DNA of 62,515 nucleotides, counting the filler, from an uncultured bacterium (GTDB taxonomy: Bacteria > DYJV01), in assembly GCA_964543655.1 (NCBI GenBank). It is 4 parts of 4 records of this genome, joined end to end, with 100 filler letters (N's around TTAATTAATTAA, not from the genome) between each part and the next. Parts side by side here need not be neighbours in the genome. Positions count along the whole stretch, not along the records: positions 1 to 24,608 come from CAZIZE010000007.1; 3 more parts are not named here. One strand, 5' to 3'. The notes under the pieces were generated by a model. It made no database searches. It had not been told where the DNA came from and saw only the letters and a list, made by a program, of their open reading frames with translations. The translations under genes and the position numbers were made by a program. Shown here piece after piece: positions 1 through 62,515 of the stretch. Each line of letters opens with the position of its first letter. Within the stretch, counting starts at the first letter, position 1.

Positions 1-461
1 ACATTTGCATATGGTGAGTTAATTACAGTTAATTGAAAATTTCCTTTTTTTTTAGCATAATTTAATATTTTTTTGTAAAAACTTAATAAATTAATATTAC
101 TGCTTACCTCATCAAAAAAATAACCATCTATGGGAAATTTGCAATAAAAATCTATTTTTTCTTTAATAACTTTAATAGATTTTTTACCACTATCTGTTGA
201 AATGTATGCTATGTTTAAAATGCCATTCTTTTTTAATTTTTTTATTGCAAATGTGTAATTGTCATTATCACAAATTATTCCCCAAATTACCACAGTTGTT
301 ATTGTTTTGGGAATTTTTAAAACTTTTCTCCAAATTTCTCCATTTTGATCAGAGGGGCAACTGTAAAGAGGAATTAATAGATTTATTTTGGCAAAAATTT
401 TAATATTAAGAATAAAAATTAAATAGAGGTATAGAGTTAAAATTGAATATTTTTTTAACAT
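1..461 (-). CDS. Spherulin-4 (spherulation-specific family 4, GH135-like) exported protein, runs off the window edge
   Basis: Not in the ORF track. Manual translation from ATG 461 is open to base 1: MLKKYSILTLYLYLIFILNIKIFAKINLLIPLYSCP...NIAYISTDSGKK...PIDGYFFDEV...TVINSPY. Hydrophobic N-terminus plus IPLY, YIST and DGxFFDE motifs typical of the family. Confidence 0.7.
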   Translation of the reverse strand, partial: MLKKYSILTLYLYLIFILNIKIFAKINLLIPLYSCPSDQNGEIWRKVLKIPKTITTVVIWGIICDNDNYTFAIKKLKKNGILNIAYISTDSGKKSIKVIKEKIDFYCKFPIDGYFFDEVSSNINLLSFYKKILNYAKKKGNFQLTVINSPYAN

Positions 462-496
462 TACAAAAGGCTAACTACCATAAAATTATTGTTATT

Positions 497-1765
497 TCAA
501 TATAAGAAACAGAAAGGATCTTTAAAATATGAAAAATTGATTTTAAGAGAATCGGTTACTGCAAGACAGCCTCTGCAAACTCTGTTAATAGGGCAATTTA
601 AACACTCTTGAGGAGGTTTTCTATATTTTTCTGCTTCTTCTGAAAAATATATAGTTTCAAAATCTTCCCTATAAACATTTCCAATGTATGAATGAAATTT
701 TCTACACGCATGAACTTCACCATCTGGAAGTATAGCTACAAAATTAAAAGCAGCTCCGCATCCAAAGTTTGTGCATCCACCAAAAACCTCATTATACTCT
801 TTGTACAAAACAATATTAATAAGGTTTTCTTTTAATCTAATTTTTTGATTTTTTTTAGCAAATTCCACATATTTATGTAAAAAATTCATAAATTCTTTTT
901 TATCAACCATTTCCAGATTTTTCCCTTCTCCAATAAGAGCAAGTCGATTAAAAGTGATACTATCAGTAAAGCTGTTAATTGTTGGTATGAGGTCAAAAAC
1001 TTCATTTATATTTTTTTTGTTCAATGTGAGCATTACATTTGAATAAATACTATACCTTTTTAATAATTTTAGGAAATCTATACTTTTTTTAAAATGACCT
1101 TTTCCCCTGATAAAATCGTTGTAAGATTTTAATCCCTCAAGACTAATTTGGTAAAATGAAGGCTTTTTTATTTCAACAATTCTTTTCAATTTTTCTTCAG
1201 AAACAGGATTGCCCAAAATACCAAGAGTAAAACCCATTTCATCTGCTTTTTCATACAGTTTAAAAAAGCTTTTATGTAAAAAAGGATTACCACCTGTGAA
1301 AGTAATTTGAGGCCAAAGAGAATATTTGAAACAGAACTTGAAAATTTTTTCCATTATTTTTTCTAACTTCTCCATGCTAAGCTCTTTTCTACTTGTCCTA
1401 TCATAACAGTGCTTACAATTTAAGTCACATCTATTGGTGATATGCCATTGGACATTGAAAACCTCTGGCTCAAGAAAATCATTTTTATATTCCTTTATTT
1501 TAAGAGGAAACTTTATAGGATCTCTTTTAATTAAAGGTTCTGATTTTATAATAAGATTTCTATCAAATGCTCTTTTCAAAAACCATAAAATAATTTTAGG
1601 TTTGATTTGGAATTTTCTGGCAATTTCAAGAGGATCTAAATTTTCAGCAATAATTTTTAAAGCAAGCAATTCCTCATTTGTTGTAAGTTTTAGTTCTGAA
1701 TTTACCTTTAAATAGTAGTTCTCCTTATGTTTATGTATTTCAAGAGAAGGGTTTAATTTAAACAT
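497..1765 (-). CDS. sbtM: Radical SAM/SPASM RiPP maturase, selenobiotic (thio/selenooxazole-forming) family
   Basis: QWHITNRCDLNCKHCY (CxxxCxxC), FTGGNP, and a SPASM Cys pattern (GGCTNFGCGAA...ACRKF...CLNCPINRVCRGCLA...DPFCF). Lies directly downstream of an SGUG peptide. The track start (1795) is inside a hairpin, so ATG 1765 is preferred. Confidence 0.8.
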   Translation of the reverse strand: MFKLNPSLEIHKHKENYYLKVNSELKLTTNEELLALKIIAENLDPLEIARKFQIKPKIILWFLKRAFDRNLIIKSEPLIKRDPIKFPLKIKEYKNDFLEPEVFNVQWHITNRCDLNCKHCYDRTSRKELSMEKLEKIMEKIFKFCFKYSLWPQITFTGGNPFLHKSFFKLYEKADEMGFTLGILGNPVSEEKLKRIVEIKKPSFYQISLEGLKSYNDFIRGKGHFKKSIDFLKLLKRYSIYSNVMLTLNKKNINEVFDLIPTINSFTDSITFNRLALIGEGKNLEMVDKKEFMNFLHKYVEFAKKNQKIRLKENLINIVLYKEYNEVFGGCTNFGCGAAFNFVAILPDGEVHACRKFHSYIGNVYREDFETIYFSEEAEKYRKPPQECLNCPINRVCRGCLAVTDSLKINFSYFKDPFCFLY

Positions 1766-1777
1766 TTTATAAAAGAA

Positions 1778-1800
1778 AAGGGATGCGAACTGCATCCCCT
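1778..1800 (-). promoter_or_regulatory. Candidate SECIS for the third UGA of sbtA; also intrinsic-terminator-like
   Basis: Minus strand reads AGGGGATGC-AGTTC-GCATCCCTT (9-bp stem). The loop starts 19 nt after UGA 1813-1811 and has G then U near its 5' side. A U-rich tract (TTCTTTT) follows. Confidence 0.6.
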
Positions 1801-1804
1801 ATTG

Positions 1805-2041
1805 TTAACCTCAACCACTACTTTCTTTTTTCATCATCTTACTTGAAGAATTATCTTTAGATTTATTATCAGATTTTGTGCTAACAGCACTACTGGATTT
1901 TCCGCCTCAACCTCCTCATCCACTTTTTGCAATAACTATCTTATCATTATCCAAATTTGTTGCATGCAAAAGATTGGCACCACCTATTAAACTAAATAGA
2001 CTTAATCCAGCTAAAAATTTTTTAACATTATCATTTTTCAT
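1805..2041 (-). CDS. sbtA: Selenocysteine-containing RiPP precursor (SbtA/selenobiotic family), 78 aa, 3 Sec
   Basis: SD GAGGTG, ATG 2041. Translation MKNDNVKKFLAGLSLFSLIGGANLLHATNLDNDKIVIAKSGUGGUGGKSSSAVSTKSDNKSKDNSSSKMMKKESSGUG, ending in TAA (1807-1805). In-frame TGA at 1918-1916, 1909-1907 and 1813-1811, each flanked by Gly. Adjacent to the rSAM maturase. Confidence 0.85.
1878..1890 (-). promoter_or_regulatory. Candidate in-frame SECIS hairpin for UGA codons 42/45 of sbtA
   Basis: Minus strand reads GTGCT-GTT-AGCAC. The GU-initial loop starts 21 nt after UGA45 and 30 nt after UGA42. Confidence 0.45.
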
Positions 2042-2063
2042 TTTTGTCACCTCTTGCATAATT

Positions 2064-2086
2064 TTCCCCCTCTATTAGAGGGGGAA
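2064..2086. other. Strong intergenic hairpin between the large cytochrome gene and sbtA
   Basis: TTCCCCCTCT-ATT-AGAGGGGGAA, a perfect 10-bp inverted repeat. No U-tract on the transcribed (minus) strand. Confidence 0.7.
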
Positions 2087-2094
2087 GGGAATTC

Positions 2095-4491
2095 CTACTT
2101 TTTCCCTGGTTTTGAAGGAGGAATACCTTTGGCAGGCTGAATACCTCTTTTAGCAAGTTCTTCTATAATTTTTTTCATCATTTCTAAGTGTTGTTTTGGA
2201 TCCAATGTGCCTTTTGTTGAAATTTTTTCCCACAATTTTGCCTGAGTCATACTCTGGTGACATCCCATACAGAGTCCTGACCTCATAATAGTATCAAGTT
2301 CCTGTTTATTAAAAGCTCTACTCATTGGCCAGTGTGTACCTACTGTGGCAACCTGAACCCCATCTCTTGTTACAATTTGAGACCAATCATATTTTAACTC
2401 TGGAATTCCAGGGATTTGAACTTTATATTTTGTAGGAATTACTTTATTGGTTTTAGCATTAATCAAGTCTTCAACAATATCTTTATCCCATTTCATAAAA
2501 GAACCGCCACCAATTCCAAGGCCAACTGTTTTTGGATTAGTATGACATGATTCGCATGTTCTTGCTTTCCTCTGAGCAGTATGTGGTTGAACAGGACTCA
2601 TATCAATTGCAAGAGGTACCTGTTTTTGTCCTAATTCTTTAGCCTCATCAAGGCTATATGCGATTTTATTATTAACAAGAACTTTTCCATCAGGACCAAT
2701 TACTGTATATGTAACCTGACAGCCTGGCATTAGAGGTGAAACTCTTCCTTCTCCATTGATTCCAAGCACAGGATCTTCCCATCTTAAGTATGATCTTGAT
2801 TCCATTGCTTTACCAAGAGATTTTACACCATTTGTCCCATAAGCAGCATCAGCTGTTTGGCCATGTTTGTCATGAGTATTTCCATTTGCAATCCAATCAG
2901 TATCCATCTTCATTTTTCCAGTTTTTTTATCTCTTTTAAAAGTAACTTTCACATGGCATCCATAACATTGTGGTACCCATGAAGCATGGCATGAATAACA
3001 CTCCATCTTGTCCATATGTTTAGCTACTGCTTCCATTGCTACTTTAGCAGAAGGATCTTTCCATTTATTCTGTAAAGAAAGATTTTTTAATACAGGAACA
3101 TGGAAATCGTTTCCTGTTGCAGAGTGAACAATTACTTCATTACCTTTTCTAACAACATTTCCAAGTGGATTACCTCTTGCTGAAAGAATAAAGCCATCTT
3201 CTGGTTTATATTGGAATCCAAATTGATCTTCAGGCGCAACTCTTTTTTTTGCAACTCCTCTTGGTTTGTTAGAAAGCTTTTTACCTGCTTCATCACCATA
3301 ACCAAGTGGCAATTCCCATGGATACTTATCTGGTCGACCATGGCAATCTGTACACTCTATTTCTACCTGACCTAAAGTAGTTGTATGAATATTGCCATCG
3401 CCATGCATTTCTATACTTGTGTGGCAGTCCTGACATAGCAGACCACCTTTAGGGTTCTCTTTCCTGCTCTGATATTGATGATGTAAATCATCTGAAATAA
3501 AAATATACTTTTTAGTATGGAGCTTTGGTTGCTTCATACCTTTTTTATTAAAAGGAGTACCATAAGGAAATTCCATTAAACCTTGAAATGAAACACCAAT
3601 TCTTTTTCCTCTATTGTGACAAGAATTACATGTTTCTACAGGTATACCACCAGTGTATCTTGTACCAGCAATTTTATGCCTTAATAAATGGCCTGGTTTA
3701 TCTTTTGGAATGGAAGGATCATTTCCTTCATAATATCCATCATTGCTGTAGAGAATATGACATGCGGAACATCCCATTCCTCTGTAGTCGCCTCTTTTCT
3801 CTCTTCCTCTTACACCAATATGACATCTCTGGCACTGCTGTCTTTGATAAACAATTCCAGCAAGTTTAGGATCTTTTATAACATCAGCCACTTTAACAGT
3901 AGGAAGCTGTTTTAATTTTTCAGGATAAATTTTAGGATACATCTGAATCATTTCTTTCATATATTTTTTATATTTATCCATTCCTACCATTGGCATTGAA
4001 CCGTCAAGATCCTCTGCATTATAGTTACCATAAGGATTATTATGATTTTGAACTTCTTTAAATCCCCAGGTGTGAAGGTTACCAGAAATTTTACCAGCCT
4101 CTGTGTTCATTAATCCAATTTTATTTCTATAAACGTATCCAACGTGACAAACTCCACAACTATTATCAGCAATCCAGATTGAACCAGGATCAGGATAGAA
4201 AGCCTTTGGACCAGGTGCTATTTTCAATGTTGCAGGAACACCTTTGTGTGCTTTATCCTTGTCTTTGGTCTCTTTTGGGTTACCACCGTGACAGATTACA
4301 CAGCCATCAGGATCGCCATGCATTTTACCATTGTTTAAAATTGCCTGCATCATTTTACTATCTTTTGGCATAATGTCTTCAATTCCTTTGTGACATTTTG
4401 CAGTTGTACACCCGCCGCCAGCATAAATAAAGTTAGCAAAAGATAGAAAAGAACAGATTGAAATAAAAATTACAAACCTTTTAAAACTCAT
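2095..4491 (-). CDS. Large exported multiheme cytochrome c (11 CxxCH plus one CX4CH)
   Basis: Signal peptide. Motifs CTTAKCH, CVICH, CGVCH, CQRCH, CSACH, CNSCH, CQDCH, CTDCH, CYSCH, CYGCH, CESCH, CMGCH. SD GGAGGGAG. Confidence 0.9.
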   Translation of the reverse strand: MSFKRFVIFISICSFLSFANFIYAGGGCTTAKCHKGIEDIMPKDSKMMQAILNNGKMHGDPDGCVICHGGNPKETKDKDKAHKGVPATLKIAPGPKAFYPDPGSIWIADNSCGVCHVGYVYRNKIGLMNTEAGKISGNLHTWGFKEVQNHNNPYGNYNAEDLDGSMPMVGMDKYKKYMKEMIQMYPKIYPEKLKQLPTVKVADVIKDPKLAGIVYQRQQCQRCHIGVRGREKRGDYRGMGCSACHILYSNDGYYEGNDPSIPKDKPGHLLRHKIAGTRYTGGIPVETCNSCHNRGKRIGVSFQGLMEFPYGTPFNKKGMKQPKLHTKKYIFISDDLHHQYQSRKENPKGGLLCQDCHTSIEMHGDGNIHTTTLGQVEIECTDCHGRPDKYPWELPLGYGDEAGKKLSNKPRGVAKKRVAPEDQFGFQYKPEDGFILSARGNPLGNVVRKGNEVIVHSATGNDFHVPVLKNLSLQNKWKDPSAKVAMEAVAKHMDKMECYSCHASWVPQCYGCHVKVTFKRDKKTGKMKMDTDWIANGNTHDKHGQTADAAYGTNGVKSLGKAMESRSYLRWEDPVLGINGEGRVSPLMPGCQVTYTVIGPDGKVLVNNKIAYSLDEAKELGQKQVPLAIDMSPVQPHTAQRKARTCESCHTNPKTVGLGIGGGSFMKWDKDIVEDLINAKTNKVIPTKYKVQIPGIPELKYDWSQIVTRDGVQVATVGTHWPMSRAFNKQELDTIMRSGLCMGCHQSMTQAKLWEKISTKGTLDPKQHLEMMKKIIEELAKRGIQPAKGIPPSKPGKK

Positions 4492-4611
4492 TTCTCCCTC
4501 CTAAGATTTTTAAAAATTTGTGAAAATAAATTTTCATATCACCTCCCTTCTTATAAAAGTTTGAAGTTCATAATCCAATGTTGAGAAGTAATTACACACA
4601 ATATTATGTAT

Positions 4612-5793
4612 TTATTTTGCATCATTTATTATTGGTAAAGCAATTTTAACAAGCATAGTGTATATTAAAAGCCCAGCAGCCCATATACCTATAACAATGA
4701 ATACTTCATTTAAAGTTGGCACATATTGAATAAAATCACCAATAGTTGAAGGTATGAACCCTGGAATTAGAAATCCAAGACCTTTTTCTAACCACACCCC
4801 GAGCACTGTGAAAAGGCATGCAATTATGAGAAAACTATTTTTAAATCTTAAAGGTGTTACAAATATAAAAACAGCAGACAAAATTAAAAGTATTGCAAGC
4901 CAAATCCATGGAGTTAATAAGCTTGAACCGTGCAGTCCAAGTAAAAAAGAAAGATGAATAGTATGAGTTGTTGAATGATAAAGTTCAGCAAAAATTTCAG
5001 AACCCATAAGAATAAGATTAATAATTAGGCTGACAGTTACTATAATTCTAATTCTATTAATTGCACCATCACTTATTTCAATTGCTTTACTCTTTTTCAA
5101 AATCATAAATACCAGAATCATAAATGCGGGACCTGCAGAAAAAGCAGATGCCAGAAATCTTGGTGCAACAATTCCTGAGTGCCAGAAAGGTCTTCCTACA
5201 AGAGCTTCAAATAAAAAACCTGTAACAGTATGAATTGATGGTGCCCATACAATAGAAAGAAACACAACAAAAATATAAAAAGATGTTTTTACTTCTAAGT
5301 GCCTATATTTTCGTGATAAATAGTGCCAACAAACAAAAAGATTAATTAAAAGATAGCCATTTAAAACAAGAACATCCCATGTTAACATTGACCTTGGCCA
5401 ATGAAATCTTCCTATTACCGGTATTAGATGCCATAGCCTATCAGGCCGACCAAGATCTATTGTAATAAAAAGCATGCACATTATAAGTGCAGCAATTGCA
5501 AATAGCTCTGCAAAGATAACAATTTTCCCCATATCTTTATCTTTAAAAACATATGCAGGAATTACCATCATCACAGCAGCAGCAGCCATCCCTACAAGAT
5601 AAACAAAGTTTGCTATATAGAATCCCCAGGAAACTTCATCTCCCATTCCTGTTGTATAAAGACCAAAAGCAAGTTGTTTAGCATAGCAATGTAAACCTAT
5701 TAAAACCAGGGTTAATAAAAACAATACCCAGATAATGTATGCTTTACTGCCATTTATTGTTGATTTTACAATATATCTTAAAACATCTATCAT
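4612..5793 (-). CDS. NrfD/PsrC/DsrP-family quinone-interacting membrane subunit
   Basis: About 10 TM helices; VSWGFYIANFVYLVG, DLGRPDR, SIHTVT and RFLASAF motifs. Confidence 0.88.
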   Translation of the reverse strand: MIDVLRYIVKSTINGSKAYIIWVLFLLTLVLIGLHCYAKQLAFGLYTTGMGDEVSWGFYIANFVYLVGMAAAAVMMVIPAYVFKDKDMGKIVIFAELFAIAALIMCMLFITIDLGRPDRLWHLIPVIGRFHWPRSMLTWDVLVLNGYLLINLFVCWHYLSRKYRHLEVKTSFYIFVVFLSIVWAPSIHTVTGFLFEALVGRPFWHSGIVAPRFLASAFSAGPAFMILVFMILKKSKAIEISDGAINRIRIIVTVSLIINLILMGSEIFAELYHSTTHTIHLSFLLGLHGSSLLTPWIWLAILLILSAVFIFVTPLRFKNSFLIIACLFTVLGVWLEKGLGFLIPGFIPSTIGDFIQYVPTLNEVFIVIGIWAAGLLIYTMLVKIALPIINDAK

Positions 5794-5811
5794 CTATTCC
5801 TCCCCTATCTT

Positions 5812-6735
5812 CTAAGCTTTTGAAAAAACATAGTATAATTGAGGTATTGTGCCCATCTCCTCTTTTAAAATGAAGACTCTTTCCTGCTCTATAATTCTTC
5901 TAACTTCACTTTTGGGATCCCTTAAATTTCCAAATTTTCTTGCACCAGTTGGGCAAACCTCAACACATGCAGTATATTTTCCTTTTCTTGTTCTTTGAAG
6001 GCAGAATGTGCATTTTTCCATCACATTGGTATATCTTGGCCTGTTGGATAGATATGCCATATCAGGATTAAGTTCATCAGATGGTATGTGTGGTTTTGCC
6101 CAGTTGAAACGTCGTGCATGATATGGACATGCTGCTTCACAATATCTGCATCCAATACACCAGTTATAATCTACTACAACAATACCATCCTTTTCCTTCC
6201 AGGTTGCTCCTACTGGACAAACTTCAACACAAGGAGGTTTTCTACATTGGTGGCATTGAATAGGCATGTACCAGTAATTGGGGTCAGCAGCTTCATTTTC
6301 TGGGTAATCGTGGCTTCCCTGTTCAAGGTTAATGGAGCCTTTTTTCATTTTCACAACTCTAATATATTGAATTTGAGGATTACGTGAAGTATTATTTTCT
6401 TTCATACATGCATAAACACATCTTCTGCAACCAATACATCTACCCACATTAATTACCATTGCAAATTCCACTGCATCAATAGGAGGGGGATCGTCTATTT
6501 TAACCTTTTTGTTATACTCTTTTCTTAATTTTTGCTCCAATTTTTTAAAAAGTACCTTTTTATCCTCTGGTGTCATTTCTTTATAATGTTTTTGGAGTAT
6601 TTCATCTATAGTTGGTACTTCAGCTGCTTTGGTTAAAGGAGAAAGAGCTGCTGCGCCAGCAAGTGTAACAGCTCCACCAACAGCAGTTGCTGTAATAAAT
6701 TCTCTTCTTGTTAATTTTTCTTTCTTTTTTTTCAT
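5812..6735 (-). CDS. Tat-exported 4x[4Fe-4S] protein (NrfC/DsrO/QrcC family)
   Basis: Twin-arginine signal LTRREFI. Four Cys groups: CIGCRRCVYAC, CHQCRKPPCVEVC, CIGCRYCEAAC, CTFC...CVEVC. Confidence 0.9.
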   Translation of the reverse strand: MKKKKEKLTRREFITATAVGGAVTLAGAAALSPLTKAAEVPTIDEILQKHYKEMTPEDKKVLFKKLEQKLRKEYNKKVKIDDPPPIDAVEFAMVINVGRCIGCRRCVYACMKENNTSRNPQIQYIRVVKMKKGSINLEQGSHDYPENEAADPNYWYMPIQCHQCRKPPCVEVCPVGATWKEKDGIVVVDYNWCIGCRYCEAACPYHARRFNWAKPHIPSDELNPDMAYLSNRPRYTNVMEKCTFCLQRTRKGKYTACVEVCPTGARKFGNLRDPKSEVRRIIEQERVFILKEEMGTIPQLYYVFSKA

Positions 6736-7389
6736 CTATTTTGCCCCTTTAATTTTGTTTGGAACAGGAAATGATAAAGAATATGGTGTATTCTCAAATA
6801 TATCAATAGGTTTTAACCTTATAAACTTTTTGTCCCATACTGGTGCTGGGTCAAAATTTCTAAATTTATATTTTGGAGAATGTGGATCATGGCAAAAAGT
6901 GCATTTGAAATTTGTCCTGTCAAATCTTCCTTTTACAATCCATTTCCCTCTTAAAGAACCGTGCATCCCATTTTTCCACCTTTTGTAAACAAGTCCATGA
7001 CACCTTGCACAGAGAAGCTCTACATTAAAATACATTATTTTAGAACCGTCATTATTAACATAGTTATTTCTGTCAGATTCAAGATGGCAATTGAAACATC
7101 TATTGTTTTTCCCATGATTTAATTTAACTTCTGGGTGAACAAATTGAACAGGAAAATGAGAAAGTTGAGGTATTGAAGCCCACATAGCATGGCATACCCA
7201 GCAATTGCCCACAATAACAGCATGTTTCATTAAGTTTTCTCTTGGAAGCTCAGGATTGTACCATTTGGCTTTTAATTTTGGTATATTTTTTATTGGATTG
7301 GAGACTTTTTGCCCGCTAATTATAAAACTAATAAAAAGTATAATGCATAGAGGAATACCAATTATTAGCCATAAATTATTTTTATTCAT
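6736..7389 (-). CDS. Membrane-anchored tetraheme cytochrome c
   Basis: N-terminal TM helix; CWVCH, CFNCH, CARCH, CTFCH. Confidence 0.85.
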   Translation of the reverse strand: MNKNNLWLIIGIPLCIILFISFIISGQKVSNPIKNIPKLKAKWYNPELPRENLMKHAVIVGNCWVCHAMWASIPQLSHFPVQFVHPEVKLNHGKNNRCFNCHLESDRNNYVNNDGSKIMYFNVELLCARCHGLVYKRWKNGMHGSLRGKWIVKGRFDRTNFKCTFCHDPHSPKYKFRNFDPAPVWDKKFIRLKPIDIFENTPYSLSFPVPNKIKGAK

Positions 7390-7455
7390 AATTTCCGCCC
7401 TTAAAAAATTATTAAAACCCTGTTATAACTTTACACTTAAAAATAAAATTTAGCC

Positions 7456-7473
7456 ATACCGTAAATATGGTAT
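7456..7473. promoter_or_regulatory. Candidate 7-2-7 inverted-repeat operator in the divergent promoter region
   Basis: A-TACCGTA-AA-TATGGTA-T, near the middle of the 7390-7544 intergenic region. Geometry resembles NarL/FixJ-type sites, and a NarL-family regulator is encoded nearby. Confidence 0.4.
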
Positions 7474-7544
7474 TTTATTTTTCAGATAGATTTTTTGAAA
7501 AATTTAATGTAAATATAGAACACAATAAATTCAGGAGGGCACTA

Positions 7545-7820
7545 ATGAAAAAATTTAGAGCAGTTTTAATTATTTTTACTCTTCTTTTTTCCACAATTCT
7601 TTTTGCAAAAAGCATTACAGAGACTCTTAAGGTTAAGGGTATGTCGTGACCTGGTAGAGCATATCAGGTGCGTAGCGCCTTAAAAAGTAACAGTGGTATA
7701 GAAAATGTAAAAACAGATGTGCATAATCATACAATTAAAATTACATTTGACAACAGCAAAATAAATTTGGAGAAAATAAAAAGAATTATTGAAGATAAGG
7801 GATTTAAAGTAGTTAAATAA
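7545..7820 (+). CDS. Exported heavy-metal-associated (HMA; MerP/CopZ-like) selenoprotein, 91 aa, Sec35
   Basis: SD AGGAGG, ATG 7545. Translation MKKFRAVLIIFTLLFSTILFAKSITETLKVKGMS-U(TGA 7647-7649)-PGRAYQVRSALKSNSGIENVKTDVHNHTIKITFDNSKINLEKIKRIIEDKGFKVVK, ending in TAA. The TGA sits at the first Cys of GMxCxxC, the HMA pattern continues after it, and the ORF ends 11 nt before the next gene. Confidence 0.8.
7666..7680 (+). promoter_or_regulatory. Candidate SECIS hairpin for the HMA selenoprotein
   Basis: AGGTGC-GTA-GCGCCT, a GC-rich island in AT-rich DNA. The GU-initial loop starts 22 nt after the UGA. Confidence 0.55.
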
Positions 7821-7831
7821 TTTAAAATATA

Positions 7832-10000
7832 ATGTTTAAAAGCATAAAAACAAAACTTATTTTTGCTTTTATTACCATTAATTTTCTTTCTGTAATTCTG
7901 ACAGCTTTTTATGCGAGGTATATTCAGAAAAGATTTGAAATAGAGAGAGCTGAAAAAATAGCTTTAAATGAAGTAAATTATCTGACTAAAGCAATTAAGA
8001 ACAATTTTAAACTTGCAATATCAGATTTGCTTATCCTTAGAGATTTACCTGATCTTCAACAATTTATAAATAATCCTACTGATGATGGGAAGTTAAAAAT
8101 TGAGAAGATTTTTATTAATTTTGCAAAATATCACAAAATATTTTACCAAATAAGACTTTTAGATCTATTTGGAAAAGAGATTATCAGGATTAACTGTATA
8201 AAAACTCCTTTTGTTGTTCCTGATAAAGAATTGCAGGTAAAATTTCACAGATACTATTTTCAGGCTATGTTGAAATTAAAAAAAGGTGAGGTATATATTT
8301 CTCCCTTTGATCTTAATGTAGAACACCATAAAATAGAAGTGCCATATAAACCAGTGATTAGAATAGGGATTCCTATATTTAACAAAAATAATAACAGCTC
8401 TTATTTCCTGATTGTAAATGTAGATGGTAATTTAATTTTAAATTTATTTAAAAGTCGAGAGAATAGAAAACTTGGAAAATACTTCTTAATTGATTGTAAA
8501 GGGAATTTTATTTACCATCCAAACAAAGAGAAAAGATTTGCATTTATGTTTGGCAAAAATGAAACTATTTTCAAAGAAGCCCCATATTTAAAGGATTTTA
8601 TAAAAAACAAAAAAGAAGGTGTTAAATATTTTGCCAAAGGGATAAAACATTTTTCAATAGTAAGTTTTAAAAAATTTAAACCTATTTCAAAAGGTAAGTC
8701 ACCAGAATTTGCAGTTATCTATTCAATATTTGATCCTGAATTATTAATAGGCTTTAATAAATATTTTAAAAACTTTATTATTTTCACTTTAATAATATTG
8801 CTTATTTCTTTAATCATTTCAACTTTTATTTCATTCACAATATCAAAGCCTATTTTAAAACTTGCAAAATTAACTAAAAAAATTAAGGATGGTGATCTGT
8901 CTGCACGTGTTGATATTAGAACCAATGATGAGCTTGGAATTCTGTCAGAAAACTTTAACAAAATGACTGAGAAGTTAAAACATACTATTACTCAGCTTAA
9001 ATCATCAGAGGAGAAGTATAGAAATTTATTTGAAAATACTCAGGATACAGTATTTCTCATAGATTTTTTGGGTAATATAAAGGAGTTAAACAGAGCAGGG
9101 CATACTCTTTTTGGTATTGAAAATATCAATAATAGAAATATATTTGAGTTTATTAAAGATAATTTTATAGAACAGATTAAAGAGGAAGATGAGATACACG
9201 AGAAGGAGATAGAGATTTTTAATTTAAAAGGTGAGAAAAGATTTGGTTCAATTAAAGCTCAGGTTAGAGATAAAGATTTTATTCAGGGGATTATTAGAGA
9301 TATTACTGAATTAAAAAAAAGACATGAGGAGAGGTTAAAAACCAAGCGTTTAATTGAAGAGCAAATTATACTTGCTGAGGAAAGAGAGAGGAGAAATATT
9401 GGTCAGCTTATCCATGAGCAACTTGCTCAAGATATAGCATTTTTACATTTAAAAACAGAAGAGCTTTATGAAAAATTTAATAATGATTCAATATTACAAA
9501 TTTTAAATACCACCAATAAAATGTTAAAGCAGATTAGGGGTACAATATTTGACTTATGTCCTGTAATTCTTGATGAGCATGGTTTAATATCAGCGATTAG
9601 GTGTTATTGTGAAAATTTTGAAGAAAAAAGTAAAATAAAGGTATTATTTTACACAAATTTGAGGGAGGAAAATATCCCTTTAACACAAACTGAAAAGTTT
9701 TATCTTTTTAGAATAGTTAAAGAGCTATTGAACAATGTATTAAAATATTCAGGTGCAACAGAGGTTGTTATCTCATTTTTGATTGTTGAAAATGTTTTAA
9801 GACTTGTTATAGACGATAATGGTAAGGGGTTCAATGTTGAGAAATATTTTAACAGGAAAAAATATAGTAGCGGCATTGGATTATTTACAGTAAAAAAATG
9901 GGTTGAGCATTTTAAAGGAAATTTCTACATAGAATCTGCAGAAGGAGAGGGAACACGTGCTATAATAGAGATTCCTGAAAAAGGTGCAGAGAATGATTAG
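7832..10000 (+). CDS. Sensor histidine kinase (periplasmic Cache, HAMP, PAS, HisKA_3, HATPase)
   Basis: Two TM helices around a periplasmic domain; HAMP (PILKL...DELGIL); ERRNIGQLIHEQLAQ H-box; ELLNNVLKYS, DDNGKGF and GIGL boxes. Confidence 0.9.
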   Translation: MFKSIKTKLIFAFITINFLSVILTAFYARYIQKRFEIERAEKIALNEVNYLTKAIKNNFKLAISDLLILRDLPDLQQFINNPTDDGKLKIEKIFINFAKYHKIFYQIRLLDLFGKEIIRINCIKTPFVVPDKELQVKFHRYYFQAMLKLKKGEVYISPFDLNVEHHKIEVPYKPVIRIGIPIFNKNNNSSYFLIVNVDGNLILNLFKSRENRKLGKYFLIDCKGNFIYHPNKEKRFAFMFGKNETIFKEAPYLKDFIKNKKEGVKYFAKGIKHFSIVSFKKFKPISKGKSPEFAVIYSIFDPELLIGFNKYFKNFIIFTLIILLISLIISTFISFTISKPILKLAKLTKKIKDGDLSARVDIRTNDELGILSENFNKMTEKLKHTITQLKSSEEKYRNLFENTQDTVFLIDFLGNIKELNRAGHTLFGIENINNRNIFEFIKDNFIEQIKEEDEIHEKEIEIFNLKGEKRFGSIKAQVRDKDFIQGIIRDITELKKRHEERLKTKRLIEEQIILAEERERRNIGQLIHEQLAQDIAFLHLKTEELYEKFNNDSILQILNTTNKMLKQIRGTIFDLCPVILDEHGLISAIRCYCENFEEKSKIKVLFYTNLREENIPLTQTEKFYLFRIVKELLNNVLKYSGATEVVISFLIVENVLRLVIDDNGKGFNVEKYFNRKKYSSGIGLFTVKKWVEHFKGNFYIESAEGEGTRAIIEIPEKGAEND

Positions 10001-10640
10001 AGCTGTTATAGTTGATGACCATATAATGTTTAAGGAAGGATTGAAAAATCTTATTTTAAAGGAACCTGAAATAGTTATTGTTGGCGAGGATGATAATGGT
10101 ATAACAGCACTTGACAAAATAATATCATTAAAACCTGATATAGCTATAGTTGATATTTCAATTCCTGGGTTAAATGGTATAGAACTAACGAAACTTATAA
10201 AGAAAAATGTGCCTAAAACAGAAGTTTTAATACTCTCTATGCACGCAGATACTTATTTTGTTATAAATGCTATGAAAAGTGGTGCAAAAGGTTATATATT
10301 AAAGGAAGATAGTTTCAAGCTATTAATAGAAGCTATAAAAAAAGTGTCAAAAGGTAGATTTCTCCTTTCTCCTGCATTTAATTCCATAGATGTGAAGAAA
10401 ATTTTTCATAATGATACATTTGAAGAAGATAATAATCTTGATCAACTTCTTACTGAAAGAGAGATACAGATTTTGCAGATGATTGCAGAGGGTTTTACTA
10501 ATTCACAAATTGCTGAAAAATTGTTTATTAGTACAAGGACTGTTGATACACATAGAAAAAATATAATGAAAAAGTTGAATATACACAATGTATCAGGTCT
10601 TGTAAAATATGCAATTAAACATAAGATTATTGTAATTTAA
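9993..10640 (+). CDS. NarL/FixJ-family response regulator (REC plus LuxR HTH)
   Basis: VIVDDH, DISIP and LTEREIQIL...TVDTHRKNIMKKL. ATG 9993 overlaps the kinase stop. Confidence 0.92.
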   Translation: MIRAVIVDDHIMFKEGLKNLILKEPEIVIVGEDDNGITALDKIISLKPDIAIVDISIPGLNGIELTKLIKKNVPKTEVLILSMHADTYFVINAMKSGAKGYILKEDSFKLLIEAIKKVSKGRFLLSPAFNSIDVKKIFHNDTFEEDNNLDQLLTEREIQILQMIAEGFTNSQIAEKLFISTRTVDTHRKNIMKKLNIHNVSGLVKYAIKHKIIVI

Positions 10641-10754
10641 AAAAAATCCATTGAAATTTTCTTCTCTTTATGCCTAATGTAATTTTTGATGTACAGCTTT
10701 CCTTGGTAATCAGCCAATTTATACTACTTTACTTGAACGTACCAAAAAGGAAAA

Positions 10755-12542
10755 TTAAAATCTTGCAAAATCTTTTAAAATATTACTAAAATCTTTAATA
10801 TGGTGCTTTATAAGGGTGTTATTTTTTATTAATTTAAAATTATTATCTCTAATTTCAGAAAGACCCATTTTATACGTTGCCATAGAGAAGATAAATCTGT
10901 AATCAGGATAAATAATTGCAAAATTTGTCCAGCTTGCTGCAATAATATATTTATGTTTTTTACTTCCTAATAAATTAATTCCATTTGAATAATCTGATTC
11001 TTGATTTTTAACTCCTAAAATTTTTAAAATAGTTGGAACAATATCGTAATGGCAGGTTAATTTTTGAAAGATTTTATGTTTTTTATTAGGAATGTAAAGT
11101 ATTAAAGGTACATTATTTTGCTCTGGTGTAAATGCACTTGTGTGGCCTAAATGGCCATGCTCGAAAAATTCTTCACCATGGTCAGCTGAAATCAATATTA
11201 TGCTATTTTTTAACAAACCTTTTGATTTCAATACAGTTAATATTTTTCCAACAAGGTAATCATCATAATAAATTGCATTTAAATATGCTTGTTTTAAAAA
11301 TGTAATATTTTTTTTCCCAACAATAAAGTAATTGATATTTTTATTTAATTTGAATTTATTAAAATTAGGTGCAAAACTTTTTGCATGTGGGCCATCTAAA
11401 AATATAAATGAAAAAAAAGGTCTTTTTTCATTTTTCATAGTATTAATCCATGAAATAAAATTTTCAGTAATATTTCTATCTTTCTCATAAATATATTTAC
11501 CAGGAGGATTATCCTCTATTTTATTTTGCAATTTTAAAAAAATTGTTTGAGTAAACTCAGGATATTTTAATGAAGTGGAAGTTAAAATTTTAAAATCGTA
11601 ATTTAATTTTTGAAGAACATTTAGGAATACCGGCGGCACATGCTCAGACAAAAATTTATGCCAGTATATACCATAAATTCCATAAAAAAGGGTAAAAACT
11701 CCAAATCTTGTAGCAATTCCCCCACTTTTATGATTTTTAAAAATAAGTGAATTTTTAGAAAAATTGTATATATTAGGAGTGTAATTTTTATTAAATTTAT
11801 CTGCTCGCCATGCATCCAATAGGATAAAAATAATATTTGGATAAGATGATAATTTTGATAATTTTATTTTATGTAAAGGATAATGCAGATTTTTATGTAA
11901 ATGTATATTTTTAGAGAGATTAAATTTTTTACATTTTTTCAATTTAACATGCAAAACCTTTTTAAAAAACTTTTTACAAGTTAATGGTTGATATAAAGGT
12001 AGGGTTAGTTTAATTTTTTTTACGATTTCTGAACAGTTTAAATCTTTGTAAATATAAATACCTTTCTCTACAGTTAATATTAAAAATAAGAAAATAATTA
12101 CCGGTTTTAAATTGATTTCAGTTTTCTTTATTTTGATAAAGTATAAAATCAATAGCTCTATTACCAATGTAAGAGCAACAAAAATTGCAAAATATATAAA
12201 ATCGCACATAGGAATATCAAGAGCTTTAATACCATTTGGAGTGGTGAGCACATTTAAAACCATTCCATTTATATGGTACTTGAAAAAGTAAAAAATAATA
12301 ACATCAACTAAATTAATAGAGTGAAGTATTGTAAAAATTATTGCCAGAAAAATTGAAAAAATAAGTTCTGGTAAAAATGATAAAAGATAAACAGGTATTG
12401 AGATTAAGATATAAATTAAAAAAGTATTTGCAATTAATGATATGTAAGGGAAGATACCTTCCAAATTGGCAATTAAAATATAAAAAATACCTATAACAAC
12501 TGAAACAAGAAAATTAATAAATAGAAAGAAACTTTTACTCAA
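10755..12542 (-). CDS. Membrane-anchored sulfatase-like hydrolase (YejM/PbgA/LTA-synthase-like)
   Basis: Five N-terminal TM helices; PNIIFILLDAWR, TRFGVFTLFYG, ISADHGEEF. Confidence 0.8.
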   Translation of the reverse strand: MSKSFFLFINFLVSVVIGIFYILIANLEGIFPYISLIANTFLIYILISIPVYLLSFLPELIFSIFLAIIFTILHSINLVDVIIFYFFKYHINGMVLNVLTTPNGIKALDIPMCDFIYFAIFVALTLVIELLILYFIKIKKTEINLKPVIIFLFLILTVEKGIYIYKDLNCSEIVKKIKLTLPLYQPLTCKKFFKKVLHVKLKKCKKFNLSKNIHLHKNLHYPLHKIKLSKLSSYPNIIFILLDAWRADKFNKNYTPNIYNFSKNSLIFKNHKSGGIATRFGVFTLFYGIYGIYWHKFLSEHVPPVFLNVLQKLNYDFKILTSTSLKYPEFTQTIFLKLQNKIEDNPPGKYIYEKDRNITENFISWINTMKNEKRPFFSFIFLDGPHAKSFAPNFNKFKLNKNINYFIVGKKNITFLKQAYLNAIYYDDYLVGKILTVLKSKGLLKNSIILISADHGEEFFEHGHLGHTSAFTPEQNNVPLILYIPNKKHKIFQKLTCHYDIVPTILKILGVKNQESDYSNGINLLGSKKHKYIIAASWTNFAIIYPDYRFIFSMATYKMGLSEIRDNNFKLIKNNTLIKHHIKDFSNILKDFARF

Positions 12543-12562
12543 TTTTAAACTCTAAAAAAATT

Positions 12563-12587
12563 AAAAAGCCCGTTTTTCGGGCTTTTT
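12563..12587. terminator. Intrinsic terminator after ileS
   Basis: AAAAAGCCCG-TTTTT-CGGGCTTTTT. Confidence 0.75.
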
Positions 12588-15348
12588 AATTTTGCTCTAT
12601 CACTTTTCTACATCTAAAACATATTTTATCCTTATCATTTGAAACAGAATCGTCATATTTCCAGCATCTCTGACATTTTTCGCCAGAAGCCCTTTCAACT
12701 TTAATATCTATATCACTTAGATTTGTGTCAAGTTGAATTGATAATTGAGATGTTATTAGGAGCATTTTTAATTCATCATAGATTTTTTCATAAAATAGAA
12801 AATCTTTCTCTTTTGAAAATGTAATAATAACTTTTGCGTCAAGTGAATGACCTATTATTTTATTTTTCCTTGCTTCCTCAAGGCGTTTTGAAATTTTCTC
12901 TCTTAATTCAAGAATATTTTCAAATTTTTCAATTATCTCTTTATTATCAAAATTTTCATTGATTTCTGGCATTGTTTCTTCATGTACTGAAAGAGTTTCC
13001 CCTTTAAAATATCTCCATGCTTCATCTGATGTAAAAGCAAGAACTGGAGCTATTAATTTCAAAAGATAGGTTAAAACAGTGTAAATTGCAGTTTGTGTTG
13101 AACGCCTTTCCTTTGAGTTGGTTGGCTCGCAGTACATCCTATCTTTTAATACATCAAGGTAGAAGTTACTAAGGTCAACAACACAGAAATTGTGAATCAT
13201 ATGATAAACTATATGGAATTCAAACTCATCATACCCTTTTAAAACCCTTTTTGTAAGGTTATTTAGCCTTGCAAGAATCCACTTGTCAATATCTGTTAAA
13301 TTGTTGTACTCTACTTTGTTTTTTTCATAATCAAAATCATTTAAACATCCCATAAGGTATCTAACTGTGTTTCTAATCCTTCTGTAGCTTTCTGTAACTC
13401 TTTTTAAAATCTCTTTTGAAATTCTTATATCATCTCTGTAATCTTGTGCTGCAACCCATAATCTTAAAATTTCAGCACCATATTTATTAATCACTTCATC
13501 AGGTGAAATAACATTCCCTGCAGATTTAGACATTTTTTTACCTTCACCATCTACAACAAATCCATGTGTTAAAACCTCATTGTAAGGTGGAATTCCCCTG
13601 TTGCCAATAGCAATTAACAATGAGCTGTGAAACCATCCTCTATGCTGGTCAGAGCCTTCAAGGTACATATTTGCAGGAAATCCAAGTAAAGGATTGTCTT
13701 CGCAAACTGCTGCAAATGAGGAACCAGAATCAAACCAAACATCAAGTATATCTTTTTCCCTAATAAAGCTGTTACATCCACATTCAGGGCATTTAAAATC
13801 ATCAGGAAGAAAATCTTTAATGTCACGTTTGAACCATGCATCAGCACCCTCTTTTAAAAATATCTCGTAAACTTTTTCAAAAAGTTCTTTAGTGGCAATT
13901 AAATGACCACATTCTTTGCAATAAGCAACTGTGATTGGAACTCCCCAAGACCTCTGCCTTGAAATGCACCAATCAGGTCTATTTTCAATCATGTTAAAAA
14001 TTCTATCTTTTCCCCATGCTGGTATCCATTTAACTTGATTATTAATTGCATTAAGAGCCTTTTTTCTTAAATTGTTTTTTTCCATTGATATGAACCATTG
14101 GGAAGTTGCTCTAAATATAATTGGCTCTTTACACCTCCAGCAATGAGGGTATGAGTGAGTTATTTTTTCTACTTTTATTAAAGCGTTATTATTTTTTAAA
14201 ATTTCATTAACCTTTTTATTAGCATCAAATACAAATAATCCTTCAAGTTCTTTTACTGCAACCTCTTTTGTAAATTTTCCAAAATCATCAACAGGAGTTA
14301 AAATATCAATACCATATTCAAGAGCAACCTCGTAATCCTCCTGTCCATGTCCAGGTGCTGTATGAACAGCTCCAGTACCAGCTTCAAGAGTAACATGATT
14401 TCCAAGGATAACAAGGGAGTCTCTGTTAATAAAAGGATGTTGACATTTAATTTTTTCAAGGTCTCTACCTTTGAATGATGCAATTTCAGAGTAATTCTCT
14501 ATTCCGAAATTGGACATACATTTTGATACTAATTCTGTTGCAAGAATCCACACTTCGTCATTTACTTCAATAGCAGAGTAATCAAAATCTGGATGAAGGG
14601 TAATTGCAAGATTAGCTGGAATTGTCCATGGAGTAGTTGTCCAGATGATGATGTAGCTATCTTTTCCTTTTAAATTGCTGTTTAAGTTTGAAAGATTATC
14701 TTTAACTTTAAACTTTACATATATTGATGTTGATGTATCATCATTATACTCAACCTCTGCTTCTGCAAGTGCTGTAACACATGATGCACACCAATAAACA
14801 GGTTTTTTGCTTTTATATACAGAGCCTTGTTCAAAGAATCTCCCAAGCTCTCTTGCAATTTTAGCTTCATATTCATAATTCATTGTAAGATAGGGATTAT
14901 CCCAGTCACCAAGAACACCTAATCTTTTAAATTCATTTTTCTGAATTTCTATAAATTTCTCTGCATACCTTCTGCATAATTCTCTTTTTTCAGTAACCGG
15001 TTTAGAAAATCTTTCGTTGCCAAGATTTTTATCAACCTGATGTTCTATTGGTAATCCGTGGCAATCCCATCCAGGAGTATAATAGCTGTAAAACCCTTTC
15101 ATTGTTTTATATTTAATTATAAAATCTTTAAGAATTTTATTTAATGCGTGGCCTAAATGAATATGCCCATTTGCATATGGTGGCCCATCATGAAGAATAT
15201 ATTTTGGAGCATTTTTTCTTTTCTCAATTATTTTGAAAAAAAGTTTTTCATTGTCCCATTTTTTTATAAATTCAGGTTCTCTTTTTGAAAGATTGGCTTT
15301 CATTGGGAAATCTGTTTTTGGTAAATTTAGAGTGTCTTTAAAATCCAT
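12586..15348 (-). CDS. ileS: Isoleucyl-tRNA synthetase
   Basis: DGPPYANG-HLGH and KMSKS motifs; C-terminal zinc finger CQRCW...CFRC. Confidence 0.97.
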   Translation of the reverse strand: MDFKDTLNLPKTDFPMKANLSKREPEFIKKWDNEKLFFKIIEKRKNAPKYILHDGPPYANGHIHLGHALNKILKDFIIKYKTMKGFYSYYTPGWDCHGLPIEHQVDKNLGNERFSKPVTEKRELCRRYAEKFIEIQKNEFKRLGVLGDWDNPYLTMNYEYEAKIARELGRFFEQGSVYKSKKPVYWCASCVTALAEAEVEYNDDTSTSIYVKFKVKDNLSNLNSNLKGKDSYIIIWTTTPWTIPANLAITLHPDFDYSAIEVNDEVWILATELVSKCMSNFGIENYSEIASFKGRDLEKIKCQHPFINRDSLVILGNHVTLEAGTGAVHTAPGHGQEDYEVALEYGIDILTPVDDFGKFTKEVAVKELEGLFVFDANKKVNEILKNNNALIKVEKITHSYPHCWRCKEPIIFRATSQWFISMEKNNLRKKALNAINNQVKWIPAWGKDRIFNMIENRPDWCISRQRSWGVPITVAYCKECGHLIATKELFEKVYEIFLKEGADAWFKRDIKDFLPDDFKCPECGCNSFIREKDILDVWFDSGSSFAAVCEDNPLLGFPANMYLEGSDQHRGWFHSSLLIAIGNRGIPPYNEVLTHGFVVDGEGKKMSKSAGNVISPDEVINKYGAEILRLWVAAQDYRDDIRISKEILKRVTESYRRIRNTVRYLMGCLNDFDYEKNKVEYNNLTDIDKWILARLNNLTKRVLKGYDEFEFHIVYHMIHNFCVVDLSNFYLDVLKDRMYCEPTNSKERRSTQTAIYTVLTYLLKLIAPVLAFTSDEAWRYFKGETLSVHEETMPEINENFDNKEIIEKFENILELREKISKRLEEARKNKIIGHSLDAKVIITFSKEKDFLFYEKIYDELKMLLITSQLSIQLDTNLSDIDIKVERASGEKCQRCWKYDDSVSNDKDKICFRCRKVIEQN

Positions 15349-15363
15349 TATTTCCTCCGTTTG

Positions 15364-16293
15364 TTATAAATTAATACGCTGTAAAACATTTAAAAATATT
15401 AAAGGTAACATTATTTCATGATGGCCAATAATATAGTAGCCTTTGCCTCCATTTTGAACTGGCCTATTTACAACATTTGTAAGCGGCCTGTACTGTTTTA
15501 TAAAGTCAAGATTTACTGTAATAAACCTGTCAACTTTGAAATTAAGGTTTCTTACAAGTGTAACTGCTTTTAAAAAAATTTCTGGCAAAACAACAGCAGA
15601 CCCTATATTAAAAAATACTCCATCTTGCAAGTCTTTTATTGTATTTGCAAAAATTTTAAAATCTTTTAAACTTCCTTCTCCAATAGCACTGCCATTTGCT
15701 TCAGGGCTCATATGTATAATATCTGTCCCAACAGCAACATGCACAGTTATAGGAATGTTATGTTGGTACGCAGTTGCAAAGATTGAAAAATCTTTATACC
15801 TGTAGTCAGAGTTTGTTAGCCATTTTCCAATTGTTTCTCCAAGTCCAATTCCTTCCACAAAACCAGAGTTTATAGCATTGTTTATTAAACTATTTGTCTC
15901 TTCACTCATTCCAAATTCACCTTTTTTCAATGCCTCATCAACATCCTCTGATGTAGCTCCATTTATTGCAATCTCAACATCATGAACAATAGCTGCACCA
16001 TTGAAAGCAATATGGCTAATAACTTTATTTTTAATTAATTTATTAATTAATGGTGATAAGCCAACTTTAATTACATGTGCACCCATTGCAACAACGATTT
16101 TTTTACTTTTTTTATAAGCATTAACAGTATGTTCAATTATCTCTTTAACCTCTTTGGCAGCTAATATATTTGGTATCTGGTCAATAAAATTTTCGCCATT
16201 AAAATTGAAAAAATCATCTATATTAACCTTACTTTTTCTCTTATTTAAAGGATATGTGTTCAATTTATCATATTTAAGCTCTTTGAATTTCAT
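15364..16293 (-). CDS. Deoxyhypusine-synthase-like conserved protein (GSU2086-like)
   Basis: MGAHVIKVGL, HVAVGTDIIH, GSAVVLPEIFLK, GHHEIMLP. Confidence 0.65.
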   Translation of the reverse strand: MKFKELKYDKLNTYPLNKRKSKVNIDDFFNFNGENFIDQIPNILAAKEVKEIIEHTVNAYKKSKKIVVAMGAHVIKVGLSPLINKLIKNKVISHIAFNGAAIVHDVEIAINGATSEDVDEALKKGEFGMSEETNSLINNAINSGFVEGIGLGETIGKWLTNSDYRYKDFSIFATAYQHNIPITVHVAVGTDIIHMSPEANGSAIGEGSLKDFKIFANTIKDLQDGVFFNIGSAVVLPEIFLKAVTLVRNLNFKVDRFITVNLDFIKQYRPLTNVVNRPVQNGGKGYYIIGHHEIMLPLIFLNVLQRINL

Positions 16294-16513
16294 TAATCCT
16301 CCATTTTACATTTTAAGATGATGCTATTTTTCTCTATAGCAATTAAAGTAATCATTATTTATCAGTAATTTAAGTTCAAACCATTAACAGATAAATTCAA
16401 ATTTTTAGCTCCCTTCTCCATCTCCTCCCCATATCATTACCCATAAAACTTAGCAAGAGGTAAAATTTTTAATTTGACTTATAAATAATTTTAATATAAT
16501 TTATTCCATAATA

Positions 16514-16792
16514 ATGGAAAAAAAGAAAAATTTAAAAGCTGTTGCTTTAAAATATGAAAAGATTAAAGATAATGCACCAAAAGTTGTAGCAAAAGGACAG
16601 AAAAAGTTAGCTGAAAAAATTATAGAAATAGCAAAAGAGCATAATATCCATATCTATCAGGACTCCGACCTTGCAGAACTACTCTATAATCTTGAAATTT
16701 ATGAAGAGATTCCAGAAGAATTTTACAGAGTTGTAGCTGAAATTTTAGCATATGTATATAAAGTGAATCAGAGCTACAAAAGGAGTTTGTAA
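16514..16792 (+). CDS. Stand-alone FlhB C-terminal (EscU/YscU/HrcU-like) protein
   Basis: AVALKY...APKVVAKG...EEIPEEFYRVVAEIL. Confidence 0.85.
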   Translation: MEKKKNLKAVALKYEKIKDNAPKVVAKGQKKLAEKIIEIAKEHNIHIYQDSDLAELLYNLEIYEEIPEEFYRVVAEILAYVYKVNQSYKRSL

Positions 16793-18108
16793 TGGAATAT
16801 TTAAAAATATATGAGAGTAGAACAAAAACATCTAAAAAAATTTTTGAACAATTAAAAAATGTAATGCCTGGAGGAGTTTCACATAACCTGAGGTTTTACA
16901 AGCCTTACCCTGTGGTTATGAGTAAAGGTAAAGGGAGTAGAATTTTTGATGTTGATAACAACAGCTACATAGACCTATGGATGGGACACTATTCTCACAT
17001 AGCTGGTCATGCTCCTGACTTTATAACTGAAGTTAATCAATCAATGATTCAAGATGGCACCCATCTTGGCACTGTTAATCCATATGAGTTGGAACTTGCA
17101 GAAAAGATTATTTCCCATGTTCCATCAATAGAATCTTTAAGATTTTGCACATCAGGCACAGAAGCCAATATGTATGCAATAAGATTGTCAAGGGGTTACA
17201 CGCAGAAAGAGATTGTTGTAAAAATGGCTGGAGGTTGGCATGGTGCTGGCTCAGAATTGTCACGAGCAATTAAGTATCCTTATAAAAATGGTGTTAGTGG
17301 GATTTTTAAAAAAATACATAATCTGACTCAATATATATTTTTTAATGACATTGACAGAAGTTATAAAATTTTAAAAGAATTAAATGGCAATATTGCATGT
17401 ATAATTTTAGAGCCTGTTATAGGTGAAGGTGGTTTTTTACCTGCAAATAGAGAATTTCTACAATTTTTAAAAGAACAGTCCAATAAAATGGGAGCTCTTT
17501 TAATTTTTGATGAAGTTATAACAGGCTTTAGACTTGGTTTAGGTGGGGCTCAAGAAAAGTATAATATTTTACCTGATTTAACAACAATGGGTAAAATAGC
17601 TGGTGGTGGATTTAACATTGGTATTGTTGGTGGCAGAGCTGATGTTATGGAGCTTGCATCACCTGAATATAAAGGGAAAGATAAAGTATTAATAGGTGGT
17701 GGCACATTTTCAGCAACTCCATATACAATGAGGGCAGGTTATGAAATGATTAGATTTCTTGAAAGTAAAAAAGATGAGATATATGATGATATTAACAGAA
17801 AAGGGGAGTATGTTAGAGAGAAAATATCAGAATTTATTAAATCTAATAAAATTAAAGCAGCAGTTACCGGGACAGCTTCTCTCTATATGATCCACTTTCC
17901 TTTTGATTATAATATTAAAATAAATTCACCTGAAGATATAGGGGGTAGTACTGATATTAATAAAAGGGAGAATGAATTTAAAGTCAGGTTGTTAAATGAA
18001 GGTTTGCACGTTATGCATGGTGGGGGGGCTATATCTTATGCTCATTCATATAAAGACCTTGATTTTATAATAGATAAAACTTGTAAAGTTTTGTTGGAAA
18101 TGAAATAA
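16792..18108 (+). CDS. Class III PLP aminotransferase, glutamate-1-semialdehyde aminomutase-like
   Basis: MPGGV, SGTEA, FDEVITGFR, GKIAGGG, GTFS. Confidence 0.8.
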   Translation: MEYLKIYESRTKTSKKIFEQLKNVMPGGVSHNLRFYKPYPVVMSKGKGSRIFDVDNNSYIDLWMGHYSHIAGHAPDFITEVNQSMIQDGTHLGTVNPYELELAEKIISHVPSIESLRFCTSGTEANMYAIRLSRGYTQKEIVVKMAGGWHGAGSELSRAIKYPYKNGVSGIFKKIHNLTQYIFFNDIDRSYKILKELNGNIACIILEPVIGEGGFLPANREFLQFLKEQSNKMGALLIFDEVITGFRLGLGGAQEKYNILPDLTTMGKIAGGGFNIGIVGGRADVMELASPEYKGKDKVLIGGGTFSATPYTMRAGYEMIRFLESKKDEIYDDINRKGEYVREKISEFIKSNKIKAAVTGTASLYMIHFPFDYNIKINSPEDIGGSTDINKRENEFKVRLLNEGLHVMHGGGAISYAHSYKDLDFIIDKTCKVLLEMK

Positions 18109-18112
18109 TTTA

Positions 18113-18141
18113 TTGCAAAAATTGGAAAATTAATGTATTAT
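18113..18141 (+). promoter_or_regulatory. Sigma70-type promoter
   Basis: TTGCAA-17 nt-TATTAT upstream of the lipoprotein/DUF465/ilvB/clpX cluster. Confidence 0.5.
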
Positions 18142-18170
18142 TTTTTAATAAATTTTTATGGAGGGCTAAA

Positions 18171-18617
18171 ATGAGAAGAATGATTTTTATATTTATTTTA
18201 CTAACTTTTTTAATTGCCATATCAGGTTGTAAAATGGTTGAAGAGGTTACCAAAAAGGATAAGCCTGTTATTTCTAAAGTAGAAAATATGGCAAATTTTA
18301 GATTTGAAGATTTACCTGTTCCTAATAATCTTACACTTCAAAATGATGATTCTTTTGTTTATGAAACAGATAATTACAGAACAGGTATTTTAAAGTATAG
18401 AGGGAATGATAATTTTAAAAATATTGGAAATTTTTACAAGAGTGAATTACCTAAATATAACTGGAATTTAATAAGCTCCATTGAATATCAGGAAACAATG
18501 CAACTGATTTTTGATAAACCAGGGTGGATTACAGTTATATACATTGAGCAGGATGGTGGCACAGTTAATCTTACTATTACAATTGGTCCTAAATCTAATC
18601 CAATAAAAATAAAATAG
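18171..18617 (+). CDS. Conserved lipoprotein
   Basis: Lipobox ISGC; RFEDLPVP motif. Confidence 0.7.
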   Translation: MRRMIFIFILLTFLIAISGCKMVEEVTKKDKPVISKVENMANFRFEDLPVPNNLTLQNDDSFVYETDNYRTGILKYRGNDNFKNIGNFYKSELPKYNWNLISSIEYQETMQLIFDKPGWITVIYIEQDGGTVNLTITIGPKSNPIKIK

Positions 18618-18629
18618 AAGGAGGATTTT

Positions 18630-18857
18630 ATGGAAAAAACTCCTATAGTGGAAGAGTTGCTTAATATTAATGAGGAATTTAAAAAATTATGGGAAGAACA
18701 TGAAAAATTAAACAGAGTGGTTGATGAAATGTCCTCAAGGGTATATTTAAGTCCTGAGGAAGAAGTTGAGTTGAAAAGATTAAAACTTTCAAAATTAAGA
18801 GGAAAAGAAAGATTAGTTGAAATAATAGATAACTATAAACGAGAAAAAGAGAATTAG
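18630..18857 (+). CDS. DUF465/YdcH-family small coiled-coil protein
   Basis: EFKKLWEEHEKL...LSPEEEVELKRLKLSKL; SD GGAGG; upstream of ilvB. Confidence 0.75.
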   Translation: MEKTPIVEELLNINEEFKKLWEEHEKLNRVVDEMSSRVYLSPEEEVELKRLKLSKLRGKERLVEIIDNYKREKEN

Positions 18858-18872
18858 GAGGAATTTTTCCTT

Positions 18873-20570
18873 ATGAAAAATGGTGCAGAAATTTTATTGG
18901 AATGTCTGAGATTAGAGGGGGTTCAACATATTTTTGGATACCCGGGTGGAGCGGTAATAAATATTTATGATAAACTACCTGAGTATAATATGAAGCATAT
19001 ATTGGTCAGGCATGAGCAGGCTGCTGTTCATGCAGCAGATGGCTATGCAAGGGCAACAGGTAGAGTAGGGGTTTGCCTGGTTACCTCAGGCCCGGGAGCT
19101 ACGAATACAGTTACTGGTATAGCAACAGCATATATGGATTCAATTCCACTTGTTGTTTTTAGTGGACAGGTGCCTACAATGCTTATTGGAAATGATGCTT
19201 TCCAGGAAGCAGACATTGTAGGTATGACAAGACCATGCACAAAGCATAGTTATCTTGTTAAAGATGTGAAAGATTTGCCCAGAATTGTTAAAGAAGCATT
19301 TTATCTGGCAAATAGTGGTAGAAAAGGTCCAGTGCTTGTGGATTTGCCAAAAGATGTTCTTGTTTCCAAATTAAAAGATTTTTCTTATCCAGAAAAGATT
19401 AACATTATCGGTTATAGACCAACTTATGAATGCCATATTAAGCAGATTCAGAAAGCACTAACAGCAATTCTCTCTTCTAAAAAGCCTTTAATTTATATTG
19501 GTGGTGGAGTGATTTTATCAGATGCTTCATATGAGCTGAGAGATTTTGTTAAAAAAACAGGTATTCCTGTAACCTCCACTTTAATGGGACTTGGAGCTTA
19601 TCCTGCAACTGATAATCTTTTTCTGGGAATGCTCGGGATGCACGGCACATATACAGCAAATATGGCTGTTACTGATAGTGACCTTTTAATTGCAATTGGA
19701 GCAAGATTTGATGATAGAGTCACAGGTAAAATTGATGAATTTGCACCTAATGCTAAAATTATCCATATTGATATTGATCCAACTTCAATTAGTAAAAATG
19801 TTGTTGTGGATATTCCAATTGTTGGAGATGCAAAAGATGCATTAAAAAAATTTAACACTTTACTTTCAGAAGATTTTGCCGATAAATTAATAGAATTTAA
19901 AAAAGGATTACAATATTGGTACCAGAGGATTGACGAGTGGAAAAATAAGCATAAATTAAATTATGATAGAGATAGTAGCAGTATAAAGCCACAATATGTA
20001 ATTGAAAAAATTTATGAGCTAACCAAAGGTGATGCAATAATAGCCACTGAGGTTGGACAGAATCAAATGTGGACAGCTCAATTTTTTCCATTTGAGCATC
20101 CAAGAACCTTTCTAACTTCAGGTGGTTTAGGTACAATGGGTTATGGCTTTCCAGCTGCTATAGGCGCCCAGGTTGCTTTTCCAGATAAAACTGTGATTGA
20201 CATAGCAGGAGATGGAAGTATTCAGATGAATATTCAGGAGCTTGCAACAGCTGTTCAATTTAATTTGCCAGTAAAAATTATTATTTTAAATAACAATTAT
20301 CTTGGAATGGTTAGACAGTGGCAAGAACTATTTTTTGATAAAAATTATTCTGAGACAGTTATGGAAGTTGTCCCTGATTTTGTTAAATTAGCAGAAAGTT
20401 ATGGAGCAGTTGGATATACAGCTGACAAGAAAAATGATGTGGAGCCAGTTTTAAAAGAAGCTCTAAGCTCTGATAAACTTGTTATTGTTGATTTTCATGT
20501 TGATAGAGAAGAAAATGTTTATCCAATGGTTCCAGCTGGTGCGCCAATTAGCAAAATGTTGTTAGTATAG
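18873..20570 (+). CDS. ilvB: Acetolactate synthase large subunit
   Basis: [22 protein letters not shown]-binding GDGSIQMN...NN. Confidence 0.95.
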
Positions 20571-20578
20571 GAGGTTTC

Positions 20579-21835
20579 ATGAGTTATATAGATAGAAAAA
20601 AGTGGATTAAATGCTCTTTTTGTGAAAGAGATGAGAGAGCTGTTAGAAAGTTAATAGAAGGTCCTAATGGTGTTTATATTTGTGATAAATGTGTTTCTCT
20701 ATGTAAAGAGATAATTTCAACAGAGCTTGAGAAAGAGAAGATTGATAATTTGAAAAAGATTCTTTTAAAACCTGCTGAAATTAAAGAAAAACTTGATGAA
20801 TACGTAATTGGTCAGGAGGAAGCTAAGAGAAAATTAGCAGTTGCTGTTTATAATCATTACAAAAGAATAAATTATAAAAAAGATGAATCAGATGAAAATG
20901 ATATTGAAATAGAGAAAAGCAATATTTTATTAATAGGACCAACAGGTTGCGGTAAAACTTTACTTGCAAGAACACTTGCAAAGCTCCTTGATGTTCCATT
21001 TGCAATTGCAGATGCAACCACTCTTACAGAAGCTGGATATGTTGGTGAAGATGTTGAAAATGTGCTTGTTAATCTGTTTCAAGCTGCTAACTATGATATT
21101 GAAAAAACAGAGAAGGGTATTATATATATTGATGAAATTGATAAAATTGCAAGAAAATCTTATAGCCCTTCAATTACAAGAGATGTTTCAGGTGAAGGTG
21201 TGCAGCAGGCTTTACTTAAAATTTTAGAAGGTACCATTTCAAATATTCCACCAAAAGGTGGTAGAAAGCATCCTAATCAGGAATTTATCAAAATTGATAC
21301 AACAAATATTTTATTTATAGTTGGAGGAGCGTTTGTTGGGCTTGAGGAAATTATAGAACGACGTATTGGTGAAAAGAGCATTGGCTTTCAAGGTAAACCC
21401 AAAACAAGCAAAGAAAAATTGAAAAAAGGGATACTTCAAAAACTTGAGCCTGAAGATTTAATACAGTATGGTCTTATTCCTGAATTAGTTGGAAGAATTC
21501 CAGTAGTTGCAACATTGCAGGATCTCGATGAAGATGCTCTTGTAAAAATATTAGTAGAGCCAAAAAATTCTGTTATAAAACAGTATCAGAAATTGCTTGA
21601 ATTTGACAATGTAAAATTAACCTTTTCAGATAGTGCTCTTAGAGAAATTGCAAGGAAATCAATTGAAAGAAAAACAGGTGCACGGGGTTTAAGAGCAATA
21701 GTTGAATCAATAATGACTGATATTATGTTTGAAGTTCCTTCTAAATCCAATATCAGGGAAATTATTATAAATGAAGAGGTTGTGAAAAATAATAGTCAGC
21801 CAATATTTATTTATGAAGAAAGTAAGATAGCTTAA
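20579..21835 (+). CDS. clpX: ATP-dependent Clp protease ATPase subunit
   Basis: Zinc finger CSFC...[29 protein letters not shown] loop. Confidence 0.97.
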
Positions 21836-21857
21836 ATTGAAAAAAATTTTTAATTTA

Positions 21858-21895
21858 TAGCCCCCTTTTTTTCATTAAAAAGGGGGTTATTTTTT
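21858..21895 (+). terminator. Hairpin/terminator between clpX and lon
   Basis: TAGCCCCCTTTTT...AAAAAGGGGGTTA followed by a T run. Confidence 0.6.
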
Positions 21896-21910
21896 GAGAG
21901 GTGATAATAG

Positions 21911-24334
21911 ATGAAATACCCATACTTGCCATTAAGAGATTTTGTCCTTTTACCAGGTCAGAAAGAGACTCTATTTTTTGGACGGAAAAAGTCAATTGCA
22001 GCTATTGAGTATGCAATTGAGGAAAATAGTTTACTTGTTATTTCAGCACAGAAGAATCCAAAAGATAGTAATCCAGGATTAGAGGATATTTTTTTAAAAG
22101 GAGTTACTATAGAAATAAAGCAGGTTGTTAAACTTACTGATGGAACATTTAAAGTTACTTTAATAGGGAGAGAGCTTTTTAATATTGAGAAGTTATATGA
22201 TAGAGATATTCTATATGTTGAAGGTGAAGTTATTAAAGAGGTGTACAACTGGGATAAAGATAAAACTGAAGTTGAAGCTGTAATGAGGAATATTATTACA
22301 ATTTTTCAGCAATATGCAAAATTAAATCCAGCTATGAATATAGAAGATGTTATTGATATAGTTTCCACAGACAATCCTTATAAATTGTGTTATGAAATTG
22401 GTGCAAAGTTAAATCTTAAAGTAAAAGAGAAACAGGCATTGCTTGAGTTTGACTCAATTACAAAAAAGCTCGAACATATTTATGCATTGTTACTTTCTGA
22501 AATAGAAATTATTCAAATAGATAAAAAAATTAAAGAAAAGGTTAAAAATCAAATTTCAAAAACTCATAAAGAGGTCTATCTTCAGGAACAGCTTAATGCA
22601 ATTCAGAATGAACTGGGAATGAAAGTTGACCCAAAATCAGATATTTTAGAGCTTGAAAAAAGATTAAACAACCTGAATTTGCCAGAAGAAGTTAGAAACA
22701 AAGTTAATGAAGAATTAAGAAAATTAAAGCTTAGCCATCCAGCTTCTGGAGAAACTACCATTATTAGAAATTATCTTGAATGGATAGTGGAAATTCCCTG
22801 GAATCTGTTTACTGAGGATGAAAAAGATTTAAACAAAGTTGAAGACATTTTAAATGAAGATCATTATGGACTTGAGAAAGTTAAAGATAGAATTGTTGAA
22901 TATATTGCTGTAAAATTGCTTTCAGAGTCAAATAATTCTCCAATTTTATGTTTTGTTGGGCCACCAGGTGTTGGTAAAACTTCACTTGGTAAATCAATAG
23001 CAAGAGCATTGAATAGGAATTTTGTTAGAATGTCACTTGGTGGTGTAAAAGATGAAGCAGAAATAAGAGGCCACAGAAGAACTTACTTAGGGGCATTACC
23101 AGGGAAAATAATACATTCAATGAAAAAAGCCAAATCATCAAATCCAGTATTTCTCCTTGATGAGATAGATAAAATTAGCTCTGATTACAGAGGTGATCCT
23201 GCTTCTGCTCTTCTGGAAGTTTTAGACCCGGAGCAGAATCATACTTTTAATGATCACTATCTATCAGTTGATTATGATCTTTCCAATGTTTTATTTATTG
23301 CTACTGCTAATTATATTGAGAATATTCCTATTCCTCTTAGGGATAGAATGGAAATAATTAGAATTGAAGGTTATACTGAATTTGAAAAACTTGAAATTGC
23401 AAAGCAGTATCTTATACCAAATCTATTGAAAGATACAGGACTAATAGATAAAGTTGAAATAAAGTTTAGTGATGAAGCAATTCTTTCAATAATCAGGCAT
23501 TATACAAGGGAAGCTGGTGTTAGAAATTTAAAAAGAAAGCTTGAAAAGATTTTAAGGAAAATTGCAAAATCTTACATTAAAGGTGAAATTAAAACAGCAA
23601 GTAAATCAATTACCAAAAAAAATATCAGCAAATATCTTGGAGTAGAAAGATTCAGGAAAGAGAATTATAAAATGGTTTCGAAAGTAGGTGTTACCAATGG
23701 CCTTGCATGGACTCAATCTGGAGGTGAGATATTATCAATAGAAGCATCAATAGTTAAAGGTACTGGAAATGTTCAGATTACTGGCAAACTTGGTGAAGTA
23801 ATGCAGGAGTCTGTTAAAACTGCTCTAACATATGTTAGAACCAGGGCAGATGTTTTTGGATTAATTGATGATTTTTACAAGAATCTTGACTTCCATATAC
23901 ATGTGCCAGAAGGTGCTGTGCCAAAGGATGGCCCATCAGCAGGCATTACAATTGCTACTTCAATTATTTCAGCATTAACAGGTATTCCTGTTAAAGGAAA
24001 TATAGCAATGACAGGAGAGATTACATTACGTGGCAATATATTACCAATTGGTGGATTAAAAGAGAAGCTTTTAGCAGCAAGGAGGCATGGAATAACAAAT
24101 GTTATTATTCCTGAAAAAAATAGGCCTGATATAGATGAAATTCCAGAAGAGATTCTCACTGGATTAAACATAATTCTCCTTGAAAATATGGATGACGTGG
24201 TGATTGAAGCTCTTCACATGGAAAAAGAGCAGAGGGAAAAGTTGGAGAAAGAGATAAAAAATGGAATATCTCACAGAAAAATTGCAAAATTAATCAATCG
24301 TGATTATTTTTTTAGTTCAATTTCAAAACATTAA
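21911..24334 (+). CDS. lon: Lon protease
   Basis: GPPGVGKTS; PKDGPSAG catalytic Ser; GGLKEK. Confidence 0.97.
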   Translation: MKYPYLPLRDFVLLPGQKETLFFGRKKSIAAIEYAIEENSLLVISAQKNPKDSNPGLEDIFLKGVTIEIKQVVKLTDGTFKVTLIGRELFNIEKLYDRDILYVEGEVIKEVYNWDKDKTEVEAVMRNIITIFQQYAKLNPAMNIEDVIDIVSTDNPYKLCYEIGAKLNLKVKEKQALLEFDSITKKLEHIYALLLSEIEIIQIDKKIKEKVKNQISKTHKEVYLQEQLNAIQNELGMKVDPKSDILELEKRLNNLNLPEEVRNKVNEELRKLKLSHPASGETTIIRNYLEWIVEIPWNLFTEDEKDLNKVEDILNEDHYGLEKVKDRIVEYIAVKLLSESNNSPILCFVGPPGVGKTSLGKSIARALNRNFVRMSLGGVKDEAEIRGHRRTYLGALPGKIIHSMKKAKSSNPVFLLDEIDKISSDYRGDPASALLEVLDPEQNHTFNDHYLSVDYDLSNVLFIATANYIENIPIPLRDRMEIIRIEGYTEFEKLEIAKQYLIPNLLKDTGLIDKVEIKFSDEAILSIIRHYTREAGVRNLKRKLEKILRKIAKSYIKGEIKTASKSITKKNISKYLGVERFRKENYKMVSKVGVTNGLAWTQSGGEILSIEASIVKGTGNVQITGKLGEVMQESVKTALTYVRTRADVFGLIDDFYKNLDFHIHVPEGAVPKDGPSAGITIATSIISALTGIPVKGNIAMTGEITLRGNILPIGGLKEKLLAARRHGITNVIIPEKNRPDIDEIPEEILTGLNIILLENMDDVVIEALHMEKEQREKLEKEIKNGISHRKIAKLINRDYFFSSISKH

Positions 24335-24364
24335 TCAAATCTCCTCTATTAGAGGAGATTTGAT
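24334..24364. terminator. Bidirectional hairpin between convergent lon and trxA
   Basis: ATCAAATCTCCTCT-ATT-AGAGGAGATTTGAT, a perfect 14-bp inverted repeat. Confidence 0.75.
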
Positions 24365-24368
24365 ATTT

Positions 24369-24608
24369 CTATGATAAAACCTTGTCAATAAGCTCTTTAA
24401 TCTGCTCTTTTGCAACAAGACCAACTGACTGCTCAACAACTTTACCATCTTTAAAAAATAGAATTGTAGGAATACCTTTAATTCCATATTCCATAGCTGT
24501 TTTCTGATTTTCATCAACATTTAATTTGCAAATATTAATTTTATCTGAGTATTCTTCTGCAATATCATCTATTACTGGTGCAAGAGCAAGGCATGGTCCA
24601 CACCAAGA
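24369..24608 (-). CDS. trxA: Thioredoxin, 5'-truncated by the contig end
   Basis: Not in the ORF track. Translation SWCGPCLALAPVIDDIAEEYSDKINICKLNVDENQKTAMEYGIKGIPTILFFKDGKVVEQSVGLVAKEQIKELIDKVLS, ending in TAG. Confidence 0.93.
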   Translation of the reverse strand, partial: SWCGPCLALAPVIDDIAEEYSDKINICKLNVDENQKTAMEYGIKGIPTILFFKDGKVVEQSVGLVAKEQIKELIDKVLS

Positions 24609-24708
24609 NNNNNNNNNNNNNNNNNNNNNNNNNNNNNNNNNNNNNNNNNNNNTTAATTAATTAANNNNNNNNNNNNNNNNNNNNNNNNNNNNNNNNNNNN
24701 NNNNNNNN
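24609..24708. other. Artificial contig spacer
   Basis: N run containing the six-frame stop linker TTAATTAATTAA. Confidence 0.97.
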
Positions 24709-24747
24709 CCAAAATATATCATGCGTATAGATGGTGGATGGAGTAAA

Positions 24748-26205
24748 ATGAAAAATATTATTAGCCTTGTAATTGAAGGCACATATCCTTATGTATCAGG
24801 TGGTGTGGCTACTTGGATTCATCAGATAATATCAAAACTTCCTGAATTTGATTTTTATCTAATTGTGTTACTTGCCAAAAGGGAAGATGCCAAAACAATG
24901 AAATATACTTTACCAGATAATGTAAAAGGTATTTATCATATTTTTCTTCAAGAATACCCTGAACGGCCTATTTTTTTTCCAAGAAAATTAAAAGGTAGAA
25001 AACTAATTGAAAAATGGTTAAACAATTTTTCCTACGAATCATTTGTTGATATTGTAAAATTTTATTATTACATAAAAAATAAAAATAGAATTATTGTTGA
25101 AAGCCTTTATTCAAAAGAATCTTTTTTAATTCAGGAAAAAATTTATAAAATGTTAAAAACAGAAGCCTCATTTATAAACTTTTTCTGGAATTTACGTTCT
25201 CTAATTATTAATGTGTTAAATGTTTTTGCTGCTAATCCAGAGATTTGTAAAGTTGTACATACAATATCTACTGGCTTTGCTGGGCTTCTTGCGTCAATAT
25301 TAAAGATAGCCAATACTGAAGTATCCATGCTTCTTACAGAGCATGGTATTTACACAAGGGAGAGGGATATTGAAATATCAGTTGGTGTATGGCCAGATAC
25401 AGACCCTGATAATTACAGACCAGATGAGGGACTTGGAGCTTTTAAAGAAATGTGGAGAGAAAGTTTTTTCTATTTTTCAAAAATATGTTATTACACTGCT
25501 GATAAAATTATTACCTTAAATGAAAAAAATCGTGCTATAGAAATTGAGCAAGGAGCTGCTCCTGAAAAAACAATGGTGATAAGAAATGGTATTAATCTTT
25601 CAAAATACAGATTCAGGCATAGAAAAAAAATGTCTGAACCTCCTATAATAGGTTTTCTTGGAAGAATTGTAAAAATTAAAGATGTAAAAACTTTAATTCG
25701 TGCAGCAAAAATTGTTATTCAAAAAAGACCTGGAACTATTTTCAAAATAGCTGGCCCATATGATGAGGACCCTGAATACTTTGAAGAGTGCAGGCAGCTT
25801 GTAAAAATGTTGCTCATGGAAGATAACGTTAAATTTTTAGGTAGAGTTGATGCTGTTTCTTTTTTTGAAGAAATCGATCTACTGCTGCTCACATCAATTT
25901 CTGAAGGACAGCCACTTGTAATTGCTGAAGCAGCAAGCTGTGGTGTTCCATCTGTTGCAACTGATGTTGGAGGATGCAGAGAAATGCTTTATGGTGGTGG
26001 TGATGATAAGTTAGGAAAATCAGGACTTATTGCAGAGCAGGCAAATACCAATGATATTGCAAATGCAATATTGAGGTTTATTTATGATAATGAGTTTTAT
26101 TCAAAATGCTCAATTATAGGAAGAGAAAGGGTTGAAAAGTTTTACAATGAGGAACATTTAATAAAAAAATATAGGGAGATATATTCAGCTTATTTAACAT
26201 GTTAA
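24748..26205 (+). CDS. pelF: GT4 glycosyltransferase, Pel polysaccharide synthase type
   Basis: EGTYPYVSGGVATW, STGFAG, LLTEHGIYTRER, GRIVKIKDVKT, SISEGQPL. Start taken at ATG 24748 after GGAG. Confidence 0.88.
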   Translation: MKNIISLVIEGTYPYVSGGVATWIHQIISKLPEFDFYLIVLLAKREDAKTMKYTLPDNVKGIYHIFLQEYPERPIFFPRKLKGRKLIEKWLNNFSYESFVDIVKFYYYIKNKNRIIVESLYSKESFLIQEKIYKMLKTEASFINFFWNLRSLIINVLNVFAANPEICKVVHTISTGFAGLLASILKIANTEVSMLLTEHGIYTRERDIEISVGVWPDTDPDNYRPDEGLGAFKEMWRESFFYFSKICYYTADKIITLNEKNRAIEIEQGAAPEKTMVIRNGINLSKYRFRHRKKMSEPPIIGFLGRIVKIKDVKTLIRAAKIVIQKRPGTIFKIAGPYDEDPEYFEECRQLVKMLLMEDNVKFLGRVDAVSFFEEIDLLLLTSISEGQPLVIAEAASCGVPSVATDVGGCREMLYGGGDDKLGKSGLIAEQANTNDIANAILRFIYDNEFYSKCSIIGRERVEKFYNEEHLIKKYREIYSAYLTC

Positions 26206-27170
26206 TTTTAAAATTTTTTTCATATATTTTTCTTTTCTTTGTTAAAGTAAGATTATTTCTCTATGAATCTGGGATATTAAAATCATACAAAATAAAAGAT
26301 GTAAAAGTTATCTCAGTTGGAAATATATCCCTTGGTGGCACAGGGAAAACACCAGTGACAATTGAAATTGCCAAAAATCTTTTAACAAATGGTTATAAGA
26401 TTTCTGTACTTCTTAGAGGTTACAAAAGAAAAGATAAAGGAGAGATTTTAACTGTTTCTGATGGTAAAAAAATATTTTACACCGCTGAGCAATGTGGTGA
26501 TGAAGCATATTTAATTGCAAAAAAATTAAAATGTCCTGTTGTTGTCTCTAAAAATAGGATAAAAGGAGCAAAGTATTTAAAAGAGAAATTTCAGGTTGAT
26601 TTTATTATCCTTGATGATGGATTTCAACATTTAAAATTGCAAAGAGACATTGACATTGTCCTTGTTACACAGAAATCATTAAATGAAAAAGTTTTTCTCC
26701 TACCTGCCAAAAAATATAGAGAACCAATATCTCATTTAAAAAGAGCATCATTTATAGTGGTTACCAAAATTTACAATAGAAAAAAATTAAAAATTAACTG
26801 CTTATTATTAAAACATTTAATAAATAGAAAAGTTTATGTAGCTGAAATTATTTTAAATAACTTTATTGATATTAATGGTAATTTAATAGATAAAAATTTA
26901 TTCAAAGGTAAAAAAGTTGCTATTTTTTGTGGAATTGCTCAGCCAGAATATTTTGAAAAACTTTTAATTGAGAATCAAATAATAGTTAAGGAAAAAATTT
27001 ATTTCCCTGACCATCACTTTTTTTCGGAGAAAGATTACAGGAGGTTAAATTCAATTGAAAATTATCCACTTATAACAACTGAAAAAGATATTGTAAAATT
27101 AAATTTAAATAAATTAAAAACTACTCTCTATGTTGCAGATATTTCATATAAATTTTTTAAAATAGTTTGA
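26199..27170 (+). CDS. lpxK: Tetraacyldisaccharide 4'-kinase
   Basis: SVGNISLGGTGKTP, GDEA, LDDGFQH, FPDHH, TTEKD. Confidence 0.93.
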   Translation: MLILKFFSYIFLFFVKVRLFLYESGILKSYKIKDVKVISVGNISLGGTGKTPVTIEIAKNLLTNGYKISVLLRGYKRKDKGEILTVSDGKKIFYTAEQCGDEAYLIAKKLKCPVVVSKNRIKGAKYLKEKFQVDFIILDDGFQHLKLQRDIDIVLVTQKSLNEKVFLLPAKKYREPISHLKRASFIVVTKIYNRKKLKINCLLLKHLINRKVYVAEIILNNFIDINGNLIDKNLFKGKKVAIFCGIAQPEYFEKLLIENQIIVKEKIYFPDHHFFSEKDYRRLNSIENYPLITTEKDIVKLNLNKLKTTLYVADISYKFFKIV

Positions 27171-27245
27171 TTTTTAATCTATATTTTGTTACTCTATCTT
27201 TTTAATAAAAATTAAAATTACAATCAGTTTATAAGGAGGCAAAAT

Positions 27246-28433
27246 ATGAAAATAAATAAAATAGTTCTTGCATACTCTGGTGGCTTAGATACCTCTGTAA
27301 TTTTAAAATGGTTAAAAGAAACATACAATTGCGAGGTAATTGCATTTGCAGCAGATTTGGGACAGGGCAAAGAGCTTGAAGGAATCAAAGAAAAAGCATT
27401 AAAAACAGGCGCAAGTAAAGTTTATGTTGAAAATTTAAAAGAAGAATTTGTTAGAGATTATGTATTTCCCATGTTTCAAGGTGCAGCTATCTATGAGAAC
27501 TATTACCTGCTTGGTACTTCAATTGCCAGACCATTAATTGCAAAAAAGCAGATAGAAATAGCAGAAAAAGAAGGAGCTGATGCAGTATGCCATGGAGCCA
27601 CAGGTAAAGGCAACGATCAGGTAAGATTTGAGTTGACCTATTATGCGTTGAATCCAAATATCAAAGTTATTGCACCATGGCGAATTTGGGACTTAAACTC
27701 AAGGGAGAAATTAATAGATTTTGCTAAAAAACATAATATCCCTATTCCTGTTACCAAAGAAAAACCATACAGCAGTGATAGAAACTTACTTCATATTAGC
27801 TTTGAAGGTGGTATTTTGGAAGATCCCTGGAATGAGCCAGATGAAGATATGTTTGTTATGAGTGTATCTCCAGAAAAAGCACCTGATAAACCTGAATATT
27901 TGGAAATATTTTTTGAAAAAGGCATACCTGTTTCTATTAATGGAGAAAATCTATCTCCTGCAAACCTTCTTGAAAAATTAAATGAATTAGGTGGCAAACA
28001 TGGAATTGGCAGAATTGATATTGTGGAAAATAGATTTGTTGGGATGAAATCAAGAGGTGTTTATGAAACACCTGGTGGGACAATCCTCTATCATGCCCAT
28101 AGGGCTATAGAATCAATTACAATGGATAGAGAAGTTATGCATATTAGAGATTCTCTTGTGCCAAAATATTCAGAATTAATATACAATGGTTTCTGGTTCT
28201 CTCCAGAGAGGGAAATGTTGCAAAAGCTCATTGATGAAACCCAGAAAAATGTTACAGGCACAGTTAAAGTTAAATTATACAAAGGCAATGTTATAATAGC
28301 AGGGAGAAAATCTGATTATTCATTATACAATCCAGAGATTGCCACTTTTGAAGAGGACAATGTTTATAATCAAGCTGATGCAGAAGGATTTATTAAATTA
28401 AACTCTCTCAGGTTAAGATTAAAAAATGATTAA
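27246..28433 (+). CDS. argG: Argininosuccinate synthase
   Basis: [33 protein letters not shown]. Confidence 0.97.
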
Positions 28434-28848
28434 AGTTGCATGTGTGGGAATAATAAAAAATAATAACTCTATATTGATTACCAGACGTGCAATATCACCA
28501 TTTTACAACCAATACGTTATGCCAGGTGGTAAGCTTGACCAGGGAGAATCTGTATATGAATGTGTTGTTAGAGAAGTAAAGGAAGAAGTTGGACTTACAG
28601 TTACAGAAGCTGAAATTTTTGATATATTTGAAGTTTTTTTTGCTGACATTCAATACCTGATTATATATTTTGAAACAAAAGTGGAAAATTATAATTTAAA
28701 AATTAATAAAAATGAGATAAATGAATACTGCTGGGTAAATGAAGGAAATTATCTAAACTACAACATTACAGAGGGTACAAAGTTTATACTTGATAAAATT
28801 TTTAACAAAATTCCAAAAAATGCAAAAGGGAGAAAATATTTTGAGTAA
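28426..28848 (+). CDS. NUDIX hydrolase
   Basis: Nudix box [25 protein letters not shown]. Confidence 0.9.
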
Positions 28849-30052
28849 AAGGGAAATGATAGCAATTATAGACAAATATGTGCCACTCTTTTTTCCCAAT
28901 CTTAGTGATATAAATATTTTAATCTCTCAGATTCCCTGCAGATTAAAGAGAAAAGATTTTTTATATAAAAATGAAGATCCTAATGTAAAATGGGAAATGC
29001 TGAAAAATATTTTTGAAAAATATGATGACACTACGTGCAAAATCTCAAACAGCAACTATATTATATTTCCAGAAGATAGCATCCCTTCTCAATACATTGA
29101 AAAATTAATAAATCTTTTAAACCAAAAATTAAAAAAAAACAGCGTGGTAATATTTGGAAGTGACCATATTAACTTTGAACAATTTTATCGATACCTTGAA
29201 AAATATAAAGAATTTAATGAAGAAGCCTTTAAAATTGTAGAAAATGATATAAATGATATTCCTTCAGATAAGCCTGTTAACCTTGAATTTATTATTATAA
29301 AGGATAACAACAATTTTTTGAATGTTTTTTTACAAGCCAAAACTCATCCTTTTTTTGGTGAAGAATCTCTTGATATTAATATGGATCTTTACAGGAGCAA
29401 ATATTTTTACCTTTTTTCATCTACAATGGTACCTTTTAATTTTATGTCTCTAATATGCTTTGATTATGTATATAGGGACAATTATTGGTCAAATATTTAT
29501 TCAATTGTAAAAAAAGCCAATCAGCTCTACTTCACCAAACGCCAGGAACTTGATTTGCTTATTGTAATTGAATGCAATCCCAAGCCGGAGCACAAAGTTT
29601 TTAAAGATACATTAACTGGATTTTATGGTGAGCATCTATTTAAAACTCCAGGCACACGTGATACAATATCAATTTTTGTAAACTCATCTGAAGACTCTAC
29701 AATAGAAAGCCTGGAAAAAGAGGAGTGTAACTTTGGATATAGCCATATTGTGCTTTCAGAAACTTATAAAATTCCCCCTCTTAAATTATCAGAACTTACA
29801 GTTGATGATTTTGATGGTGCACCAGTTAGTAGAATAAGGTTTAATCCTCACACAAGATTATATCATGTTACATTAAATTTTTTAAGAGACAAAGATCCAA
29901 GAAGTTCAAGAGTGCCCGTGAAAATAAATGGTGTATATAAATATTTTGATAAAAAATGGCAAAAAATGAGCAGCAAAGAATTATTAGGAGGTGAAAAGTC
30001 CATCTACAATGTAAGTCCCGAGGAGCAACACGTTGAGAAGCCGAATTCTTAG
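28841..30052 (+). CDS. Conserved hypothetical protein, possible carbon-nitrogen hydrolase (nitrilase) fold
   Basis: IIFPEDSIP, QAKTHP and LICFDY could supply an E-K-C triad. Likely TTG start at 28841, overlapping the NUDIX stop. Confidence 0.55.
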   Translation: MSKREMIAIIDKYVPLFFPNLSDINILISQIPCRLKRKDFLYKNEDPNVKWEMLKNIFEKYDDTTCKISNSNYIIFPEDSIPSQYIEKLINLLNQKLKKNSVVIFGSDHINFEQFYRYLEKYKEFNEEAFKIVENDINDIPSDKPVNLEFIIIKDNNNFLNVFLQAKTHPFFGEESLDINMDLYRSKYFYLFSSTMVPFNFMSLICFDYVYRDNYWSNIYSIVKKANQLYFTKRQELDLLIVIECNPKPEHKVFKDTLTGFYGEHLFKTPGTRDTISIFVNSSEDSTIESLEKEECNFGYSHIVLSETYKIPPLKLSELTVDDFDGAPVSRIRFNPHTRLYHVTLNFLRDKDPRSSRVPVKINGVYKYFDKKWQKMSSKELLGGEKSIYNVSPEEQHVEKPNS

Positions 30053-30509
30053 AATCAGTATTTCAATTATAATTTTAGTTATTATAGATCAGGCATCAAA
30101 ATATTTTGTAAAAACAAATTTTTATTCATTTACTTCAATTACTGTTATAAAAAATTTTTTTAATTTAATTTATGTTAAAAATAGAGGAGTCGCTTTTGGC
30201 TTGCTTTCCACACTCCCTCAATTCTGGAAAAAAGTCTTTCTAATCTGGTTACCATGTTTTGCTTGTGCTGCATTAATTATTTATATATTTTTTTCCAAAA
30301 AAATTTCCAAACTTTCATTAATTGGCTATACTTTAATTATTTCAGGTGCTATTGGGAATCTTTTAGACAGGACACTTTATGGATATGTTGTTGATTTTTT
30401 TGATATTTATTATAAAAGCTTTCATTGGCCAGCATTTAATTTTGCTGATTCATACATTACTATTGGCATAATTGTAATATTTATTGAAATTTTCATTCAT
30501 AAAAAATGA
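30033..30509 (+). CDS. lspA: Lipoprotein signal peptidase II
   Basis: DQASK, NRGVAFG, GAIGNLLDR, VVDF, FNFADS. Confidence 0.95.
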   Translation: MRSRILRISISIIILVIIDQASKYFVKTNFYSFTSITVIKNFFNLIYVKNRGVAFGLLSTLPQFWKKVFLIWLPCFACAALIIYIFFSKKISKLSLIGYTLIISGAIGNLLDRTLYGYVVDFFDIYYKSFHWPAFNFADSYITIGIIVIFIEIFIHKK

Positions 30510-30516
30510 GGTTGTA

Positions 30517-31290
30517 ATGCATCCAATTCTTTTTAAATTTTTTGGCATAGAAATACATACTTACGGCTTTTTTGTTGCTCTTGGTTTTATGACAGCACTT
30601 TTTGTTTCACAAAAGCTTGCAGAAAAAGAGGGGCTTTCTAAAAATCTTGTGGTTGATTATGCTTTTTATATGCTCATCTTTGCTATTATAGGAGCACGTT
30701 TCTTTTATGTTATTATTGAGTATAAATTTTATATTAAACATCCTTTTGAAATATTAAAAATATGGGAAGGTGGCCTTGTTTATTATGGAGGATTTATATT
30801 TGCAGTTTTAAGTCTTTTTATCTATCATTATACAAAAAATAGAAATACCCCTATTCTTAAAATAACTGATATTTTTGCAACAGCATTACCACTTGGTCAG
30901 GCTATTGGAAGACTTGGTTGTTTATCAGCTGGTTGTTGTTATGGTAAGCCATGCAATCTGCCTTGGGCAATCAAATTTACCAATCCTGAAAGCCTTGCAC
31001 CATTGAATGTTTATTTACATCCAACAGAGCTTTACCATGCAATTTCTGATTTTTTAATATTTATAATTTTAATCTTTATTTTCAAAAAGAAAAAGGAATT
31101 TAATGGAGAAACAACCTGTTTATATGGAATCCTTTACTCAGTAGGTAGATTTATAGTAGAAATTTTTAGAGGAGATCCTCGAGGACATATAGGAATTTTT
31201 TCAACATCTCAATTTATAAGTATTATTGTTTTCGCTATTTCATTTTTTTTCTATTTCTTTTTAAAAAAATCAAACAGAAATTATTATTGA
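30517..31290 (+). CDS. lgt: Prolipoprotein diacylglyceryl transferase
   Basis: MHPILF start; IGARFFYV, WEGGLVYYGG, GRLGC, HPTELY, RFIVEIFRGD. Confidence 0.95.
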   Translation: MHPILFKFFGIEIHTYGFFVALGFMTALFVSQKLAEKEGLSKNLVVDYAFYMLIFAIIGARFFYVIIEYKFYIKHPFEILKIWEGGLVYYGGFIFAVLSLFIYHYTKNRNTPILKITDIFATALPLGQAIGRLGCLSAGCCYGKPCNLPWAIKFTNPESLAPLNVYLHPTELYHAISDFLIFIILIFIFKKKKEFNGETTCLYGILYSVGRFIVEIFRGDPRGHIGIFSTSQFISIIVFAISFFFYFFLKKSNRNYY

Positions 31291-31303
31291 AAAAAAGAGG
31301 AAT

Positions 31304-31540
31304 TTGGTTTATTTAAAAATTTGTGATAATGGTGCTGGAATAAAAGAGGAGAATTTGTCAAAAATTTTCAATATCTCTTTTTCTACAAAAAGAGATTATG
31401 TTGGAGCTCAAAAAGGCTCAGGTATAGGGCTTGCAACAGCCAAACATATTGTAGAATCGTGTAATGGTAAAATTGAAGTAAAAAGCCAATTAAATATTGG
31501 CACCACTTTCACATTAATTTTTCCACTTATAGAGGAGTAA
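31304..31540 (+). pseudogene. Orphan C-terminal HATPase_c fragment of a histidine kinase
   Basis: Only the G1/F/G2 boxes (DNGAGI, FSTK, GSGIGL, GTTF) are present. No H or N box; an in-frame TAA lies at 31262. Confidence 0.65.
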
Positions 31541-31541
31541 A

Positions 31542-32156
31542 ATGCTTCAACATGCTATAACTGTATTTTTAGGGTTTTTTGCAATTATGAATCCTATTGC
31601 AAATACCCCTGTTTTTGTTGGTTTAACTGAGGGAGAAAGCCACACTTCACAGAAAAAAATAGCATTCAAATCTTTATTAATCTCCTTTTGTATAGTATTT
31701 GCTTTTACAGTTGCTGGTAAAGCTATATTCAACCTTTTTGGTATAACTTTAACTGCATTAAAATTAACAGGTGGCATCCTTGTATTTATAATAGGTTATC
31801 AGATGTTACATGGTGAAGCATCTAAAATGCATAAACATCAGCAGAGTAGTGATATTGATATAGCTGTATCACCTCTTGCTGTTCCTATTCTTGCAGGCCC
31901 AGGTACAATTGCTACAGCCATGAATTACTCATCACATGAAGGATGGTTAGGTATTTTTCTTACAATAATTATGTTTGGAATATTGTGCATTATCACTTTT
32001 ATATGCTTCATTTTTGGTCAAAAAATGATAAAATTCATAGGTGAAAGTGGAATGAAAATAATTACAAGATTAATGGGGCTTATATTAGCTGTTATTGGAG
32101 CCCAGATGTTAATGGAAGGTATCATCAATATTCTCAAAATATCAAAAATTTCTTGA
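31542..32156 (+). CDS. MarC-family membrane protein
   Basis: MNPIAN, PLAVPILAGPGTI, RLMGLILAVIG. Confidence 0.9.
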   Translation: MLQHAITVFLGFFAIMNPIANTPVFVGLTEGESHTSQKKIAFKSLLISFCIVFAFTVAGKAIFNLFGITLTALKLTGGILVFIIGYQMLHGEASKMHKHQQSSDIDIAVSPLAVPILAGPGTIATAMNYSSHEGWLGIFLTIIMFGILCIITFICFIFGQKMIKFIGESGMKIITRLMGLILAVIGAQMLMEGIINILKISKIS

Positions 32157-32226
32157 TTTCAAATATTCAAAAAATCTATTATAGAAATTCTGTTTGACAA
32201 ATTATATAACATTGTGCTAATAAATA

Positions 32227-32236
32227 TTGTATACAA
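32227..32236. promoter_or_regulatory. Palindrome TTGTATACAA, GntR/FadR-type operator candidate
   Basis: Perfect palindrome between a TTGACA -35 element and the TAXI operon start. The same motif occurs at 38418-38431. Confidence 0.5.
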
Positions 32237-32267
32237 AATTTTTCCAAAAAATTCAAAGGAGGGAGAA

Positions 32268-33269
32268 ATGAAAAGGATTTTTACAGCATTACTTCTTGCA
32301 TTTTTTATTTTTGCAGGTTTTAGCACAAGTTATGCAAAAAGAGTTAGAATCATCTTTACCACAGGTGGTATTGGAGGAGTTTATCTCTACTATGGAACTC
32401 AGGTAGCTGCTATAATAACACAAAACACTCCTTATCAAGCTACAGCTATCCAAACAGCAGCTTCTATTGATAATAATTTACTTGTTAGAGACAAAACCAA
32501 CCCTAAAAAGAATTTATACTTCTGTGCTCTATCTTTACCTGACTCAGCTTATGTTGCATACAAAGGAATTCATCCAAAGTTTAAAAATAAACCAGCACCT
32601 ACAAGAATTTTATGGTTAATGTATCCTAATTATTTACAAATTGTAACAACAGAAGATTCTGGAATTAAAACAGTAAAAGATCTCGCAGGAAAAAGAGTTT
32701 CCACAGGTGCACCTGGCTCTGGAACAGAGTTTACAGCAAATCTTGTTTTAAAAGCAGCAGGAGTTAACCCAAACTCATTTAAAAAATGGGAAAAGCTTGG
32801 CGCCAAAGAATCTGCTGAAGCTTTATCAAATGGAACAATTGATGCATATTTCTGGTCAGGTGGTATTCCAACAGGCTCTATTGTTGAGCTTGCTACAACA
32901 TTAAAAAGAAAAGGTAAAAAAATTGCTTTTGTAATGATTCCAAAAGATAGCAAAATAGTAAAATTCTTTGATGAAAAATTTCCAGGTCTTGCAGAGACAG
33001 GAGTTATTCCAGCATCAACTTATGGCTCTTCTAAGGATACTCCTACAATCAGATTCTGGAATAGGGTACTTGCACCAGCTTGCATGCCTAAAGAAATGGC
33101 TTACAAAATTGTAAAAGCTGTTTTTGAGCATATTGACCAATTACACAGAGCTATTAAACCTGCTAAGCTTACAACAGTAAAAAATACCGCTAAATTTATA
33201 GGCAAAACAACTATTCCTTTCCATCCTGGTGCAATTAAATATTTTAAAGAAGTTGGAGCAATTAAGTAA
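32268..33269 (+). CDS. TAXI-family TRAP solute-binding protein
   Basis: Signal peptide; TGGIGGVY, DLAGKRVSTGAPGSGTE, IPFHPGAIKYFKE. SD GAGGGAG before ATG 32268. Confidence 0.9.
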   Translation: MKRIFTALLLAFFIFAGFSTSYAKRVRIIFTTGGIGGVYLYYGTQVAAIITQNTPYQATAIQTAASIDNNLLVRDKTNPKKNLYFCALSLPDSAYVAYKGIHPKFKNKPAPTRILWLMYPNYLQIVTTEDSGIKTVKDLAGKRVSTGAPGSGTEFTANLVLKAAGVNPNSFKKWEKLGAKESAEALSNGTIDAYFWSGGIPTGSIVELATTLKRKGKKIAFVMIPKDSKIVKFFDEKFPGLAETGVIPASTYGSSKDTPTIRFWNRVLAPACMPKEMAYKIVKAVFEHIDQLHRAIKPAKLTTVKNTAKFIGKTTIPFHPGAIKYFKEVGAIK

Positions 33270-33274
33270 TAACA

Positions 33275-33706
33275 ATGAGTTATCCTATTAAAAAGAAAAA
33301 GGGGGTAATTATTACCCTCTTTTTTATTTTTTTGTTTTCATTTTTATTTATCTATGTAAGGCCAGTAAAAATTATTACAGATAAATATGAAAAAGTTATT
33401 CTTTTATGGGCATGGACAAAAGGAAGAGTTGAGTTTACCAATTCTGTTACTGGCGGGAAAGTGAAAATATTGTTTGATCTTTCTGATGAGTTTAATCATT
33501 TTCGTATGGATACAGATGAAAAAACGGAAAATTATTACACTTCAGGCACTTATGATATTAATAACCTTTTGAAAAAAGAGAAAGAAAGAGAGTTATTTTA
33601 TTGTTCCATTGTAGGGATTAAGGTTACTCTCGGAAGCTTCTCCACTGAAGTGAAAAATAGCTGCATAACATTGGAGGTATTATGGCCACCGAAAAAAATA
33701 TTTTAA
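33275..33706 (+). CDS. Small accessory protein of the TAXI-TRAP operon (DUF1850-like position)
   Basis: N-terminal TM helix, FTNSV motif; lies between the TAXI binding protein and the permease. Confidence 0.55.
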   Translation: MSYPIKKKKGVIITLFFIFLFSFLFIYVRPVKIITDKYEKVILLWAWTKGRVEFTNSVTGGKVKILFDLSDEFNHFRMDTDEKTENYYTSGTYDINNLLKKEKERELFYCSIVGIKVTLGSFSTEVKNSCITLEVLWPPKKIF

Positions 33707-35775
33707 AAAAAATTATTTTCTCAGTTTTATTAATAGCAACTTTATATCATATATATGTTGTTATTCATCCTTTTACACCTTTGTCAAACTATCATATATC
33801 AATATTTAATCTTACTCAAGTAAAGCGTGCCATACACGTATTTTTCCTCTTACTTGCAGGATACTTAATTATTTTTGACAAAGGTGAAAAAGAGCAAAAA
33901 ATTACCATTGGCGGCATTATTTTTTTCATCCTATCACTTGTTCCTTTATATGCTTTTTACAACCTTGACTTAGATATTCAATATAAAATTTATGCTACAA
34001 TTTTTTGGTGTGTTACTATTTTACCACTACTTTTTCCAAAAAAACTTCACTTTTGTCATTTAATAGCTGCTATTTTAATATTTTTACCTACTTTATATAT
34101 GATTATCAATTACAATTCATTGATATATAGAGCAATTAATCCAGAGCCATTTGACCTTGTAATGGCTTTTGGTGAAGTATACCTTGTACTTGCGCTGAGT
34201 TACAGGACTTCAGGTTCTGTTTTACCAATTCTTGTGCTCATATTTATCCTTTATAATGTTTATGGAGATGCAATACCTGGTACTTTTTCAGGACCTGGTT
34301 TTGATATTGATATGGTTTTAGGAAAGCTTTACTGTGAAACAGAAGCAGGCTTATTTGGTGTTATTACAGGTGTTTCTCTTAAATACCTTGTATATTTTAC
34401 AACTCTTGGAGCTGTTATTACTCAACTTGGCTTTGGTAGGGTTATTTCAAATATAGCTCTTGCAATGGTTGGGAAAAGCCCTGCTTCTCCAGGTAGGGTT
34501 TCAAGTATACTTGGTGTGTTTATGGGGCTTTTCTCTGGCTCAGGTGCAGCAGATACTCAATTTGTTGCAACTATTACCAGAGATTTATACACAAGAGCAA
34601 ATTACAACAAATTAATTGGTGCAGGAATAGTTGCTACTGTTGGTTCTATTGCCTATGTTACACCACCAATTATGGGTACAATCTCATTTATTATGGTGGA
34701 AATTTTATCAATTCCTTATACTCAGATTATCATTATGGCAATTGGACCAATGTTACTCTATCTTTTAGGTATATGGCTTTACAACGATTTCTATGTGCAT
34801 AGAGAACATTTAAAGCCAATTGAAGTTGCAAAACATGTTAACAAAAAATATGCTTTAAAAAATAGCTATGTTTTTATTCCGATCATTCTCATAATATTCT
34901 TTATTTATAGAGGTCTTGCTGTAAATATTTCTGTTGTTCTTGCTATTTTTTCATTTATTATTATAGCTTACCTTGCTAAAGAATTAAGACCTCCTGTAAA
35001 AAATATTTTCATAGGTTTTGCCAAAGGATTTGAAAGCCTTATTCATATTGGTGTTGCTGTTGTATGTGCTAATATTGTTATGACAATAATGGTTACTTCT
35101 GGGCTTGCATCAAAATTTTCTGAGTTTCTTACTGTTGTATCTCATGGGCACCTTCTTTTTGCTCTTTTATTTACAGCAGTTTTTAGTTTAATACTTGGTA
35201 TGGGTGTGCCACCAGTTGCTACTTATGTTCTTACATCTGCATTAACTGCCCCAGCTATTCAGAAACTTGCAATAGCTGCTGGGATTCCTGAGAACGCAGC
35301 TCTTTTAGCAACACATATGTTCCTATTTTATTATGCTGTACTTGCTGAAGTTACTCCACCAGTTGGTTTATCAGTGTATGCAGCATCATCAGTTTTTGGA
35401 ACAAACCCTATAGAAACAGGGATTTATTCAGCACTTGTTGCTCTTCCAAAGTATTTAATTGGCCTTTCATTTATCTGCTCATACTTTGGTACAGGGACTT
35501 TAATTATCCCTATTTTAGAAAATTATCATGGGCTATATGCTTTTGGAATAATTGCACTCAGGTTTTTACTCACTGTTATTGCCATCGTATTTCTCACAGC
35601 AGGCTCAACTGGATTTCTTAAAACAAATCTGAACAAATTAGAAAGAGCTATTATGTCAGTTTGCGGTGTATTACTTTTCTATCCTCATATATATTTTAAT
35701 TTGATAGTTATGATTCCTGGTGCTTTTGTATTTTTCAAAAAATTAACAGAAAAGAAAAAACTTCTTAATAGTTGA
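33682..35775 (+). CDS. TRAP fused 4TM/12TM permease (TAXI type)
   Basis: Many TM helices; TPPIMG, LILGMGVPPVATY, AEVTPPVGL. Confidence 0.9.
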   Translation: MATEKNILKKIIFSVLLIATLYHIYVVIHPFTPLSNYHISIFNLTQVKRAIHVFFLLLAGYLIIFDKGEKEQKITIGGIIFFILSLVPLYAFYNLDLDIQYKIYATIFWCVTILPLLFPKKLHFCHLIAAILIFLPTLYMIINYNSLIYRAINPEPFDLVMAFGEVYLVLALSYRTSGSVLPILVLIFILYNVYGDAIPGTFSGPGFDIDMVLGKLYCETEAGLFGVITGVSLKYLVYFTTLGAVITQLGFGRVISNIALAMVGKSPASPGRVSSILGVFMGLFSGSGAADTQFVATITRDLYTRANYNKLIGAGIVATVGSIAYVTPPIMGTISFIMVEILSIPYTQIIIMAIGPMLLYLLGIWLYNDFYVHREHLKPIEVAKHVNKKYALKNSYVFIPIILIIFFIYRGLAVNISVVLAIFSFIIIAYLAKELRPPVKNIFIGFAKGFESLIHIGVAVVCANIVMTIMVTSGLASKFSEFLTVVSHGHLLFALLFTAVFSLILGMGVPPVATYVLTSALTAPAIQKLAIAAGIPENAALLATHMFLFYYAVLAEVTPPVGLSVYAASSVFGTNPIETGIYSALVALPKYLIGLSFICSYFGTGTLIIPILENYHGLYAFGIIALRFLLTVIAIVFLTAGSTGFLKTNLNKLERAIMSVCGVLLFYPHIYFNLIVMIPGAFVFFKKLTEKKKLLNS

Positions 35776-35800
35776 TAATTAAATAAAGGGAGGTTTGTAT

Positions 35801-37354
35801 ATGCTTATACATGATTTTCTTATAAAGGCTAACAAGCTTTATCCAGAATATGAAGCTATTGTATGTGGAGATATTAGATTAAAATATAGAGAAGTATATA
35901 ATCGTGTTGTTAAACTTGCATCATACCTGCAATCTAAAGGAATTAAAAAGGGAGATGTTATTTCTATTATGCATTTTAATTGCCATTACTATTTTGAGGC
36001 ATATTATGCAGCTTCTCTATGCGGTGCAATTTTGAACTCTATAAATATCAGACTTTCCTCAAATGAGATAAAATATATTCTTGAAAATTCTACATCCAAA
36101 CTTTTAATTGCAAATCAAAGATATATAAAGCAACTAAAACCTATTAAAAATATTTTATCTCAAATTATATGGACATCTTCAGAAGACACAGATTTAGGCG
36201 GTGATTATATTGAAAACATTTTAAATGATAATTACCCTAACTTTACTCCAGTTGAAATCAAAGATACAGATATTGCACATCTTTACTATACAAGTGGCAC
36301 CACAGGTAAGCCAAAAGGTGTAATGCTTACTCATAAAAATGTTACAACTCATGCAATTTGTGCAATTGCTGAATTTAATATTACTGATAGGGATAATTGG
36401 CTTCATGCAGCGCCAATGTTTCACCTTGCTGATGCCTGGTCTACTTTTGCATTTACTGCTGTTGGAGCAAAACATACAATGGTTGCTGACTTTAAAGAAG
36501 AAAAGGTTCTTTCTTTAATTGAAAATGAAAAGGTTACAATTAGTAATATGATACCAACAATGCTCAATATGCTTATTAATTATCCTGAAATGGAAAATTT
36601 CAATTTATCAAGTCTGAGAGTAATTTTAAGTGGAGGAGCTCCAATAGCACCTGAGCTTGTCAGGGAAATTATTAAAAAATTTGGCTGTGATTATATACAA
36701 ACTTATGGTATGACAGAAACCAGCCCCTACCTTACAGTTTCAATATTAAAAAAACATTTAGAAACTCTTCCATATGAAGAGCAGCTTAACTTTAAAGCAA
36801 AAACAGGGAGAGAATTTCTTGGTGTATCCTTAAAAGTTGTAAACAATGAAGGAGAAGAAGTTGAAAAAAATGATAAAGAGGTTGGTGAAATTATAGTAAA
36901 AGGAGATATTGTAACACCAGGTTACTGGAAAAATGAAGAGGAAACAAAAAAGGCATTTACAGAGGATGGCTGGCTAAAAACTGGTGATTTGGCAACTGTT
37001 GATAAAGAAAATTATGTTAATATAGTTGATAGAAAAAAGGATATGATAGTAACTGGTGGTGAAAATGTTTACTCTACTGAGGTTGAGTATGTAATTTATG
37101 AACACCCTGCTGTTCTTGAAGTTGCAGTAATTGGTGTCCCTCATGAAAAATGGGGTGAGGCTGTTAAAGCAGTAGTCGTGCTGAAGCCTAACATGGAAGC
37201 AACTGAAGAAGATATTATAAAATTTGTAAAGAGCAAAATCGCATCATATAAAGCACCAAAATCTGTGGATTTTGTAGATTCTCTACCTAAAACAGGTTCT
37301 GGTAAAATTACCAAAATTCCTTTAAGAGAAAAATATTTGAAAAATTCAAAATAA
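35801..37354 (+). CDS. Long-chain/aryl acyl-CoA synthetase (AMP-binding)
   Basis: YTSGTTGKPKG, YGMTET, TGD, DRKKDMIVTGGENV, PKTGSGKI. Confidence 0.92.
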   Translation: MLIHDFLIKANKLYPEYEAIVCGDIRLKYREVYNRVVKLASYLQSKGIKKGDVISIMHFNCHYYFEAYYAASLCGAILNSINIRLSSNEIKYILENSTSKLLIANQRYIKQLKPIKNILSQIIWTSSEDTDLGGDYIENILNDNYPNFTPVEIKDTDIAHLYYTSGTTGKPKGVMLTHKNVTTHAICAIAEFNITDRDNWLHAAPMFHLADAWSTFAFTAVGAKHTMVADFKEEKVLSLIENEKVTISNMIPTMLNMLINYPEMENFNLSSLRVILSGGAPIAPELVREIIKKFGCDYIQTYGMTETSPYLTVSILKKHLETLPYEEQLNFKAKTGREFLGVSLKVVNNEGEEVEKNDKEVGEIIVKGDIVTPGYWKNEEETKKAFTEDGWLKTGDLATVDKENYVNIVDRKKDMIVTGGENVYSTEVEYVIYEHPAVLEVAVIGVPHEKWGEAVKAVVVLKPNMEATEEDIIKFVKSKIASYKAPKSVDFVDSLPKTGSGKITKIPLREKYLKNSK

Positions 37355-37363
37355 TTGGATAAA

Positions 37364-38077
37364 TTACTTTAAAACTTCTTCAAGATTTACAAATTTATAC
37401 CCTTTTTTCTTTAAATATAACAATGCTGGTTTAAAACCTTCAAAAGTATTTTTTTCTGGATGATTCATATGTGCAAGGATTATTGAGCCAGGTTTTGCAT
37501 GAATTACTTGACTGTAAATTTTTTTTACACTTGCAGTTGCCCCAAAATCACCATTTACAGTAAAACCAATAACTTTGTAACCAAGATTGTTTGCTATTTT
37601 TATTGCTTCAGTATCGTAATGTGCTGTACCTGCTCTAAAATATTTTGTTTTAATACCTGTAACTCTATAAATTTTATACTCTTCTTTCATTATTTCATCT
37701 ATAACTTCCTTTTTTGAACAGGTACCTTTTATTCCATAGGCAGATTTACAATTTATGGAAAGAGGTTTATGAGTAAGCCCATGATTTTCAATTTCAAAAA
37801 GAGGGTTTTTTGCTAATTTTTTTAACGTATCTGAATTTTTATCAATCCACCTACCGCTAATAAACAACGTTGCCTTGATTTTATTTTTTATTAAAAAATT
37901 AATAAGCTCTTTATCATACCTACCACTACAAGCATCAAAGGTAAGTGCAATTTCTTTTTTATGATGAGGATTAAATGAATTAATTGTTCCCTCTGGGTCA
38001 AGACCAAACTTTGCAAATAAAATTCCTGAAAAAATAAGAGGAAAGAGCATTGAAAATATCAAAATTTTTCTTTTCAT
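37364..38077 (-). CDS. Exported polysaccharide deacetylase (NodB/CE4)
   Basis: Signal peptide; ALTFDAC, IENHGLTH, IILAHM. Confidence 0.85.
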   Translation of the reverse strand: MKRKILIFSMLFPLIFSGILFAKFGLDPEGTINSFNPHHKKEIALTFDACSGRYDKELINFLIKNKIKATLFISGRWIDKNSDTLKKLAKNPLFEIENHGLTHKPLSINCKSAYGIKGTCSKKEVIDEIMKEEYKIYRVTGIKTKYFRAGTAHYDTEAIKIANNLGYKVIGFTVNGDFGATASVKKIYSQVIHAKPGSIILAHMNHPEKNTFEGFKPALLYLKKKGYKFVNLEEVLK

Positions 38078-38182
38078 AGATAACTCCTTTAAATTTTTCA
38101 TCTCAAATAAAAAATATAAAGTCAACTAAAATCTGTTGTTATGCAATTTTCTAATTGAAACAACATCTGCAATATACTTACC

Positions 38183-38219
38183 TTTCAACGTTGAACTATG
38201 CACGTTGAGCCGTGACCTT
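38183..38219 (-). repeat. Heptamer-periodic dispersed repeat, copy A
   Basis: Reverse complement AAGGTCACGGCTCAACGTGCATAGTTCAACGTTGAAA aligns by eye with 51581-51617. Confidence 0.55.
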
Positions 38220-38258
38220 GTATTAGCGATTGGCAATAAGAAACAAAAAACTAATGAT

Positions 38259-38355
38259 TAATACAAAATCAAATAAAAAATCCAACAGCATTTTTTCTAC
38301 AATTGCTTCTATTTACCACAAAAGCTGTTATTTTGAGGGCTTTAGCCTGAAAAAT
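38259..38355 (+). repeat. About 100-bp dispersed intergenic repeat (MITE/REP-like), copy 1
   Basis: Closely matches the reverse complement of 43275-43372, e.g. AAAATCCAACAGCA...TGCTTCTATTT...AAAAGCTGTyATTTTGAGGGC.TTAGCCyGAAAAAT. Confidence 0.8.
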
Positions 38356-38417
38356 CTTTTACTTTAAAGTTGCTTTTATATAAATCCAAACATCTTTCTA
38401 TTACTGCTATCTTTGTA

Positions 38418-38431
38418 TTTTGTATACAAAA
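38418..38431. promoter_or_regulatory. Palindrome TTTTGTATACAAAA, GntR/FadR-type operator candidate
   Basis: Perfect 14-bp palindrome upstream of the Fe-S oxidoreductase promoter. Confidence 0.5.
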
Positions 38432-38499
38432 CTTTTTATTAAAATAACTTTAAATATCAAAATTTTTCTTGACTTTTGTTACAAATTTAATTAATGGGC

Positions 38500-38517
38500 G
38501 TTGACGTAAACGTCAAC
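38500..38517. promoter_or_regulatory. LiuR-like (MerR-family) operator
   Basis: GTTGACGT-AA-ACGTCAAC, a perfect 8-2-8 palindrome downstream of TTGACT (38469) and just before the SD. A MerR-family gene is in the same operon. Confidence 0.75.
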
Positions 38518-38537
38518 ATGAATTGAAGGAGGAAATT

Positions 38538-40442
38538 ATGATAGGAGCATTCGACCTTTTTCTTTTAAGTATCGCTATTTTTCTCTTTGGGCATGGATTA
38601 TTCAAAAGATTTCAAATGTGGCAAATGGGTAGGCCAGAAAACAGATTTGATGATGCCACTACAAGAGCTGGCGGCATCTTCCAAATTGGTTTTGGCCATA
38701 CAAGATTATTCAGAGAAAAATTACAAGGTTTCAGTCATTTTTTCATTTTTTACTCATGCTTAATCCCTTTTATTATTATAATTGCTGCACAAACCAATTT
38801 TACTCTTTCAAAACCTGTAGCAAACACATTATCTCTATTTCTTGATTTGCTCGGTCTTTCAGGCATTATTTGTACAATTATATTTTTTCTTAGAAGATTA
38901 TTTGTTAAAGATAAAGGTTTTGACACTAAAAATGAAGACTATCTCTCACTTATAATTGTATTTGCAATTTATTGCTCTGGTTTTCTTGTTGAAGGAGCAC
39001 GAATTGCAATAATGGGGCATGAATATGCCAAATATTCACCAATTGGAGCTTTTATTTCTCATTTTATCCCGGCTTCACCAGCGGTTTTAGCTGCAATCTG
39101 GCAGATTCACTTTATAATTGTGTTACTATTAATTGCATATATTCCATACTCTAAAATGTTTCACCTTGTAACCGGTCCTTTAAATTTATATTTTAGAAAT
39201 TTAAAACATAAAGGTTACATTAGAACAGACAACCTTGAAGAAATGGAAGAATTTGGAGTTAATAACATTGAGCAATACACATGGAAACAGCTACTTGACC
39301 TTGATGCATGTGTTAGATGTGGTAGATGTGCTGATAATTGTCCTGCCAACCTTACTGGCAAACCTTTAAATCCAAAGGAAGTTATCCAAAAATTAAAACT
39401 CTATATGGAAAATTACAATTCAGAGACAAAAGAAGAAATTATAAATAAAGTTTTATCAGAGGATGAAATCTGGGCATGTACAACATGTATGGCGTGTATG
39501 GAAAATTGCCCAATGATGATAGAACATATTAATAAAATTATAGATTTACGACAATACCTTGTTCTTATGGAAAGTAAAATGAGTAATGAACTTCAACTTG
39601 CATTTAGAAATATAGAAAACAATGGCAATCCTTGGGGTGTTGGTCAGGCAAACAGAGCTGATTGGACAGAAGGGTTAGATGTTCCAATAATGGCTGAAGT
39701 GGAAAATAAAGAGGAAATAGAATATCTTTTCTGGCCAGGCTGTGCTGGTGCTGTTGATGATAGATATAAGAAAGTATCAATTGCAATGGTAAATATAATG
39801 AAAAAGGCTGGTATTAAATTTGCCATTCTTGGCACAGAAGAAAAATGTTGTGGTGATCCAGCAAGAAAAGCAGGAAGTGAATATCTTTATCAAAATATAG
39901 CAAAAGAAAATATTGAGACAATGAATAATTACGGTGTTAAAAAAATTATTACAGCATGCCCTCATTGCTTTAATACTCTTGCAAAAGATTACAAAGATCT
40001 TGGTGGTAATTACGAAGTTATACACCATACCCAGCTAATCAATGACTTAATTGCTCAGGGAAAAATCAAAATAGATAAAGAGCTTAAAAAGAGAATTATT
40101 TACCATGATTCATGTTACCTTGGTAGATGGAACGATATTTACAATGAGCCAAGAGAAATTTTGCAAAGTATAAAAGGGGTTCAATTATTGGAATTTGATA
40201 GAAATAGAATTAAAGGTTTCTGCTGTGGAGCAGGTGGTGGAAGAATGTTTATGGAAGAGACAATTGGCGAAAGAATCAACAATGAAAGAGTTAAGCAGGG
40301 ACTTGAAAAAAAACCAGAAATTTTTGCCACAGCATGTCCTTTTTGCCTTACAATGATTAGTGATGGTATCAAAGAATTTAACAAAGAGGAAGAAATTGGC
40401 GCAAAAGACATAGCAGAAATTGTTGATGAAAATTCCAATTAA
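38538..40442 (+). CDS. Membrane-bound Fe-S oxidoreductase (FadF/HdrD/ETF:menaquinone oxidoreductase-like)
   Basis: NarI-like TM region with His residues; CVRCGRCADNCP and CTTCMACMENCP; two CCG domains (CCGDP, CCGAGGG). SD AGGAGG before ATG 38538. Confidence 0.88.
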   Translation: MIGAFDLFLLSIAIFLFGHGLFKRFQMWQMGRPENRFDDATTRAGGIFQIGFGHTRLFREKLQGFSHFFIFYSCLIPFIIIIAAQTNFTLSKPVANTLSLFLDLLGLSGIICTIIFFLRRLFVKDKGFDTKNEDYLSLIIVFAIYCSGFLVEGARIAIMGHEYAKYSPIGAFISHFIPASPAVLAAIWQIHFIIVLLLIAYIPYSKMFHLVTGPLNLYFRNLKHKGYIRTDNLEEMEEFGVNNIEQYTWKQLLDLDACVRCGRCADNCPANLTGKPLNPKEVIQKLKLYMENYNSETKEEIINKVLSEDEIWACTTCMACMENCPMMIEHINKIIDLRQYLVLMESKMSNELQLAFRNIENNGNPWGVGQANRADWTEGLDVPIMAEVENKEEIEYLFWPGCAGAVDDRYKKVSIAMVNIMKKAGIKFAILGTEEKCCGDPARKAGSEYLYQNIAKENIETMNNYGVKKIITACPHCFNTLAKDYKDLGGNYEVIHHTQLINDLIAQGKIKIDKELKKRIIYHDSCYLGRWNDIYNEPREILQSIKGVQLLEFDRNRIKGFCCGAGGGRMFMEETIGERINNERVKQGLEKKPEIFATACPFCLTMISDGIKEFNKEEEIGAKDIAEIVDENSN

Positions 40443-40457
40443 AGAAAGGAGTAGAAA

Positions 40458-41159
40458 ATGAAAAAGTTTTTTTTATATTTTACTATAAATCTTATGGCAA
40501 TGGTTATTTTAGCTGGTTTTACCTTTGCACAGAATTGTGCCAAATGCCATAAAAATGAAGCTATGCTGTTTAAAAAAAGTGTCCATTCATCAGAAATAGG
40601 ATGCACAGATTGTCATACAGAAGCTGATACAAAACATGGAAAAGGTTTTAAATCTCCTGTTAATTGCCTTGATTGTCATGATAAAATGGCTGGAGTGAAA
40701 AAGAGTGTTCATGCTAAAGCTCTTTTCAATAAAAAGGAAGGTGTTTTTATGTGTTACAAATGCCATGGAAAACACTTGATTTTACCTAAAAACAATCCTT
40801 TTTCAAAAGTAAATATTAACAACCTCAAAGATACATGTACATCATGCCATACCAATATCAAAAATTTTTGGGGTAAATTTAGAATTTCTGCTCATGAAAA
40901 ATTTGCTACTGGAGACAAATACACAGATTCCAACTGTCTTGCATGTCACCATGGTTCTGTTGTTCACGGTGAAAAGAATTTAGACCCAACATATTGTAAT
41001 AAATGCCACAATTCTCAAACTCTAAAATTTCACACACAGGCTATAAGTAGTGTTAGATGGTGGGATTTAATAGCTTTTCTCTTTTTCATTGCTGTAATCT
41101 TATGCATTACTTCAAGATTTTACAAATTAATTAATAAACGGAAAGAAAATGATAAATAA
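40458..41159 (+). CDS. Heptaheme cytochrome c with C-terminal membrane anchor
   Basis: Signal peptide; CAKCH, CTDCH, CLDCH, CYKCH, CTSCH, CLACH, CNKCH; C-terminal TM helix. Confidence 0.88.
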   Translation: MKKFFLYFTINLMAMVILAGFTFAQNCAKCHKNEAMLFKKSVHSSEIGCTDCHTEADTKHGKGFKSPVNCLDCHDKMAGVKKSVHAKALFNKKEGVFMCYKCHGKHLILPKNNPFSKVNINNLKDTCTSCHTNIKNFWGKFRISAHEKFATGDKYTDSNCLACHHGSVVHGEKNLDPTYCNKCHNSQTLKFHTQAISSVRWWDLIAFLFFIAVILCITSRFYKLINKRKENDK

Positions 41160-42324
41160 TTCACCTTTTAAAAATATTAAAGTTCTTGACCTTTCACGGT
41201 TATTACCTGGCCCATATTGCACAATGTTACTTGGCGATATGGGCGCTGAAGTCATAAAAATAGAGGACCCGGGGATTGGGGATTATTTTAGGAACTGGCA
41301 ACCTATAAAAAAAGAAAATAGCGTTTTTTTCATTGGTGTAAATAGGAATAAAAAATCCATAACTTTAAATTTAAAAAAGGAAAAAGGTAGAGAAATCTTT
41401 TATAAATTAGTAAAAGATGCTGATATTGTTGTGGAAAGTTTCAGACCAGGAGTTGCTGAAAAACTTGGAGTTGACTTTGAAACTTTAAGCAAAATAAATA
41501 ATAGTATTATCTACTGCTCTATAACAGGTTATGGACAAAACACATCTATTAAAAAAAAGGCTGGCCATGATCTTAACTACCTTGCTCTATCAGGTATTCT
41601 CAGTATTACTGGATGTAGAAATAAAAAACCAGCAATATTAGGCGTACAAATAGCTGACATGGCTGGTGCTATTGTTGGAATTATAGGTATTTTAACAGCG
41701 CTATTTAACCGTGAAAGAGGAGCAAAGGCTCAATACATAGATGCAGCTATGCTTGATGGCCTTTTCTCGTTTCTATCAATGGTTGGAGCAAAATATTTCT
41801 TTGATAGGCAAATTCCTGATATTGCAGATAATCTTTTTAATGGTGGTTTTGCCTGTTACAATATTTATGAGACAAAGGATGGAAGATTTTTCTCAGTAGC
41901 TCCTATTGAAGATAAATTTTGGAAAAGATTCTGTGAAGTTATGGGTAAAGAAGAGTGGAAAGGATTAAACACAAAAGAAGAGTATCAAGAAAAACTTATT
42001 GCTGAACTTTCTCAAATATTTAAAAGCAAAACTTTTGACCAATGGAGAGAAATTTTTGCAAAAGAAGATATATGTGTGGAGCCAGTTTTAAACCTTGAAG
42101 AAGCCTTTAATCAGCCATATGTTGAAGAAAGAAAAATTACATTTAAAATACCTGATCCAATTGATGGAGACACTGAACATATAAAAAATCCTCTTGAAAT
42201 AAATTCCATAAAATTTCAAAAAAATACTCACCCTAAATTTGGGGAAAATAATGAAGAAATTTTTTCAAAACTTGGATATACAAAAGAGGATTTAGAAAAA
42301 TTGAAACAGGAAGAGATTATATAG
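41149..42324 (+). CDS. Class III CoA-transferase (CaiB/BaiF, methylacyl-CoA racemase-like)
   Basis: VLDLSRLLPGP, NRNKKSI, ESFRPGV, GHDLNY, QIAD. Confidence 0.92.
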   Translation: MINNSPFKNIKVLDLSRLLPGPYCTMLLGDMGAEVIKIEDPGIGDYFRNWQPIKKENSVFFIGVNRNKKSITLNLKKEKGREIFYKLVKDADIVVESFRPGVAEKLGVDFETLSKINNSIIYCSITGYGQNTSIKKKAGHDLNYLALSGILSITGCRNKKPAILGVQIADMAGAIVGIIGILTALFNRERGAKAQYIDAAMLDGLFSFLSMVGAKYFFDRQIPDIADNLFNGGFACYNIYETKDGRFFSVAPIEDKFWKRFCEVMGKEEWKGLNTKEEYQEKLIAELSQIFKSKTFDQWREIFAKEDICVEPVLNLEEAFNQPYVEERKITFKIPDPIDGDTEHIKNPLEINSIKFQKNTHPKFGENNEEIFSKLGYTKEDLEKLKQEEII

Positions 42325-42326
42325 CA

Positions 42327-42746
42327 ATGAGCACTATTATCAAATCTTTTACATTTGACGAGAATAAAAAATACACAATTGGTGAGCTTGCAAAAAAATT
42401 ACAAACTACTCCAAGAACAATTAGATATTACGAAGAAATTGGACTTTTAAAAAAAGCGGACAGAAAAGATGGTGCTCAAAGGGTTTATGATGAAGAAGAC
42501 TATGTTAGATTGAAATTTATAAAAAAATTGAAACTTCTTGGTCTTAAACTTTCTCAAATTCAGGAACTTGAAAGACTTTATAGAGGCCATCAGAAAGATA
42601 AAAGCTATATTCCTCGCCTTATAGAAATGTTCGATGAAAAAATATTTGAAATAGATGAAAAAATTGCAAATTTACAAAGTTTAAAAGAGGATATATTAAG
42701 TTACAAAAAAAGGATCCTTGAAAAACTTCTTGAAGAGGAAAAGTGA
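42327..42746 (+). CDS. MerR-family transcriptional regulator (LiuR-like, no metal-binding Cys)
   Basis: YTIGELAKKLQTTPRTIRYYEEIGLL; coiled-coil C-terminus. Confidence 0.88.
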   Translation: MSTIIKSFTFDENKKYTIGELAKKLQTTPRTIRYYEEIGLLKKADRKDGAQRVYDEEDYVRLKFIKKLKLLGLKLSQIQELERLYRGHQKDKSYIPRLIEMFDEKIFEIDEKIANLQSLKEDILSYKKRILEKLLEEEK

Positions 42747-42763
42747 ATATAGAGTAGGTGTTG

Positions 42764-42912
42764 GTAGTTAGTAGTTAGTAGTTAGTAGTTAGTAGTTGGT
42801 AATTGGTAATTGGTAATTGGTAGATAATTGGTAGTGGTCGGTGATTAACTATTGGGAATTAATGACTATCAACAACTAATAACTGTTAATTAATAACTGA
42901 TAACTAATAACC
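42764..42912. repeat. Tandem heptamer array with a downstream complementary heptamer arm
   Basis: (GTAGTTA)x4, GTAGTTG and (GTAATTG)x3 at 42764-42819; CAACTAA/TAACTGA/TAACTAA units at about 42872-42912. Confidence 0.85.
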
Positions 42913-42929
42913 AAAAAGGGGGTTTATAT

Positions 42930-43174
42930 ATGGAAAAAGTTGTTATAGTTTCAGCTTGTAGAACTGCTATAGGGAATTTCAATGGTGCACTATCAGGTTT
43001 TTCAGCTACTGATCTTGGTGCAATGGCAATTGAAGAAGCAGTTAAAAGGGCAAACATTGAAAAAAACATGGTAGATGAAGTTATTATGGGTAATGTTTTA
43101 CCATGTGGACTTGGACAAAACCCTGGTAGACAGGCAATGATAAAAGCTGGTCTCCCTATGGAGGGTGGTGCAAT
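42930..43174 (+). CDS. Acetyl-CoA C-acyltransferase (thiolase), 3'-truncated by the contig end
   Basis: [12 protein letters not shown]...[10 protein letters not shown]...GQNPGRQA. Confidence 0.9.
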
Positions 43175-43274
43175 NNNNNNNNNNNNNNNNNNNNNNNNNN
43201 NNNNNNNNNNNNNNNNNNTTAATTAATTAANNNNNNNNNNNNNNNNNNNNNNNNNNNNNNNNNNNNNNNNNNNN
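43175..43274. other. Artificial contig spacer
   Basis: N run with TTAATTAATTAA. Confidence 0.97.
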
Positions 43275-43372
43275 ATTTTTCGGGCTAATGCCCTCAAAAT
43301 GACAGCTTTTATGGGAAATAGAAGCACCTGTGTAAAAAATTGCTGTTGGATTTTACATTTGGTTTTGTATTA
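43275..43372 (-). repeat. About 100-bp dispersed repeat, copy 2, at a contig edge
   Basis: Reverse complement aligns with 38259-38355. Confidence 0.8.
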
Positions 43373-43404
43373 TTTATGGTAACAAAATTTGGCAAAGGAG
43401 CGAT

Positions 43405-43824
43405 ATGAAGTATAAAATTTGTGTTATTGATGGTCAGGGTGGTGGCATTGGAAGTGCAATAATTAAAAAAATAAAAGAAGAGTTTTTTGATAAAGTTGAA
43501 ATTATTGCAATTGGTACCAATTCTATTGCTACTGCTGCAATGTTAAAGGCAAAGGCTAATAAAGGCGCTACAGGTGAGAACCCAATAAAAATTATAGCAG
43601 ATAAAGTTGATATAATAATAGGCCCTATTTCAATAATACTTGCAAATTCAATGCTTGGTGAGTTAACTCCTGAAATGGCAACAGCAATTGCTGCTTCACC
43701 TGTAAAAAAAATATTTTTACCTTTTACTCAGGAGAATATTGAAATAGTTGGATTGCAAACAGAGCCATTGCCACACATGATAGAAAAATTAATGTTGAGA
43801 CTTAAGGAGATTATAGATGTGTGA
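43405..43824 (+). CDS. DUF3842-family protein
   Basis: VIDGQGGGIG, GTNSIAT, GATGEN, ANSMLGELTPEMA. Confidence 0.85.
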   Translation: MKYKICVIDGQGGGIGSAIIKKIKEEFFDKVEIIAIGTNSIATAAMLKAKANKGATGENPIKIIADKVDIIIGPISIILANSMLGELTPEMATAIAASPVKKIFLPFTQENIEIVGLQTEPLPHMIEKLMLRLKEIIDV

Positions 43825-44011
43825 AGCAAATGTTTTCATTATTAAAGATAATAAAGAACAGCTTATAATGGAAGGAGCATTTATTATAAAAAAAGATGGG
43901 GATACCTGGTATTTTCAAAATATTTTTGGTGAGCAGGAAATAGTTAAAGGCAATGTTAAAGAGATTGATTTAATAGCTCATAAAATTACAATATTTCCCA
44001 TTTCCGATTAG
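43817..44011 (+). CDS. CooT-family nickel-binding protein
   Basis: 64 aa; begins MCEAN; IFGEQ and C-terminal AHKI. Confidence 0.8.
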   Translation: MCEANVFIIKDNKEQLIMEGAFIIKKDGDTWYFQNIFGEQEIVKGNVKEIDLIAHKITIFPISD

Positions 44012-45223
44012 CTAATTAGTAAGATTCTCATTGGAGAAAATGGACTCTCTTATTAGATTGGTAGTATTTGATGAATATTCTCCAGATTTTTCAATATTTG
44101 TTAAAAAATGATTTATCTTGTTTAGATAATTAATAAATTCTTCATTTGTTGATTGTAAACGCCCGAGCATCTGCAAAATAAGAGTACCTGTAAATTTTAA
44201 TTTTATCTGTTTGCTAAACTTAAAAAATTTATCTATTTTTACAATAATCGCAATGCTTTCCTGGTTGAACTTTACTGTGGCTGTTCTTTTTGGGTAGTTC
44301 CCTTTAATATTGCCAATTAATGCCATTTCTCCTACAAGAAATGTATCATTTAGCTCATTTATTTTTGTGTTATTTACAATAATATCCACACCACCTTTGA
44401 TTATTATGTAAAAACACCCATTATTTGCTTCACCCTCGTAGCAAAGAATTTCATTTTCATGAAATTTTACCCATTTTCCCTCTTTTGCAATATAGAATAA
44501 TAGTTTGTCATCATTTATTGAATTTATAATAGGTGCAATATATTTTTTTAAAAAATAGAATCTTTTATAAATATCTTCTTTATTGTTTAATAAATAATTT
44601 TGAATATCATCAATTATTAAATTTTTTGTTTTTTTATTTTTTTTGAAAAAAAGAGGACTGCTATTTAAAATTTTTTTTATTTCTTCAATAAGTTGACTAA
44701 TATCATATTTTGAATTTTCTATAAAATAGTTATTGATTTTACTGTAAATATTTGACAATTTTTCTAACTTCCCATTCATATATATTATTTTGTCAAATAG
44801 ATTTATTAAAATATTTTCCACAATTATTTCTTGAAGAGTTACAGAGTATTTGTTGAAATCAATTAAGTCTATTATAATAGCTTCCACTATTTCATTTGTG
44901 TAAATTTGGGATATTCTATAAAAATTTTTATCGCTATATATTAACTTTAAAAAACTTGTCTCACCAATTAAATATGGTTTTGATGGAATGACTTTTTTTA
45001 TAACTTTATCTTTATAAAGAATGTTAAAGCTACCATTTAAAATATAAAGTAGTGGATAGTTAAATTTTAATTTGTCAAGGTTAATTACTATGTTTGGCTC
45101 AAACGTATGAAAAGAGATGTTATTGAATAATTCTTTTATCTGTGAGCAATAATTTTCATATATAAAAGGAGTAGTAAGGTAAGACTTAACAAAAATCTCT
45201 TTAGTTTTGAGATTTTTTTTCAT
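44012..45223 (-). CDS. Protein with two cyclic-nucleotide-binding-like domains
   Basis: YILNGS...LIGETSF and YIIIKGGV...LVGEMAL...RTATV. Likely start MKKNLK at 45223. Confidence 0.7.
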   Translation of the reverse strand: MKKNLKTKEIFVKSYLTTPFIYENYCSQIKELFNNISFHTFEPNIVINLDKLKFNYPLLYILNGSFNILYKDKVIKKVIPSKPYLIGETSFLKLIYSDKNFYRISQIYTNEIVEAIIIDLIDFNKYSVTLQEIIVENILINLFDKIIYMNGKLEKLSNIYSKINNYFIENSKYDISQLIEEIKKILNSSPLFFKKNKKTKNLIIDDIQNYLLNNKEDIYKRFYFLKKYIAPIINSINDDKLLFYIAKEGKWVKFHENEILCYEGEANNGCFYIIIKGGVDIIVNNTKINELNDTFLVGEMALIGNIKGNYPKRTATVKFNQESIAIIVKIDKFFKFSKQIKLKFTGTLILQMLGRLQSTNEEFINYLNKINHFLTNIEKSGEYSSNTTNLIRESIFSNENLTN

Positions 45224-45264
45224 ATAAAAAATATAACATAATTTTAAAAAATTGACAAATCTTA

Positions 45265-45293
45265 TTGACATAAAAGGTTATTTAGTTTAAAAT
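45265..45293 (+). promoter_or_regulatory. Near-consensus sigma70 promoter
   Basis: TTGACA-17 nt-TAAAAT. Confidence 0.6.
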
Positions 45294-45430
45294 TTTTTAT
45301 TTAGTAAAAATAGAAGAGAGTATAGACTTAAGTAAAAGTTTTTTCACACTGTTTTTAATGATATTTTAAATTTTTGCTTATATTTTTTTACTGTGCAAAA
45401 CTCATTAATAACATTTTTAAAGGAGGGGTA

Positions 45431-45961
45431 ATGATAACTTTTTCCAATGAAATAGAGGTTGATGCTGTTATTAATATAGGTAAAATAATGTCTGTAGCTG
45501 CAAGGACAGCACCAAAAAGTAGAGGTATTGACAATATTTTAACTGCTCTTGTTACTGGTGAAGATATAGAAAAAATAAGAATGCAAATGAAGAGTTACGG
45601 AGAGGAGAAAGAGATACCATTTTTTGTAAGAGATTTTAAATGTAGTGAAGGTATTTATGCAATACTACTTGTTGGTGTTAGAAAAAATCCACTTGGTTTG
45701 CCAGATTGCGGTTATTGTGGTTTTTCAAATTGTAAAGAATGTAAAGATGCAGGAGCTAACTGTTTTTTTAATATAGTTGATTTAGGTATTGCTGTATCAT
45801 CAGCAGTGAATATGGCATCAAATTTAAAGGTAGATACAAGGATTATGTATTCAATAGGAAGAGCTGCAAGGGATTTGAAAATATTACCAGAAGAGTACAA
45901 TATTGTATTAGGTATTCCATTAAGTGCCACAAGTAAAAGTCCTTTTTTTGACAGAGAATAG
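45431..45961 (+). CDS. DUF2148-family ferredoxin-like protein
   Basis: AARTAPK, DCGYCGFSNC, DLGIAVSSA, DTRIMYSIG, KSPFFDR. SD AGGAGG before ATG 45431. Confidence 0.85.
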   Translation: MITFSNEIEVDAVINIGKIMSVAARTAPKSRGIDNILTALVTGEDIEKIRMQMKSYGEEKEIPFFVRDFKCSEGIYAILLVGVRKNPLGLPDCGYCGFSNCKECKDAGANCFFNIVDLGIAVSSAVNMASNLKVDTRIMYSIGRAARDLKILPEEYNIVLGIPLSATSKSPFFDRE

Positions 45962-46034
45962 TCTGGTTGGTACTTTATAGTTGTTACTTTTACATTAAAT
46001 ATTTACAAATTTGTTTTTTAACAAGGAGGATACA

Positions 46035-47204
46035 ATGGAAGAGTTTGAAAGAATAAAGAGATTACCACCATATGTTTTTGCTATAGTAAATGATTTAAAA
46101 ATGAAATTAAGAAGAGAAGGAGAGGATATAATAGATCTTGGTATGGGCAATCCTGATATTCCTACTCCTCAGCATATAGTTGATAAAGTAGCAGAAGCCA
46201 TTTATAATCCACGTAATCATAGATATTCTGCATCAAAAGGAATATATAAGCTTAGATTAGCTATTTGCAATAGATACAAAGAAAAATTTGGAGTTGAACT
46301 TGACCCTGAAACAGAGGCAATTGCTACAATTGGAGTGAAAGAAGGGTACTCTCATCTTGTTCTTGCAATTACAAATCCTGGCACAAGTGCAATAGTTCCG
46401 AATCCCTGTTATCCAATACATTCTTATGCAATTATAATTGCAGGTGGTGATGTTAGAAGTGTGCCCTTTGAAGAGGGTAGAGATTTTATAGAGGAAATAG
46501 AAAAAGTTGTTAAAAATTCGTGGCCTATTCCAGGTTATATTGTGCTATCTTTTCCACATAATCCAACTACTCTCTGTGTTGATTTAGAATTTTTTGAAAA
46601 AATAGTTGCTTTTGCAAAAGAGAACAATATGTTTATTATTCATGATTTGGCATATGCTGATATTGCTTTTGATGGATATAAGCCACCAAGTATTCTTCAG
46701 GTTAAAGATGCAAAAGATTGTTGTGTGGAATTTTATTCCATGTCAAAAAGTTACAGTATGGCAGGATGGAGACTTGGATTTGCACTTGGAAATAAAAAAT
46801 TAATACATGCACTTACAAGAATAAAAAGTTATCTTGATTATGGAGTGTTTCAGCCTCTACAAATTGCAGCAATTACTGCTCTAAATTCTGATCAGAGTTG
46901 TGTGGCTGAAATAAATGAAATATATAGAAGAAGGAGGGATAAGCTTATTGAAGGATTGAATAAAGTGGGCTGGAAAGTATCTCCTCCAAAAGCAACTATG
47001 TTTGTGTGGGCGAAAATTCCAGAACAATATATTCATATGGGCTCTCTTGAATTTTCAAAATTTTTAATTAATGAAGCAAAAGTTGCTGTTTCTCCAGGTA
47101 TAGGATTTGGAGAGTATGGAGATAATTATGTAAGATTTGCACTTGTTGAGAATGAAATGAGAATTCAGCAGGCTATTAGAGGAATTAAAAGGATTTTTAG
47201 ATGA
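46035..47204 (+). CDS. alaC: Class I/II aminotransferase (alanine transaminase AlaC-like)
   Basis: [41 protein letters not shown]. Confidence 0.8.
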
Positions 47205-47698
47205 TAGAAGCTGCTGTGCTTCTAATTATTTACAATAATAAAATTATTTTTATTAAAAGAAGAGCAGATTTAAAACAGCATTCAGGGGAAGTATCTTTTC
47301 CTGGTGGAAAGTTTGATCCAGAAGTAGATAACTCTTTGATGGAAACTGCTATTAGAGAGGTTGAAGAGGAGATAGGTTTATGCAGAGATTATTATAAAAT
47401 ATTGTATGAACTACCTGTACAGCAAACTGTTTCAACAAATTTTTTAGTGCATACTTTTGTTGCAAAAACTATAAGAGATAATATAGATTTCAAAATTAAT
47501 TGTGCAGAAGTTGAAAGGATAATTTTAATTCCAGTAAATCACTTTTTTAATGAAAAGAGAAAAGTAAAAGTCCCTTTAAAATTTAATAATAGTGTTTATT
47601 TAAATACATTTTACTATTTTGAAAATTATTTAATATGGGGAGCAACTTCAAGAATTCTTGATACTTTTTTAGAAAAAATAACCAATGAGAGAAATTGA
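47201..47698 (+). CDS. NUDIX CoA pyrophosphatase
   Basis: [11 protein letters not shown]...[21 protein letters not shown]. Confidence 0.88.
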
Positions 47699-49469
47699 GC
47701 TTTTACCTGAAAAGCCTGGTGTCTATCTTTTCCAGGATAATGAAAAGATTTTATATATTGGGAAAGCTAAAAATTTAAAAAAAAGAGTTGTTTCATATTT
47801 TAAAAGCAGTCCAAATGATTTAAAAACCTCTTTTCTTATAAAAAAAATAAAAAAAGTAGAATGGATAGTTACAAATAATGAAATAGAAGCATTAATTTTA
47901 GAAAATAATTTAATAAAAAAACATAAGCCACCTTACAATATAAGGTTAATTGATGATAAAACATATCCTTATTTAAAAATAGACCTTTCTTCTGATTTCC
48001 CTACAATTAAATTTACAAGACAGAAATTGAAAGATAAATCTTTATACTTTGGGCCTTATACCTCTACAATTAATTTAAAAAATGTAATGAATTTTATTTA
48101 TAAAAATTTTCATTTAAGGAAATGTACTGAAAAAAAGTTTAAAAATAGAATAAGGCCATGTTTAAATTATCAGATAAAGATTTGTCCAGCGCCATGTTGC
48201 AATAAAATATCAAAAAAGGATTATAAAAAAAATGTGAAAAAGGCTATTTTATTTTTAAAAGGTAAAAATCAAAAGCTCATATCATATCTTGAAAAAGAAA
48301 TGAAACAGCTTAGCAATAACTTAGAATTTGAAAAAGCTGCTGCTGTTAGGGACATTATAAAAAGTCTTGAAAGTATTAATCAAACTCAATTGATGGAATT
48401 TGTGAATTTTTTTGATAAAGATATTTTTTATTCAGACTTGGATAAAAAATACTTATATTTTCAGGTGTTGCACAGTAAAAATGGAAAAATTTTGGACTCA
48501 GAGTTTTTTATGTTTAATAATGAGAGTCTTTATTCCAACAATATAATGGAAGAGTTTTTAACACAGTATTACTCTTTTGGGAAAAATGTGCCAGATAAAA
48601 TTGTGTTAAATAAAAGATTTGATTACAATTTACTGAAAAAATACTTTTTAAAAAAGTTTAATAGAAAGGTCAATATAAAATTTCCATCTGATAATTCTGA
48701 AGATTACAAATTATTGCTTTTAGCAAAAGAAAACATGCAGGAGAATATTAAGAAAAACCTTGCAAAAGATGATCTTTTCTATAATATGAAATTTAAACTT
48801 AATCTTAAAAATTTTCCAAATAGAATAGATGCTTTTGATATAGCAACTTTTCAGGGTAAATCTTCAGTTGGTTCAAGAGTGGTCTTTGAAAATGGTAATT
48901 TAGAGAAAAATTTGTATAGAAAATATATTATTAAAACAGTTGATGAAAATAGCTTAAATGATTTTGCAATGATGTATGAAGTTGTAAAAAGAAGTATTAG
49001 AGAATATAAAGAGAACAATATTTATCCAGATTTAATATTAATTGATGGTGGGAAAGGCCAATTAGGGGTTGGTGAAAAAGCATTAAAAGAAGAGGGATTA
49101 TTTGGGAAAATAGATATAATTGCACTTGCAAAGGATAAAGAAGATAAAATAGATAAAGTGTATCTCAGTAATAGGAAAAATTATCTTAACTTAAAAAATA
49201 GTAATGATATTACAAATTTTTTAATGAAAATTCGAGATGAAGTGCATAGGTTTTCTGTATCTTTTCATCGTGAGCGAGAAAGGAATAAAAATTTTGAATC
49301 ATTATTAAAAAAAATTCCAGGTGTTGGTGTGAAGAGGGCAAAGGCTTTATTAATGCACTTTAAGTCAGTTGAAAATATAAAAAAGGCAGATTTTGCTGAG
49401 CTTGAAAATCTGCCTTTTTTAAACAGTAAAGTTGCAAAAAATATAGTAGATTTTTTTAAACATCAATAA
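47685..49469 (+). CDS. uvrC: Excinuclease ABC subunit C
   Basis: GIY-YIG (PGVY...YIGKAKNL), UVR domain, DGGKGQL, RDEVHRF, HhH IPGVG. Confidence 0.95.
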   Translation: MREIELLPEKPGVYLFQDNEKILYIGKAKNLKKRVVSYFKSSPNDLKTSFLIKKIKKVEWIVTNNEIEALILENNLIKKHKPPYNIRLIDDKTYPYLKIDLSSDFPTIKFTRQKLKDKSLYFGPYTSTINLKNVMNFIYKNFHLRKCTEKKFKNRIRPCLNYQIKICPAPCCNKISKKDYKKNVKKAILFLKGKNQKLISYLEKEMKQLSNNLEFEKAAAVRDIIKSLESINQTQLMEFVNFFDKDIFYSDLDKKYLYFQVLHSKNGKILDSEFFMFNNESLYSNNIMEEFLTQYYSFGKNVPDKIVLNKRFDYNLLKKYFLKKFNRKVNIKFPSDNSEDYKLLLLAKENMQENIKKNLAKDDLFYNMKFKLNLKNFPNRIDAFDIATFQGKSSVGSRVVFENGNLEKNLYRKYIIKTVDENSLNDFAMMYEVVKRSIREYKENNIYPDLILIDGGKGQLGVGEKALKEEGLFGKIDIIALAKDKEDKIDKVYLSNRKNYLNLKNSNDITNFLMKIRDEVHRFSVSFHRERERNKNFESLLKKIPGVGVKRAKALLMHFKSVENIKKADFAELENLPFLNSKVAKNIVDFFKHQ

Positions 49470-50247
49470 AAAAACCTAATTTTTCAGAAATTTTTCTTGC
49501 TGCTTCTACAACAAGAGGCCCTAATTCTTTGCCAATTTTTTCAAATGGCATTCTGTTTAATGGTCCAGAAATGCTAATGGCACCAATAACTCTTTTGGTA
49601 TAATCTCTAATTGCAGCACCAACACATCTAACTCCTACATCAACTTCTTCATCATCAATAGCAAAACCTTTTTGATTAATAAGCTCCAATTCTTTGTAGA
49701 TCTCTGAGATATTGGTTTTAGTATTGGCAGTTAAAGGCTTTAAAGGTTCAGGTAGATATTTTTCAATATCTTCACCTATTTCTTTTAAAACTGCTAACTG
49801 TGCTTTACCTGAGGCGCAACAATAAGGTGGTAGTTGAGAGCCAATACGTGAAACAACTCTAACAGGTTGATTAGCTTCAACAACATCAATATAAACTACT
49901 TTTGTTCCTCTTAAAACAGATAAATAAACGTTTTCATTACACTTGGCAACCAATTCTTCCATTACTGGTCTTGCTTGACGTAATAACCCTGTTTGTTTTA
50001 AATAGTTTTGGCCAAGTTCAAGGCATTTTACACCAAGTCTGTAATTTTCATTAAGTTTATTTTGCTCAATGTAACCTTTGGCTTCAAGGGTCGCAAGTAA
50101 TCTGAAAACGTTATTTTTGTGCAATCCTAATCTTTTGCTAAGCTCAGTTACACCAAGCTCGTTAACATCGCCCTTAAACTGCTCAAGTAGTTCCAAAGAA
50201 TTCATCACAGCCTGGATAGTATACTCTGTTTTCTCTCTTTTAGGCAT
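49456..50247 (-). CDS. IclR-family transcriptional regulator
   Basis: GVTELSKRLGLHKNNVFRLLATL HTH; CASGKA, DDEE...GVRCVGA, AISISGP. Confidence 0.93.
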   Translation of the reverse strand: MPKREKTEYTIQAVMNSLELLEQFKGDVNELGVTELSKRLGLHKNNVFRLLATLEAKGYIEQNKLNENYRLGVKCLELGQNYLKQTGLLRQARPVMEELVAKCNENVYLSVLRGTKVVYIDVVEANQPVRVVSRIGSQLPPYCCASGKAQLAVLKEIGEDIEKYLPEPLKPLTANTKTNISEIYKELELINQKGFAIDDEEVDVGVRCVGAAIRDYTKRVIGAISISGPLNRMPFEKIGKELGPLVVEAARKISEKLGFFIDV

Positions 50248-50275
50248 AATTAACCCCCTGAATTATGTTGCAATA

Positions 50276-50304
50276 AATATAATACTATTTTAAAATTTTG
50301 TCAA
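50276..50304 (-). promoter_or_regulatory. Sigma70 promoter of the IclR gene
   Basis: Minus strand TTGACA-17 nt-TATATT, about 30 nt before the start codon. Confidence 0.6.
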
Positions 50305-50598
50305 CAGAAAATATTAAAAATAAAAGAAAAAAAGATTTTATATCATTTCTTTAAAGTTTTAAAAGTATAAAATAAAACAATGAAAAAATATAAAATGAAT
50401 TAGTAAAATATATTTTTAAAATTTTTTAATATTGGGAAAAAATCATTTAAATTAAAAATTTTAAGCATGAAAATTGTCAATAAACACAAATTATAAAAAA
50501 TAACTACTTACTAATCAGAAACAGGTAATCATCAACAACTAACTACTAAATCCTAATTTAAACTTGAATTTGTCCAAAATTTTTGATAAGTTATCAAT

Positions 50599-51280
50599 AT
50601 GAGAAAGCTTCCAATAGGTATTCAAACTTTTAGCAAAATAATAGAGGAAAATTGTTACTATGTTGATAAAACAGAGATTGCTTTAAGACTTATAGAGCGA
50701 AGTGGCTACTATTTCCTTTCCCGACCAAGAAGGTTTGGCAAATCTCTATTTCTTGATACATTATCAGAGATATTTCTTGGCAGTAGAGAGCTTTTTAAAG
50801 GGCTCTATATTTATGATAAATACGATTTTAAGCCTCATCCTGTTATTAGAATAAGTTTTGGTAGCGGTGATTTTGCGGATGTAGAAACAATTAATAGAAA
50901 AATATCATTTAACCTTGAGAATAATCAGGAAGACTTAGAAATAGAATGTGAGAAAAAATCAAATGATGATTGCTTTGTAGAATTAATAAAAAAGGCATAT
51001 AAAAAATACCAGTCTAAAGTAGTAATTTTAATAGATGAATATGATAAACCGATATTGGATAATATCACCAATCAAGAAATGGCAAAAAAAGCAAGGAGTA
51101 TATTGAGAAACTTTTATGGAGTAATAAAGGATAGCGACAGATACATAAGGTTTGTATTTATAACAGGGGTGAGCAAGTTTTCAAAATTAAATCTATTCAG
51201 TGGACTTAACAACCTTGAAGATATTACAATAGACCCAAATTATGCAGAGATATGTGGATATACTCATAGAGATTTAGAGG
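50599..51280 (+). CDS. AAA-ATPase-like protein (family usually fused to a PD-(D/E)XK nuclease), 3'-truncated
   Basis: KLPIGIQTF, YYVDKT, SRPRRFGKSL, LIDEYDKP, FITGVSKF, GLNNL. Confidence 0.88.
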
Positions 51281-51380
51281 NNNNNNNNNNNNNNNNNNNN
51301 NNNNNNNNNNNNNNNNNNNNNNNNTTAATTAATTAANNNNNNNNNNNNNNNNNNNNNNNNNNNNNNNNNNNNNNNNNNNN
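51281..51380. other. Artificial contig spacer
   Basis: N run with TTAATTAATTAA. Confidence 0.97.
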
Positions 51381-51382
51381 TA

Positions 51383-51544
51383 AATTCAGGCTCTTCTGAA
51401 AATTGTTCAAATTTTAATTTTTTTACTAATACACTATTTGTACCTTGTATAAAAGTGGGAGAGCAATTGTTTAATTTAGAACTCTATCTTTCTACTCCTG
51501 ATGGTAAATTAGACTTAAAAGGAGCAAACTACTATTCCAATTAA
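51383..51544 (+). CDS. 3' end of an unknown gene, truncated by the contig start
   Basis: Open frame NSGSSENCSNFNFFTNTLFVPCIKVGEQLFNLELYLSTPDGKLDLKGANYYSN, ending in TAA and immediately followed by a hairpin. Confidence 0.55.
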   Translation, partial: NSGSSENCSNFNFFTNTLFVPCIKVGEQLFNLELYLSTPDGKLDLKGANYYSN

Positions 51545-51549
51545 AGTAT

Positions 51550-51575
51550 AGTTGCACCTGTTCTCAGGTGCAACT
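51550..51575 (+). terminator. Hairpin after the partial gene
   Basis: AGTTGCACCTG-TTCT-CAGGTGCAACT, an 11-bp perfect stem. Confidence 0.7.
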
Positions 51576-51580
51576 TATAT

Positions 51581-51617
51581 AAGTTTACAGTTTAACGTTC
51601 ATAGTTCAATGTTGAAA
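51581..51617 (+). repeat. Heptamer-periodic dispersed repeat, copy B
   Basis: AAGTTTACAGTTTAACGTTCATAGTTCAATGTTGAAA; aligns with the reverse complement of 38183-38219. Confidence 0.55.
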
Positions 51618-51836
51618 AATACTTTAATAACAGTAAGTTAAAGATATTGCAAATGTCATTTCAAGTAGAAAACTGTATTAATATTGAGTGAAAGAATTAT
51701 TTTCACCATAAAAGTTCTTATTTTGAGGAATTTAGTTCAAAAAATCTTTTGGTTAAAAATAAGAGAATAAGGATAAATTTACTCAGTTGACAAAAAAGGT
51801 AAAATAGGTTATCAATCCCTTGAAAATCAAGTATTA

Positions 51837-51920
51837 GCCGAAGTGGCGGAACTGGTAGACGCGCAGGATTCAGGATCCTGTGGGAGTATTCCTGTAGGGG
51901 TTCAAGTCCCCTCTTCGGCA
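51837..51920 (+). tRNA. tRNA-Leu(CAG), CCA not encoded
   Basis: Acceptor stem GCCGAAG/CTTCGGC; anticodon arm CAGGA-TTCAGGA-TCCTG; long variable arm; GTTCAAG T-loop. Upstream TTGACA(51787)-17 nt-TATCAA. Confidence 0.95.
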
Positions 51921-52045
51921 CATCCTTTTTACTTTTTCAATAATATTTCTCATTCTTAATAAAATTTAGTTGATTTTTCCTTTCTTTTCCTCTATATAAT
52001 AACACTGTTTTAAACTATTAAAAATTTTATAGAGGGGGGAGAGCT

Positions 52046-53272
52046 ATGAAAAAGAAGATTTTGTTAATCCTTTTAGGTGCTTTGCTTACTATTGGTTTAA
52101 TCAATGTAAACATTTATGCATCTAAAAGACCAGTAAAAATAGGTTTTATCTACATTCTGTCAGGACCATTTGCTACATATGGCCAGTTTGCAAAAAAAGG
52201 TGCTCTAATGGCTATTGATGAAATCAATAAATCTGGTGGTATTCTCGGACACCCTGTTAAAGCTTATTTTGAAGATTCCACTGCAAAGCCAGCAGTTGCA
52301 TTAAGAGCTATTAGAAAGCTTGTATTACAGAAAAAGGTGGACATTTTAATAGGACTGGATTCAAGTGGTGTAGCAAAGTCAGTTGTTGGAACAATAGAGC
52401 AGCTAAAAACACCACTTATCATTACTCATGCTGCTACTCCTGATGTTACTGGAAAACAATGTAACAGATACACATTTAGAATATCTGTGAACTTGTCACA
52501 AAATGTTAAAGCAGCAGCCATTCTTGCATCTAAAATGAAGGCTAAAAAATGGACTACAATTGGACCAGCTTATGCTTTTGGTTTTCAATCCTGGGAATAT
52601 TTTCAAAAATATTTAAAACAATTGAAACCTGATGCTGAATTTTTCCCAAAAGATAAGGTTGCTTTTCCACCATTTAAAACAACAGATTTTAGCCCTTACA
52701 TTACAAAAGTTATGAATTCTCATCCTGATGGTGTTTTAATTTCTCTGTGGGGTGGAAATCTCGTTAATTTTATTAGACAAGCAAAAGATATGGGTTTTTT
52801 TAATGGAAAATATCAGGTGTTAATTACTCTTGGAGCTGCTATTGAAGTATTATCAGCATTGGGAGACAAAATGCCAGAAGGATTGTGGGTAGGTACAAGA
52901 TATTGGTTCTTGGCAAATAATTCTAAAGTTAATAAAAAATTTGTAAAAGATTATTATAAAAGATACCATAATTATCCTTCATATAATGCCCATGGAGCCT
53001 ACAGTGCAGTTTATGTTTATAAAAAAGCAGCAGAAAAGGTTAAGTCTCTTAACAAAGAAAAAATTGTTAAAGCACTTGAAGGTTTATCAATTGAATTACC
53101 TGTAGGAAAAATATATATTAGACCACAGGATCACCAGGCAGTTACAGATGCTACCTGGGGTAAAACAAAGTTTACTAAAAAATATCCTTTTGCAATACTT
53201 GACCCAATTAAAGTTTTTCCAGGAAAAGAAGTTACAAGACCAGTTACTCTTACAGGATGCAATTTGAAATAG
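52046..53272 (+). CDS. ABC transporter substrate-binding protein (LivJ/Peripla_BP_6 family)
   Basis: Signal peptide; VKIGFIYILSG, GALMAIDEINKSGG, RYTFRIS. Confidence 0.9.
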   Translation: MKKKILLILLGALLTIGLINVNIYASKRPVKIGFIYILSGPFATYGQFAKKGALMAIDEINKSGGILGHPVKAYFEDSTAKPAVALRAIRKLVLQKKVDILIGLDSSGVAKSVVGTIEQLKTPLIITHAATPDVTGKQCNRYTFRISVNLSQNVKAAAILASKMKAKKWTTIGPAYAFGFQSWEYFQKYLKQLKPDAEFFPKDKVAFPPFKTTDFSPYITKVMNSHPDGVLISLWGGNLVNFIRQAKDMGFFNGKYQVLITLGAAIEVLSALGDKMPEGLWVGTRYWFLANNSKVNKKFVKDYYKRYHNYPSYNAHGAYSAVYVYKKAAEKVKSLNKEKIVKALEGLSIELPVGKIYIRPQDHQAVTDATWGKTKFTKKYPFAILDPIKVFPGKEVTRPVTLTGCNLK

Positions 53273-53283
53273 GAAGGTAAACT

Positions 53284-54141
53284 TTGGAAACATTTGTTTT
53301 GAATTTGTTAAATGGATTGAGCTGGGGAATGTTACTTTTTTTAATCTCAGCAGGTTTATCAACTGTTTTTGGTGTCATGGGCATACTTAATTTTGCCCAT
53401 GGCTCATTTTATATGATTGGTGCATATCTATGTATGGAGATAATGCACATTGTGCCAAATTTCTGGTTGGGACTTATTTTTGCCCCAATTGGAGTTGCTA
53501 TTCTTGGAATAATTGTGGAAAAAACTCTTTTAAACAAAATTTATAACAGAGATGTTACTTTCCAGTTATTGCTGACATTTGCTATTTTGTTGATTTTAGA
53601 TGATGCTGTTAGGTTAATCTGGGGTGCTGGTTATCATATAGTTGATCCACCTAAAATATTATCTGGAGTTTTTCATGTTTTCTCAAATACTTATCCAGTT
53701 TACAGAGTTTTTATAATAGTTATGGGCCCAGTTGTTGGAATAGGGCTATGGGCTTTTTTCCACTATACAAAGTATGGTAAAATTTTTAGAGCTGCTGCTA
53801 TGGATAGAGAGATGGCAGAAGGTATTGGCTTAAATGTTCCTGCTATTTTTACTGCTGTGTTTGCTCTTGGTACCTATTTAGCAGGAGTAGGTGGTGCACT
53901 TGCGGCACCATTTCAGAGTGTTGCACCTTCTATGGGAGAGAAAATAATTATAGAAAGTTTTATTGTAGTTGTTGTTGGTGGTTTAGGGAGTTTTCCGGGA
54001 GCTTTTGTAGGTGCTCTTATGCTTGGACTACTTGAATCATTTGGAACAGAGCTTATTGGTGAAATTCAGATGGCTCTTCCATATATGTTGCTTGCGTTGA
54101 TTTTGCTGTTTAAACCAACTGGTTTATTTGGGGAAAAATGA
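53284..54141 (+). CDS. Branched-chain amino acid-type ABC permease (LivH-like)
   Basis: LNFAHGSFYMIG, VVVVGGLGS. Confidence 0.9.
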   Translation: METFVLNLLNGLSWGMLLFLISAGLSTVFGVMGILNFAHGSFYMIGAYLCMEIMHIVPNFWLGLIFAPIGVAILGIIVEKTLLNKIYNRDVTFQLLLTFAILLILDDAVRLIWGAGYHIVDPPKILSGVFHVFSNTYPVYRVFIIVMGPVVGIGLWAFFHYTKYGKIFRAAAMDREMAEGIGLNVPAIFTAVFALGTYLAGVGGALAAPFQSVAPSMGEKIIIESFIVVVVGGLGSFPGAFVGALMLGLLESFGTELIGEIQMALPYMLLALILLFKPTGLFGEK

Positions 54142-55091
54142 ATAAAAAGGTTCTATTTGGATTACTCATAATAATTTTGTTTTTAGTACCTTATATATTT
54201 TCTGAATACTGGTTGCTTATCTTAAGTGAGATACTTATTATGGGCTTATTTGCTATTAGCTTTAACCTGTTGTTTGGTTATTCTGGATTACTCTCATTTG
54301 GGCATGCAGGATTTTTCGGATTAGGTGCATATACAGCAGCTTTACTAATTCAGCATAATATTACTTCAATTGCTATAATTATTTTAGCAGGGATAATTAT
54401 TACAGCGATAATTTCATTAATCATAGGTTTTTTATCAGTTAAGCATGATGAAATATACTTTGCAATGATTACACTTGCATTTGGAATGATGCTATTTACC
54501 ATTGCTCACAACTGGACTTCTCTTACAGGTGGAAGTGATGGATTGCCATTGATGACAATGCCAGTAATAAAGATTGCAGGTAAAAAGTTTTCTTTTTTCA
54601 ACCCATCAGTGATATATTATTTTACCCTGATTATAACAACTATCTCAACTTTCATTTTATACAGAATTGTTAACTCCCATTTTGGGCTTATTCTAACTGG
54701 TATGAGGGAGAATAAGGAGAGGCTTATTTTCTCTGGTGCTAATATTAGAAATATTAGATTATTTGCCTTTGTTGTTTCAGCAATATTTTCAGGTATTGCT
54801 GGAATTATATTCTGTTTTTTTAGCAGCATGGCAACACCAGAGTCAATGCATTGGAGTTTTTCAGCAAAGCCAGTTATAATGTCTGTGTTAGGTGGAGCTG
54901 AAGTTTTTTTGGGACCATTATTTGGCTCTATTGTATTTTATGTTTTGGAGCAGATAATCAGGCAATTTACTGACAATTGGATGATATTTCTTGGCATTTT
55001 TTTAATCCCTATAGTCATTTTTTTCCCAAAAGGCATTGTGGGGACTTTTTTAAAAGTATTTAGTAAGGAAAAAGGAGGCAACCATGAGTAA
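54138..55091 (+). CDS. Branched-chain amino acid-type ABC permease (LivM-like)
   Basis: GYSGLLSFGHAGFFGLGAY, YFAMITLAF, TGGSDG. Confidence 0.9.
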   Translation: MNKKVLFGLLIIILFLVPYIFSEYWLLILSEILIMGLFAISFNLLFGYSGLLSFGHAGFFGLGAYTAALLIQHNITSIAIIILAGIIITAIISLIIGFLSVKHDEIYFAMITLAFGMMLFTIAHNWTSLTGGSDGLPLMTMPVIKIAGKKFSFFNPSVIYYFTLIITTISTFILYRIVNSHFGLILTGMRENKERLIFSGANIRNIRLFAFVVSAIFSGIAGIIFCFFSSMATPESMHWSFSAKPVIMSVLGGAEVFLGPLFGSIVFYVLEQIIRQFTDNWMIFLGIFLIPIVIFFPKGIVGTFLKVFSKEKGGNHE

Positions 55092-56115
55092 AAAAAATGT
55101 TAGTAGAAGAGAATTTATTAAAAAGACAGCAATTACAACAGGTGCTGCTGTTATTGGTTCTCAATTTGGATTTAATATTCTGTCAGCTAAGTCCAAAATA
55201 GAACTTACTTTTTCAACTATGTTTCCAACAAGTTATTTCTGGACCCCAATTGCACAAAAATGGTGTAAATACGTTGAAAAAGAGTCAAATGGTGAAGTTA
55301 AAATTAAGTTTTTTCACAGTGGACAACTTTTTAAAGCTAAAGCAGAACTTCCAGCATTACAGAGAGGTGAAATTGACATATCCATACCCAATGCAAATTA
55401 TCAATCTGGTACAATCCCGGGCTCTGATGTTGGTGCCTTACCATTTTTATTAAAAAATGAAGATGACGCATGGCACATTATACAAAAAGGTTTATGGGAT
55501 CAGGGTTTAAAACAGAAGTGGTTACAAAAAAATATAAATGTTCTTGCTGAAACTCCTGCTGGAATGTATCAATTTGGTAATATTAGACATGCTATAAAAT
55601 CTCCTGATGATGTAAAGGGATTAATCTGGGCTGTTTCAAGTAAAGCTCATGCTAAAGCAATTGAAGAGCTTGGTGGATCACCAACATTTATGTCTTCAAG
55701 TAGATTATACACAGCATTTCAAAGAAAAACTATAGATGGTTGTTTGAGACCATACCTTACATATTCAGGCAGGAAACTTTATGAAGTTGTTAAATATTTA
55801 ACTGTTGCTAATGTTGGAAATTATACTATACTTTTATGTTTTAACAATAGAAGGTTTAAATCTCTTCCTTCTGATATAAGAAAGCTATTTGCTACATCAG
55901 CAAATAAATGGGCAAAATGGTCTTTTGAAGGTGTTAAAGAAACAAAGAGAAAATCATTGAAACTTTTTAAAGAAAAAGGAATGATTATAAATGAGCTTGA
56001 TGAAAAAACTTTCAATGAATTTAAAAAACGTCTTGCTCCTGTGTATGAATGGTGGTTAAAGCAGGTACCAGATGGGAAGAAATACATTGATTTTATAGAG
56101 AAAAATCATATTTAA
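55084..56115 (+). CDS. Tat-exported TRAP solute-binding protein (DctP family)
   Basis: VSRREFIKK signal; ESNGEVKIKFFHSGQL, ALQRGEIDI, LYTAFQRKTIDG. Confidence 0.88.
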   Translation: MSKKNVSRREFIKKTAITTGAAVIGSQFGFNILSAKSKIELTFSTMFPTSYFWTPIAQKWCKYVEKESNGEVKIKFFHSGQLFKAKAELPALQRGEIDISIPNANYQSGTIPGSDVGALPFLLKNEDDAWHIIQKGLWDQGLKQKWLQKNINVLAETPAGMYQFGNIRHAIKSPDDVKGLIWAVSSKAHAKAIEELGGSPTFMSSSRLYTAFQRKTIDGCLRPYLTYSGRKLYEVVKYLTVANVGNYTILLCFNNRRFKSLPSDIRKLFATSANKWAKWSFEGVKETKRKSLKLFKEKGMIINELDEKTFNEFKKRLAPVYEWWLKQVPDGKKYIDFIEKNHI

Positions 56116-56147
56116 TTATAAAGCAGAGGTTTTCCTCTGCTTTATAA
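56116..56147 (+). other. Intergenic hairpin after dctP (mRNA stability or attenuation)
   Basis: TTATAAAGCAGAGG-TTTT-CCTCTGCTTTATAA, a perfect 14-bp stem. Confidence 0.75.
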
Positions 56148-56169
56148 AATTTATAGAAGTGGAAGTAAA

Positions 56170-56652
56170 ATGAAAGAGAAATTTATTAAATTTATTGATA
56201 AAATTAATGAAATAATGGGATTGATTACAGGTTTTGCAACCTTTCTACTTCTTTTAATGGTTTTATGGGGGGTTTTTGCAAGATATGTGTTACGTTCTCC
56301 GAGCCATATAGCACTTGAGATTAGTGGGTATTTTATGGTGCTACTTTCATTTTTAGGAGCAGGGTATATTCTGTTAAAGGAAAAGCATGTTAGTGTTCAG
56401 GTGCTTACTGTAAAAATTCCTGAAAAATATAAAAATATTCATCAATTAACAATTAATGTTATATTAGCATTATTTTCACTTTTGATTATTTATGAAGGAG
56501 TTTCTTTTGTTTACCTTGCTTATACCCAAGATTATCGATCCACAAGTTTGCTGAATTTTCCATTATGGGTTGTATTTTTGACAATTCCTTTTGGAACTTT
56601 TTTCTTCTTTTTACAAACAATTAGAAATATTATAAAATGTATAAAAAAATAG
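56170..56652 (+). CDS. TRAP small permease (DctQ)
   Basis: Four TM helices; VFARYVL...LEISGY...HVSVQ. Confidence 0.88.
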   Translation: MKEKFIKFIDKINEIMGLITGFATFLLLLMVLWGVFARYVLRSPSHIALEISGYFMVLLSFLGAGYILLKEKHVSVQVLTVKIPEKYKNIHQLTINVILALFSLLIIYEGVSFVYLAYTQDYRSTSLLNFPLWVVFLTIPFGTFFFFLQTIRNIIKCIKK

Positions 56653-56665
56653 TAGGAATGGTTTT

Positions 56666-57967
56666 ATGGATATTTTAATTGCTATTATTATTCTTGGATT
56701 TTTGCTTTTATTGCTCCTTTATGGAGTTCCTGTTTTTGCATCGCTTGGTATTAGCAGCGTCGTTGCTATACTTTTAACAAAAGGCTTTGAAGGACTTACT
56801 GTTATTCCTGAGATATATTATGAGAAAATGGATAATTTTGTATTGGTTGCTATACCTTTATTCATTCTTATGGGGGAAATACTTTTTCACACAGGTATAG
56901 GCACTGATCTTTACAAAATGGCAAGTAGATGGACCAATAGAATTCCTGGTGGCCTTGCTATGGGTACTGTAGTAGCAAGTACAGTTTTTGGAGCAATGTG
57001 TGGAGTTAGCGTTGCTGGTGCTGCTACTATTGGCGCATTTGCAGTTCCAGAAATGCTTAGAAGGGGTTATGATAAATCACTTGCTACTGGCTCTGTTGCT
57101 GCATCAGGAGCTCTTGCTTTGCTAATTCCTCCAAGCATTGGTTTTATTCTTTATGGTGCAGTTGCTGATGAATCAGTGGGAAGATTGTTTATTGCAGGTA
57201 TTTTACCAGGAATAATTCTTGCAATATGCATGATGATTTACATATTTGTAGTGGCAATTACCAATCCGGAAAAAGCACCTATACCAGATGAAAAAATAAC
57301 ATGGAAAATGAGGTTTGAATCTCTCTTCAGATGCTGGGCTGCACTGTTTTTAATTATACTTGTACTTGGAAGTATCTACTTTGGTATTGCAACCCCCACA
57401 GAATCAGCTGCTATTGGTGCTGCTGGTGCTTTTTTTCTTGCTATTTTTGTCTATAAAAGCCTTAACTGGAAAGTTTTTTTAGATATACTATTATCAACAA
57501 TGAAAACTACAGGAATGATACTCTTTATTTTTATAAATGCAATGCTTTTTGGATACATTTTAACAAGATTACAGGTTCCTCAGCAGCTTGCAAGCCTTGT
57601 TGCAGATGCTCATATGGCAAAATGGGCAGTTTTAACATCAATAATAATTCTTCTAATATTTTTAGGAATGTTTCTTGATGGTGCTTCTGTTATATTAATA
57701 GCCACACCTATTCTTTTACCAGTAATTGAAGTTATTGGTTACGATAAACTCTGGTTTGGTGTTATTTTGATGATAACCATTGAAATGGCTGTTATAACCC
57801 CGCCTGTTGGCTTAAATCTTTATGTAATTAAAAGCATTGCCCCTGATAATGTTGCATTAAAAGATATAATTTTAGGTGCTTTGCCATTTGTATTTGTTGA
57901 GATACTTGTAATAATATTTTTCATTCTGTTTCCAGAAATAGTTTTATGGCTTCCATTAAAAATGTAG
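56666..57967 (+). CDS. TRAP large permease (DctM)
   Basis: LVAIPLFILMG, LLIPPS, TPTES, ITPPVGLNL. Confidence 0.93.
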   Translation: MDILIAIIILGFLLLLLLYGVPVFASLGISSVVAILLTKGFEGLTVIPEIYYEKMDNFVLVAIPLFILMGEILFHTGIGTDLYKMASRWTNRIPGGLAMGTVVASTVFGAMCGVSVAGAATIGAFAVPEMLRRGYDKSLATGSVAASGALALLIPPSIGFILYGAVADESVGRLFIAGILPGIILAICMMIYIFVVAITNPEKAPIPDEKITWKMRFESLFRCWAALFLIILVLGSIYFGIATPTESAAIGAAGAFFLAIFVYKSLNWKVFLDILLSTMKTTGMILFIFINAMLFGYILTRLQVPQQLASLVADAHMAKWAVLTSIIILLIFLGMFLDGASVILIATPILLPVIEVIGYDKLWFGVILMITIEMAVITPPVGLNLYVIKSIAPDNVALKDIILGALPFVFVEILVIIFFILFPEIVLWLPLKM

Positions 57968-57973
57968 GGTAAA

Positions 57974-58735
57974 ATGATTTTAAAAGTAAAAAATCTTGGA
58001 CATAAATTTGGTAAATTTCAGGTTTTAAAAGGTATCAATCTTGAAGTGGAACAGGGTGTTATTACAGCTCTGATTGGACCTAATGGAGCTGGAAAAACCA
58101 CCTTCTATAATGTTATTTCAGGTAAATATCAGGCAACAGAAGGAGAAATTTTTTTTAAAAATTTTAATATTACAAAATTACCAGCTTATAAAATAGTTAA
58201 TCTTGGTCTTGTTCGTTCATTTCAGGTGACAAATATTTTTCCAGACCTATCAGTTATTGAAAATATATTAATCCCATTAATATTACATAATAAAAAAACT
58301 TTCTCCATTTTTAGTGCATTAAAAAGGGATAGAGAGCTTTATAAAAGAGCAGAGAATATTTTAGAGAAAATAGGATTATTAGAATATAAGGATAGAAAAG
58401 CATCAGAACTATCTTATGGTGATAAAAGATTAATAGAGATTGGAATTGTCCTTTCACGTGAGCCTGAAATGATACTTCTTGATGAACCTACTGCTGGAAT
58501 GAATCCAGAGGAAACTGAGAAAATGATAAGGATGATTAAAGAGTTAGCATTAAAATTTAATACAACTTTTTTTATAACAGAGCATGATATGAGTGTGGTT
58601 TTTGCCTTAGCATCATATATATATGTTTTGCATCAGGGAAGTTTACTATCTGAAGGCACACCTGATGAGATTAGGAATAATCAAGCAGTTAAAGAAGCTT
58701 ACCTTGGAGGCAGCCTTGATGCTAACAGTAAATGA
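57974..58735 (+). CDS. ABC ATP-binding protein (LivG-like)
   Basis: GPNGAGKTT, LSYGDKR, LLDEPTAG, EAYLG. Confidence 0.92.
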   Translation: MILKVKNLGHKFGKFQVLKGINLEVEQGVITALIGPNGAGKTTFYNVISGKYQATEGEIFFKNFNITKLPAYKIVNLGLVRSFQVTNIFPDLSVIENILIPLILHNKKTFSIFSALKRDRELYKRAENILEKIGLLEYKDRKASELSYGDKRLIEIGIVLSREPEMILLDEPTAGMNPEETEKMIRMIKELALKFNTTFFITEHDMSVVFALASYIYVLHQGSLLSEGTPDEIRNNQAVKEAYLGGSLDANSK

Positions 58736-59411
58736 TATACACGTATATATTAAAGAAAGCTATATATTGCAAGGTGTTTCTTTGGAGGTTAATGAAAATG
58801 AAATTGTGTGTCTCCTTGGACGAAATGGTGCTGGTAAAACCACTACTTTAAGAAGTATTATGGGATATTTACATCCTAAAAAGGGGAGTATTGTTTTTAA
58901 TAATAAAAATATAGAGAAAAATCCAGTTTTTGTAAATGTTAGAATGGGATTGGGGTTTGTGCCAGAGGATAGGAGAATTTTTCCTGAGTTAACTGTACAT
59001 GAAAATCTTGAGGTTGCTTTTATTAACAGAGGAAATAATCAGTGGGAGATTGAGAAAATATATGAGGAAATACCATTATTGAAAGATTTAAGACATAAAA
59101 AAGGTGGTGCAATGAGTGGTGGAGAGCAGCAGATAGTGGCAATTGCAAGGGCGCTTGCAACAAATCCTAAGATTTTATTACTTGATGAGCCGTGTGAAGG
59201 ATTGGCACCTGTAATAGTTGAAAAGTTAGGTGATATAATAATTAAGTTAAAAAAACAGCTACCTGTGCTGCTATCAGAGCAGAATGCATTTTTTGCAATG
59301 GATGTTTCTGATAGAGGTTACATTATAGATAAAGGTACTATTAAATATCAGGGAGCAATTTCAGATTTAAAATCAGATTCTGAAATCCAGTCTCGATACC
59401 TTGCTGTATAA
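58719..59411 (+). CDS. ABC ATP-binding protein (LivF-like)
   Basis: GRNGAGKTT, VPEDRRIF, MSGGEQQ, LLDEPCEGLAP. Start ATG 58719 after GGAGG. Confidence 0.92.
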   Translation: MLTVNDIHVYIKESYILQGVSLEVNENEIVCLLGRNGAGKTTTLRSIMGYLHPKKGSIVFNNKNIEKNPVFVNVRMGLGFVPEDRRIFPELTVHENLEVAFINRGNNQWEIEKIYEEIPLLKDLRHKKGGAMSGGEQQIVAIARALATNPKILLLDEPCEGLAPVIVEKLGDIIIKLKKQLPVLLSEQNAFFAMDVSDRGYIIDKGTIKYQGAISDLKSDSEIQSRYLAV

Positions 59412-59431
59412 TGATGTTTTAAAAAATTTTA

Positions 59432-60139
59432 CTAATTTTCAGGTATTACAGTAAAATTGTCAAAAAATACATAAGAATCAGCTTTTGACCAGAGACCGAT
59501 TTTCCCGGAAATATTTTTTCGATATTTATAATCAATGTATTTTCTATTGTTCAAAAAACCTTTTATTCTGTTATTTTTTATTACAACTTTTAAAATATAC
59601 CATTTTCTTGATTTATGGTGAACACCTCTAATCCATTGAACTGATGAACGATGTCCTTTTTCCATTTTAAAAAGCACAAGATTTTGCTCAAGAGGATTTG
59701 CTCTTATAACAAGATAATCACCATTTGGCTTGATATTAAAAGCAATTCCAGCTGCTCTATCTATTCTTCCACTAATTGATTTGAATGAAACCTCTATAGT
59801 GCCATTTTGAAAATTTTTTATCCCTTTATATATGGTAAGTGGAAAATATCTATAAGCTTCAAGATTGTCAAGAAAAAGAGCATATCTTTTACCATAAAGT
59901 GCTTTTGCTTTTTGTGCTATTCCTTCAGCCAAGAGACCTCTCTCCCATTTTCTTCCATCTACAGCATACACTAAGTTGTTACCATCTCTGTCAATGTGCC
60001 ATTTCCCAACAAATGCACTAAAACTTTTTGAAGGAGCACCGAAAATCTCATTGTTAAAATCTAATTTTATAATCTGTTTGGCTGTCAATTGTGATGAAAT
60101 TAAAAATAAAATCGTAATATAGATTATTTTTTTTACCAT
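59432..60139 (-). CDS. Exported DUF1080/LamG-like (concanavalin A-fold) protein
   Basis: Signal peptide; GTIEVSFKSISG...AGIAF...WYILKV...GKIGLWSKADS...FDNF. Confidence 0.65.
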   Translation of the reverse strand: MVKKIIYITILFLISSQLTAKQIIKLDFNNEIFGAPSKSFSAFVGKWHIDRDGNNLVYAVDGRKWERGLLAEGIAQKAKALYGKRYALFLDNLEAYRYFPLTIYKGIKNFQNGTIEVSFKSISGRIDRAAGIAFNIKPNGDYLVIRANPLEQNLVLFKMEKGHRSSVQWIRGVHHKSRKWYILKVVIKNNRIKGFLNNRKYIDYKYRKNISGKIGLWSKADSYVFFDNFTVIPEN

Positions 60140-61431
60140 TTTCTCATTCTCCTTTTGAAAAGATATATTAATGTAAAAATTATTGGAATTAAAATATAAT
60201 ATGTGTAGTTTATTATTAATTCTCTACTTTTCGGGACAACAAGGGGATATCCCGGGAAATTGGAAATATTGGAAGGTTTGGAAGTTTTAATGTTAGCAAG
60301 CTTGAAAATAATAGGAAAAATCTCTTCTTCGCTGTTAGAATATGTAAAAGCTTTTCTACCGTTAATTTTGTAAACAAATTTTCCATAATTTTCCTCAAGC
60401 TCTTTATCTTTCATAAAAACCACTTTTACATCTCTTTTTACAAGAAGTAACTTTTGCAAAAAAGAGTTTTCATAATCTTTATACCTTGAATCGTTTTTCC
60501 TTAAATATATATCTATTTCAATTAATGGCACTTTCCTTAGATTAGCTACAATTGCATTAGAGAAAGAATTTCTATGGCTCTCTGTAATATCAAAATTAAA
60601 ACTTGTTTCAAAAATAGAGAATGCTCCTAAAAAAATAATAACAACAGCTGTTGATAAGAGTTTAAAATTTAACTTAATTTGAATCAGGGAGAGAGTCAAT
60701 AAAATAAAAAAGAGACAAATTGTAAGAAAATAGATTATAGCAGATAGAGAAAAAATCCCTTTTTCAAAATAACTGAGCATTTTGGTAACTGTGTAATTTG
60801 AAAGAAATATAGCAAAAGGAGCAACATTCATCTCCTTGCCAAAATCAATTAACCATGAAATCATTATGATAAATATTGCAAAGATAGATGCACTTCCTAT
60901 TGTTTTGAAAAGAGAACCTGAAAAAAGGGAAACTGTAACAACAAATAAACCGTATAAAAAATATCCTAAAAAAAGCAAGATAATCTCATTTGAAGGGATA
61001 TGGCCTCCCAAATAGTACCAGATAACAATTGCAGGTAATATCATTAGGAGAAGTAAAAAAAGAAAAAGAATAGAAGCGATTAATTTTGAAATAACAATTT
61101 CATTAAAGGAAAATGGAATTTGGAGTAGTAAGGTTATTGTATTTTGCTCTTTTTCAAAGATAATCAGAGGAATAATTAGAAATGGGAAAAAGAGTGAAAA
61201 TATTAAAAAAAGACTTCCCAATGCAGGCACAAAAATTCCCTGTGAAGGCTCAAAACCAGATGAATAAAGTGGATTGTTAATAGCTGCAACACTTGCTTTG
61301 CTATAAATATCAACAGCTGAATAAAAACCGTATCCCAATATAAAGCTGTAAATTATAAGAAAAATAAAGGATGCTCTGCTAAAAAATAGATCTCTAATCT
61401 CTTTTTTGATTAAATAATAAAATTTTTTCAT
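60133..61431 (-). CDS. ABC-2 permease fused to a GldG-like periplasmic domain
   Basis: KEIRDLF, EKEQNTITLLLQIP, and FDITESHRNSFS after the TM region. Confidence 0.75.
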   Translation of the reverse strand: MKKFYYLIKKEIRDLFFSRASFIFLIIYSFILGYGFYSAVDIYSKASVAAINNPLYSSGFEPSQGIFVPALGSLFLIFSLFFPFLIIPLIIFEKEQNTITLLLQIPFSFNEIVISKLIASILFLFLLLLMILPAIVIWYYLGGHIPSNEIILLFLGYFLYGLFVVTVSLFSGSLFKTIGSASIFAIFIIMISWLIDFGKEMNVAPFAIFLSNYTVTKMLSYFEKGIFSLSAIIYFLTICLFFILLTLSLIQIKLNFKLLSTAVVIIFLGAFSIFETSFNFDITESHRNSFSNAIVANLRKVPLIEIDIYLRKNDSRYKDYENSFLQKLLLVKRDVKVVFMKDKELEENYGKFVYKINGRKAFTYSNSEEEIFPIIFKLANIKTSKPSNISNFPGYPLVVPKSRELIINYTYYILIPIIFTLIYLFKRRMRKW

Positions 61432-62132
61432 TCTTTTTTTAAAAGTTTAATAAAAATTTCCTCAAGAGTTGCATTTTTCACATTGCATTTTTTACTGAGA
61501 AATTCTTTATCACCGTAAATAACAGTGTTACCCTGGTTTAAGAGAACAAAAAAATTACAGATTTTTTCTGCATCGTTTAACTGATGTATTGATATTAAAA
61601 ATGTTCTCTCCTTTTCATTTTCATATTTAATGATTTTAAGAATTTCAATAACCTGTAAAGGATCAAAGCCATCAAATGGTTCATCAAGAACAACAATTTT
61701 TTTCCTGCTGGCAAGTGCAAAGTAAAGTTTTAATCTCTGTTTAAAACCTTTTGATAGGTTTTTGACCTTTTTATTTTTTACAAAATTTAGTCCAAGACTG
61801 TGAATTAAATCTGTATTTTCATAATTTGTTGTGTTTTTTAAAAAAATTAAAAATTCTTCAACATAATACTCTGGATAAATATTAATATGCTCCGGCATGT
61901 ATGAGAAAATAGATATTTTCTCATTAAATGAGCGTAGCTTTCTATTTCCAAACCATATCTCACCATTATCTGGATTTTCAAAGCCTGTAATAATCTTCAG
62001 TAGGGTTGATTTCCCGGCACCATTTGGGCCAATTATACCTGTAACTGAATTTTTGGGAATATCAAATGATATGTTGTTTAAAACAATCTGTTTGTTATAA
62101 GTTTTTTTTATATTTTTTACTGATAAAATCAT
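61428..62132 (-). CDS. ABC exporter ATP-binding protein
   Basis: GPNGAGKST, LSKGFKQR, LDEPFDGFD. Start ATG 62132 after GAGG. Confidence 0.9.
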   Translation of the reverse strand: MILSVKNIKKTYNKQIVLNNISFDIPKNSVTGIIGPNGAGKSTLLKIITGFENPDNGEIWFGNRKLRSFNEKISIFSYMPEHINIYPEYYVEEFLIFLKNTTNYENTDLIHSLGLNFVKNKKVKNLSKGFKQRLKLYFALASRKKIVVLDEPFDGFDPLQVIEILKIIKYENEKERTFLISIHQLNDAEKICNFFVLLNQGNTVIYGDKEFLSKKCNVKNATLEEIFIKLLKKE

Positions 62133-62340
62133 TTTTCCTCTATAATAACTTTGCACAGTGTTTTCAACTACTGATGAAATTTTTATTAATATTAATAGGT
62201 TACAAACCTTTCAGTTACTGCACTCATTAAGAATGAACCAGAAAAAATCATTTTGACTCTGAGCAGCCCGAAGGAAAAGAGTCCATTATAACCACTTATT
62301 TTTATAAAAATTTTTTTATTGTTTATTGTGCAAAGGTCTT

Positions 62341-62402
62341 AATTTTTTAACAAGTATCCTTATTATCACAAAAGCAGTTATTAAGAGAAATACCCGAAAA
62401 CT
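62341..62402 (+). repeat. Degenerate third copy of the about 100-bp dispersed repeat
   Basis: TTTTTTAACAAG...CACAAAAGCAGTTATTAAGAG...CCCGAAAA aligns by eye with 38291-38355. Confidence 0.5.
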
Positions 62403-62515
62403 TTTTTGGTATATGCAGGTTTTATACCACCTGTAACTTTTTTGTCTGTTCGAGTGTTATAAAAAAAACAATTTCCTATTTTCATAAAAAAGGCATCGCA
62501 ATTCCCTTTCTATTC

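What the first reader, a model, noticed from the sequence alone, without database searches (positions are those of the whole stretch)
497..10640. Divergent selenium-rich locus: Sec-RiPP plus maturase on a multiheme respiratory operon, facing a Sec-HMA protein and a two-component system
Seen: one 155-bp intergenic region separates two arms. Left arm: tetraheme cytochrome c > Tat 4x[4Fe-4S] > NrfD-type membrane subunit > 12-heme cytochrome > three-UGA peptide > radical SAM/SPASM enzyme. Right arm: UGA-containing exported HMA protein > Cache/HAMP/PAS kinase > NarL-type regulator. Four in-frame UGAs fall at Cys-equivalent positions in two small exported proteins, both missed or truncated by standard ORF calling. 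Established: SbtM-family rSAM enzymes convert Cys/Sec in SbtA peptides to thio(seleno)oxazoles; thiooxazole-bearing exported RiPPs made by other enzymes (bufferins/oxazolins) bind copper; HMA domains bind soft metals. Inference: this is a co-regulated periplasmic system in which selenium-based soft-metal ligands are coupled to a quinol-to-multiheme electron conduit, for metal/metalloid sensing, buffering or reduction. I do not recognise this combination as a described system.
Basis: partly seen in the sequence, partly recalled or inferred. Interest (0 to 1): 0.92.

Follow-up and report, generated by a model that had tools for sequence, protein, structure and literature searches.

The report
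Selenopeptide cassette beside cytochrome operon

Summary
The minus arm encodes a membrane-anchored tetraheme cytochrome, a Tat-exported 4x[4Fe-4S] protein, an NrfD/DsrP-like subunit, a 12-heme cytochrome, SbtA with three UGA codons, and SbtM. The plus arm encodes an exported HMA protein with one UGA, a Cache/HAMP/PAS kinase and a NarL-type regulator. Three of the four UGAs carry a hairpin with GU in the loop 24-26 nt downstream, and the fourth shares one. Only 10 of 2222 TGAs in the window do so, but 65 of 99 UGAs in 39 other SbtA genes do.

The "one system" reading is weak.
- None of 79 other SbtM loci has a homolog of the cytochromes, FeS protein, NrfD protein or HMA protein, and no neighbour family recurs in more than 8 of 80 loci.
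- The 12-heme protein belongs to a very widespread, highly conserved family (60-90% identity).
- A related contig keeps the cytochrome operon and the kinase colinear but did not align over sbtA/sbtM.

My reading is that an ordinary SbtA/SbtM cassette sits behind a conserved quinol-multiheme operon that is probably controlled by the divergent HMA-kinase-regulator operon. The single-Sec HMA (U-P-G-R, no second Cys) is the newest element.

This scan has already reported SbtA/SbtM, Sec-HMA proteins and this 12-heme family on other DNA. Sec machinery could not be checked because no genome is held.

The parts
6736..7389 (-). Membrane-anchored tetraheme cytochrome c, first gene of the minus arm
   Evidence: 217 aa with an N-terminal hydrophobic helix and 4 CXXCH motifs. 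Weak Cytochrom_c3_2 and NrfB/NrfH matches.
5812..6735 (-). Tat-exported NrfC/DsrO-like 4x[4Fe-4S] subunit
   Evidence: RREF twin-arginine motif and four Cys clusters. DsrO NF045797 182.2 bits (cut-off 200); Fer4_11 78.8 bits. Its start abuts the stop of the tetraheme gene.
4612..5793 (-). NrfD/DsrP-like quinone-interacting membrane subunit
   Evidence: PF03916 139.9 bits; NF045798 DsrP 378.9 bits (cut-off 350).
2095..4491 (-). 12-heme periplasmic cytochrome of a widespread conserved ExtM-like family, with one invariant non-heme Cys (C591, in PGCQ)
   Evidence: 11 CXXCH plus CX4CH. ExtM NF040943 213.5 bits (cut-off 800). 2771 homologs at E<=1e-10, the best at 90, 82, 77, 76 and 75% identity. 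C591 is invariant in 31 of 31 aligned sequences.
2065..2085 (-). 9-bp GC-rich hairpin between the cytochrome stop and sbtA, with no U tract after it
   Evidence: Fold of 2030-2110: -23.3 kcal/mol, z -2.77, 2 of 200 shuffles as good. The terminator scan did not call it.
1805..2059 (-). sbtA precursor peptide with three Sec codons (U48, U51, U83 counted from the ATG at 2059; the likely true start is ATG 2041)
   Evidence: Translation. TIGR04081 25.9 bits (cut-off 30.5) over the leader. Leader and SGUG cores match 39 SbtA peptides in other loci. Identical in L002.
1878..1890 (-). SECIS-like mini-hairpin GUGCU-GUU-AGCAC serving U51 (G at +25) and probably U48 (+34)
1778..1800 (-). 9-bp hairpin with loop AGUUC and a U-rich tail: SECIS-like for U83 (G at +24) and terminator-like between sbtA and sbtM
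   Evidence: z -2.58.
497..1795 (-). sbtM, radical SAM/SPASM thio(seleno)oxazole maturase, short form (start at 1795 or 1765)
   Evidence: TIGR04082 510 bits (cut-off 350), matching model positions 123-516. CxxxCxxC (C123/C127/C130) and the SPASM cysteines are invariant in 25 aligned sequences.
7390..7544 (.). 155-bp divergent intergenic region holding the window's only TACC-N8-GGTA palindrome (7457-7472), a candidate regulator site
   Evidence: 1 match in 62.5 kb; 0.26 expected.
7545..7820 (+). Exported HMA-fold protein with a single Sec (TGA at 7647-7649, motif GMS-U-PGR) and no Cys in the mature part; first gene of the kinase operon
   Evidence: PF00403 48.5 bits across the UGA. Model pLDDT 87.8 with beta-alpha-beta-beta-alpha-beta order. 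Best structural matches are CopZ and MerP, TM 0.89-0.96. Shine-Dalgarno sequence and signal peptide.
7666..7680 (+). SECIS-like hairpin AGGUGC-GUA-GCGCCU, with G at +26 from the UGA
   Evidence: A second, 8-bp hairpin starts directly at the UGA.
7832..10000 (+). Sensor histidine kinase (periplasmic Cache-type sensor, HAMP, PAS, HATPase_c), starting 11 nt after the HMA stop
9984..10640 (+). NarL/LuxR-type response regulator, overlapping the kinase gene by 17 nt
   Evidence: Response_reg 77.9 bits and GerE 82 bits. Below every NCBIfam equivalog cut-off.

Best explanation
The locus is three modules side by side.

1. A conserved respiratory operon. A membrane-anchored tetraheme cytochrome, a Tat-exported four-cluster FeS protein and an NrfD/DsrP-like quinol-binding subunit pass electrons between the menaquinone pool and a periplasmic 12-heme cytochrome. 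That cytochrome belongs to a very widespread, strongly conserved family with one invariant free cysteine, so it is more likely an enzyme acting on a sulfur- or selenium-type substrate than a plain wire (inference).

2. A divergent HMA-kinase-regulator operon that probably controls module 1 and itself through the shared 155-bp spacer (inferred from arrangement, from colinearity in a related contig, and from one palindrome). Its first gene is an exported HMA-fold protein with a single selenocysteine. This protein either buffers a soft metal or feeds a periplasmic signal to the Cache kinase (inference).

3. An ordinary SbtA/SbtM cassette. SbtM converts the three Sec residues of the exported peptide into selenooxazoles; this chemistry is known from Geobacter lovleyi SbtM. 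The cassette lies directly behind the cytochrome operon only in this lineage. It may be read through from the operon, and the hairpin after sbtA serves both as SECIS and as a leaky terminator that sets the peptide-to-enzyme ratio (inference).

The adjacency of module 3 to module 1 is most likely opportunistic and not a conserved functional coupling.
For: Module identities rest.

Sec reading:
- A hairpin of at least 5 bp with GU in the loop and G at +22..+28 follows U51 (+25), U83 (+24) and HMA U61 (+26). U48 shares the U51 hairpin at +34.
- Only 10 of 2222 TGAs in the window meet this rule, and the other 7 lie in closed frames.
- Applied unchanged to other loci, the rule is met by 65 of 99 UGAs in 39 distinct SbtA peptides, against 472 of 25974 background TGAs.

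SbtA typicality:
- 37 of 39 peptides have a U within the last six residues, and in 15 of 39 it is penultimate.
- U counts are 2 (23 peptides), 3 (9 peptides) and 4 (3 peptides).
- Some family members print Cys at equivalent core positions (L034, L039, L049).

Cassette independence:
- 0 of 79 non-self loci have tblastn hits to the tetraheme, FeS, NrfD, 12-heme or HMA proteins.
- Across all 80 loci, 33 hold >=3 kb and 19 hold >=6 kb upstream of sbtM. Only L049 carries a multiheme ORF (8 CXXCH, 5.7-7 kb away) and L015 a diheme ORF.
- The recurring neighbours are housekeeping genes found in at most 6-8 loci.

Cytochrome family independence:
- 2771 homologs, 59-90% identical among the 120 listed, with source names ranging from Desulforhopalus to Bacteroidota and Gemmatimonadota.
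- None of the 120 listed cyt12 hits shares a longest-contig length with any of the 120 listed SbtM hits (compared by eye; a weak test).

Related contigs:
- X2 record 10 (12.7 kb, about 80-83% nucleotide identity) is colinear from 2116 through the FeS and tetraheme genes into the kinase (joint 8373->9518). It has no listed piece on 700-2115.
- X3 record 15 aligns over 2116-3093 and then runs on for 6.6 kb unlike the window.
- X3 depth is 0.25-1.05 over 700-2027, against 15-24 over the cytochrome gene.

Operon structure: HMA stop to kinase start is 11 nt, and kinase and regulator overlap. The TACC-N8-GGTA site occurs only in the spacer.
Against: - The sbtA start lies only 35-53 nt behind the cytochrome stop on the same strand. 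The hairpin between them has no U tract, so co-transcription, and therefore co-regulation in this organism, is quite possible.
- The four closest SbtM relatives (P0004-P0007, 58-62% identity) come from sources I could not open, so the arrangement may be conserved in that small clade.
- The 12-heme protein is so conserved that a contig 82% identical in that gene may belong to a fairly distant organism. Its sbtM would then fall below the 80% threshold used for laying contigs, so failure to align is not proof of absence. A small extra depth over 700-1031 in X1 and X2 is unassigned.
- GC content does not mark sbtA/sbtM as foreign. The cytochrome operon stands out instead, at 33-37% against 23-29%.
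- Two unrelated Sec genes within 6 kb, next to a cytochrome whose nearest named relative comes from a 'selenite/tellurite reduction operon', is a coincidence that the integrated reading would explain.
- Sec machinery was not shown. No genome is held, and none of the 30 other window ORFs tested (of 46) matched SelA, SelB or SelD.
Confidence: 0.6

Rival explanations
1. The selenooxazole peptide and the Sec-HMA protein are dedicated periplasmic soft-metal or metalloid ligands. They work with the quinol-to-12-heme conduit to sense, buffer or reduce a metal or metalloid, all under the two-component pair.
For: - Tight same-strand packing with no canonical terminator between the cytochrome gene and sbtA.
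- Both Sec genes of the 62.5-kb window lie in this 6-kb locus.
- The nearest named relative of the 12-heme protein is ExtM of the Geobacter cluster implicated in selenite/tellurite reduction (PMC5877670, passages read).
- Thiooxazole RiPPs made by other enzymes bind copper (PMC11626156, search listing and abstract only).
Against: - 0 of 79 other SbtM loci show any of the partner genes.
- No conserved neighbourhood exists at all.
- The cytochrome family is far more widespread than SbtM and shows no co-location with it among the listed hits.
- The ExtM score is 213.5 bits against a cut-off of 800.
- No regulator-type palindrome lies near sbtA.
Confidence: 0.15
2. The HMA UGA is not selenocysteine. 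The small family genuinely has Trp at this position, and the window's TGA is a TGG-to-TGA nonsense mutation, so the gene is a pseudogene or yields only a 34-residue product.
For: The four closest full-length homologs (P0258, P0273, P0309, P0331; 34-53% identity) all print W exactly at the U position, in x-W-P-G-[RK]-A-Y or W-P-A-T-A-Y. TGG and TGA differ by one base. No close homolog with Cys at this position was found.
Against: - A SECIS-like hairpin sits at +26, a feature of only 0.45% of the window's TGAs.
- The frame stays open and the HMA domain continues to its end.
- All four W homologs come from contigs of 556-1542 nt. On such short AT-rich contigs, metagenome gene callers can pick a TGA=Trp model (my recollection, not tested), so W may simply be TGA.
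- The canonical residue at this position is the first metal-binding Cys, and more distant homologs have CxxC.
- Sec at this position of HMA domains is already catalogued as UxxC and UxxU (PMC13188914 table, passages read).
Confidence: 0.1
3. The third sbtA UGA (codon 83) is the real stop. The peptide then ends in ...KESSG with only two Sec residues, and the hairpin behind it is just the terminator.
For: A UAA follows only two codons later. The hairpin at 1800-1778 has a U-rich tail and was called terminator-like.
Against: In 15 of 39 other SbtA peptides the penultimate residue is U, and 37 of 39 have a U within the last six residues. The loop GU lies at +24, as at the other UGAs. The review table gives SGUG as the family motif.
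Confidence: 0.07

Closest known systems
SbtA/SbtM thio(seleno)oxazole RiPP system (NCBIfam TIGR04081/TIGR04082; Geobacter lovleyi SbtM. I read passages of the Bandarian perspective PMC9204691. The 2011 Haft prediction and the 2021 Lewis et al. paper are recalled, not read)
   Same: - A radical SAM/SPASM enzyme scoring above the curated cut-off.
- The precursor gene lies directly upstream on the same strand.
- A signal-peptide-like leader of the form ..VKKFLAGLS...
- Gly-flanked Sec cores (SGUGG, SSGUG), a Sec next to the C-terminus, and SECIS hairpins.
   Different: - Short-form SbtM lacking about 120 N-terminal residues of the model. This is shared by 10 of the 24 homologs I aligned (lengths 411-432).
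- No lipobox Cys after the signal peptide, unlike many family members.
- Two Sec residues only three residues apart share one hairpin.
- The cassette sits behind a respiratory operon.
ExtM (GSU2935) of the Geobacter sulfurreducens extHIJKLMNOPQS cluster (PMC5877670, passages read) and the unnamed conserved 12-heme family
   Same: Twelve c-type hemes, c7-type domain matches, and the best NCBIfam hit.
   Different: - The score is 213.5 bits against a cut-off of 800, so it is not an ExtM equivalog.
- It is about 200 residues longer than the ExtM model.
- Its partners are NrfC/NrfD plus a tetraheme cytochrome, not Rieske/cytochrome b with ExtN and ExtKL.
- There is no porin or rhodanese gene nearby.
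NrfD-type membrane complexes with cytochrome c partners: NhcABCD, DsrJOP of DsrMKJOP, MccACD (review PMC8076601, passages read)
   Same: A periplasmic multiheme cytochrome, a Tat-exported four-cluster FeS subunit and a cofactor-less NrfD-like quinone subunit. The NrfD subunit even passes the DsrP model.
   Different: There is no DsrM/K/J beside it. It has a 12-heme instead of a 9-heme or 8-heme subunit, plus an extra membrane-anchored tetraheme. This gene set does not appear in the passages of the review that I read.
Sec-containing HMA proteins: UxxU 'metal-binding (seleno)protein' NF041115 and the UxxC HMA domain of cation-transporting ATPases (PMC13188914 table); MerP/CopZ (PDB 1osd, 6ff2)
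   Same: Exported HMA fold (TM 0.89-0.96 to MerP and CopZ) with Sec at the position of the first metal-binding cysteine.
   Different: - Only one chalcogen ligand. The second Cys position is Arg, and there is no other Cys in the mature protein.
- NF041115 scores 30.9 bits against a cut-off of 95.
- It is the first gene of a two-component operon, not of a mer or cop operon.

Membership tests
SbtM (TIGR04082) | Score above the curated equivalog cut-off | tested here: met
   510 bits against 350; model positions 123-516 of 516 matched.
SbtM (TIGR04082) | Radical SAM CxxxCxxC motif and SPASM auxiliary-cluster cysteines | tested here: met
   C123/C127/C130 and C341, C346, C364, C398, C401, C407, C410 are invariant in 25 aligned sequences. 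PF04055 65.4 bits and PF13186 35.2 bits.
SbtM (TIGR04082) | Converts Cys/Sec of SbtA to thio(seleno)oxazole | not testable with these tools
   Known for G. lovleyi SbtM only (PMC9204691, passages read).
SbtA (TIGR04081) | Score above the curated cut-off of the 27-position leader model | tested here: inconclusive
   25.9 bits against 30.5. Residues 7-28 align to model positions 1-22. This is 4.6 bits short on a very short model.
SbtA (TIGR04081) | Gly-flanked Sec/Cys cores (SGUG/GGUG) in the C-terminal half, encoded directly upstream of sbtM | tested here: met
   SGUGGUGG and SSGUG. The same architecture occurs in 39 distinct peptides next to SbtM homologs. The motif is named in PMC13188914 and PMC9204691.
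Bacterial selenoprotein genes in general | SECIS hairpin shortly downstream of the in-frame UGA | tested here: met
   Three of the four UGAs have a GU-loop hairpin at +24 to +26 and the fourth shares one at +34. Window background is 10 of 2222. Independent SbtA set: 65 of 99 against 1.8%. The rule was framed after I had seen the window's hairpins.
Bacterial selenoprotein genes in general | selA, selB, selC (tRNA-Sec) and selD in the genome | not testable with these tools
   No genome is held. The window has only tRNA-Leu. None of the 30 other ORFs tested (of 46) matched SelA, SelB or SelD. Earlier scan note e1-977071 reports another candidate selenoprotein elsewhere in this genome; I did not check it.
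HMA domain (PF00403) | Score above gathering threshold and beta-alpha-beta-beta-alpha-beta fold | tested here: met
   48.5 bits against 24.8. Model pLDDT 87.8. Matches to CopZ 6ff2 and MerP 1osd at TM 0.96 and 0.89.
HMA domain (PF00403) | Two-cysteine CxxC metal site | tested here: not met
   The motif is U-P-G-R. The second position is Arg (AGA), and there is no other Cys in the mature protein.
UxxU metal-binding (seleno)protein (NF041115) | Score above cut-off and two Sec/Cys ligands | tested here: not met
   30.9 bits against 95, and a single U.
ExtM (NF040943) | Score above the equivalog cut-off and the ext-cluster context (ExtKL, ExtN, Rieske, cytochrome b) | tested here: not met
   213.5 bits against 800. 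None of those partners is in the locus.
DsrMKJOP | DsrP and DsrO together with DsrM, DsrK and the triheme DsrJ | tested here: not met
   The DsrP model is passed (378.9 against 350). DsrO falls below its cut-off (182.2 against 200). No DsrM, DsrK or DsrJ is adjacent. A NarI-like plus CCG fusion lies 30 kb away at 38523-40442.

The most novel reading that the evidence does not exclude
The single-Sec HMA protein heads a small undescribed selenoprotein family with the motif U-P-G-[RK]-A-Y. It acts as the periplasmic co-sensor of the Cache kinase. Its lone selenolate captures a soft metal or a sulfur/selenium species, and the kinase then switches on the conserved 12-heme His/Cys-type quinol complex that processes that species. 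In this lineage the SbtA selenooxazole peptide has been recruited behind the operon as a soluble periplasmic carrier or ligand for the same substrate. This would give the SbtA/SbtM family its first physiological context.
Probability: 0.12. Interest if true: 0.8.

Novelty: new variant of a known kind. Interest (0 to 1): 0.38.

Why it matters
The biological role of SbtA/SbtM selenooxazole peptides is unknown, so a conserved link to a respiratory complex would have been a real clue. The comparison shows instead that the cassette travels alone. That is useful negative information.

Three leads remain.
- A single-selenocysteine HMA protein sits at the head of a two-component operon, and four apparent homologs may all hide a UGA.
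- A sensor-regulator pair with a candidate operator faces a member of a very widespread, strongly conserved and still uncharacterised 12-heme cytochrome family. That arrangement could make the inducing signal of the family testable.
- One organism exists in which sbtA/sbtM expression may be driven by a respiratory operon.

Tried and rejected
- **Whole-genome look-ups for selA, selB and selD:** no genome is held.
- **Genome-contig scan with the single SbtM protein:** That genome (G001) has no SbtM above the cut-off. Its IleRS is only 47% identical. None of the 272 genomes of its phylum has the 12-heme protein. It was therefore useless as a centre for neighbourhood searches.
- **Viral-contig scan with the cytochrome alignment:** nothing.
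- **Sequencing runs:** no RNA holder is listed, so co-transcription could not be examined.
- **PDB and Atlas:** the PDB sequence search with the 12-heme protein gave no match. The Atlas search returned only 'cytochrome C' clusters.
- **Literature searches:** 'selenooxazole' and 'selenobiotic' returned 0 papers, and 'selenobacteriocin' returned 1, in the held library. 'SbtM' alone returned unrelated acronyms.
- **Promoter scan:** 69 sites against 56.5 +/- 8 expected, so it is uninformative in this AT-rich DNA.
- **GC profile:** it does not mark sbtA/sbtM as an insertion.
- **HMA word-index search:** it found only the window's own two fragments.
- **Complex prediction of HMA with the kinase sensor domain:** not attempted, because the HMA protein exists only under a TGA=Sec reading.
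- **Supplementary files of the papers:** not available. The selenoprotein tables of PMC13188914 and BSepDB may list HMA variants that I could not see.

Full report
**1. What is there**

On the minus strand:
- 6736-7389 encodes a 217-aa protein with an N-terminal hydrophobic helix and four CXXCH motifs.
- 5812-6735 encodes a 307-aa protein with an RREF twin-arginine motif and four Cys clusters. It scores 182.2 bits on DsrO (cut-off 200).
- 4612-5793 is an NrfD protein (Pfam 139.9 bits) that also passes the DsrP model at 378.9 bits (cut-off 350).
- 2095-4491 encodes 798 aa with 11 CXXCH plus one CX4CH, so twelve hemes.
- 1805-2059 reads MQEVTKMKNDNVKKFLAGLS...KSGUGGUGGK...ESSGUG with three TGAs.
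- 497-1795 is SbtM (TIGR04082, 510 bits, cut-off 350).

On the plus strand:
- An HMA protein carries TGA at 7647-7649.
- A kinase follows, with a periplasmic Cache-type sensor, HAMP, PAS and HATPase_c domains.
- A Response_reg plus GerE regulator comes last.

Gene spacing is tight. The FeS gene abuts the tetraheme gene. The gap to the NrfD gene is 18 nt, and the gap to the 12-heme gene is 120 nt. The gap to sbtA is 35 nt, or 53 nt if sbtA starts at the ATG at 2041. That start sits behind GAGGTGA and aligns with the N-termini of other SbtA peptides.

The HMA gene really starts at 7545, behind AGGAGGG, and encodes a signal peptide. The kinase starts 11 nt after the HMA stop, and the regulator overlaps the kinase.

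To the right lie housekeeping genes, including a YejM-like gene and ileS. To the left, the identical metagenome contig L002 extends the window by about 1.2 kb. It shows a Spherulin4-family protein and an L,D-transpeptidase behind sbtM.

**2. Are the UGAs selenocysteine codons?**

Several lines of evidence say yes.
- The Pfam HMA match runs without a break over residues 53-114, across U61.
- A model built on alignment A2 has pLDDT 87.8 and the beta-alpha-beta-beta-alpha-beta order, with the U in the loop before helix 1.
- The best structural matches are CopZ and MerP, with TM 0.89-0.96.
- Folding the RNA showed small hairpins with GU in the loop at a fixed distance from the UGAs.

I turned that last observation into a rule: a stem of at least 5 bp, a loop of 3-7 nt containing GU, and the G at +22 to +28 from the U of UGA.
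- U51 meets it at +25, U83 at +24 and HMA U61 at +26.
- U48 lies nine bases upstream of U51 and shares its hairpin at +34.
- Only 10 of the 2222 TGA triplets in the window meet the rule, and the other seven lie in frames full of stops.

Because the rule was framed after I had seen these hairpins, I applied it unchanged to independent data. In 39 distinct SbtA-like peptides next to SbtM homologs in loci L003-L081, 65 of 99 UGAs meet it, against 472 of 25974 background TGAs, or 1.8%.

L002 is a separate assembly and has the same three TGAs in sbtA.

The Sec machinery itself could not be checked.
- No genome is held.
- The window has only tRNA-Leu.
- None of the 30 other ORFs tested (of 46 ORFs of at least 100 aa) matched SelA, SelB or SelD.
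- The 16 untested ORFs are all shorter than 270 aa.
- An earlier scan note (e1-977071) reports another candidate selenoprotein elsewhere in this genome. I did not verify it.

**3. SbtA/SbtM is an ordinary member of a known family**

SbtM has the CxxxCxxC and SPASM cysteines invariant in 25 aligned sequences. The collection holds 2988 proteins at E<=1e-20 among the 8000 scored. Many are named 'selenobiotic family' or 'SbtM' by their sources.

The window's enzyme is a short form. It matches model positions 123-516, as do the 411-432-aa homologs from Caldimicrobium and Thermosulfurimonas.

The SbtA peptides in other loci share several features:
- the leader M-D-x-x-[DE]-L-K-K-x-L-A-G-L-S;
- Gly/Ser-flanked U cores;
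- a U close to the C-terminus, within the last six residues in 37 of 39 peptides and penultimate in 15 of 39;
- two U (23 peptides), three U (9 peptides) or four U (3 peptides).

Some members have Cys at equivalent cores (L034, L039, L049). So 'Cys-equivalent positions' is correct, and three Sec residues are normal.

The TIGR04081 score is 25.9 bits, just under the 30.5 cut-off of a 27-position model.

[quoted passage not shown] The same text states that the biological function is unknown. A 2026 review table lists the family as 'Selenobacteriocin, TIGR04081, SGUG' (PMC13188914).

Two details are particular to this copy. It lacks the lipobox Cys that many members have. Its hairpin at 1800-1778 serves as SECIS for U83 and also looks like an intrinsic terminator, with 9 bp and a U-rich tail.

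**4. Is the cassette tied to the cytochrome operon?**

I scanned public metagenome contigs with alignment A1. Of 600 pattern matches, 514 encoded relatives, and the best 80 were kept. L002 is the same DNA as the window.

- In the other 79 loci, tblastn with the window's tetraheme, FeS, NrfD, 12-heme and HMA proteins found nothing at E<=1e-5. Only three loci (L019, L030, L073) gave generic kinase or regulator hits.
- Across all 80 loci, 33 hold at least 3 kb upstream of sbtM, 19 hold at least 6 kb, and 32 hold at least 3 kb downstream. Only L049 has a multiheme ORF (8 CXXCH, 5.7-7 kb away) and L015 a diheme ORF.
- Clustering all flank ORFs gave no neighbour family in more than 8 of 80 loci. The larger clusters were shadow ORFs inside sbtM.
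- The recurrent real neighbours are PrmA, a thioesterase, an acyl-CoA ligase, CFA synthase and similar housekeeping genes.

SbtA/SbtM therefore behaves as a self-contained two-gene cassette.

**5. The cytochrome operon has a life of its own**

The 12-heme protein has 2771 homologs at E<=1e-10. The 120 listed are 59-90% identical over nearly the full length. Their source names include Desulforhopalus, Desulfogranum, Bacteroidota, Gemmatimonadota and Methyloligellaceae. In 31 aligned sequences about a quarter of all columns are invariant, including all heme motifs and the single free cysteine C591 in P-G-C-Q.

Earlier scan notes describe the same 'widespread unnamed 12-haem family', and one proposes that this Cys ligates a heme (e1-1422714, e1-2445060, e1-5280068). 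I confirmed the conservation but not the ligation. There is no solved relative by sequence. The nearest named family, ExtM, scores 213.5 bits against a cut-off of 800.

None of the 120 listed cytochrome hits shares a longest-contig length with any of the 120 listed SbtM hits. This is a weak by-eye test, but it includes the 18.5-kb and 12.1-kb contigs of two of the closest SbtM relatives.

Three DNA runs hold the stretch. When their contigs were laid on the window:
- X1 has it whole and is probably the source.
- X2 record 10 (12.7 kb, depth 23.3, 80-83% identical) is colinear from 2116 through the 12-heme, NrfD, FeS and tetraheme genes into the kinase (joints 3015->3446, 5463->5812 and 8373->9518 at the same depth). 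It has no listed piece on 700-2115, although 4.3 kb of the contig lie on that side.
- X3 record 15 matches 2116-3093 and then continues for 6.6 kb unlike the window.
- X3 depth is 0.25-1.05 over 700-2027, against 15-24 over the cytochrome gene.

A caveat applies. This cytochrome is so conserved that these contigs may come from fairly distant organisms, whose sbtM would fall under the 80% threshold. The result shows no support for conservation. It does not prove absence.

**6. The plus arm**

The HMA-kinase-regulator spacing indicates one operon. The related contig keeps the kinase next to the cytochrome operon, and X2 depth suggests that it also covers the 3' half of the HMA gene. That second point is an inference from bin depths.

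The spacer contains TACCGTAAATATGGTA at 7457-7472. It is the only TACC-N8-GGTA in 62.5 kb (0.26 expected). It lies 68-83 nt upstream of the tetraheme start and 73-88 nt upstream of the HMA start. The resemblance to the 7-2-7 sites of NarL-type regulators is my recollection. It is a candidate operator, nothing more.

The HMA protein is unusual. Its motif is GMS-U-PGR, the second Cys position is Arg, and the mature protein has no other Cys.
- The word-index search found only its own two truncated fragments.
- The exhaustive HMMER search found 1277 proteins at E<=0.001, mostly multi-domain proteins.
- The four closest single-domain homologs (34-53% identity) all print W at the U position, followed by P-G-[RK]-A-Y or P-A-T-A-Y. 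More distant homologs have CxxC.
- All four W homologs come from contigs of 556-1542 nt.

I think W there is TGA read by a code-4 gene model. I could not see the DNA, so the pseudogene alternative stays open at about 10%.

Sec at the first Cys of HMA domains is already catalogued as UxxC and UxxU. This scan has reported several such proteins, including one single-Sec MerP-like case (e1-4491868). This protein is therefore a new variant of a known kind.

**7. Mechanism**

Shown:
- gene identities, cofactor motifs and export signals;
- SECIS-like hairpins;
- family membership of SbtM;
- lack of conserved linkage between the cassette and the cytochrome operon.

Inferred:
- The four-gene operon moves electrons between menaquinol and the periplasmic 12-heme protein. 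It is built like NhcABCD or DsrJOP (review passages).
- The invariant Cys suggests catalysis on a sulfur- or selenium-type substrate.
- The two-component system controls both divergent promoters.
- The Sec-HMA protein binds a soft metal or chalcogen species and may report to the kinase.
- sbtA/sbtM is read through from the operon, with the post-sbtA hairpin attenuating sbtM.
- The 9-bp hairpin at 2085-2065 (z -2.77) has no U tract and may stabilise the operon's 3' end.

**8. Verdict**

Novelty lies in the single-Sec HMA variant and in the lineage-specific arrangement, not in a new kind of system.

Noticed in passing
window 7457-7472: The perfect palindrome TACCGTAAATATGGTA is the only TACC-N8-GGTA in the 62.5-kb window (0.26 expected). 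It sits midway in the 155-bp divergent spacer and may be the operator of the NarL-type regulator.
   Followed up: partly
window 2095-4491 (residue C591): The 12-heme cytochrome has exactly one non-heme Cys in its mature part, in P-G-C-Q. It is invariant in 31 of 31 homologs at 59-90% identity, which hints at a catalytic or heme-ligating role.
   Followed up: partly
window 2000-7400 versus flanks: The cytochrome operon has 33-37% GC, while sbtM, the kinase operon and the flanking genes have 23-29%. This could reflect amino-acid constraint or foreign origin of the operon.
   Followed up: no
window 2065-2085 (minus strand): A strong 9-bp GC hairpin without a U tract lies between the cytochrome stop and sbtA. 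It overlaps a GAGGGGG that would otherwise serve the upstream ATG at 2059.
   Followed up: partly
proteins P0258, P0273, P0309, P0331: Four small exported HMA proteins from very short metagenome contigs print Trp exactly where the window has UGA. They are probably hidden selenoproteins called with a TGA=Trp model.
   Followed up: partly
window 38523-40442: A 639-aa fusion of a NarI-like membrane domain, a 4Fe-4S dicluster and two CCG domains, resembling DsrMK/HmeCD, lies 30 kb from the DsrOP-like genes.
   Followed up: no
L002 4201-5891 (left of the window start): Behind sbtM on the same strand lie a Spherulin4-family exported protein and a YkuD L,D-transpeptidase with a Cds6-type C-terminal domain. 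They are unrelated to the locus.
   Followed up: partly
window 15364-16293: This ORF is a GSU2086-family protein (409 bits, cut-off 250). The family is named after a Geobacter gene, in an otherwise very AT-rich vent bacterium.
   Followed up: no

Follow-up and report, generated by a model that had tools for sequence, protein, structure and literature searches.

The window, by which we mean the whole stretch of 62,515 nucleotides analysed here, carries on its minus strand a small reading frame (2041..1805) that is very likely sbtA, coding for the precursor peptide of a thio(seleno)oxazole RiPP in a cassette of two genes, sbtA and sbtM. Its sequence features support the assignment of the peptide to the SbtA, or 'selenobiotic', family of precursors, in which it appears divergent yet otherwise ordinary.

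The frame has 78 codons, running from an ATG at 2041-2039 to a TAA at 1807-1805, and a Shine-Dalgarno-like GAGGTGA (2047..2053, minus strand) lies 6 nt 5' of the ATG. We preferred this start over the ATG at 2059 because it yields the family N-terminus M-x4-[LIV]-K-K-x-L-A-G. Three in-frame TGA codons are present: UGA1 (1916..1918, codon 42, in an S-G-U-G motif with the context gga-TGA-gga), UGA2 (1907..1909, codon 45, ggt-TGA-ggc) and UGA3 (1811..1813, codon 77, ggt-TGA-ggt), the last of which sits two codons ahead of the stop. When the minus strand is translated from 2041 to 1805, the peptide is MKNDNVKKFLAGLSLFSLIGGANLLHATNLDNDKIVIAKSGUGGUGGKSSSAVSTKSDNKSKDNSSSKMMKKESSGUG*, with the core motifs KSGUGGUGG and SSGUG-stop, so that all three Sec residues stand in an S-G-U-G context; the frame holds no Cys codons. 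The first-pass annotation had listed a Shine-Dalgarno sequence with an ATG, a signal-peptide-like N-terminus, three TGA codons each in a G-TGA-G context, a peptide devoid of Cys and a TAA stop, and all of these can be read in the minus-strand sequence. It had placed the gene at 1805-2041, which is right as to coordinates, but it did not give the minus strand on which the frame lies; the plus-strand reading of the same interval was rejected, as its translation is crowded with stops. The gene had also been called unannotated. Indeed, the public gene calls contain only an unnamed 47-aa form in the protein collection, ending at the first TGA, and this applies to searchable records, since those written with U escape the look-up. 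As to expression, run X2 contains no contig across 1833-1996, which argues neither way.

We let family membership rest on the leader, the core motifs and the adjacency to SbtM, and took the curated cut-off of the SbtA model TIGR04081 as operational. This model, which spans just the N-terminal 27 positions, was the sole NCBIfam match of the peptide (26.1 bits, E 5.2e-6) and its score fell under the cut-off of 30.5; the HMM check that had been suggested for this peptide thus pointed to the expected family, but below the curated threshold. Eight of nine relatives encoded beside SbtM reached the cut-off (30.7-47.9 bits) and one did not (28.9), L054 being left out of this count because its coordinates were faulty, and we therefore regard sbtA as a divergent member. 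A leader profile of our own, built from 40 precursors of other genomes with the window's own left out, recognised sbtA with E-values of 3e-6 to 7e-7. It was the sole match in 1,920 stop-to-stop segments from the window and a related contig, L081, the runner-up having an E-value of 0.51. The leader is of the family type, with M-x4-[LIV]-K-K-x-L-A-G ahead of a hydrophobic segment, and the core follows the family layout S-[SG]-[U/C]-[SG]-G, with the last motif 0-4 residues from the stop. The gene adjoins sbtM on the same strand, the stop of sbtA being at 1805 and the start of sbtM at 1795 or 1765. In the homologues, the columns matching the Sec positions have U and, less often, C (loci L029, L050, L042 and L062). 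With the adjacent SbtM, the leader, the S-G-U-G core, the SGUG-stop and the SECIS-like hairpin described below, the proposal of a selenobiotic precursor beside a TIGR04082 maturase was borne out.

These observations also bear on whether the frame could be open by chance, or owe its in-frame TGA codons to a sequencing artefact. After UGA1, the frame continues for 37 codons without TAA or TAG in DNA of 26-37% G+C; in AT-rich DNA, such a run is not very unusual (~0.1, a rough estimate). However, the frame is the unique match of the leader profile, lies next to SbtM, has two family-type hairpins at the right distances and recurs with identical sequence in L081. This second contig, from metagenome data, is 99.87% identical to the window over positions 1-4661 and carries the same 237-nt sbtA, its independence as a sample being uncertain. 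A chance or artefactual frame is effectively refuted.

The neighbouring sbtM gene (497..1795, minus strand) encodes a short-form thio(seleno)oxazole radical SAM/SPASM maturase of TIGR04082. The protein scored 510 bits against this model (cut-off 350), covering model positions 123-516 of 516, with the N-terminal 1-122 missing, and matched the Pfam families Radical_SAM (65.4 bits) and SPASM (35.2 bits). Alignment A1 shows no variation at C123, C127 and C130 of the CxxxCxxC motif or at the SPASM cysteines. As NCBI names 431-aa proteins of Caldimicrobium and Thermosulfurimonas SbtM, a short-form maturase is acceptable in the family. The listed sbtM ATG at 1795 sits within the hairpin at 1778-1800, and an alternative in-frame ATG is found at 1765. 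According to the accessible part of PMC11002830, SbtM causes a loss of 4 H on Cys and Sec peptides, and NMR identified the product as a thiooxazole. Judging from the family and from this published in vitro activity, cytoplasmic SbtM would turn Sec residues in S-G-U-G motifs into 5-selenooxazoles, with a loss of 4 H per site.

To place the peptide among its relatives, we surveyed 80 SbtM loci of other genomes, in which the relatives traced through DNA share at most ~50% SbtM identity; the four nearest SbtM proteins have 58-62% identity. Leader-bearing precursors were found in 52 of the 80 loci (55 peptides), the majority with 2-4 Sec residues in S-[SG]-U-[SG]-G motifs. The shared architecture, which includes the short-form clade (L049), comprises the leader, S-G-U-G motifs, a K/S/D-rich spacer and an SGUG-stop upstream of SbtM. 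Several features that had been presented as exceptional turned out to be familiar in this setting. Three Sec residues are a common state, seen in 14 of the 55 peptides by rule and in ~18 by eye, so their rarity had been overstated. The UGGU spacing, described earlier as unusual, has counterparts in the U-x-x-U precursors of L010 and L034 and, in the part of PMC13188914 available to us, in catalogued selenoprotein families. All-Sec peptides exist elsewhere too: the precursor of L016 and the second peptide of L034 are Sec-bearing and have no Cys either. Thus, the multi-Sec, UxxU and no-Cys traits of sbtA each have a precedent. Among closer relatives, the metagenome scan returned only L081, at 100% identity, and when a word index was queried with the N-terminal 41 aa, the window's own 47-aa entry was the sole result.

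The relatives also defined a hairpin typical of the family. A hairpin with a stem of at least 5 bp and a 5-nt N-G loop that begins 19-26 nt from the UGA followed 81 of 101 candidate UGA codons, as against 245 of 15,095 (1.6%) other TGAs of those loci. Its consensus is GYGC-NGKUN-GCRC, 19-26 nt from the U of the UGA, and its stems covary (0.555 versus 0.208 in shuffled alignments, with 0 of 500 shuffles as high and slid controls at ≤0.15, in an alignment that was itself selected for pairing). Two such elements accompany sbtA, both with G then U in the loop. The stronger is a 9-bp hairpin, AGGGGAUGC-AGUUC-GCAUCCCUU (1778..1800, minus strand), located in the 3' untranslated region and followed by a T-rich tail. 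From the U of UGA3 to the loop start is 22 nt (a 19 nt gap), and the element folds at -14.1 kcal/mol (z between -3.3 and -3.9), which none of 200 shuffles equalled. It was also the top match of the whole window, and the best in 125 kb, for R1, a covariance model built without the window (15.1 bits, directly after UGA3). This hairpin fits a SECIS for UGA3; by the terminator scan, it also resembles an intrinsic terminator between the two genes. When the 2,222 TGA trinucleotides of the window were ranked by SECIS-like hairpins at the family distance, TGA 1813 came 1st and TGA 1909 4th. A SECIS-like hairpin was also seen after the TGA at 41247, which is out of frame with ORF 41149-42324 and was set aside as chance.

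The second element, GUGC-UGUUA-GCAC (1878..1890, minus strand), is SECIS-like and lies within the coding frame, where it encodes S-A-V-S-T. Its stem has 4-5 bp. Counted from the U of UGA2, the loop begins at 23 nt (a 20 nt gap), inside the family's 19-26 nt; counted from the U of UGA1, it begins at 32 nt (a 29 nt gap), the usual gap in the family being 16-23 nt. The only candidate for a hairpin of UGA1's own was a GGA/UCC helix of 3 bp whose loop consists of A alone, and we rejected it as a SECIS. Since UGA1 thus lacks a separate hairpin, SelB would have to deliver twice from a single element within three codons, and the internal hairpin probably serves UGA1 as well as UGA2. Such sharing is also seen in L010 and L034, where the loop lies at 29 nt, and in L057 and L067, where it lies at 38 nt; in L010 and L034, one hairpin follows a U-x-x-U pair with the same three-codon spacing as UGA1 and UGA2. 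Caldimicrobium-type relatives have two close UGA codons with one hairpin apiece.

Could the weakness of the internal element instead mean that sbtA is decaying or poorly functional, with inefficient read-through of the UGA pair, a 41-residue fragment as the main product and little mature peptide? The shared hairpin has an energy of just -5.4 kcal/mol for its core and -6.3 kcal/mol when extended (-7.6 kcal/mol for the whole 60-nt stretch), no better than shuffles (z -0.6 and +0.35). R1 gave it 9.8 bits (E 3.6, at 1872-1896, rank 8 of 11), the gap from UGA1 to the loop exceeds the family's usual range, and the leader scores under the TIGR04081 cut-off. Against this, a weak internal hairpin is to be expected in so AT-rich a genome, and the layout of one hairpin for a U-x-x-U pair also occurs in L010 and L034. 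Moreover, the frame stays open for 37 codons past UGA1 in DNA of low G+C, its end combines the family SGUG-stop with a strong hairpin at the exact family distance, SbtM is intact, and L081 carries an identical sbtA. We consider a decaying gene improbable.

We favor, instead, a functional precursor whose mRNA would be translated through all three UGA codons as Sec, with SelB recruited by the two SECIS hairpins. The in-frame hairpin (1890-1878) would serve UGA2 from the canonical distance and also UGA1, which is 9 nt more remote, and the hairpin of the 3' untranslated region (1800-1778), with its look of a partial terminator ahead of sbtM, would serve UGA3. At gathering thresholds, Rfam reported only a tRNA and no SECIS families; tRNA-Sec is absent from the window, where tRNA-Leu alone was found. 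At a distance of 5.6 kb, an intact HMA domain has a second in-frame TGA with a similar hairpin, a finding that suggests that the organism decodes Sec. In keeping with these elements, we infer that the UGA codons of sbtA are read as Sec.

By eye, the N-terminus of the peptide consists of K7 and K8, a 17-residue hydrophobic stretch (FLAGLSLFSLIGGANLL) and then LHA|T. This AxA-type end takes the place of a lipobox Cys and is shared, again by eye, by ~10 of the 55 relatives; most of the others have a lipobox-like Cys. The N-terminal 27 residues are therefore predicted to form a Sec-type signal peptide, and most relatives would be lipid-anchored via the lipobox Cys. Removal of the signal peptide from sbtA's product would leave a soluble periplasmic peptide of ~51 residues. 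More speculatively, its heterocycles might bind metal or metalloid ions, by analogy with the thiooxazole bufferins.

It is also conceivable that the full-length Sec peptide is made but does not end up in the periplasm with three selenooxazoles. Modification by SbtM might be confined to some of the sites, such as the SGUG at the C-terminus, selenols or a diselenide might persist at the UGGU pair, or the leader might serve only for recognition by SbtM. TIGR04081 is limited to 27 N-terminal positions, and maturases usually recognise this part of a precursor. In the available parts of the sources, the in vitro chemistry described concerns single substrates, and UxxU is a known redox or metal motif of selenoproteins (PMC13188914). 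However, the same S-G-U-G context surrounds all three Sec residues, the leader is organised into n, h and c regions like a signal peptide, with a lipobox-like Cys at the matching place in most relatives, and a dedicated exporter is not conserved nearby. We find such an outcome quite improbable and retain the exported, SbtM-modified peptide as the working model.

Conserved neighbours of the cassette were sought in two ways. In tblastn searches of 12 window and L081 proteins, including the window's 7 genes adjacent to the cassette, against the 80 SbtM loci, each protein was found in at most 3 loci, and when 2,021 ORFs were clustered, nothing emerged apart from SbtM and the antisense ORFs that overlap it. 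As no neighbour gene is conserved, sbtA and sbtM constitute a two-gene cassette, and both results indicate that the ExtM-like/NrfCD-like adjacency is not a family trait. Among the 80 loci, no transporter, protease or exporter was conserved beside the cassette. The host is an uncultured bacterium of very high AT content; judged by IleRS, the named organisms nearest to it are Desulfobacterota. We observed an HMA-domain gene and multihaem cytochromes near the cassette, and a metal-related neighbourhood is plausible.

A broader reading is possible, although we hold it to be rather doubtful as a whole. According to this reading, SbtA leaders would be true export signals and the family would consist of periplasm-facing selenooxazole lipopeptides. 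The present locus would then specify a soluble ligand for metals or metalloids with three selenooxazoles, acting in concert with the adjacent periplasmic multihaem-cytochrome/NrfCD-like module and a MerP-like candidate selenoprotein, with one weak in-frame SECIS feeding two UGA codons 9 nt apart. If the part concerning export and metal binding were true, these peptides would be selenium analogues of bufferin-type periplasmic metallophores.

By itself, the locus leaves knowledge of the SbtA family unchanged; it adds a divergent, AT-rich, short-form example. It also illustrates how automatic annotation loses selenopeptide precursors, as only a 47-aa fragment was recorded and the curated HMM fell short by 4 bits. 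The survey yields practical guides to such genes. One is a GYGC-NGKUN-GCRC hairpin at a fixed distance, read in frame as the recurrent peptide motif G-A-G-[GS]-T; another is a final Sec within 0-4 residues of the stop, together with a SECIS located in the 3' untranslated region; the third is a signal-peptide or lipobox leader without a conserved exporter. Our literature searches found nothing on the in vivo product or function of the SbtA family, and the published work that they did reveal on its natural product is confined to in vitro studies.

The closest known system is SbtA/SbtM itself (TIGR04081 and TIGR04082), formerly called 'selenobiotic'; the primary paper on this thio(seleno)oxazole RiPP system is that of Lewis et al. 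(2021, Biochemistry 60:3347). The locus shares with this system the two-gene cassette, a maturase over its cut-off, the M-x4-[LIV]-K-K-x-L-A-G leader, the S-G-U-G core, a Sec two residues from the stop and a SECIS hairpin after the UGA. It differs in the leader score (26.1 versus the 30.5 cut-off), in the short-form maturase, in having two UGA codons 9 nt apart on one weak hairpin and, compared with most SbtA relatives, in an AxA-type end where they have a lipobox Cys. In the accessible part of PMC13188914, SbtA/SbtM is listed as 'Selenobacteriocin, SGUG, 2 Sec', whereas three Sec residues are encoded here. The same part of that source gives rules for bacterial SECIS elements: an apical loop of 3-9 nt, a G in its first two positions, a distance of 16-37 nt from the UGA and an MFE ≤-7.5 kcal/mol. 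The UGA3 element agrees with all four (loop AGUUC, 19 nt, -14.1 kcal/mol), while the internal element agrees in loop, G and spacing (20 and 29 nt) but falls short of -7.5 kcal/mol. Compared with this general model, the elements of the SbtA family have a tighter consensus (GYGC-NGKUN-GCRC, 19-26 nt).

Bufferins, as described in the available part of bioRxiv 10.1101/2024.03.18.585515, have Sec signal peptides and copper-binding thiooxazoles. Like the sbtA product, they are ribosomal peptides with an N-terminal Sec-type signal peptide (predicted here) and no dedicated exporter, and they bear the 5-chalcogeno-oxazoles, formed from Cys or Sec, that are predicted here. The two are unrelated in sequence, and metal binding, a guess for SbtA, has been shown for bufferins. 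The bufferin heterocycle is made by an O2-dependent multinuclear iron enzyme (MNIO/DUF692) with DUF2063, in contrast to the anaerobic radical SAM/SPASM enzyme of this locus, and the precursors of bufferins, 80-120 aa long, are folded Cys proteins, unlike the low-complexity Sec peptide encoded by sbtA. Finally, the U-x-x-U selenoproteins catalogued in the accessible part of PMC13188914 include the metal-binding protein NF041115, FmdB-family and Prx-like forms. They share with the sbtA product two Sec residues two residues apart, an arrangement in which two UGA codons 9 nt apart both need decoding. Those proteins, as far as that part of the source describes them, are folded redox or metal-binding domains, whereas sbtA encodes a Gly-rich RiPP core whose Sec residues would be expected to become heterocycles.

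The reading frame that the first-pass annotation had described as a RiPP precursor with three selenocysteines (Sec) at 1805-2041 carries the features ascribed to it, but on the minus strand; a plus-strand reading is ruled out by stops throughout. Translated from 2041 to 1805 with TGA read as Sec (U), the gene, here sbtA, encodes MKNDNVKKFLAGLSLFSLIGGANLLHATNLDNDKIVIAKSGUGGUGGKSSSAVSTKSDNKSKDNSSSKMMKKESSGUG-stop. The sequence GAGGTGA stands 6 nt upstream of its ATG (2041-2039, minus), the three in-frame TGA codons at codons 42, 45 and 77 (UGA1, UGA2 and UGA3; 1918-1916, 1909-1907 and 1813-1811, minus) each have G on both flanks, and the stop is a TAA (1807-1805, minus). As first reported, the frame contains no Cys codon. 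Starting at an upstream ATG, 2059, would lengthen the peptide by six residues; we favor the start at 2041, which fits both the N-terminal pattern of the family (M-x4-[LIV]-K-K-x-L-A-G) and the Shine-Dalgarno site. A second metagenome contig, L081, matches positions 1-4661 with 99.87% identity and is identical over the 237 nt of sbtA; as it may come from a related sample, we do not treat it as fully independent. The gene was also correctly called unannotated: the record holds only a 47-aa truncated form without a name, and routine annotation overlooked the full gene. For this truncated call, a protein collection gives the precomputed Pfam family PF27804.1, while the SbtA peptide of the window had no match in the Pfam-A copy searched.

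The peptide has a single NCBIfam match, TIGR04081, the SbtA family thio(seleno)oxazole RiPP precursor model (26.1 bits, E 5.2e-6), which covers residues 1-22 with a model of 27 positions. The comparison with this model proposed earlier thus returned SbtA and no other family, but with a score below the curated cut-off of 30.5 bits. For the family comparison we aligned 22 proteins of SbtM, the radical SAM/SPASM maturase, and took 80 SbtM loci (L001-L080) from species-representative genomes, mostly of Desulfobacterota and Nitrospirota, whose SbtM proteins are 41-50% identical to that of the window. All small frames of these loci were translated with TGA read as U, and a leader profile picked out 55 precursor-like peptides, distributed over 52 of these loci. 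Eight of the nine relatives' peptides scored passed the TIGR04081 cut-off, the ninth reaching 28.9 bits. Over the whole window, the same profile picked the sbtA frame alone (E 7e-7; runner-up 0.51). Together with the sole family match and the adjoining sbtM, this confirms the original identification; on sequence criteria, the peptide is a divergent member of the SbtA family, and its gene a new addition to a family already known and widespread.

The adjoining SbtM (497-1795, minus) scores 510 bits against the maturase model TIGR04082 (cut-off 350) and is a short form, matching model positions 123-516; 431-aa proteins of Caldimicrobium and Thermosulfurimonas carry the NCBI name SbtM. In the start region of sbtM (1763-1795, minus), the most upstream ATG (1795) falls inside the hairpin 3' of sbtA, and an in-frame ATG at 1765 would give MFKLNPSL..., matching the NPSL that other short forms conserve close to their N-terminus. 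Neither a transporter nor a protease is conserved next to the two genes across the 80 loci, and sequence and comparison show sbtA-sbtM to be a two-gene cassette. Directly upstream of sbtA lies a periplasmic electron-transfer module of four genes (2095-7389, minus), encoding a c-type cytochrome (6736-7389), an NrfC/DsrO-like Fe-S protein (5812-6735; 182 bits, cut-off 200), an NrfD/DsrP-like membrane protein (4612-5793; 379 bits, cut-off 350) and a 798-aa multihaem cytochrome (2095-4491; 213 bits, cut-off 800), which resembles only distantly the selenite/tellurite-reduction protein ExtM. None of the 80 other SbtM loci shows this adjacency. Between sbtA and the multihaem cytochrome gene is a gap of 53 nt with a G+C-rich hairpin (CCCCCUC-UAAUA-GAGGGGG, 2066-2084, minus) that has no T-run after it; the terminator scan did not report it, and it may mark a transcript boundary or a processing site. 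L081 extends the locus by two genes without a link to peptide maturation; their products are a protein of the Spherulin4 family and one resembling YkuD L,D-transpeptidases. An HMA-domain gene and a sensor kinase/response regulator pair lie upstream in divergent orientation. The G+C content of the window is 24-37%, its IleRS reaches no more than 58-59% identity with named organisms (Desulfacinum, Desulfosoma) and 69-82% with metagenome proteins, and one sequencing run containing this DNA is labeled hydrothermal vent metagenome.

In the relatives, almost all candidate UGA have a 3' hairpin with the consensus GYGC-NGKUN-GCRC. A stem of at least 5 bp and a 5-nt N-G loop beginning 19-26 nt from the U of UGA were present at 81 of 101 candidate sites, a set that includes probable stops and over-read tails, versus 245 of 15,095 (1.6%) other TGA trinucleotides of the same loci. 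The hairpin alignment A2 (80 hairpins from 34 loci, chosen by the stem rule, one of 81 having been removed by hand) shows changes on both sides at all seven pairs and a covariation score of 0.555 versus 0.208 when shuffled, with 0/500 shuffles as high and slid controls at or below 0.15. As selection by the stem rule biases the paired fraction of A2, the counts are the cleaner test. In the 3'-UTR elements, after the last Sec, AGUUU or GGUUC loops are preferred. Read in frame, the hairpin (GGU GCA GGU AGC ACC) gives G-A-G-[GS]-T, the peptide motif that recurs after an internal Sec; thus, part of the 'core peptide' is constrained by RNA structure. Its counterpart in the window is S-A-V-S-T.

A covariance model of the family hairpins, R1, was built without those of the window and run on both of its strands with filters off. 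The best match (1801-1777, minus; 15.1 bits, E 0.12) was the hairpin after UGA3, and the hairpin after UGA2 (1896-1872, minus; 9.8 bits, E 3.6) ranked 8 of 11. Singly these E-values are non-significant; their weight lies in both matches having the spacing from an in-frame TGA that is typical of the family. The loop starts 22 nt from the U of UGA3, 23 nt from that of UGA2 and 32 nt from that of UGA1, giving codon-to-loop spacings of 19, 20 and 29 nt, all inside the 16-37 nt stated for the consensus bacterial SECIS model (PMC13188914). The UGA3 hairpin (9 bp, -14.1 kcal/mol, z -3.3 to -3.9) has a T-rich tail and fits an intrinsic terminator as well. The internal UGA2 hairpin is weak (-5.4 to -6.3 kcal/mol), no better than shuffles, and no hairpin of its own was found for UGA1. 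A comparable layout recurs in L010 and L034, where the first U of a pair lies 29 nt from a shared loop, unlike in the Caldimicrobium peptides, which have a separate hairpin per U. When those of the 2,222 TGA of the window that have such a hairpin were ranked by its G-C pairs, the order was 1813 (minus), 7647 (plus), 41247 (plus, out of frame) and 1909 (minus). The predicted hairpins are of the family type and correctly spaced for two of the three UGA in S-G-U-G contexts.

The TGA at 7647-7649 (plus) belongs to the HMA-domain gene (7545-7820, plus), whose signal-peptide-bearing product matches Pfam HMA across the TGA (49.1 bits, full 62 model positions). The protein is MerP/CopZ-like, below the cut-offs of the CopZ, MerP and UxxU metal-binding selenoprotein models. 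The TGA takes the place of the first Cys in the metal-binding M-x-C-x-x-C motif, and Arg (AGA, one base from TGA) that of the second; the loop of a hairpin (AGGUG-CGUAG-CGCCU, 7666-7680, plus) starts 24 nt from the TGA, a family-like distance. The protein, predicted to be periplasmic, is thus a candidate selenoprotein (site U-x-x-R), and its TGA with a SECIS-like hairpin gives indirect support for Sec decoding by the organism.

Neither the close UGGU pair, the three Sec nor the lack of Cys, all noted at first, is unique to the window. With U accepted only when followed by a SECIS-like hairpin, we counted 0 Sec in 12 of the 55 relatives, 1 in 7, 2 in 18, 3 in 14 and 4 in 4, a rule that misses the first U in five peptides with about three Sec by eye and, in L013, L039 and L076, reads past what are probably TGA stops. 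Visual inspection gives about 18 relatives with three Sec and three with four, with a hairpin for each codon (L040:5209-5526, L065:5097-5426, L067:817-1065). Sec without Cys occurs in the L016 precursor and in the second of those from L034. U-x-x-U pairs occur in L010 (SSUSSUSG) and L034 (SSUSSUG), U-x5-U pairs in L057 and L067, and several selenoprotein families with U-x-x-U are tabulated in PMC13188914. All-Cys precursors (L033, L042, L050, L070, L075, L076) and mixed Sec/Cys ones (L029, L062, L024) exist; hence U and C interchange at these motifs, as anticipated for homologs. Caldimicrobium MAG precursors adjoining a short-form SbtM (L049:5475-5753, L049:5809-5991, L060:272-457) have a different leader, not found by the profile, and two close Sec (U-x4-U) with tandem hairpins, one per Sec. 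One L049 precursor shares the overall plan of the sbtA peptide of the window: a close pair of U, then a long spacer rich in K/S/T/D/N and KSGUG-stop. At the sbtA 3' ends of L013, L028, L039 and L059, the Sec-UGA is followed two codons on by a second TGA, 14-15 nt from the hairpin and too close to it, and reading through gives junk in L013, L028 and L039; TGA thus seemingly serves as Sec and as stop within 6 nt.

In our model, Sec would be inserted at all three UGA, and SbtM would convert Sec into 5-selenooxazole, each modified site losing 4 H. In vitro, a 4 H loss is reported on Cys and Sec peptides, the thiooxazole being NMR-confirmed on the Cys product (PMC11002830). The leader may also act as an export signal; no transporter or protease is conserved, and most relatives carry a lipobox. 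By eye, a lipobox-like Cys follows the hydrophobic stretch in all but about 10 of the 55 relatives, and leaders lacking it end in an A-x-A-like site, as in the window. Cleavage after LHA would leave about 51 residues as a soluble peptide in the periplasm.

The four Sec of L040, L065 and L067 exceed both the upper range of '2-3 Sec' that a 2026 review states for prokaryotic selenoproteins and the '2' in its table entry for TIGR04081 ('Selenobacteriocin, SGUG, 2 Sec'; PMC13188914). By analogy with bufferins, described as having Sec signal peptides and copper-binding thiooxazoles (bioRxiv 10.1101/2024.03.18.585515), we speculate that the mature peptide might be a metal or metalloid ligand, with which the window neighborhood agrees, yet that neighborhood is not conserved in the family. 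Bufferin thiooxazoles differ in being installed by an enzyme unrelated to SbtM.

Follow-up and report, generated by a model that had tools for sequence, protein, structure and literature searches.

The stretch of DNA analysed here (the window, 62,515 nt) carries on its plus strand, at 7545-7820, a gene for a protein that we refer to as HMA-U; it has 91 residues when an in-frame UGA is counted as selenocysteine (Sec), and its assignment is based on a Pfam match, a structural model and the structural neighbours of that model. Reading of the sequence places an AGGAGG of Shine-Dalgarno type (7533-7538, +) 6 nt 5' of the ATG. The first 21 residues (7545-7607, +) resemble a signal peptide, with a basic start, a hydrophobic run and ...LFA ahead of the mature part; the UGA (7647-7649, +) is codon 35 and falls where the HMA loop normally has its first Cys, and a TAA at 7818-7820 (+) closes the gene. 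Directly downstream are a sensor histidine kinase gene (7832-10000, +), encoding a periplasmic HK_sensor_dom_bact/dCache-like domain followed by HAMP, PAS and HATPase_c domains, and a response regulator gene (9984-10640, +; receiver domain plus LuxR/GerE helix-turn-helix) that overlaps the end of the kinase gene. Divergent from HMA-U on the minus strand lie genes for a membrane-anchored cytochrome c with 4 CxxCH motifs (6736-7389), an NrfC/DsrO-like 4Fe-4S subunit (5812-6735; DsrO 182 bits, below the cut-off of 200), an NrfD-family membrane subunit (4612-5793; DsrP 378.9 bits, cut-off 350) and a 798-residue multihaem cytochrome c with 11 CxxCH and 1 CxxxxCH (2095-4491; ExtM 213.5 bits against a cut-off of 800).

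An earlier note on this DNA had described an open reading frame starting at the ATG at 7545 and halted by the TGA at 7647-7649, exactly at the first Cys of the HMA motif, and had pointed out that read-through adds 56 codons before the TAA and leaves 11 nt to the kinase ATG at 7832; the sequence bears out each of these statements. The read-through product runs ...LKVKGMS-U-PGRAYQVRSALK..., with the loop ...KGMS-U-PGRAY..., and its translation contains 2 His and, as the note had also said, 0 Cys and an Arg (AGA) at the second-Cys position. The note's further point, that a single substitution separates AGA from TGA, is of no weight, since Arg, Lys or Thr is conserved here throughout the family. 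The signal-like region forms a helix (residues 2-19) in the model, and the MerP model TIGR02052 aligns from residue 1, which is consistent with a protein that is probably exported. Gene callers break HMA-U into a 60-aa and a 50-aa piece (P0003 and P0002), as would be expected if the gene were a nonsense pseudogene or the product of a sequencing or assembly error, with the TGA a true stop and the downstream half untranslated. Yet the pattern is beyond chance, since the frame remains open, and its translation homologous, both before and after the TGA, and the TGA is shared with relatives.

These relatives were located through the neighbouring isoleucyl-tRNA synthetase, for which the window's enzyme is 71% identical to that of genome G001 (L001) and 53-59% identical to those of the other listed genomes, mostly deltaproteobacterial-type MAGs; the phylum of G001 is represented in the genome collection by only five genomes (G001-G005). 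A profile search of the five detected an HMA-U homolog in four (G002-G005, E 6e-24 to 4e-35) and none in G001. In each of the four a single internal TGA is present, at the codon that holds it in the window, and the motifs read KGLT-U-PGKAY, KGMG-U-PGRAY, PGIT-U-PGTAY and PGIT-U-PGTAF. When 401, 68 and 301 genomes of three other phyla were searched with this profile, there were 5, 0 and 2 matches at E <=1e-15, two of which, L116 and L113, come from two further phyla (among the 401 and 301 genomes) and again have one TGA each, in the same position. The L116 homolog (1498-1788, +) reads ...PGIT-U-SASA..., with the motif U-S-A-S, and the L113 homolog (1462-1776, +) reads ...PSCS-U-PSIE..., with the motif C-S-U-P-S-I. 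Five matches in the other phyla lack a TGA, and the three whose motif was read (L111, L112 and L117, leaving L114 and L115) are ordinary CxxC proteins, as is L108. The UGA thus occupies the same codon in 7/7 DNA sequences from three phyla (the window, L082, L083, L084, L085, L116 and L113).

A pseudogene or an error at this site is very improbable on this evidence and is in our judgement largely refuted. Had close relatives possessed an intact CxxC while the window showed decay, the earlier note would have accepted a nonsense pseudogene; the comparison instead found six other genomes with the same TGA and the frame kept on both sides, and no family member shows Cys or any other sense codon there. 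A covarying hairpin downstream, described below, also argues against this reading. Among public sequencing runs, a 19.4-kb contig from run X1, which is possibly the source sample, spans the region with no difference at 7647-7649. In run X2, the only clear independent run, contigs end at 7643 and resume at 7656, and X2 therefore lacks coverage of the TGA; the gap at 7644-7655 sits exactly around the UGA and could reflect low depth (about 4) or a strain difference. In favour of the pseudogene or error, two pattern-based scans yielded no close relative: a genome-contig scan with P0001 gave no HMA-U relative, and a metagenome-contig scan with alignment A2 gave none with its single pattern, although the latter could not have found a TGA because the pattern allowed only Trp or Cys codons at the site. 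A word-index protein search with the read-through protein matched only the window's own two fragments. The sole match of a further scan, with P0066, was L081, a high-GC contig rejected as a 13-residue chance match in a frame that does not look coding.

An exhaustive HMMER search and a profile search of the protein database recovered 12 family members (P0015, P0030, P0066, P0088 and P0156-P0163), all with Trp at the Sec position; 11 of them have E values of 1e-28 to 7e-33, P0015 being the twelfth, and all derive from contigs of at most 3986 bp. These records are what would be expected if TGA stood for one of the standard amino acids in this lineage, Trp for instance, in the manner of code 4, so that residue 35 would not be Sec. 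P0158, against that, is the L085 product save that both TGAs are written as Trp, including the terminal one (tail ...W-R-L-V), and the Trp must therefore come from the gene caller and not from TGG. Apart from the Trp, P0156 and the L083 product differ at one residue, and P0161 and P0162 have a late Trp with run-on beyond it. The Trp is accordingly a code-4 gene-calling artefact in P0158, very nearly as clearly so in P0156 and presumably in the other ten, judging from sequence comparison; short low-GC contigs have apparently been called with a TGA=Trp code, which puts Trp at the Sec codon and sometimes adds a read-through tail. Codon usage in the window also speaks against a code change, as TGA terminates 13 of the 51 ORFs of at least 120 aa and TGG use is normal (178 of 18841 codons). 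In L084 and L085 the HMA-U gene itself terminates at a second TGA overlapping the kinase ATG, and TGA is therefore still a stop there. A reassigned code is the least probable of the explanations considered, and error, pseudogene and code change are effectively excluded as explanations of the HMA-U TGA. The next-best database matches (E 1e-14 and weaker) are ordinary CxxC proteins, and neither the database searches nor the genome profile searches yielded a Cys form within the family, which is therefore apparently obligately Sec-containing.

A SECIS-like hairpin follows the UGA. It was identified by RNAalifold on an ungapped alignment of seven DNA sequences (window, L082-L085, L116 and L113), which are related and coding, and it is the one helix returned: 7 bp at 7664-7682 (+; alignment columns 24-30 with 36-42), enclosing an apical loop of 5 nt at 7671-7675 in which G7672 and U7673 are invariant. 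The helix starts 14 nt and the apical loop 21 nt past the UGA. Pairing is kept in 45 of 49 cells (91.8%), with compensatory changes in five of the seven pairs; the covariation score and paired fraction were reached by none of 500 shuffles, and controls in which the partner columns were slid by 1-3 positions paired at 29-53%. Some of the compensations pair a synonymous substitution in a Val codon with a change from one Ser codon family to the other. The loop reads CGUAG or AGUUC, the latter in L116 and L113, whose hairpins are in the same register. Bacterial SECIS elements have been described, in the consulted part of PMC13188914, by a loop of 3-9 nt, a stem of 4-16 bp, a G in the first two loop positions and a spacing of 16-37 nt; the HMA-U hairpin, with its 7-bp helix, 5-nt loop containing GU, 21-nt spacing and covariation, falls within these limits, and 66-nt folds of 5/5 family genes have energies of -8.4 to -15.8 kcal/mol, in agreement with the energy criterion. 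In the window (7649-7669) and L082, energy minimisation favours a competing 8-bp hairpin in which the A of the UGA takes part; L083-L085 lack this hairpin, and the other sequences do not conserve it. The 71-nt stretch is no more stably folded than its shuffles (z -0.58), and a search of the whole window with Rfam at gathering thresholds returned only a tRNA.

The machinery for Sec insertion was scored in G001-G005 of the related phylum, a set that does not include the window's own genome. All five have a tRNA-Sec (72.8-83.4 bits against a cut-off of 47, with the anticodon TCA according to ARAGORN), SelB above cut-off and SelD, and four of the five have SelA. SelD has one in-frame TGA in each of the five genomes (e.g. 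L097, L098) and is therefore itself a selenoprotein in this phylum; in both SelD cases that were folded, a hairpin with a G in the loop lies downstream of the UGA. HMA-U is very probably a real selenoprotein gene. The earlier note's central claim, a hidden exported HMA selenoprotein with a single chalcogen, has held up and is well supported at the sequence level by the conserved UGA, the covarying hairpin, the Sec machinery of the phylum, mature domains that lack Cys in all 17 family members, and Arg, Lys or Thr in place of Cys at the fourth motif position.

As to the fold, the read-through protein aligns with the full length of the Pfam HMA profile (PF00403, positions 1-62 of 62, E 7.6e-13) and scores 49.1 bits against a gathering score of 24.8, in line with the domain assignment made in the earlier note. 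An AF2 model built with 31 sequences (pLDDT 83.1) has the beta-alpha-beta-beta-alpha-beta order of the ferredoxin-like HMA fold (E23-31, H36-47, E52-58, E63-69, H75-84, E88-90), and residue 35 lies in the loop ahead of helix 1. The best Foldseek matches are a Bacillus copper-binding protein, CopZ, MerP and the metal-binding domains of ATPases including ATP7B, with TM scores to target of 0.85-0.96 and rmsd values of 0.7-1.4; the 45 listed structural matches with E <=0.001 are all HMA domains. The two-Cys site of these domains, GMxCxxC, is lacking in HMA-U, which has the UGA at the first Cys and Arg, Lys or Thr at the second in 17/17 family sequences. These 17 are the five with DNA and the 12 Trp-annotated records, one duplicate and one near-duplicate included, and motif position 4 is Arg in 7, Lys in 2, Thr in 8 and Cys in none. 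P36, A39 and G51 are invariant and Y40 is nearly so; a Nitrospirota-labelled homolog has the motif U-x-x-S.

Several known families resemble HMA-U without including it. MerP (TIGR02052; PDB 1osd, 1afi) is of the same build, a small HMA protein of one domain, exported by means of a signal sequence at its N-terminus, and superimposes closely (TM 0.89, rmsd 1.0); but HMA-U scores 45.6 bits against a cut-off of 92.55, has U-P-G-R/K/T where MerP has C-x-x-C, and is surrounded by a kinase, a regulator and cytochromes instead of a mer operon. CopZ (NF033795; PDB 6ff2, 2qif) gives the best family score, 60 bits, which is below its cut-off of 91, and the best structural matches (TM 0.95-0.96, rmsd 0.7-0.8), whereas CopZ is cytoplasmic and binds Cu(I) through two Cys and HMA-U has a single Sec and is predicted to be exported. 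TusA/SirA proteins (PF01206), which have a Cys-Pro motif, share with HMA-U a single reactive chalcogen followed by Pro at the start of helix 1. TusA differs in being cytoplasmic, and a TusA identity was rejected for HMA-U (E 0.021, 15.1 bits, below 28.6; no TusA among the listed structural matches).

Selenium-containing HMA proteins have been catalogued before. As far as PMC13188914 and PMC9312934 describe them in the parts consulted, they comprise the UxxU_metal_bind family (NF041115), P1B-type ATPases with UxxC and a MerT/CopZ fusion (NF045683); like HMA-U, they place Sec first in the HMA metal loop and are hidden by an in-frame UGA, but all of them keep a second chalcogen, which is missing in 17/17 HMA-U members. 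HMA-U scores 31.8 bits against 95 for NF041115, with Arg at the second chalcogen position, and 25.7 bits against 375 for NF045683. HMA-U is therefore a single-chalcogen variant, as position 4 is never Cys and the catalogued proteins are UxxC or UxxU. The terms "PF00403", "heavy-metal" and "UxxR" are absent from the main text of PMC13188914, whose supplements might list the family under another name. What is apparently new here is the single-chalcogen site, the operon shared with a sensor kinase, and the seeming lack of any Cys form.

The gene order around HMA-U is partly conserved. The kinase gene lies directly 3' of HMA-U in four of the five loci (window, L082, L084 and L085), stop and start overlapping as ATGA in L084 and L085 and by one base in L082, and being 11 nt apart in the window, and the link between the two genes thus has support from synteny. 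The exception is G003, where the two genes are not adjacent: an FMN-reductase-family gene (L083:1819-2217) follows HMA-U at the contig end, and the kinase ortholog, on another contig, has in front of it an ORF of 114 aa that matches nothing in Pfam (L119:356-700); the two contigs may be neighbours with a gene inserted between HMA-U and the kinase. A promoter and terminator scan, which tells little in such AT-rich DNA, found 28 promoter-like sites where 21.1 were expected and no terminators, the gap between HMA-U and the kinase included. On the other side, the gene for the 4-haem cytochrome c is divergent from HMA-U in 5/5 loci (window, L082-L085), and the next gene after it is the NrfC/DsrO-like FeS gene in the four loci with enough sequence to show it (all but L082). 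Orthologs of the 798-residue cytochrome, with its 12 haem motifs, are 76-92% identical in G002-G005, and G001 has only a 35% paralog; the kinase too has orthologs in G002-G005 and none in G001, which likewise lacks HMA-U. A resemblance of the 798-residue cytochrome to the copper sulfite reductase MccA was also considered, and is without support because a PDB sequence search gave 0 matches. Outside the phylum, the L116 homolog is followed by a GGDEF protein gene and the L113 homolog sits between rubrerythrin-family and MatE genes.

We propose that the UGA at 7647 is decoded as Sec by SelB and tRNA-Sec, steered by the hairpin loop 21 nt downstream, and that HMA-U would be made in step with the downstream sensor kinase. 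The mature protein, about 70 residues long, would expose one selenol and no thiol, and beside the selenium, in the first helix-1 turn, an Arg, Lys or Thr would stand in for the second Cys of GMxCxxC. In the periplasm, we infer, the selenolate may capture a soft ligand, which could be a thiophilic metal ion or else some reactive chalcogen species, for which derivatives of polysulfide, selenite or tellurite are candidates; the loaded or oxidised protein would then be read by the periplasmic domain of the kinase, and the kinase and its LuxR-type regulator would control the divergent, quinol-linked multihaem cytochrome operon. The earlier note had suggested that the selenol may serve organomercury binding, persulfide or selenium transfer or metal bridging, and that the protein may be a partner of the kinase. 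Sensor kinases that have a periplasmic accessory protein encoded alongside are known, as in TorS with TorT and LuxQ with LuxP. HMA-U would resemble these accessory proteins as a small periplasmic ligand-binding protein whose gene accompanies those of a kinase and a regulator, next to a respiratory operon with a c-type cytochrome, an analogy of working only, since TorT and LuxP have the periplasmic binding protein fold, to which the HMA fold is unrelated. We regard a Sec-containing HMA-U acting with the kinase as co-sensor for the cytochrome operon as the best explanation as a whole, with a probability of roughly 0.45. The co-sensor mechanism taken by itself is advanced tentatively, at somewhat under even odds, and its narrowest form, in which a lone HMA selenolate senses a respiratory substrate or soft metal and the dCache kinase switches on the multihaem cytochrome operon, is rather doubtful.

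The main rival to a co-sensor is a carrier or chaperone serving the neighbouring respiratory module, a role that we consider somewhat unlikely. HMA-U would in that case load its selenol with a chalcogen atom (giving Se-S, Se-Se or Se-Te) or with a soft metal and pass this on to the multihaem cytochrome system, by analogy with the role proposed for a rhodanese-like protein in the Geobacter ext cluster. The divergent arrangement of HMA-U with the cytochrome/FeS/NrfD operon in 5/5 loci and its co-occurrence with the ExtM-like cytochrome would suit such a role, as would the situation in G003, where HMA-U remains beside the cytochromes and the kinase is elsewhere. According to the consulted part of PMC5877670, the Geobacter cluster with ExtM also encodes a rhodanese-like protein and has been linked to the reduction of selenite and tellurite, which also favours a carrier; but the ExtM match, at 213.5 bits, falls far short of the 800 required for the family, and the selenite/tellurite link therefore rests on the family name only. 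A selenooxazole-type RiPP locus (SbtM plus an SbtA-like gene), which belongs to this gene row both in the window and in G004, would fit as well, although SbtM is above cut-off in only one of the five related genomes. The stop/start overlap with the kinase gene in 3/5 loci suggests a low, kinase-matched expression and thus points away from a carrier; a protein made together with a low-copy kinase could still be a chaperone.

It is also conceivable, though improbable, that HMA-U is a redox enzyme, namely a periplasmic peroxidase-like or selenenylsulfide-forming oxidoreductase on an HMA scaffold. The U-x-x-T motif of 8/17 members and the U-x-x-S of the Nitrospirota-labelled homolog are in keeping with this, as UxxT and UxxS are catalogued, in what was consulted of PMC13188914, for GPx-like, OsmC-like and peroxiredoxin-like selenoproteins, and the L113 homolog adjoins the rubrerythrin-family gene. 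About half of the family, however, has Arg or Lys and not Thr at this position, the structural neighbours are all metal-binding HMA domains, and no partner redox gene lies beside HMA-U in the five loci.

If the co-sensor reading is correct, the lone-selenolate sensor would be the first selenocysteine-based module of signal perception, and HMA-U the first HMA domain working with one chalcogen, in the literature searched. HMA domains are the standard example of two-thiolate binding of soft metals, and the catalogued selenium versions, so far as the consulted sources go, keep two chalcogens; a single selenol therefore implies a different chemistry, that is, one-coordinate or bridging metal binding, or Se-S or Se-Se adducts. 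Its position beside a kinase and a respiratory cytochrome operon makes HMA-U a concrete and testable case for selenium in signal perception, in a poorly known lineage with five species in the genome collection. In public data the protein is missed or mistranslated, being either broken at the UGA or given Trp by code-4 calls, and surveys of selenoproteomes built on such gene calls therefore overlook it.

A search of the window for other pairs of ORFs in one frame with a TGA between them gave 28 candidates, two of which were translated. One pair (31542-33269) appears by eye to be two separate genes, and another (24382-24660) runs into a stretch of N, which extends from about 24600 to 24657 in the gap between the ORFs at 21911-24334 and 24721-26205. 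The minus strand carries a second hidden selenoprotein ORF, of 84 codons (1805-2059), with three in-frame TGAs (...KSG-U-GG-U-GGKS... and, at the C-terminus, ...SSG-U-G). Its leader scores 25.9 bits against the SbtA precursor model (cut-off 30.5), and directly downstream of it, at 497-1795 on the same strand, is a radical SAM gene matching the thio(seleno)oxazole maturase SbtM with 510 bits (cut-off 350). The same ORF is found in G004 (L104:1136-1375, +), with all three TGAs in the same places.
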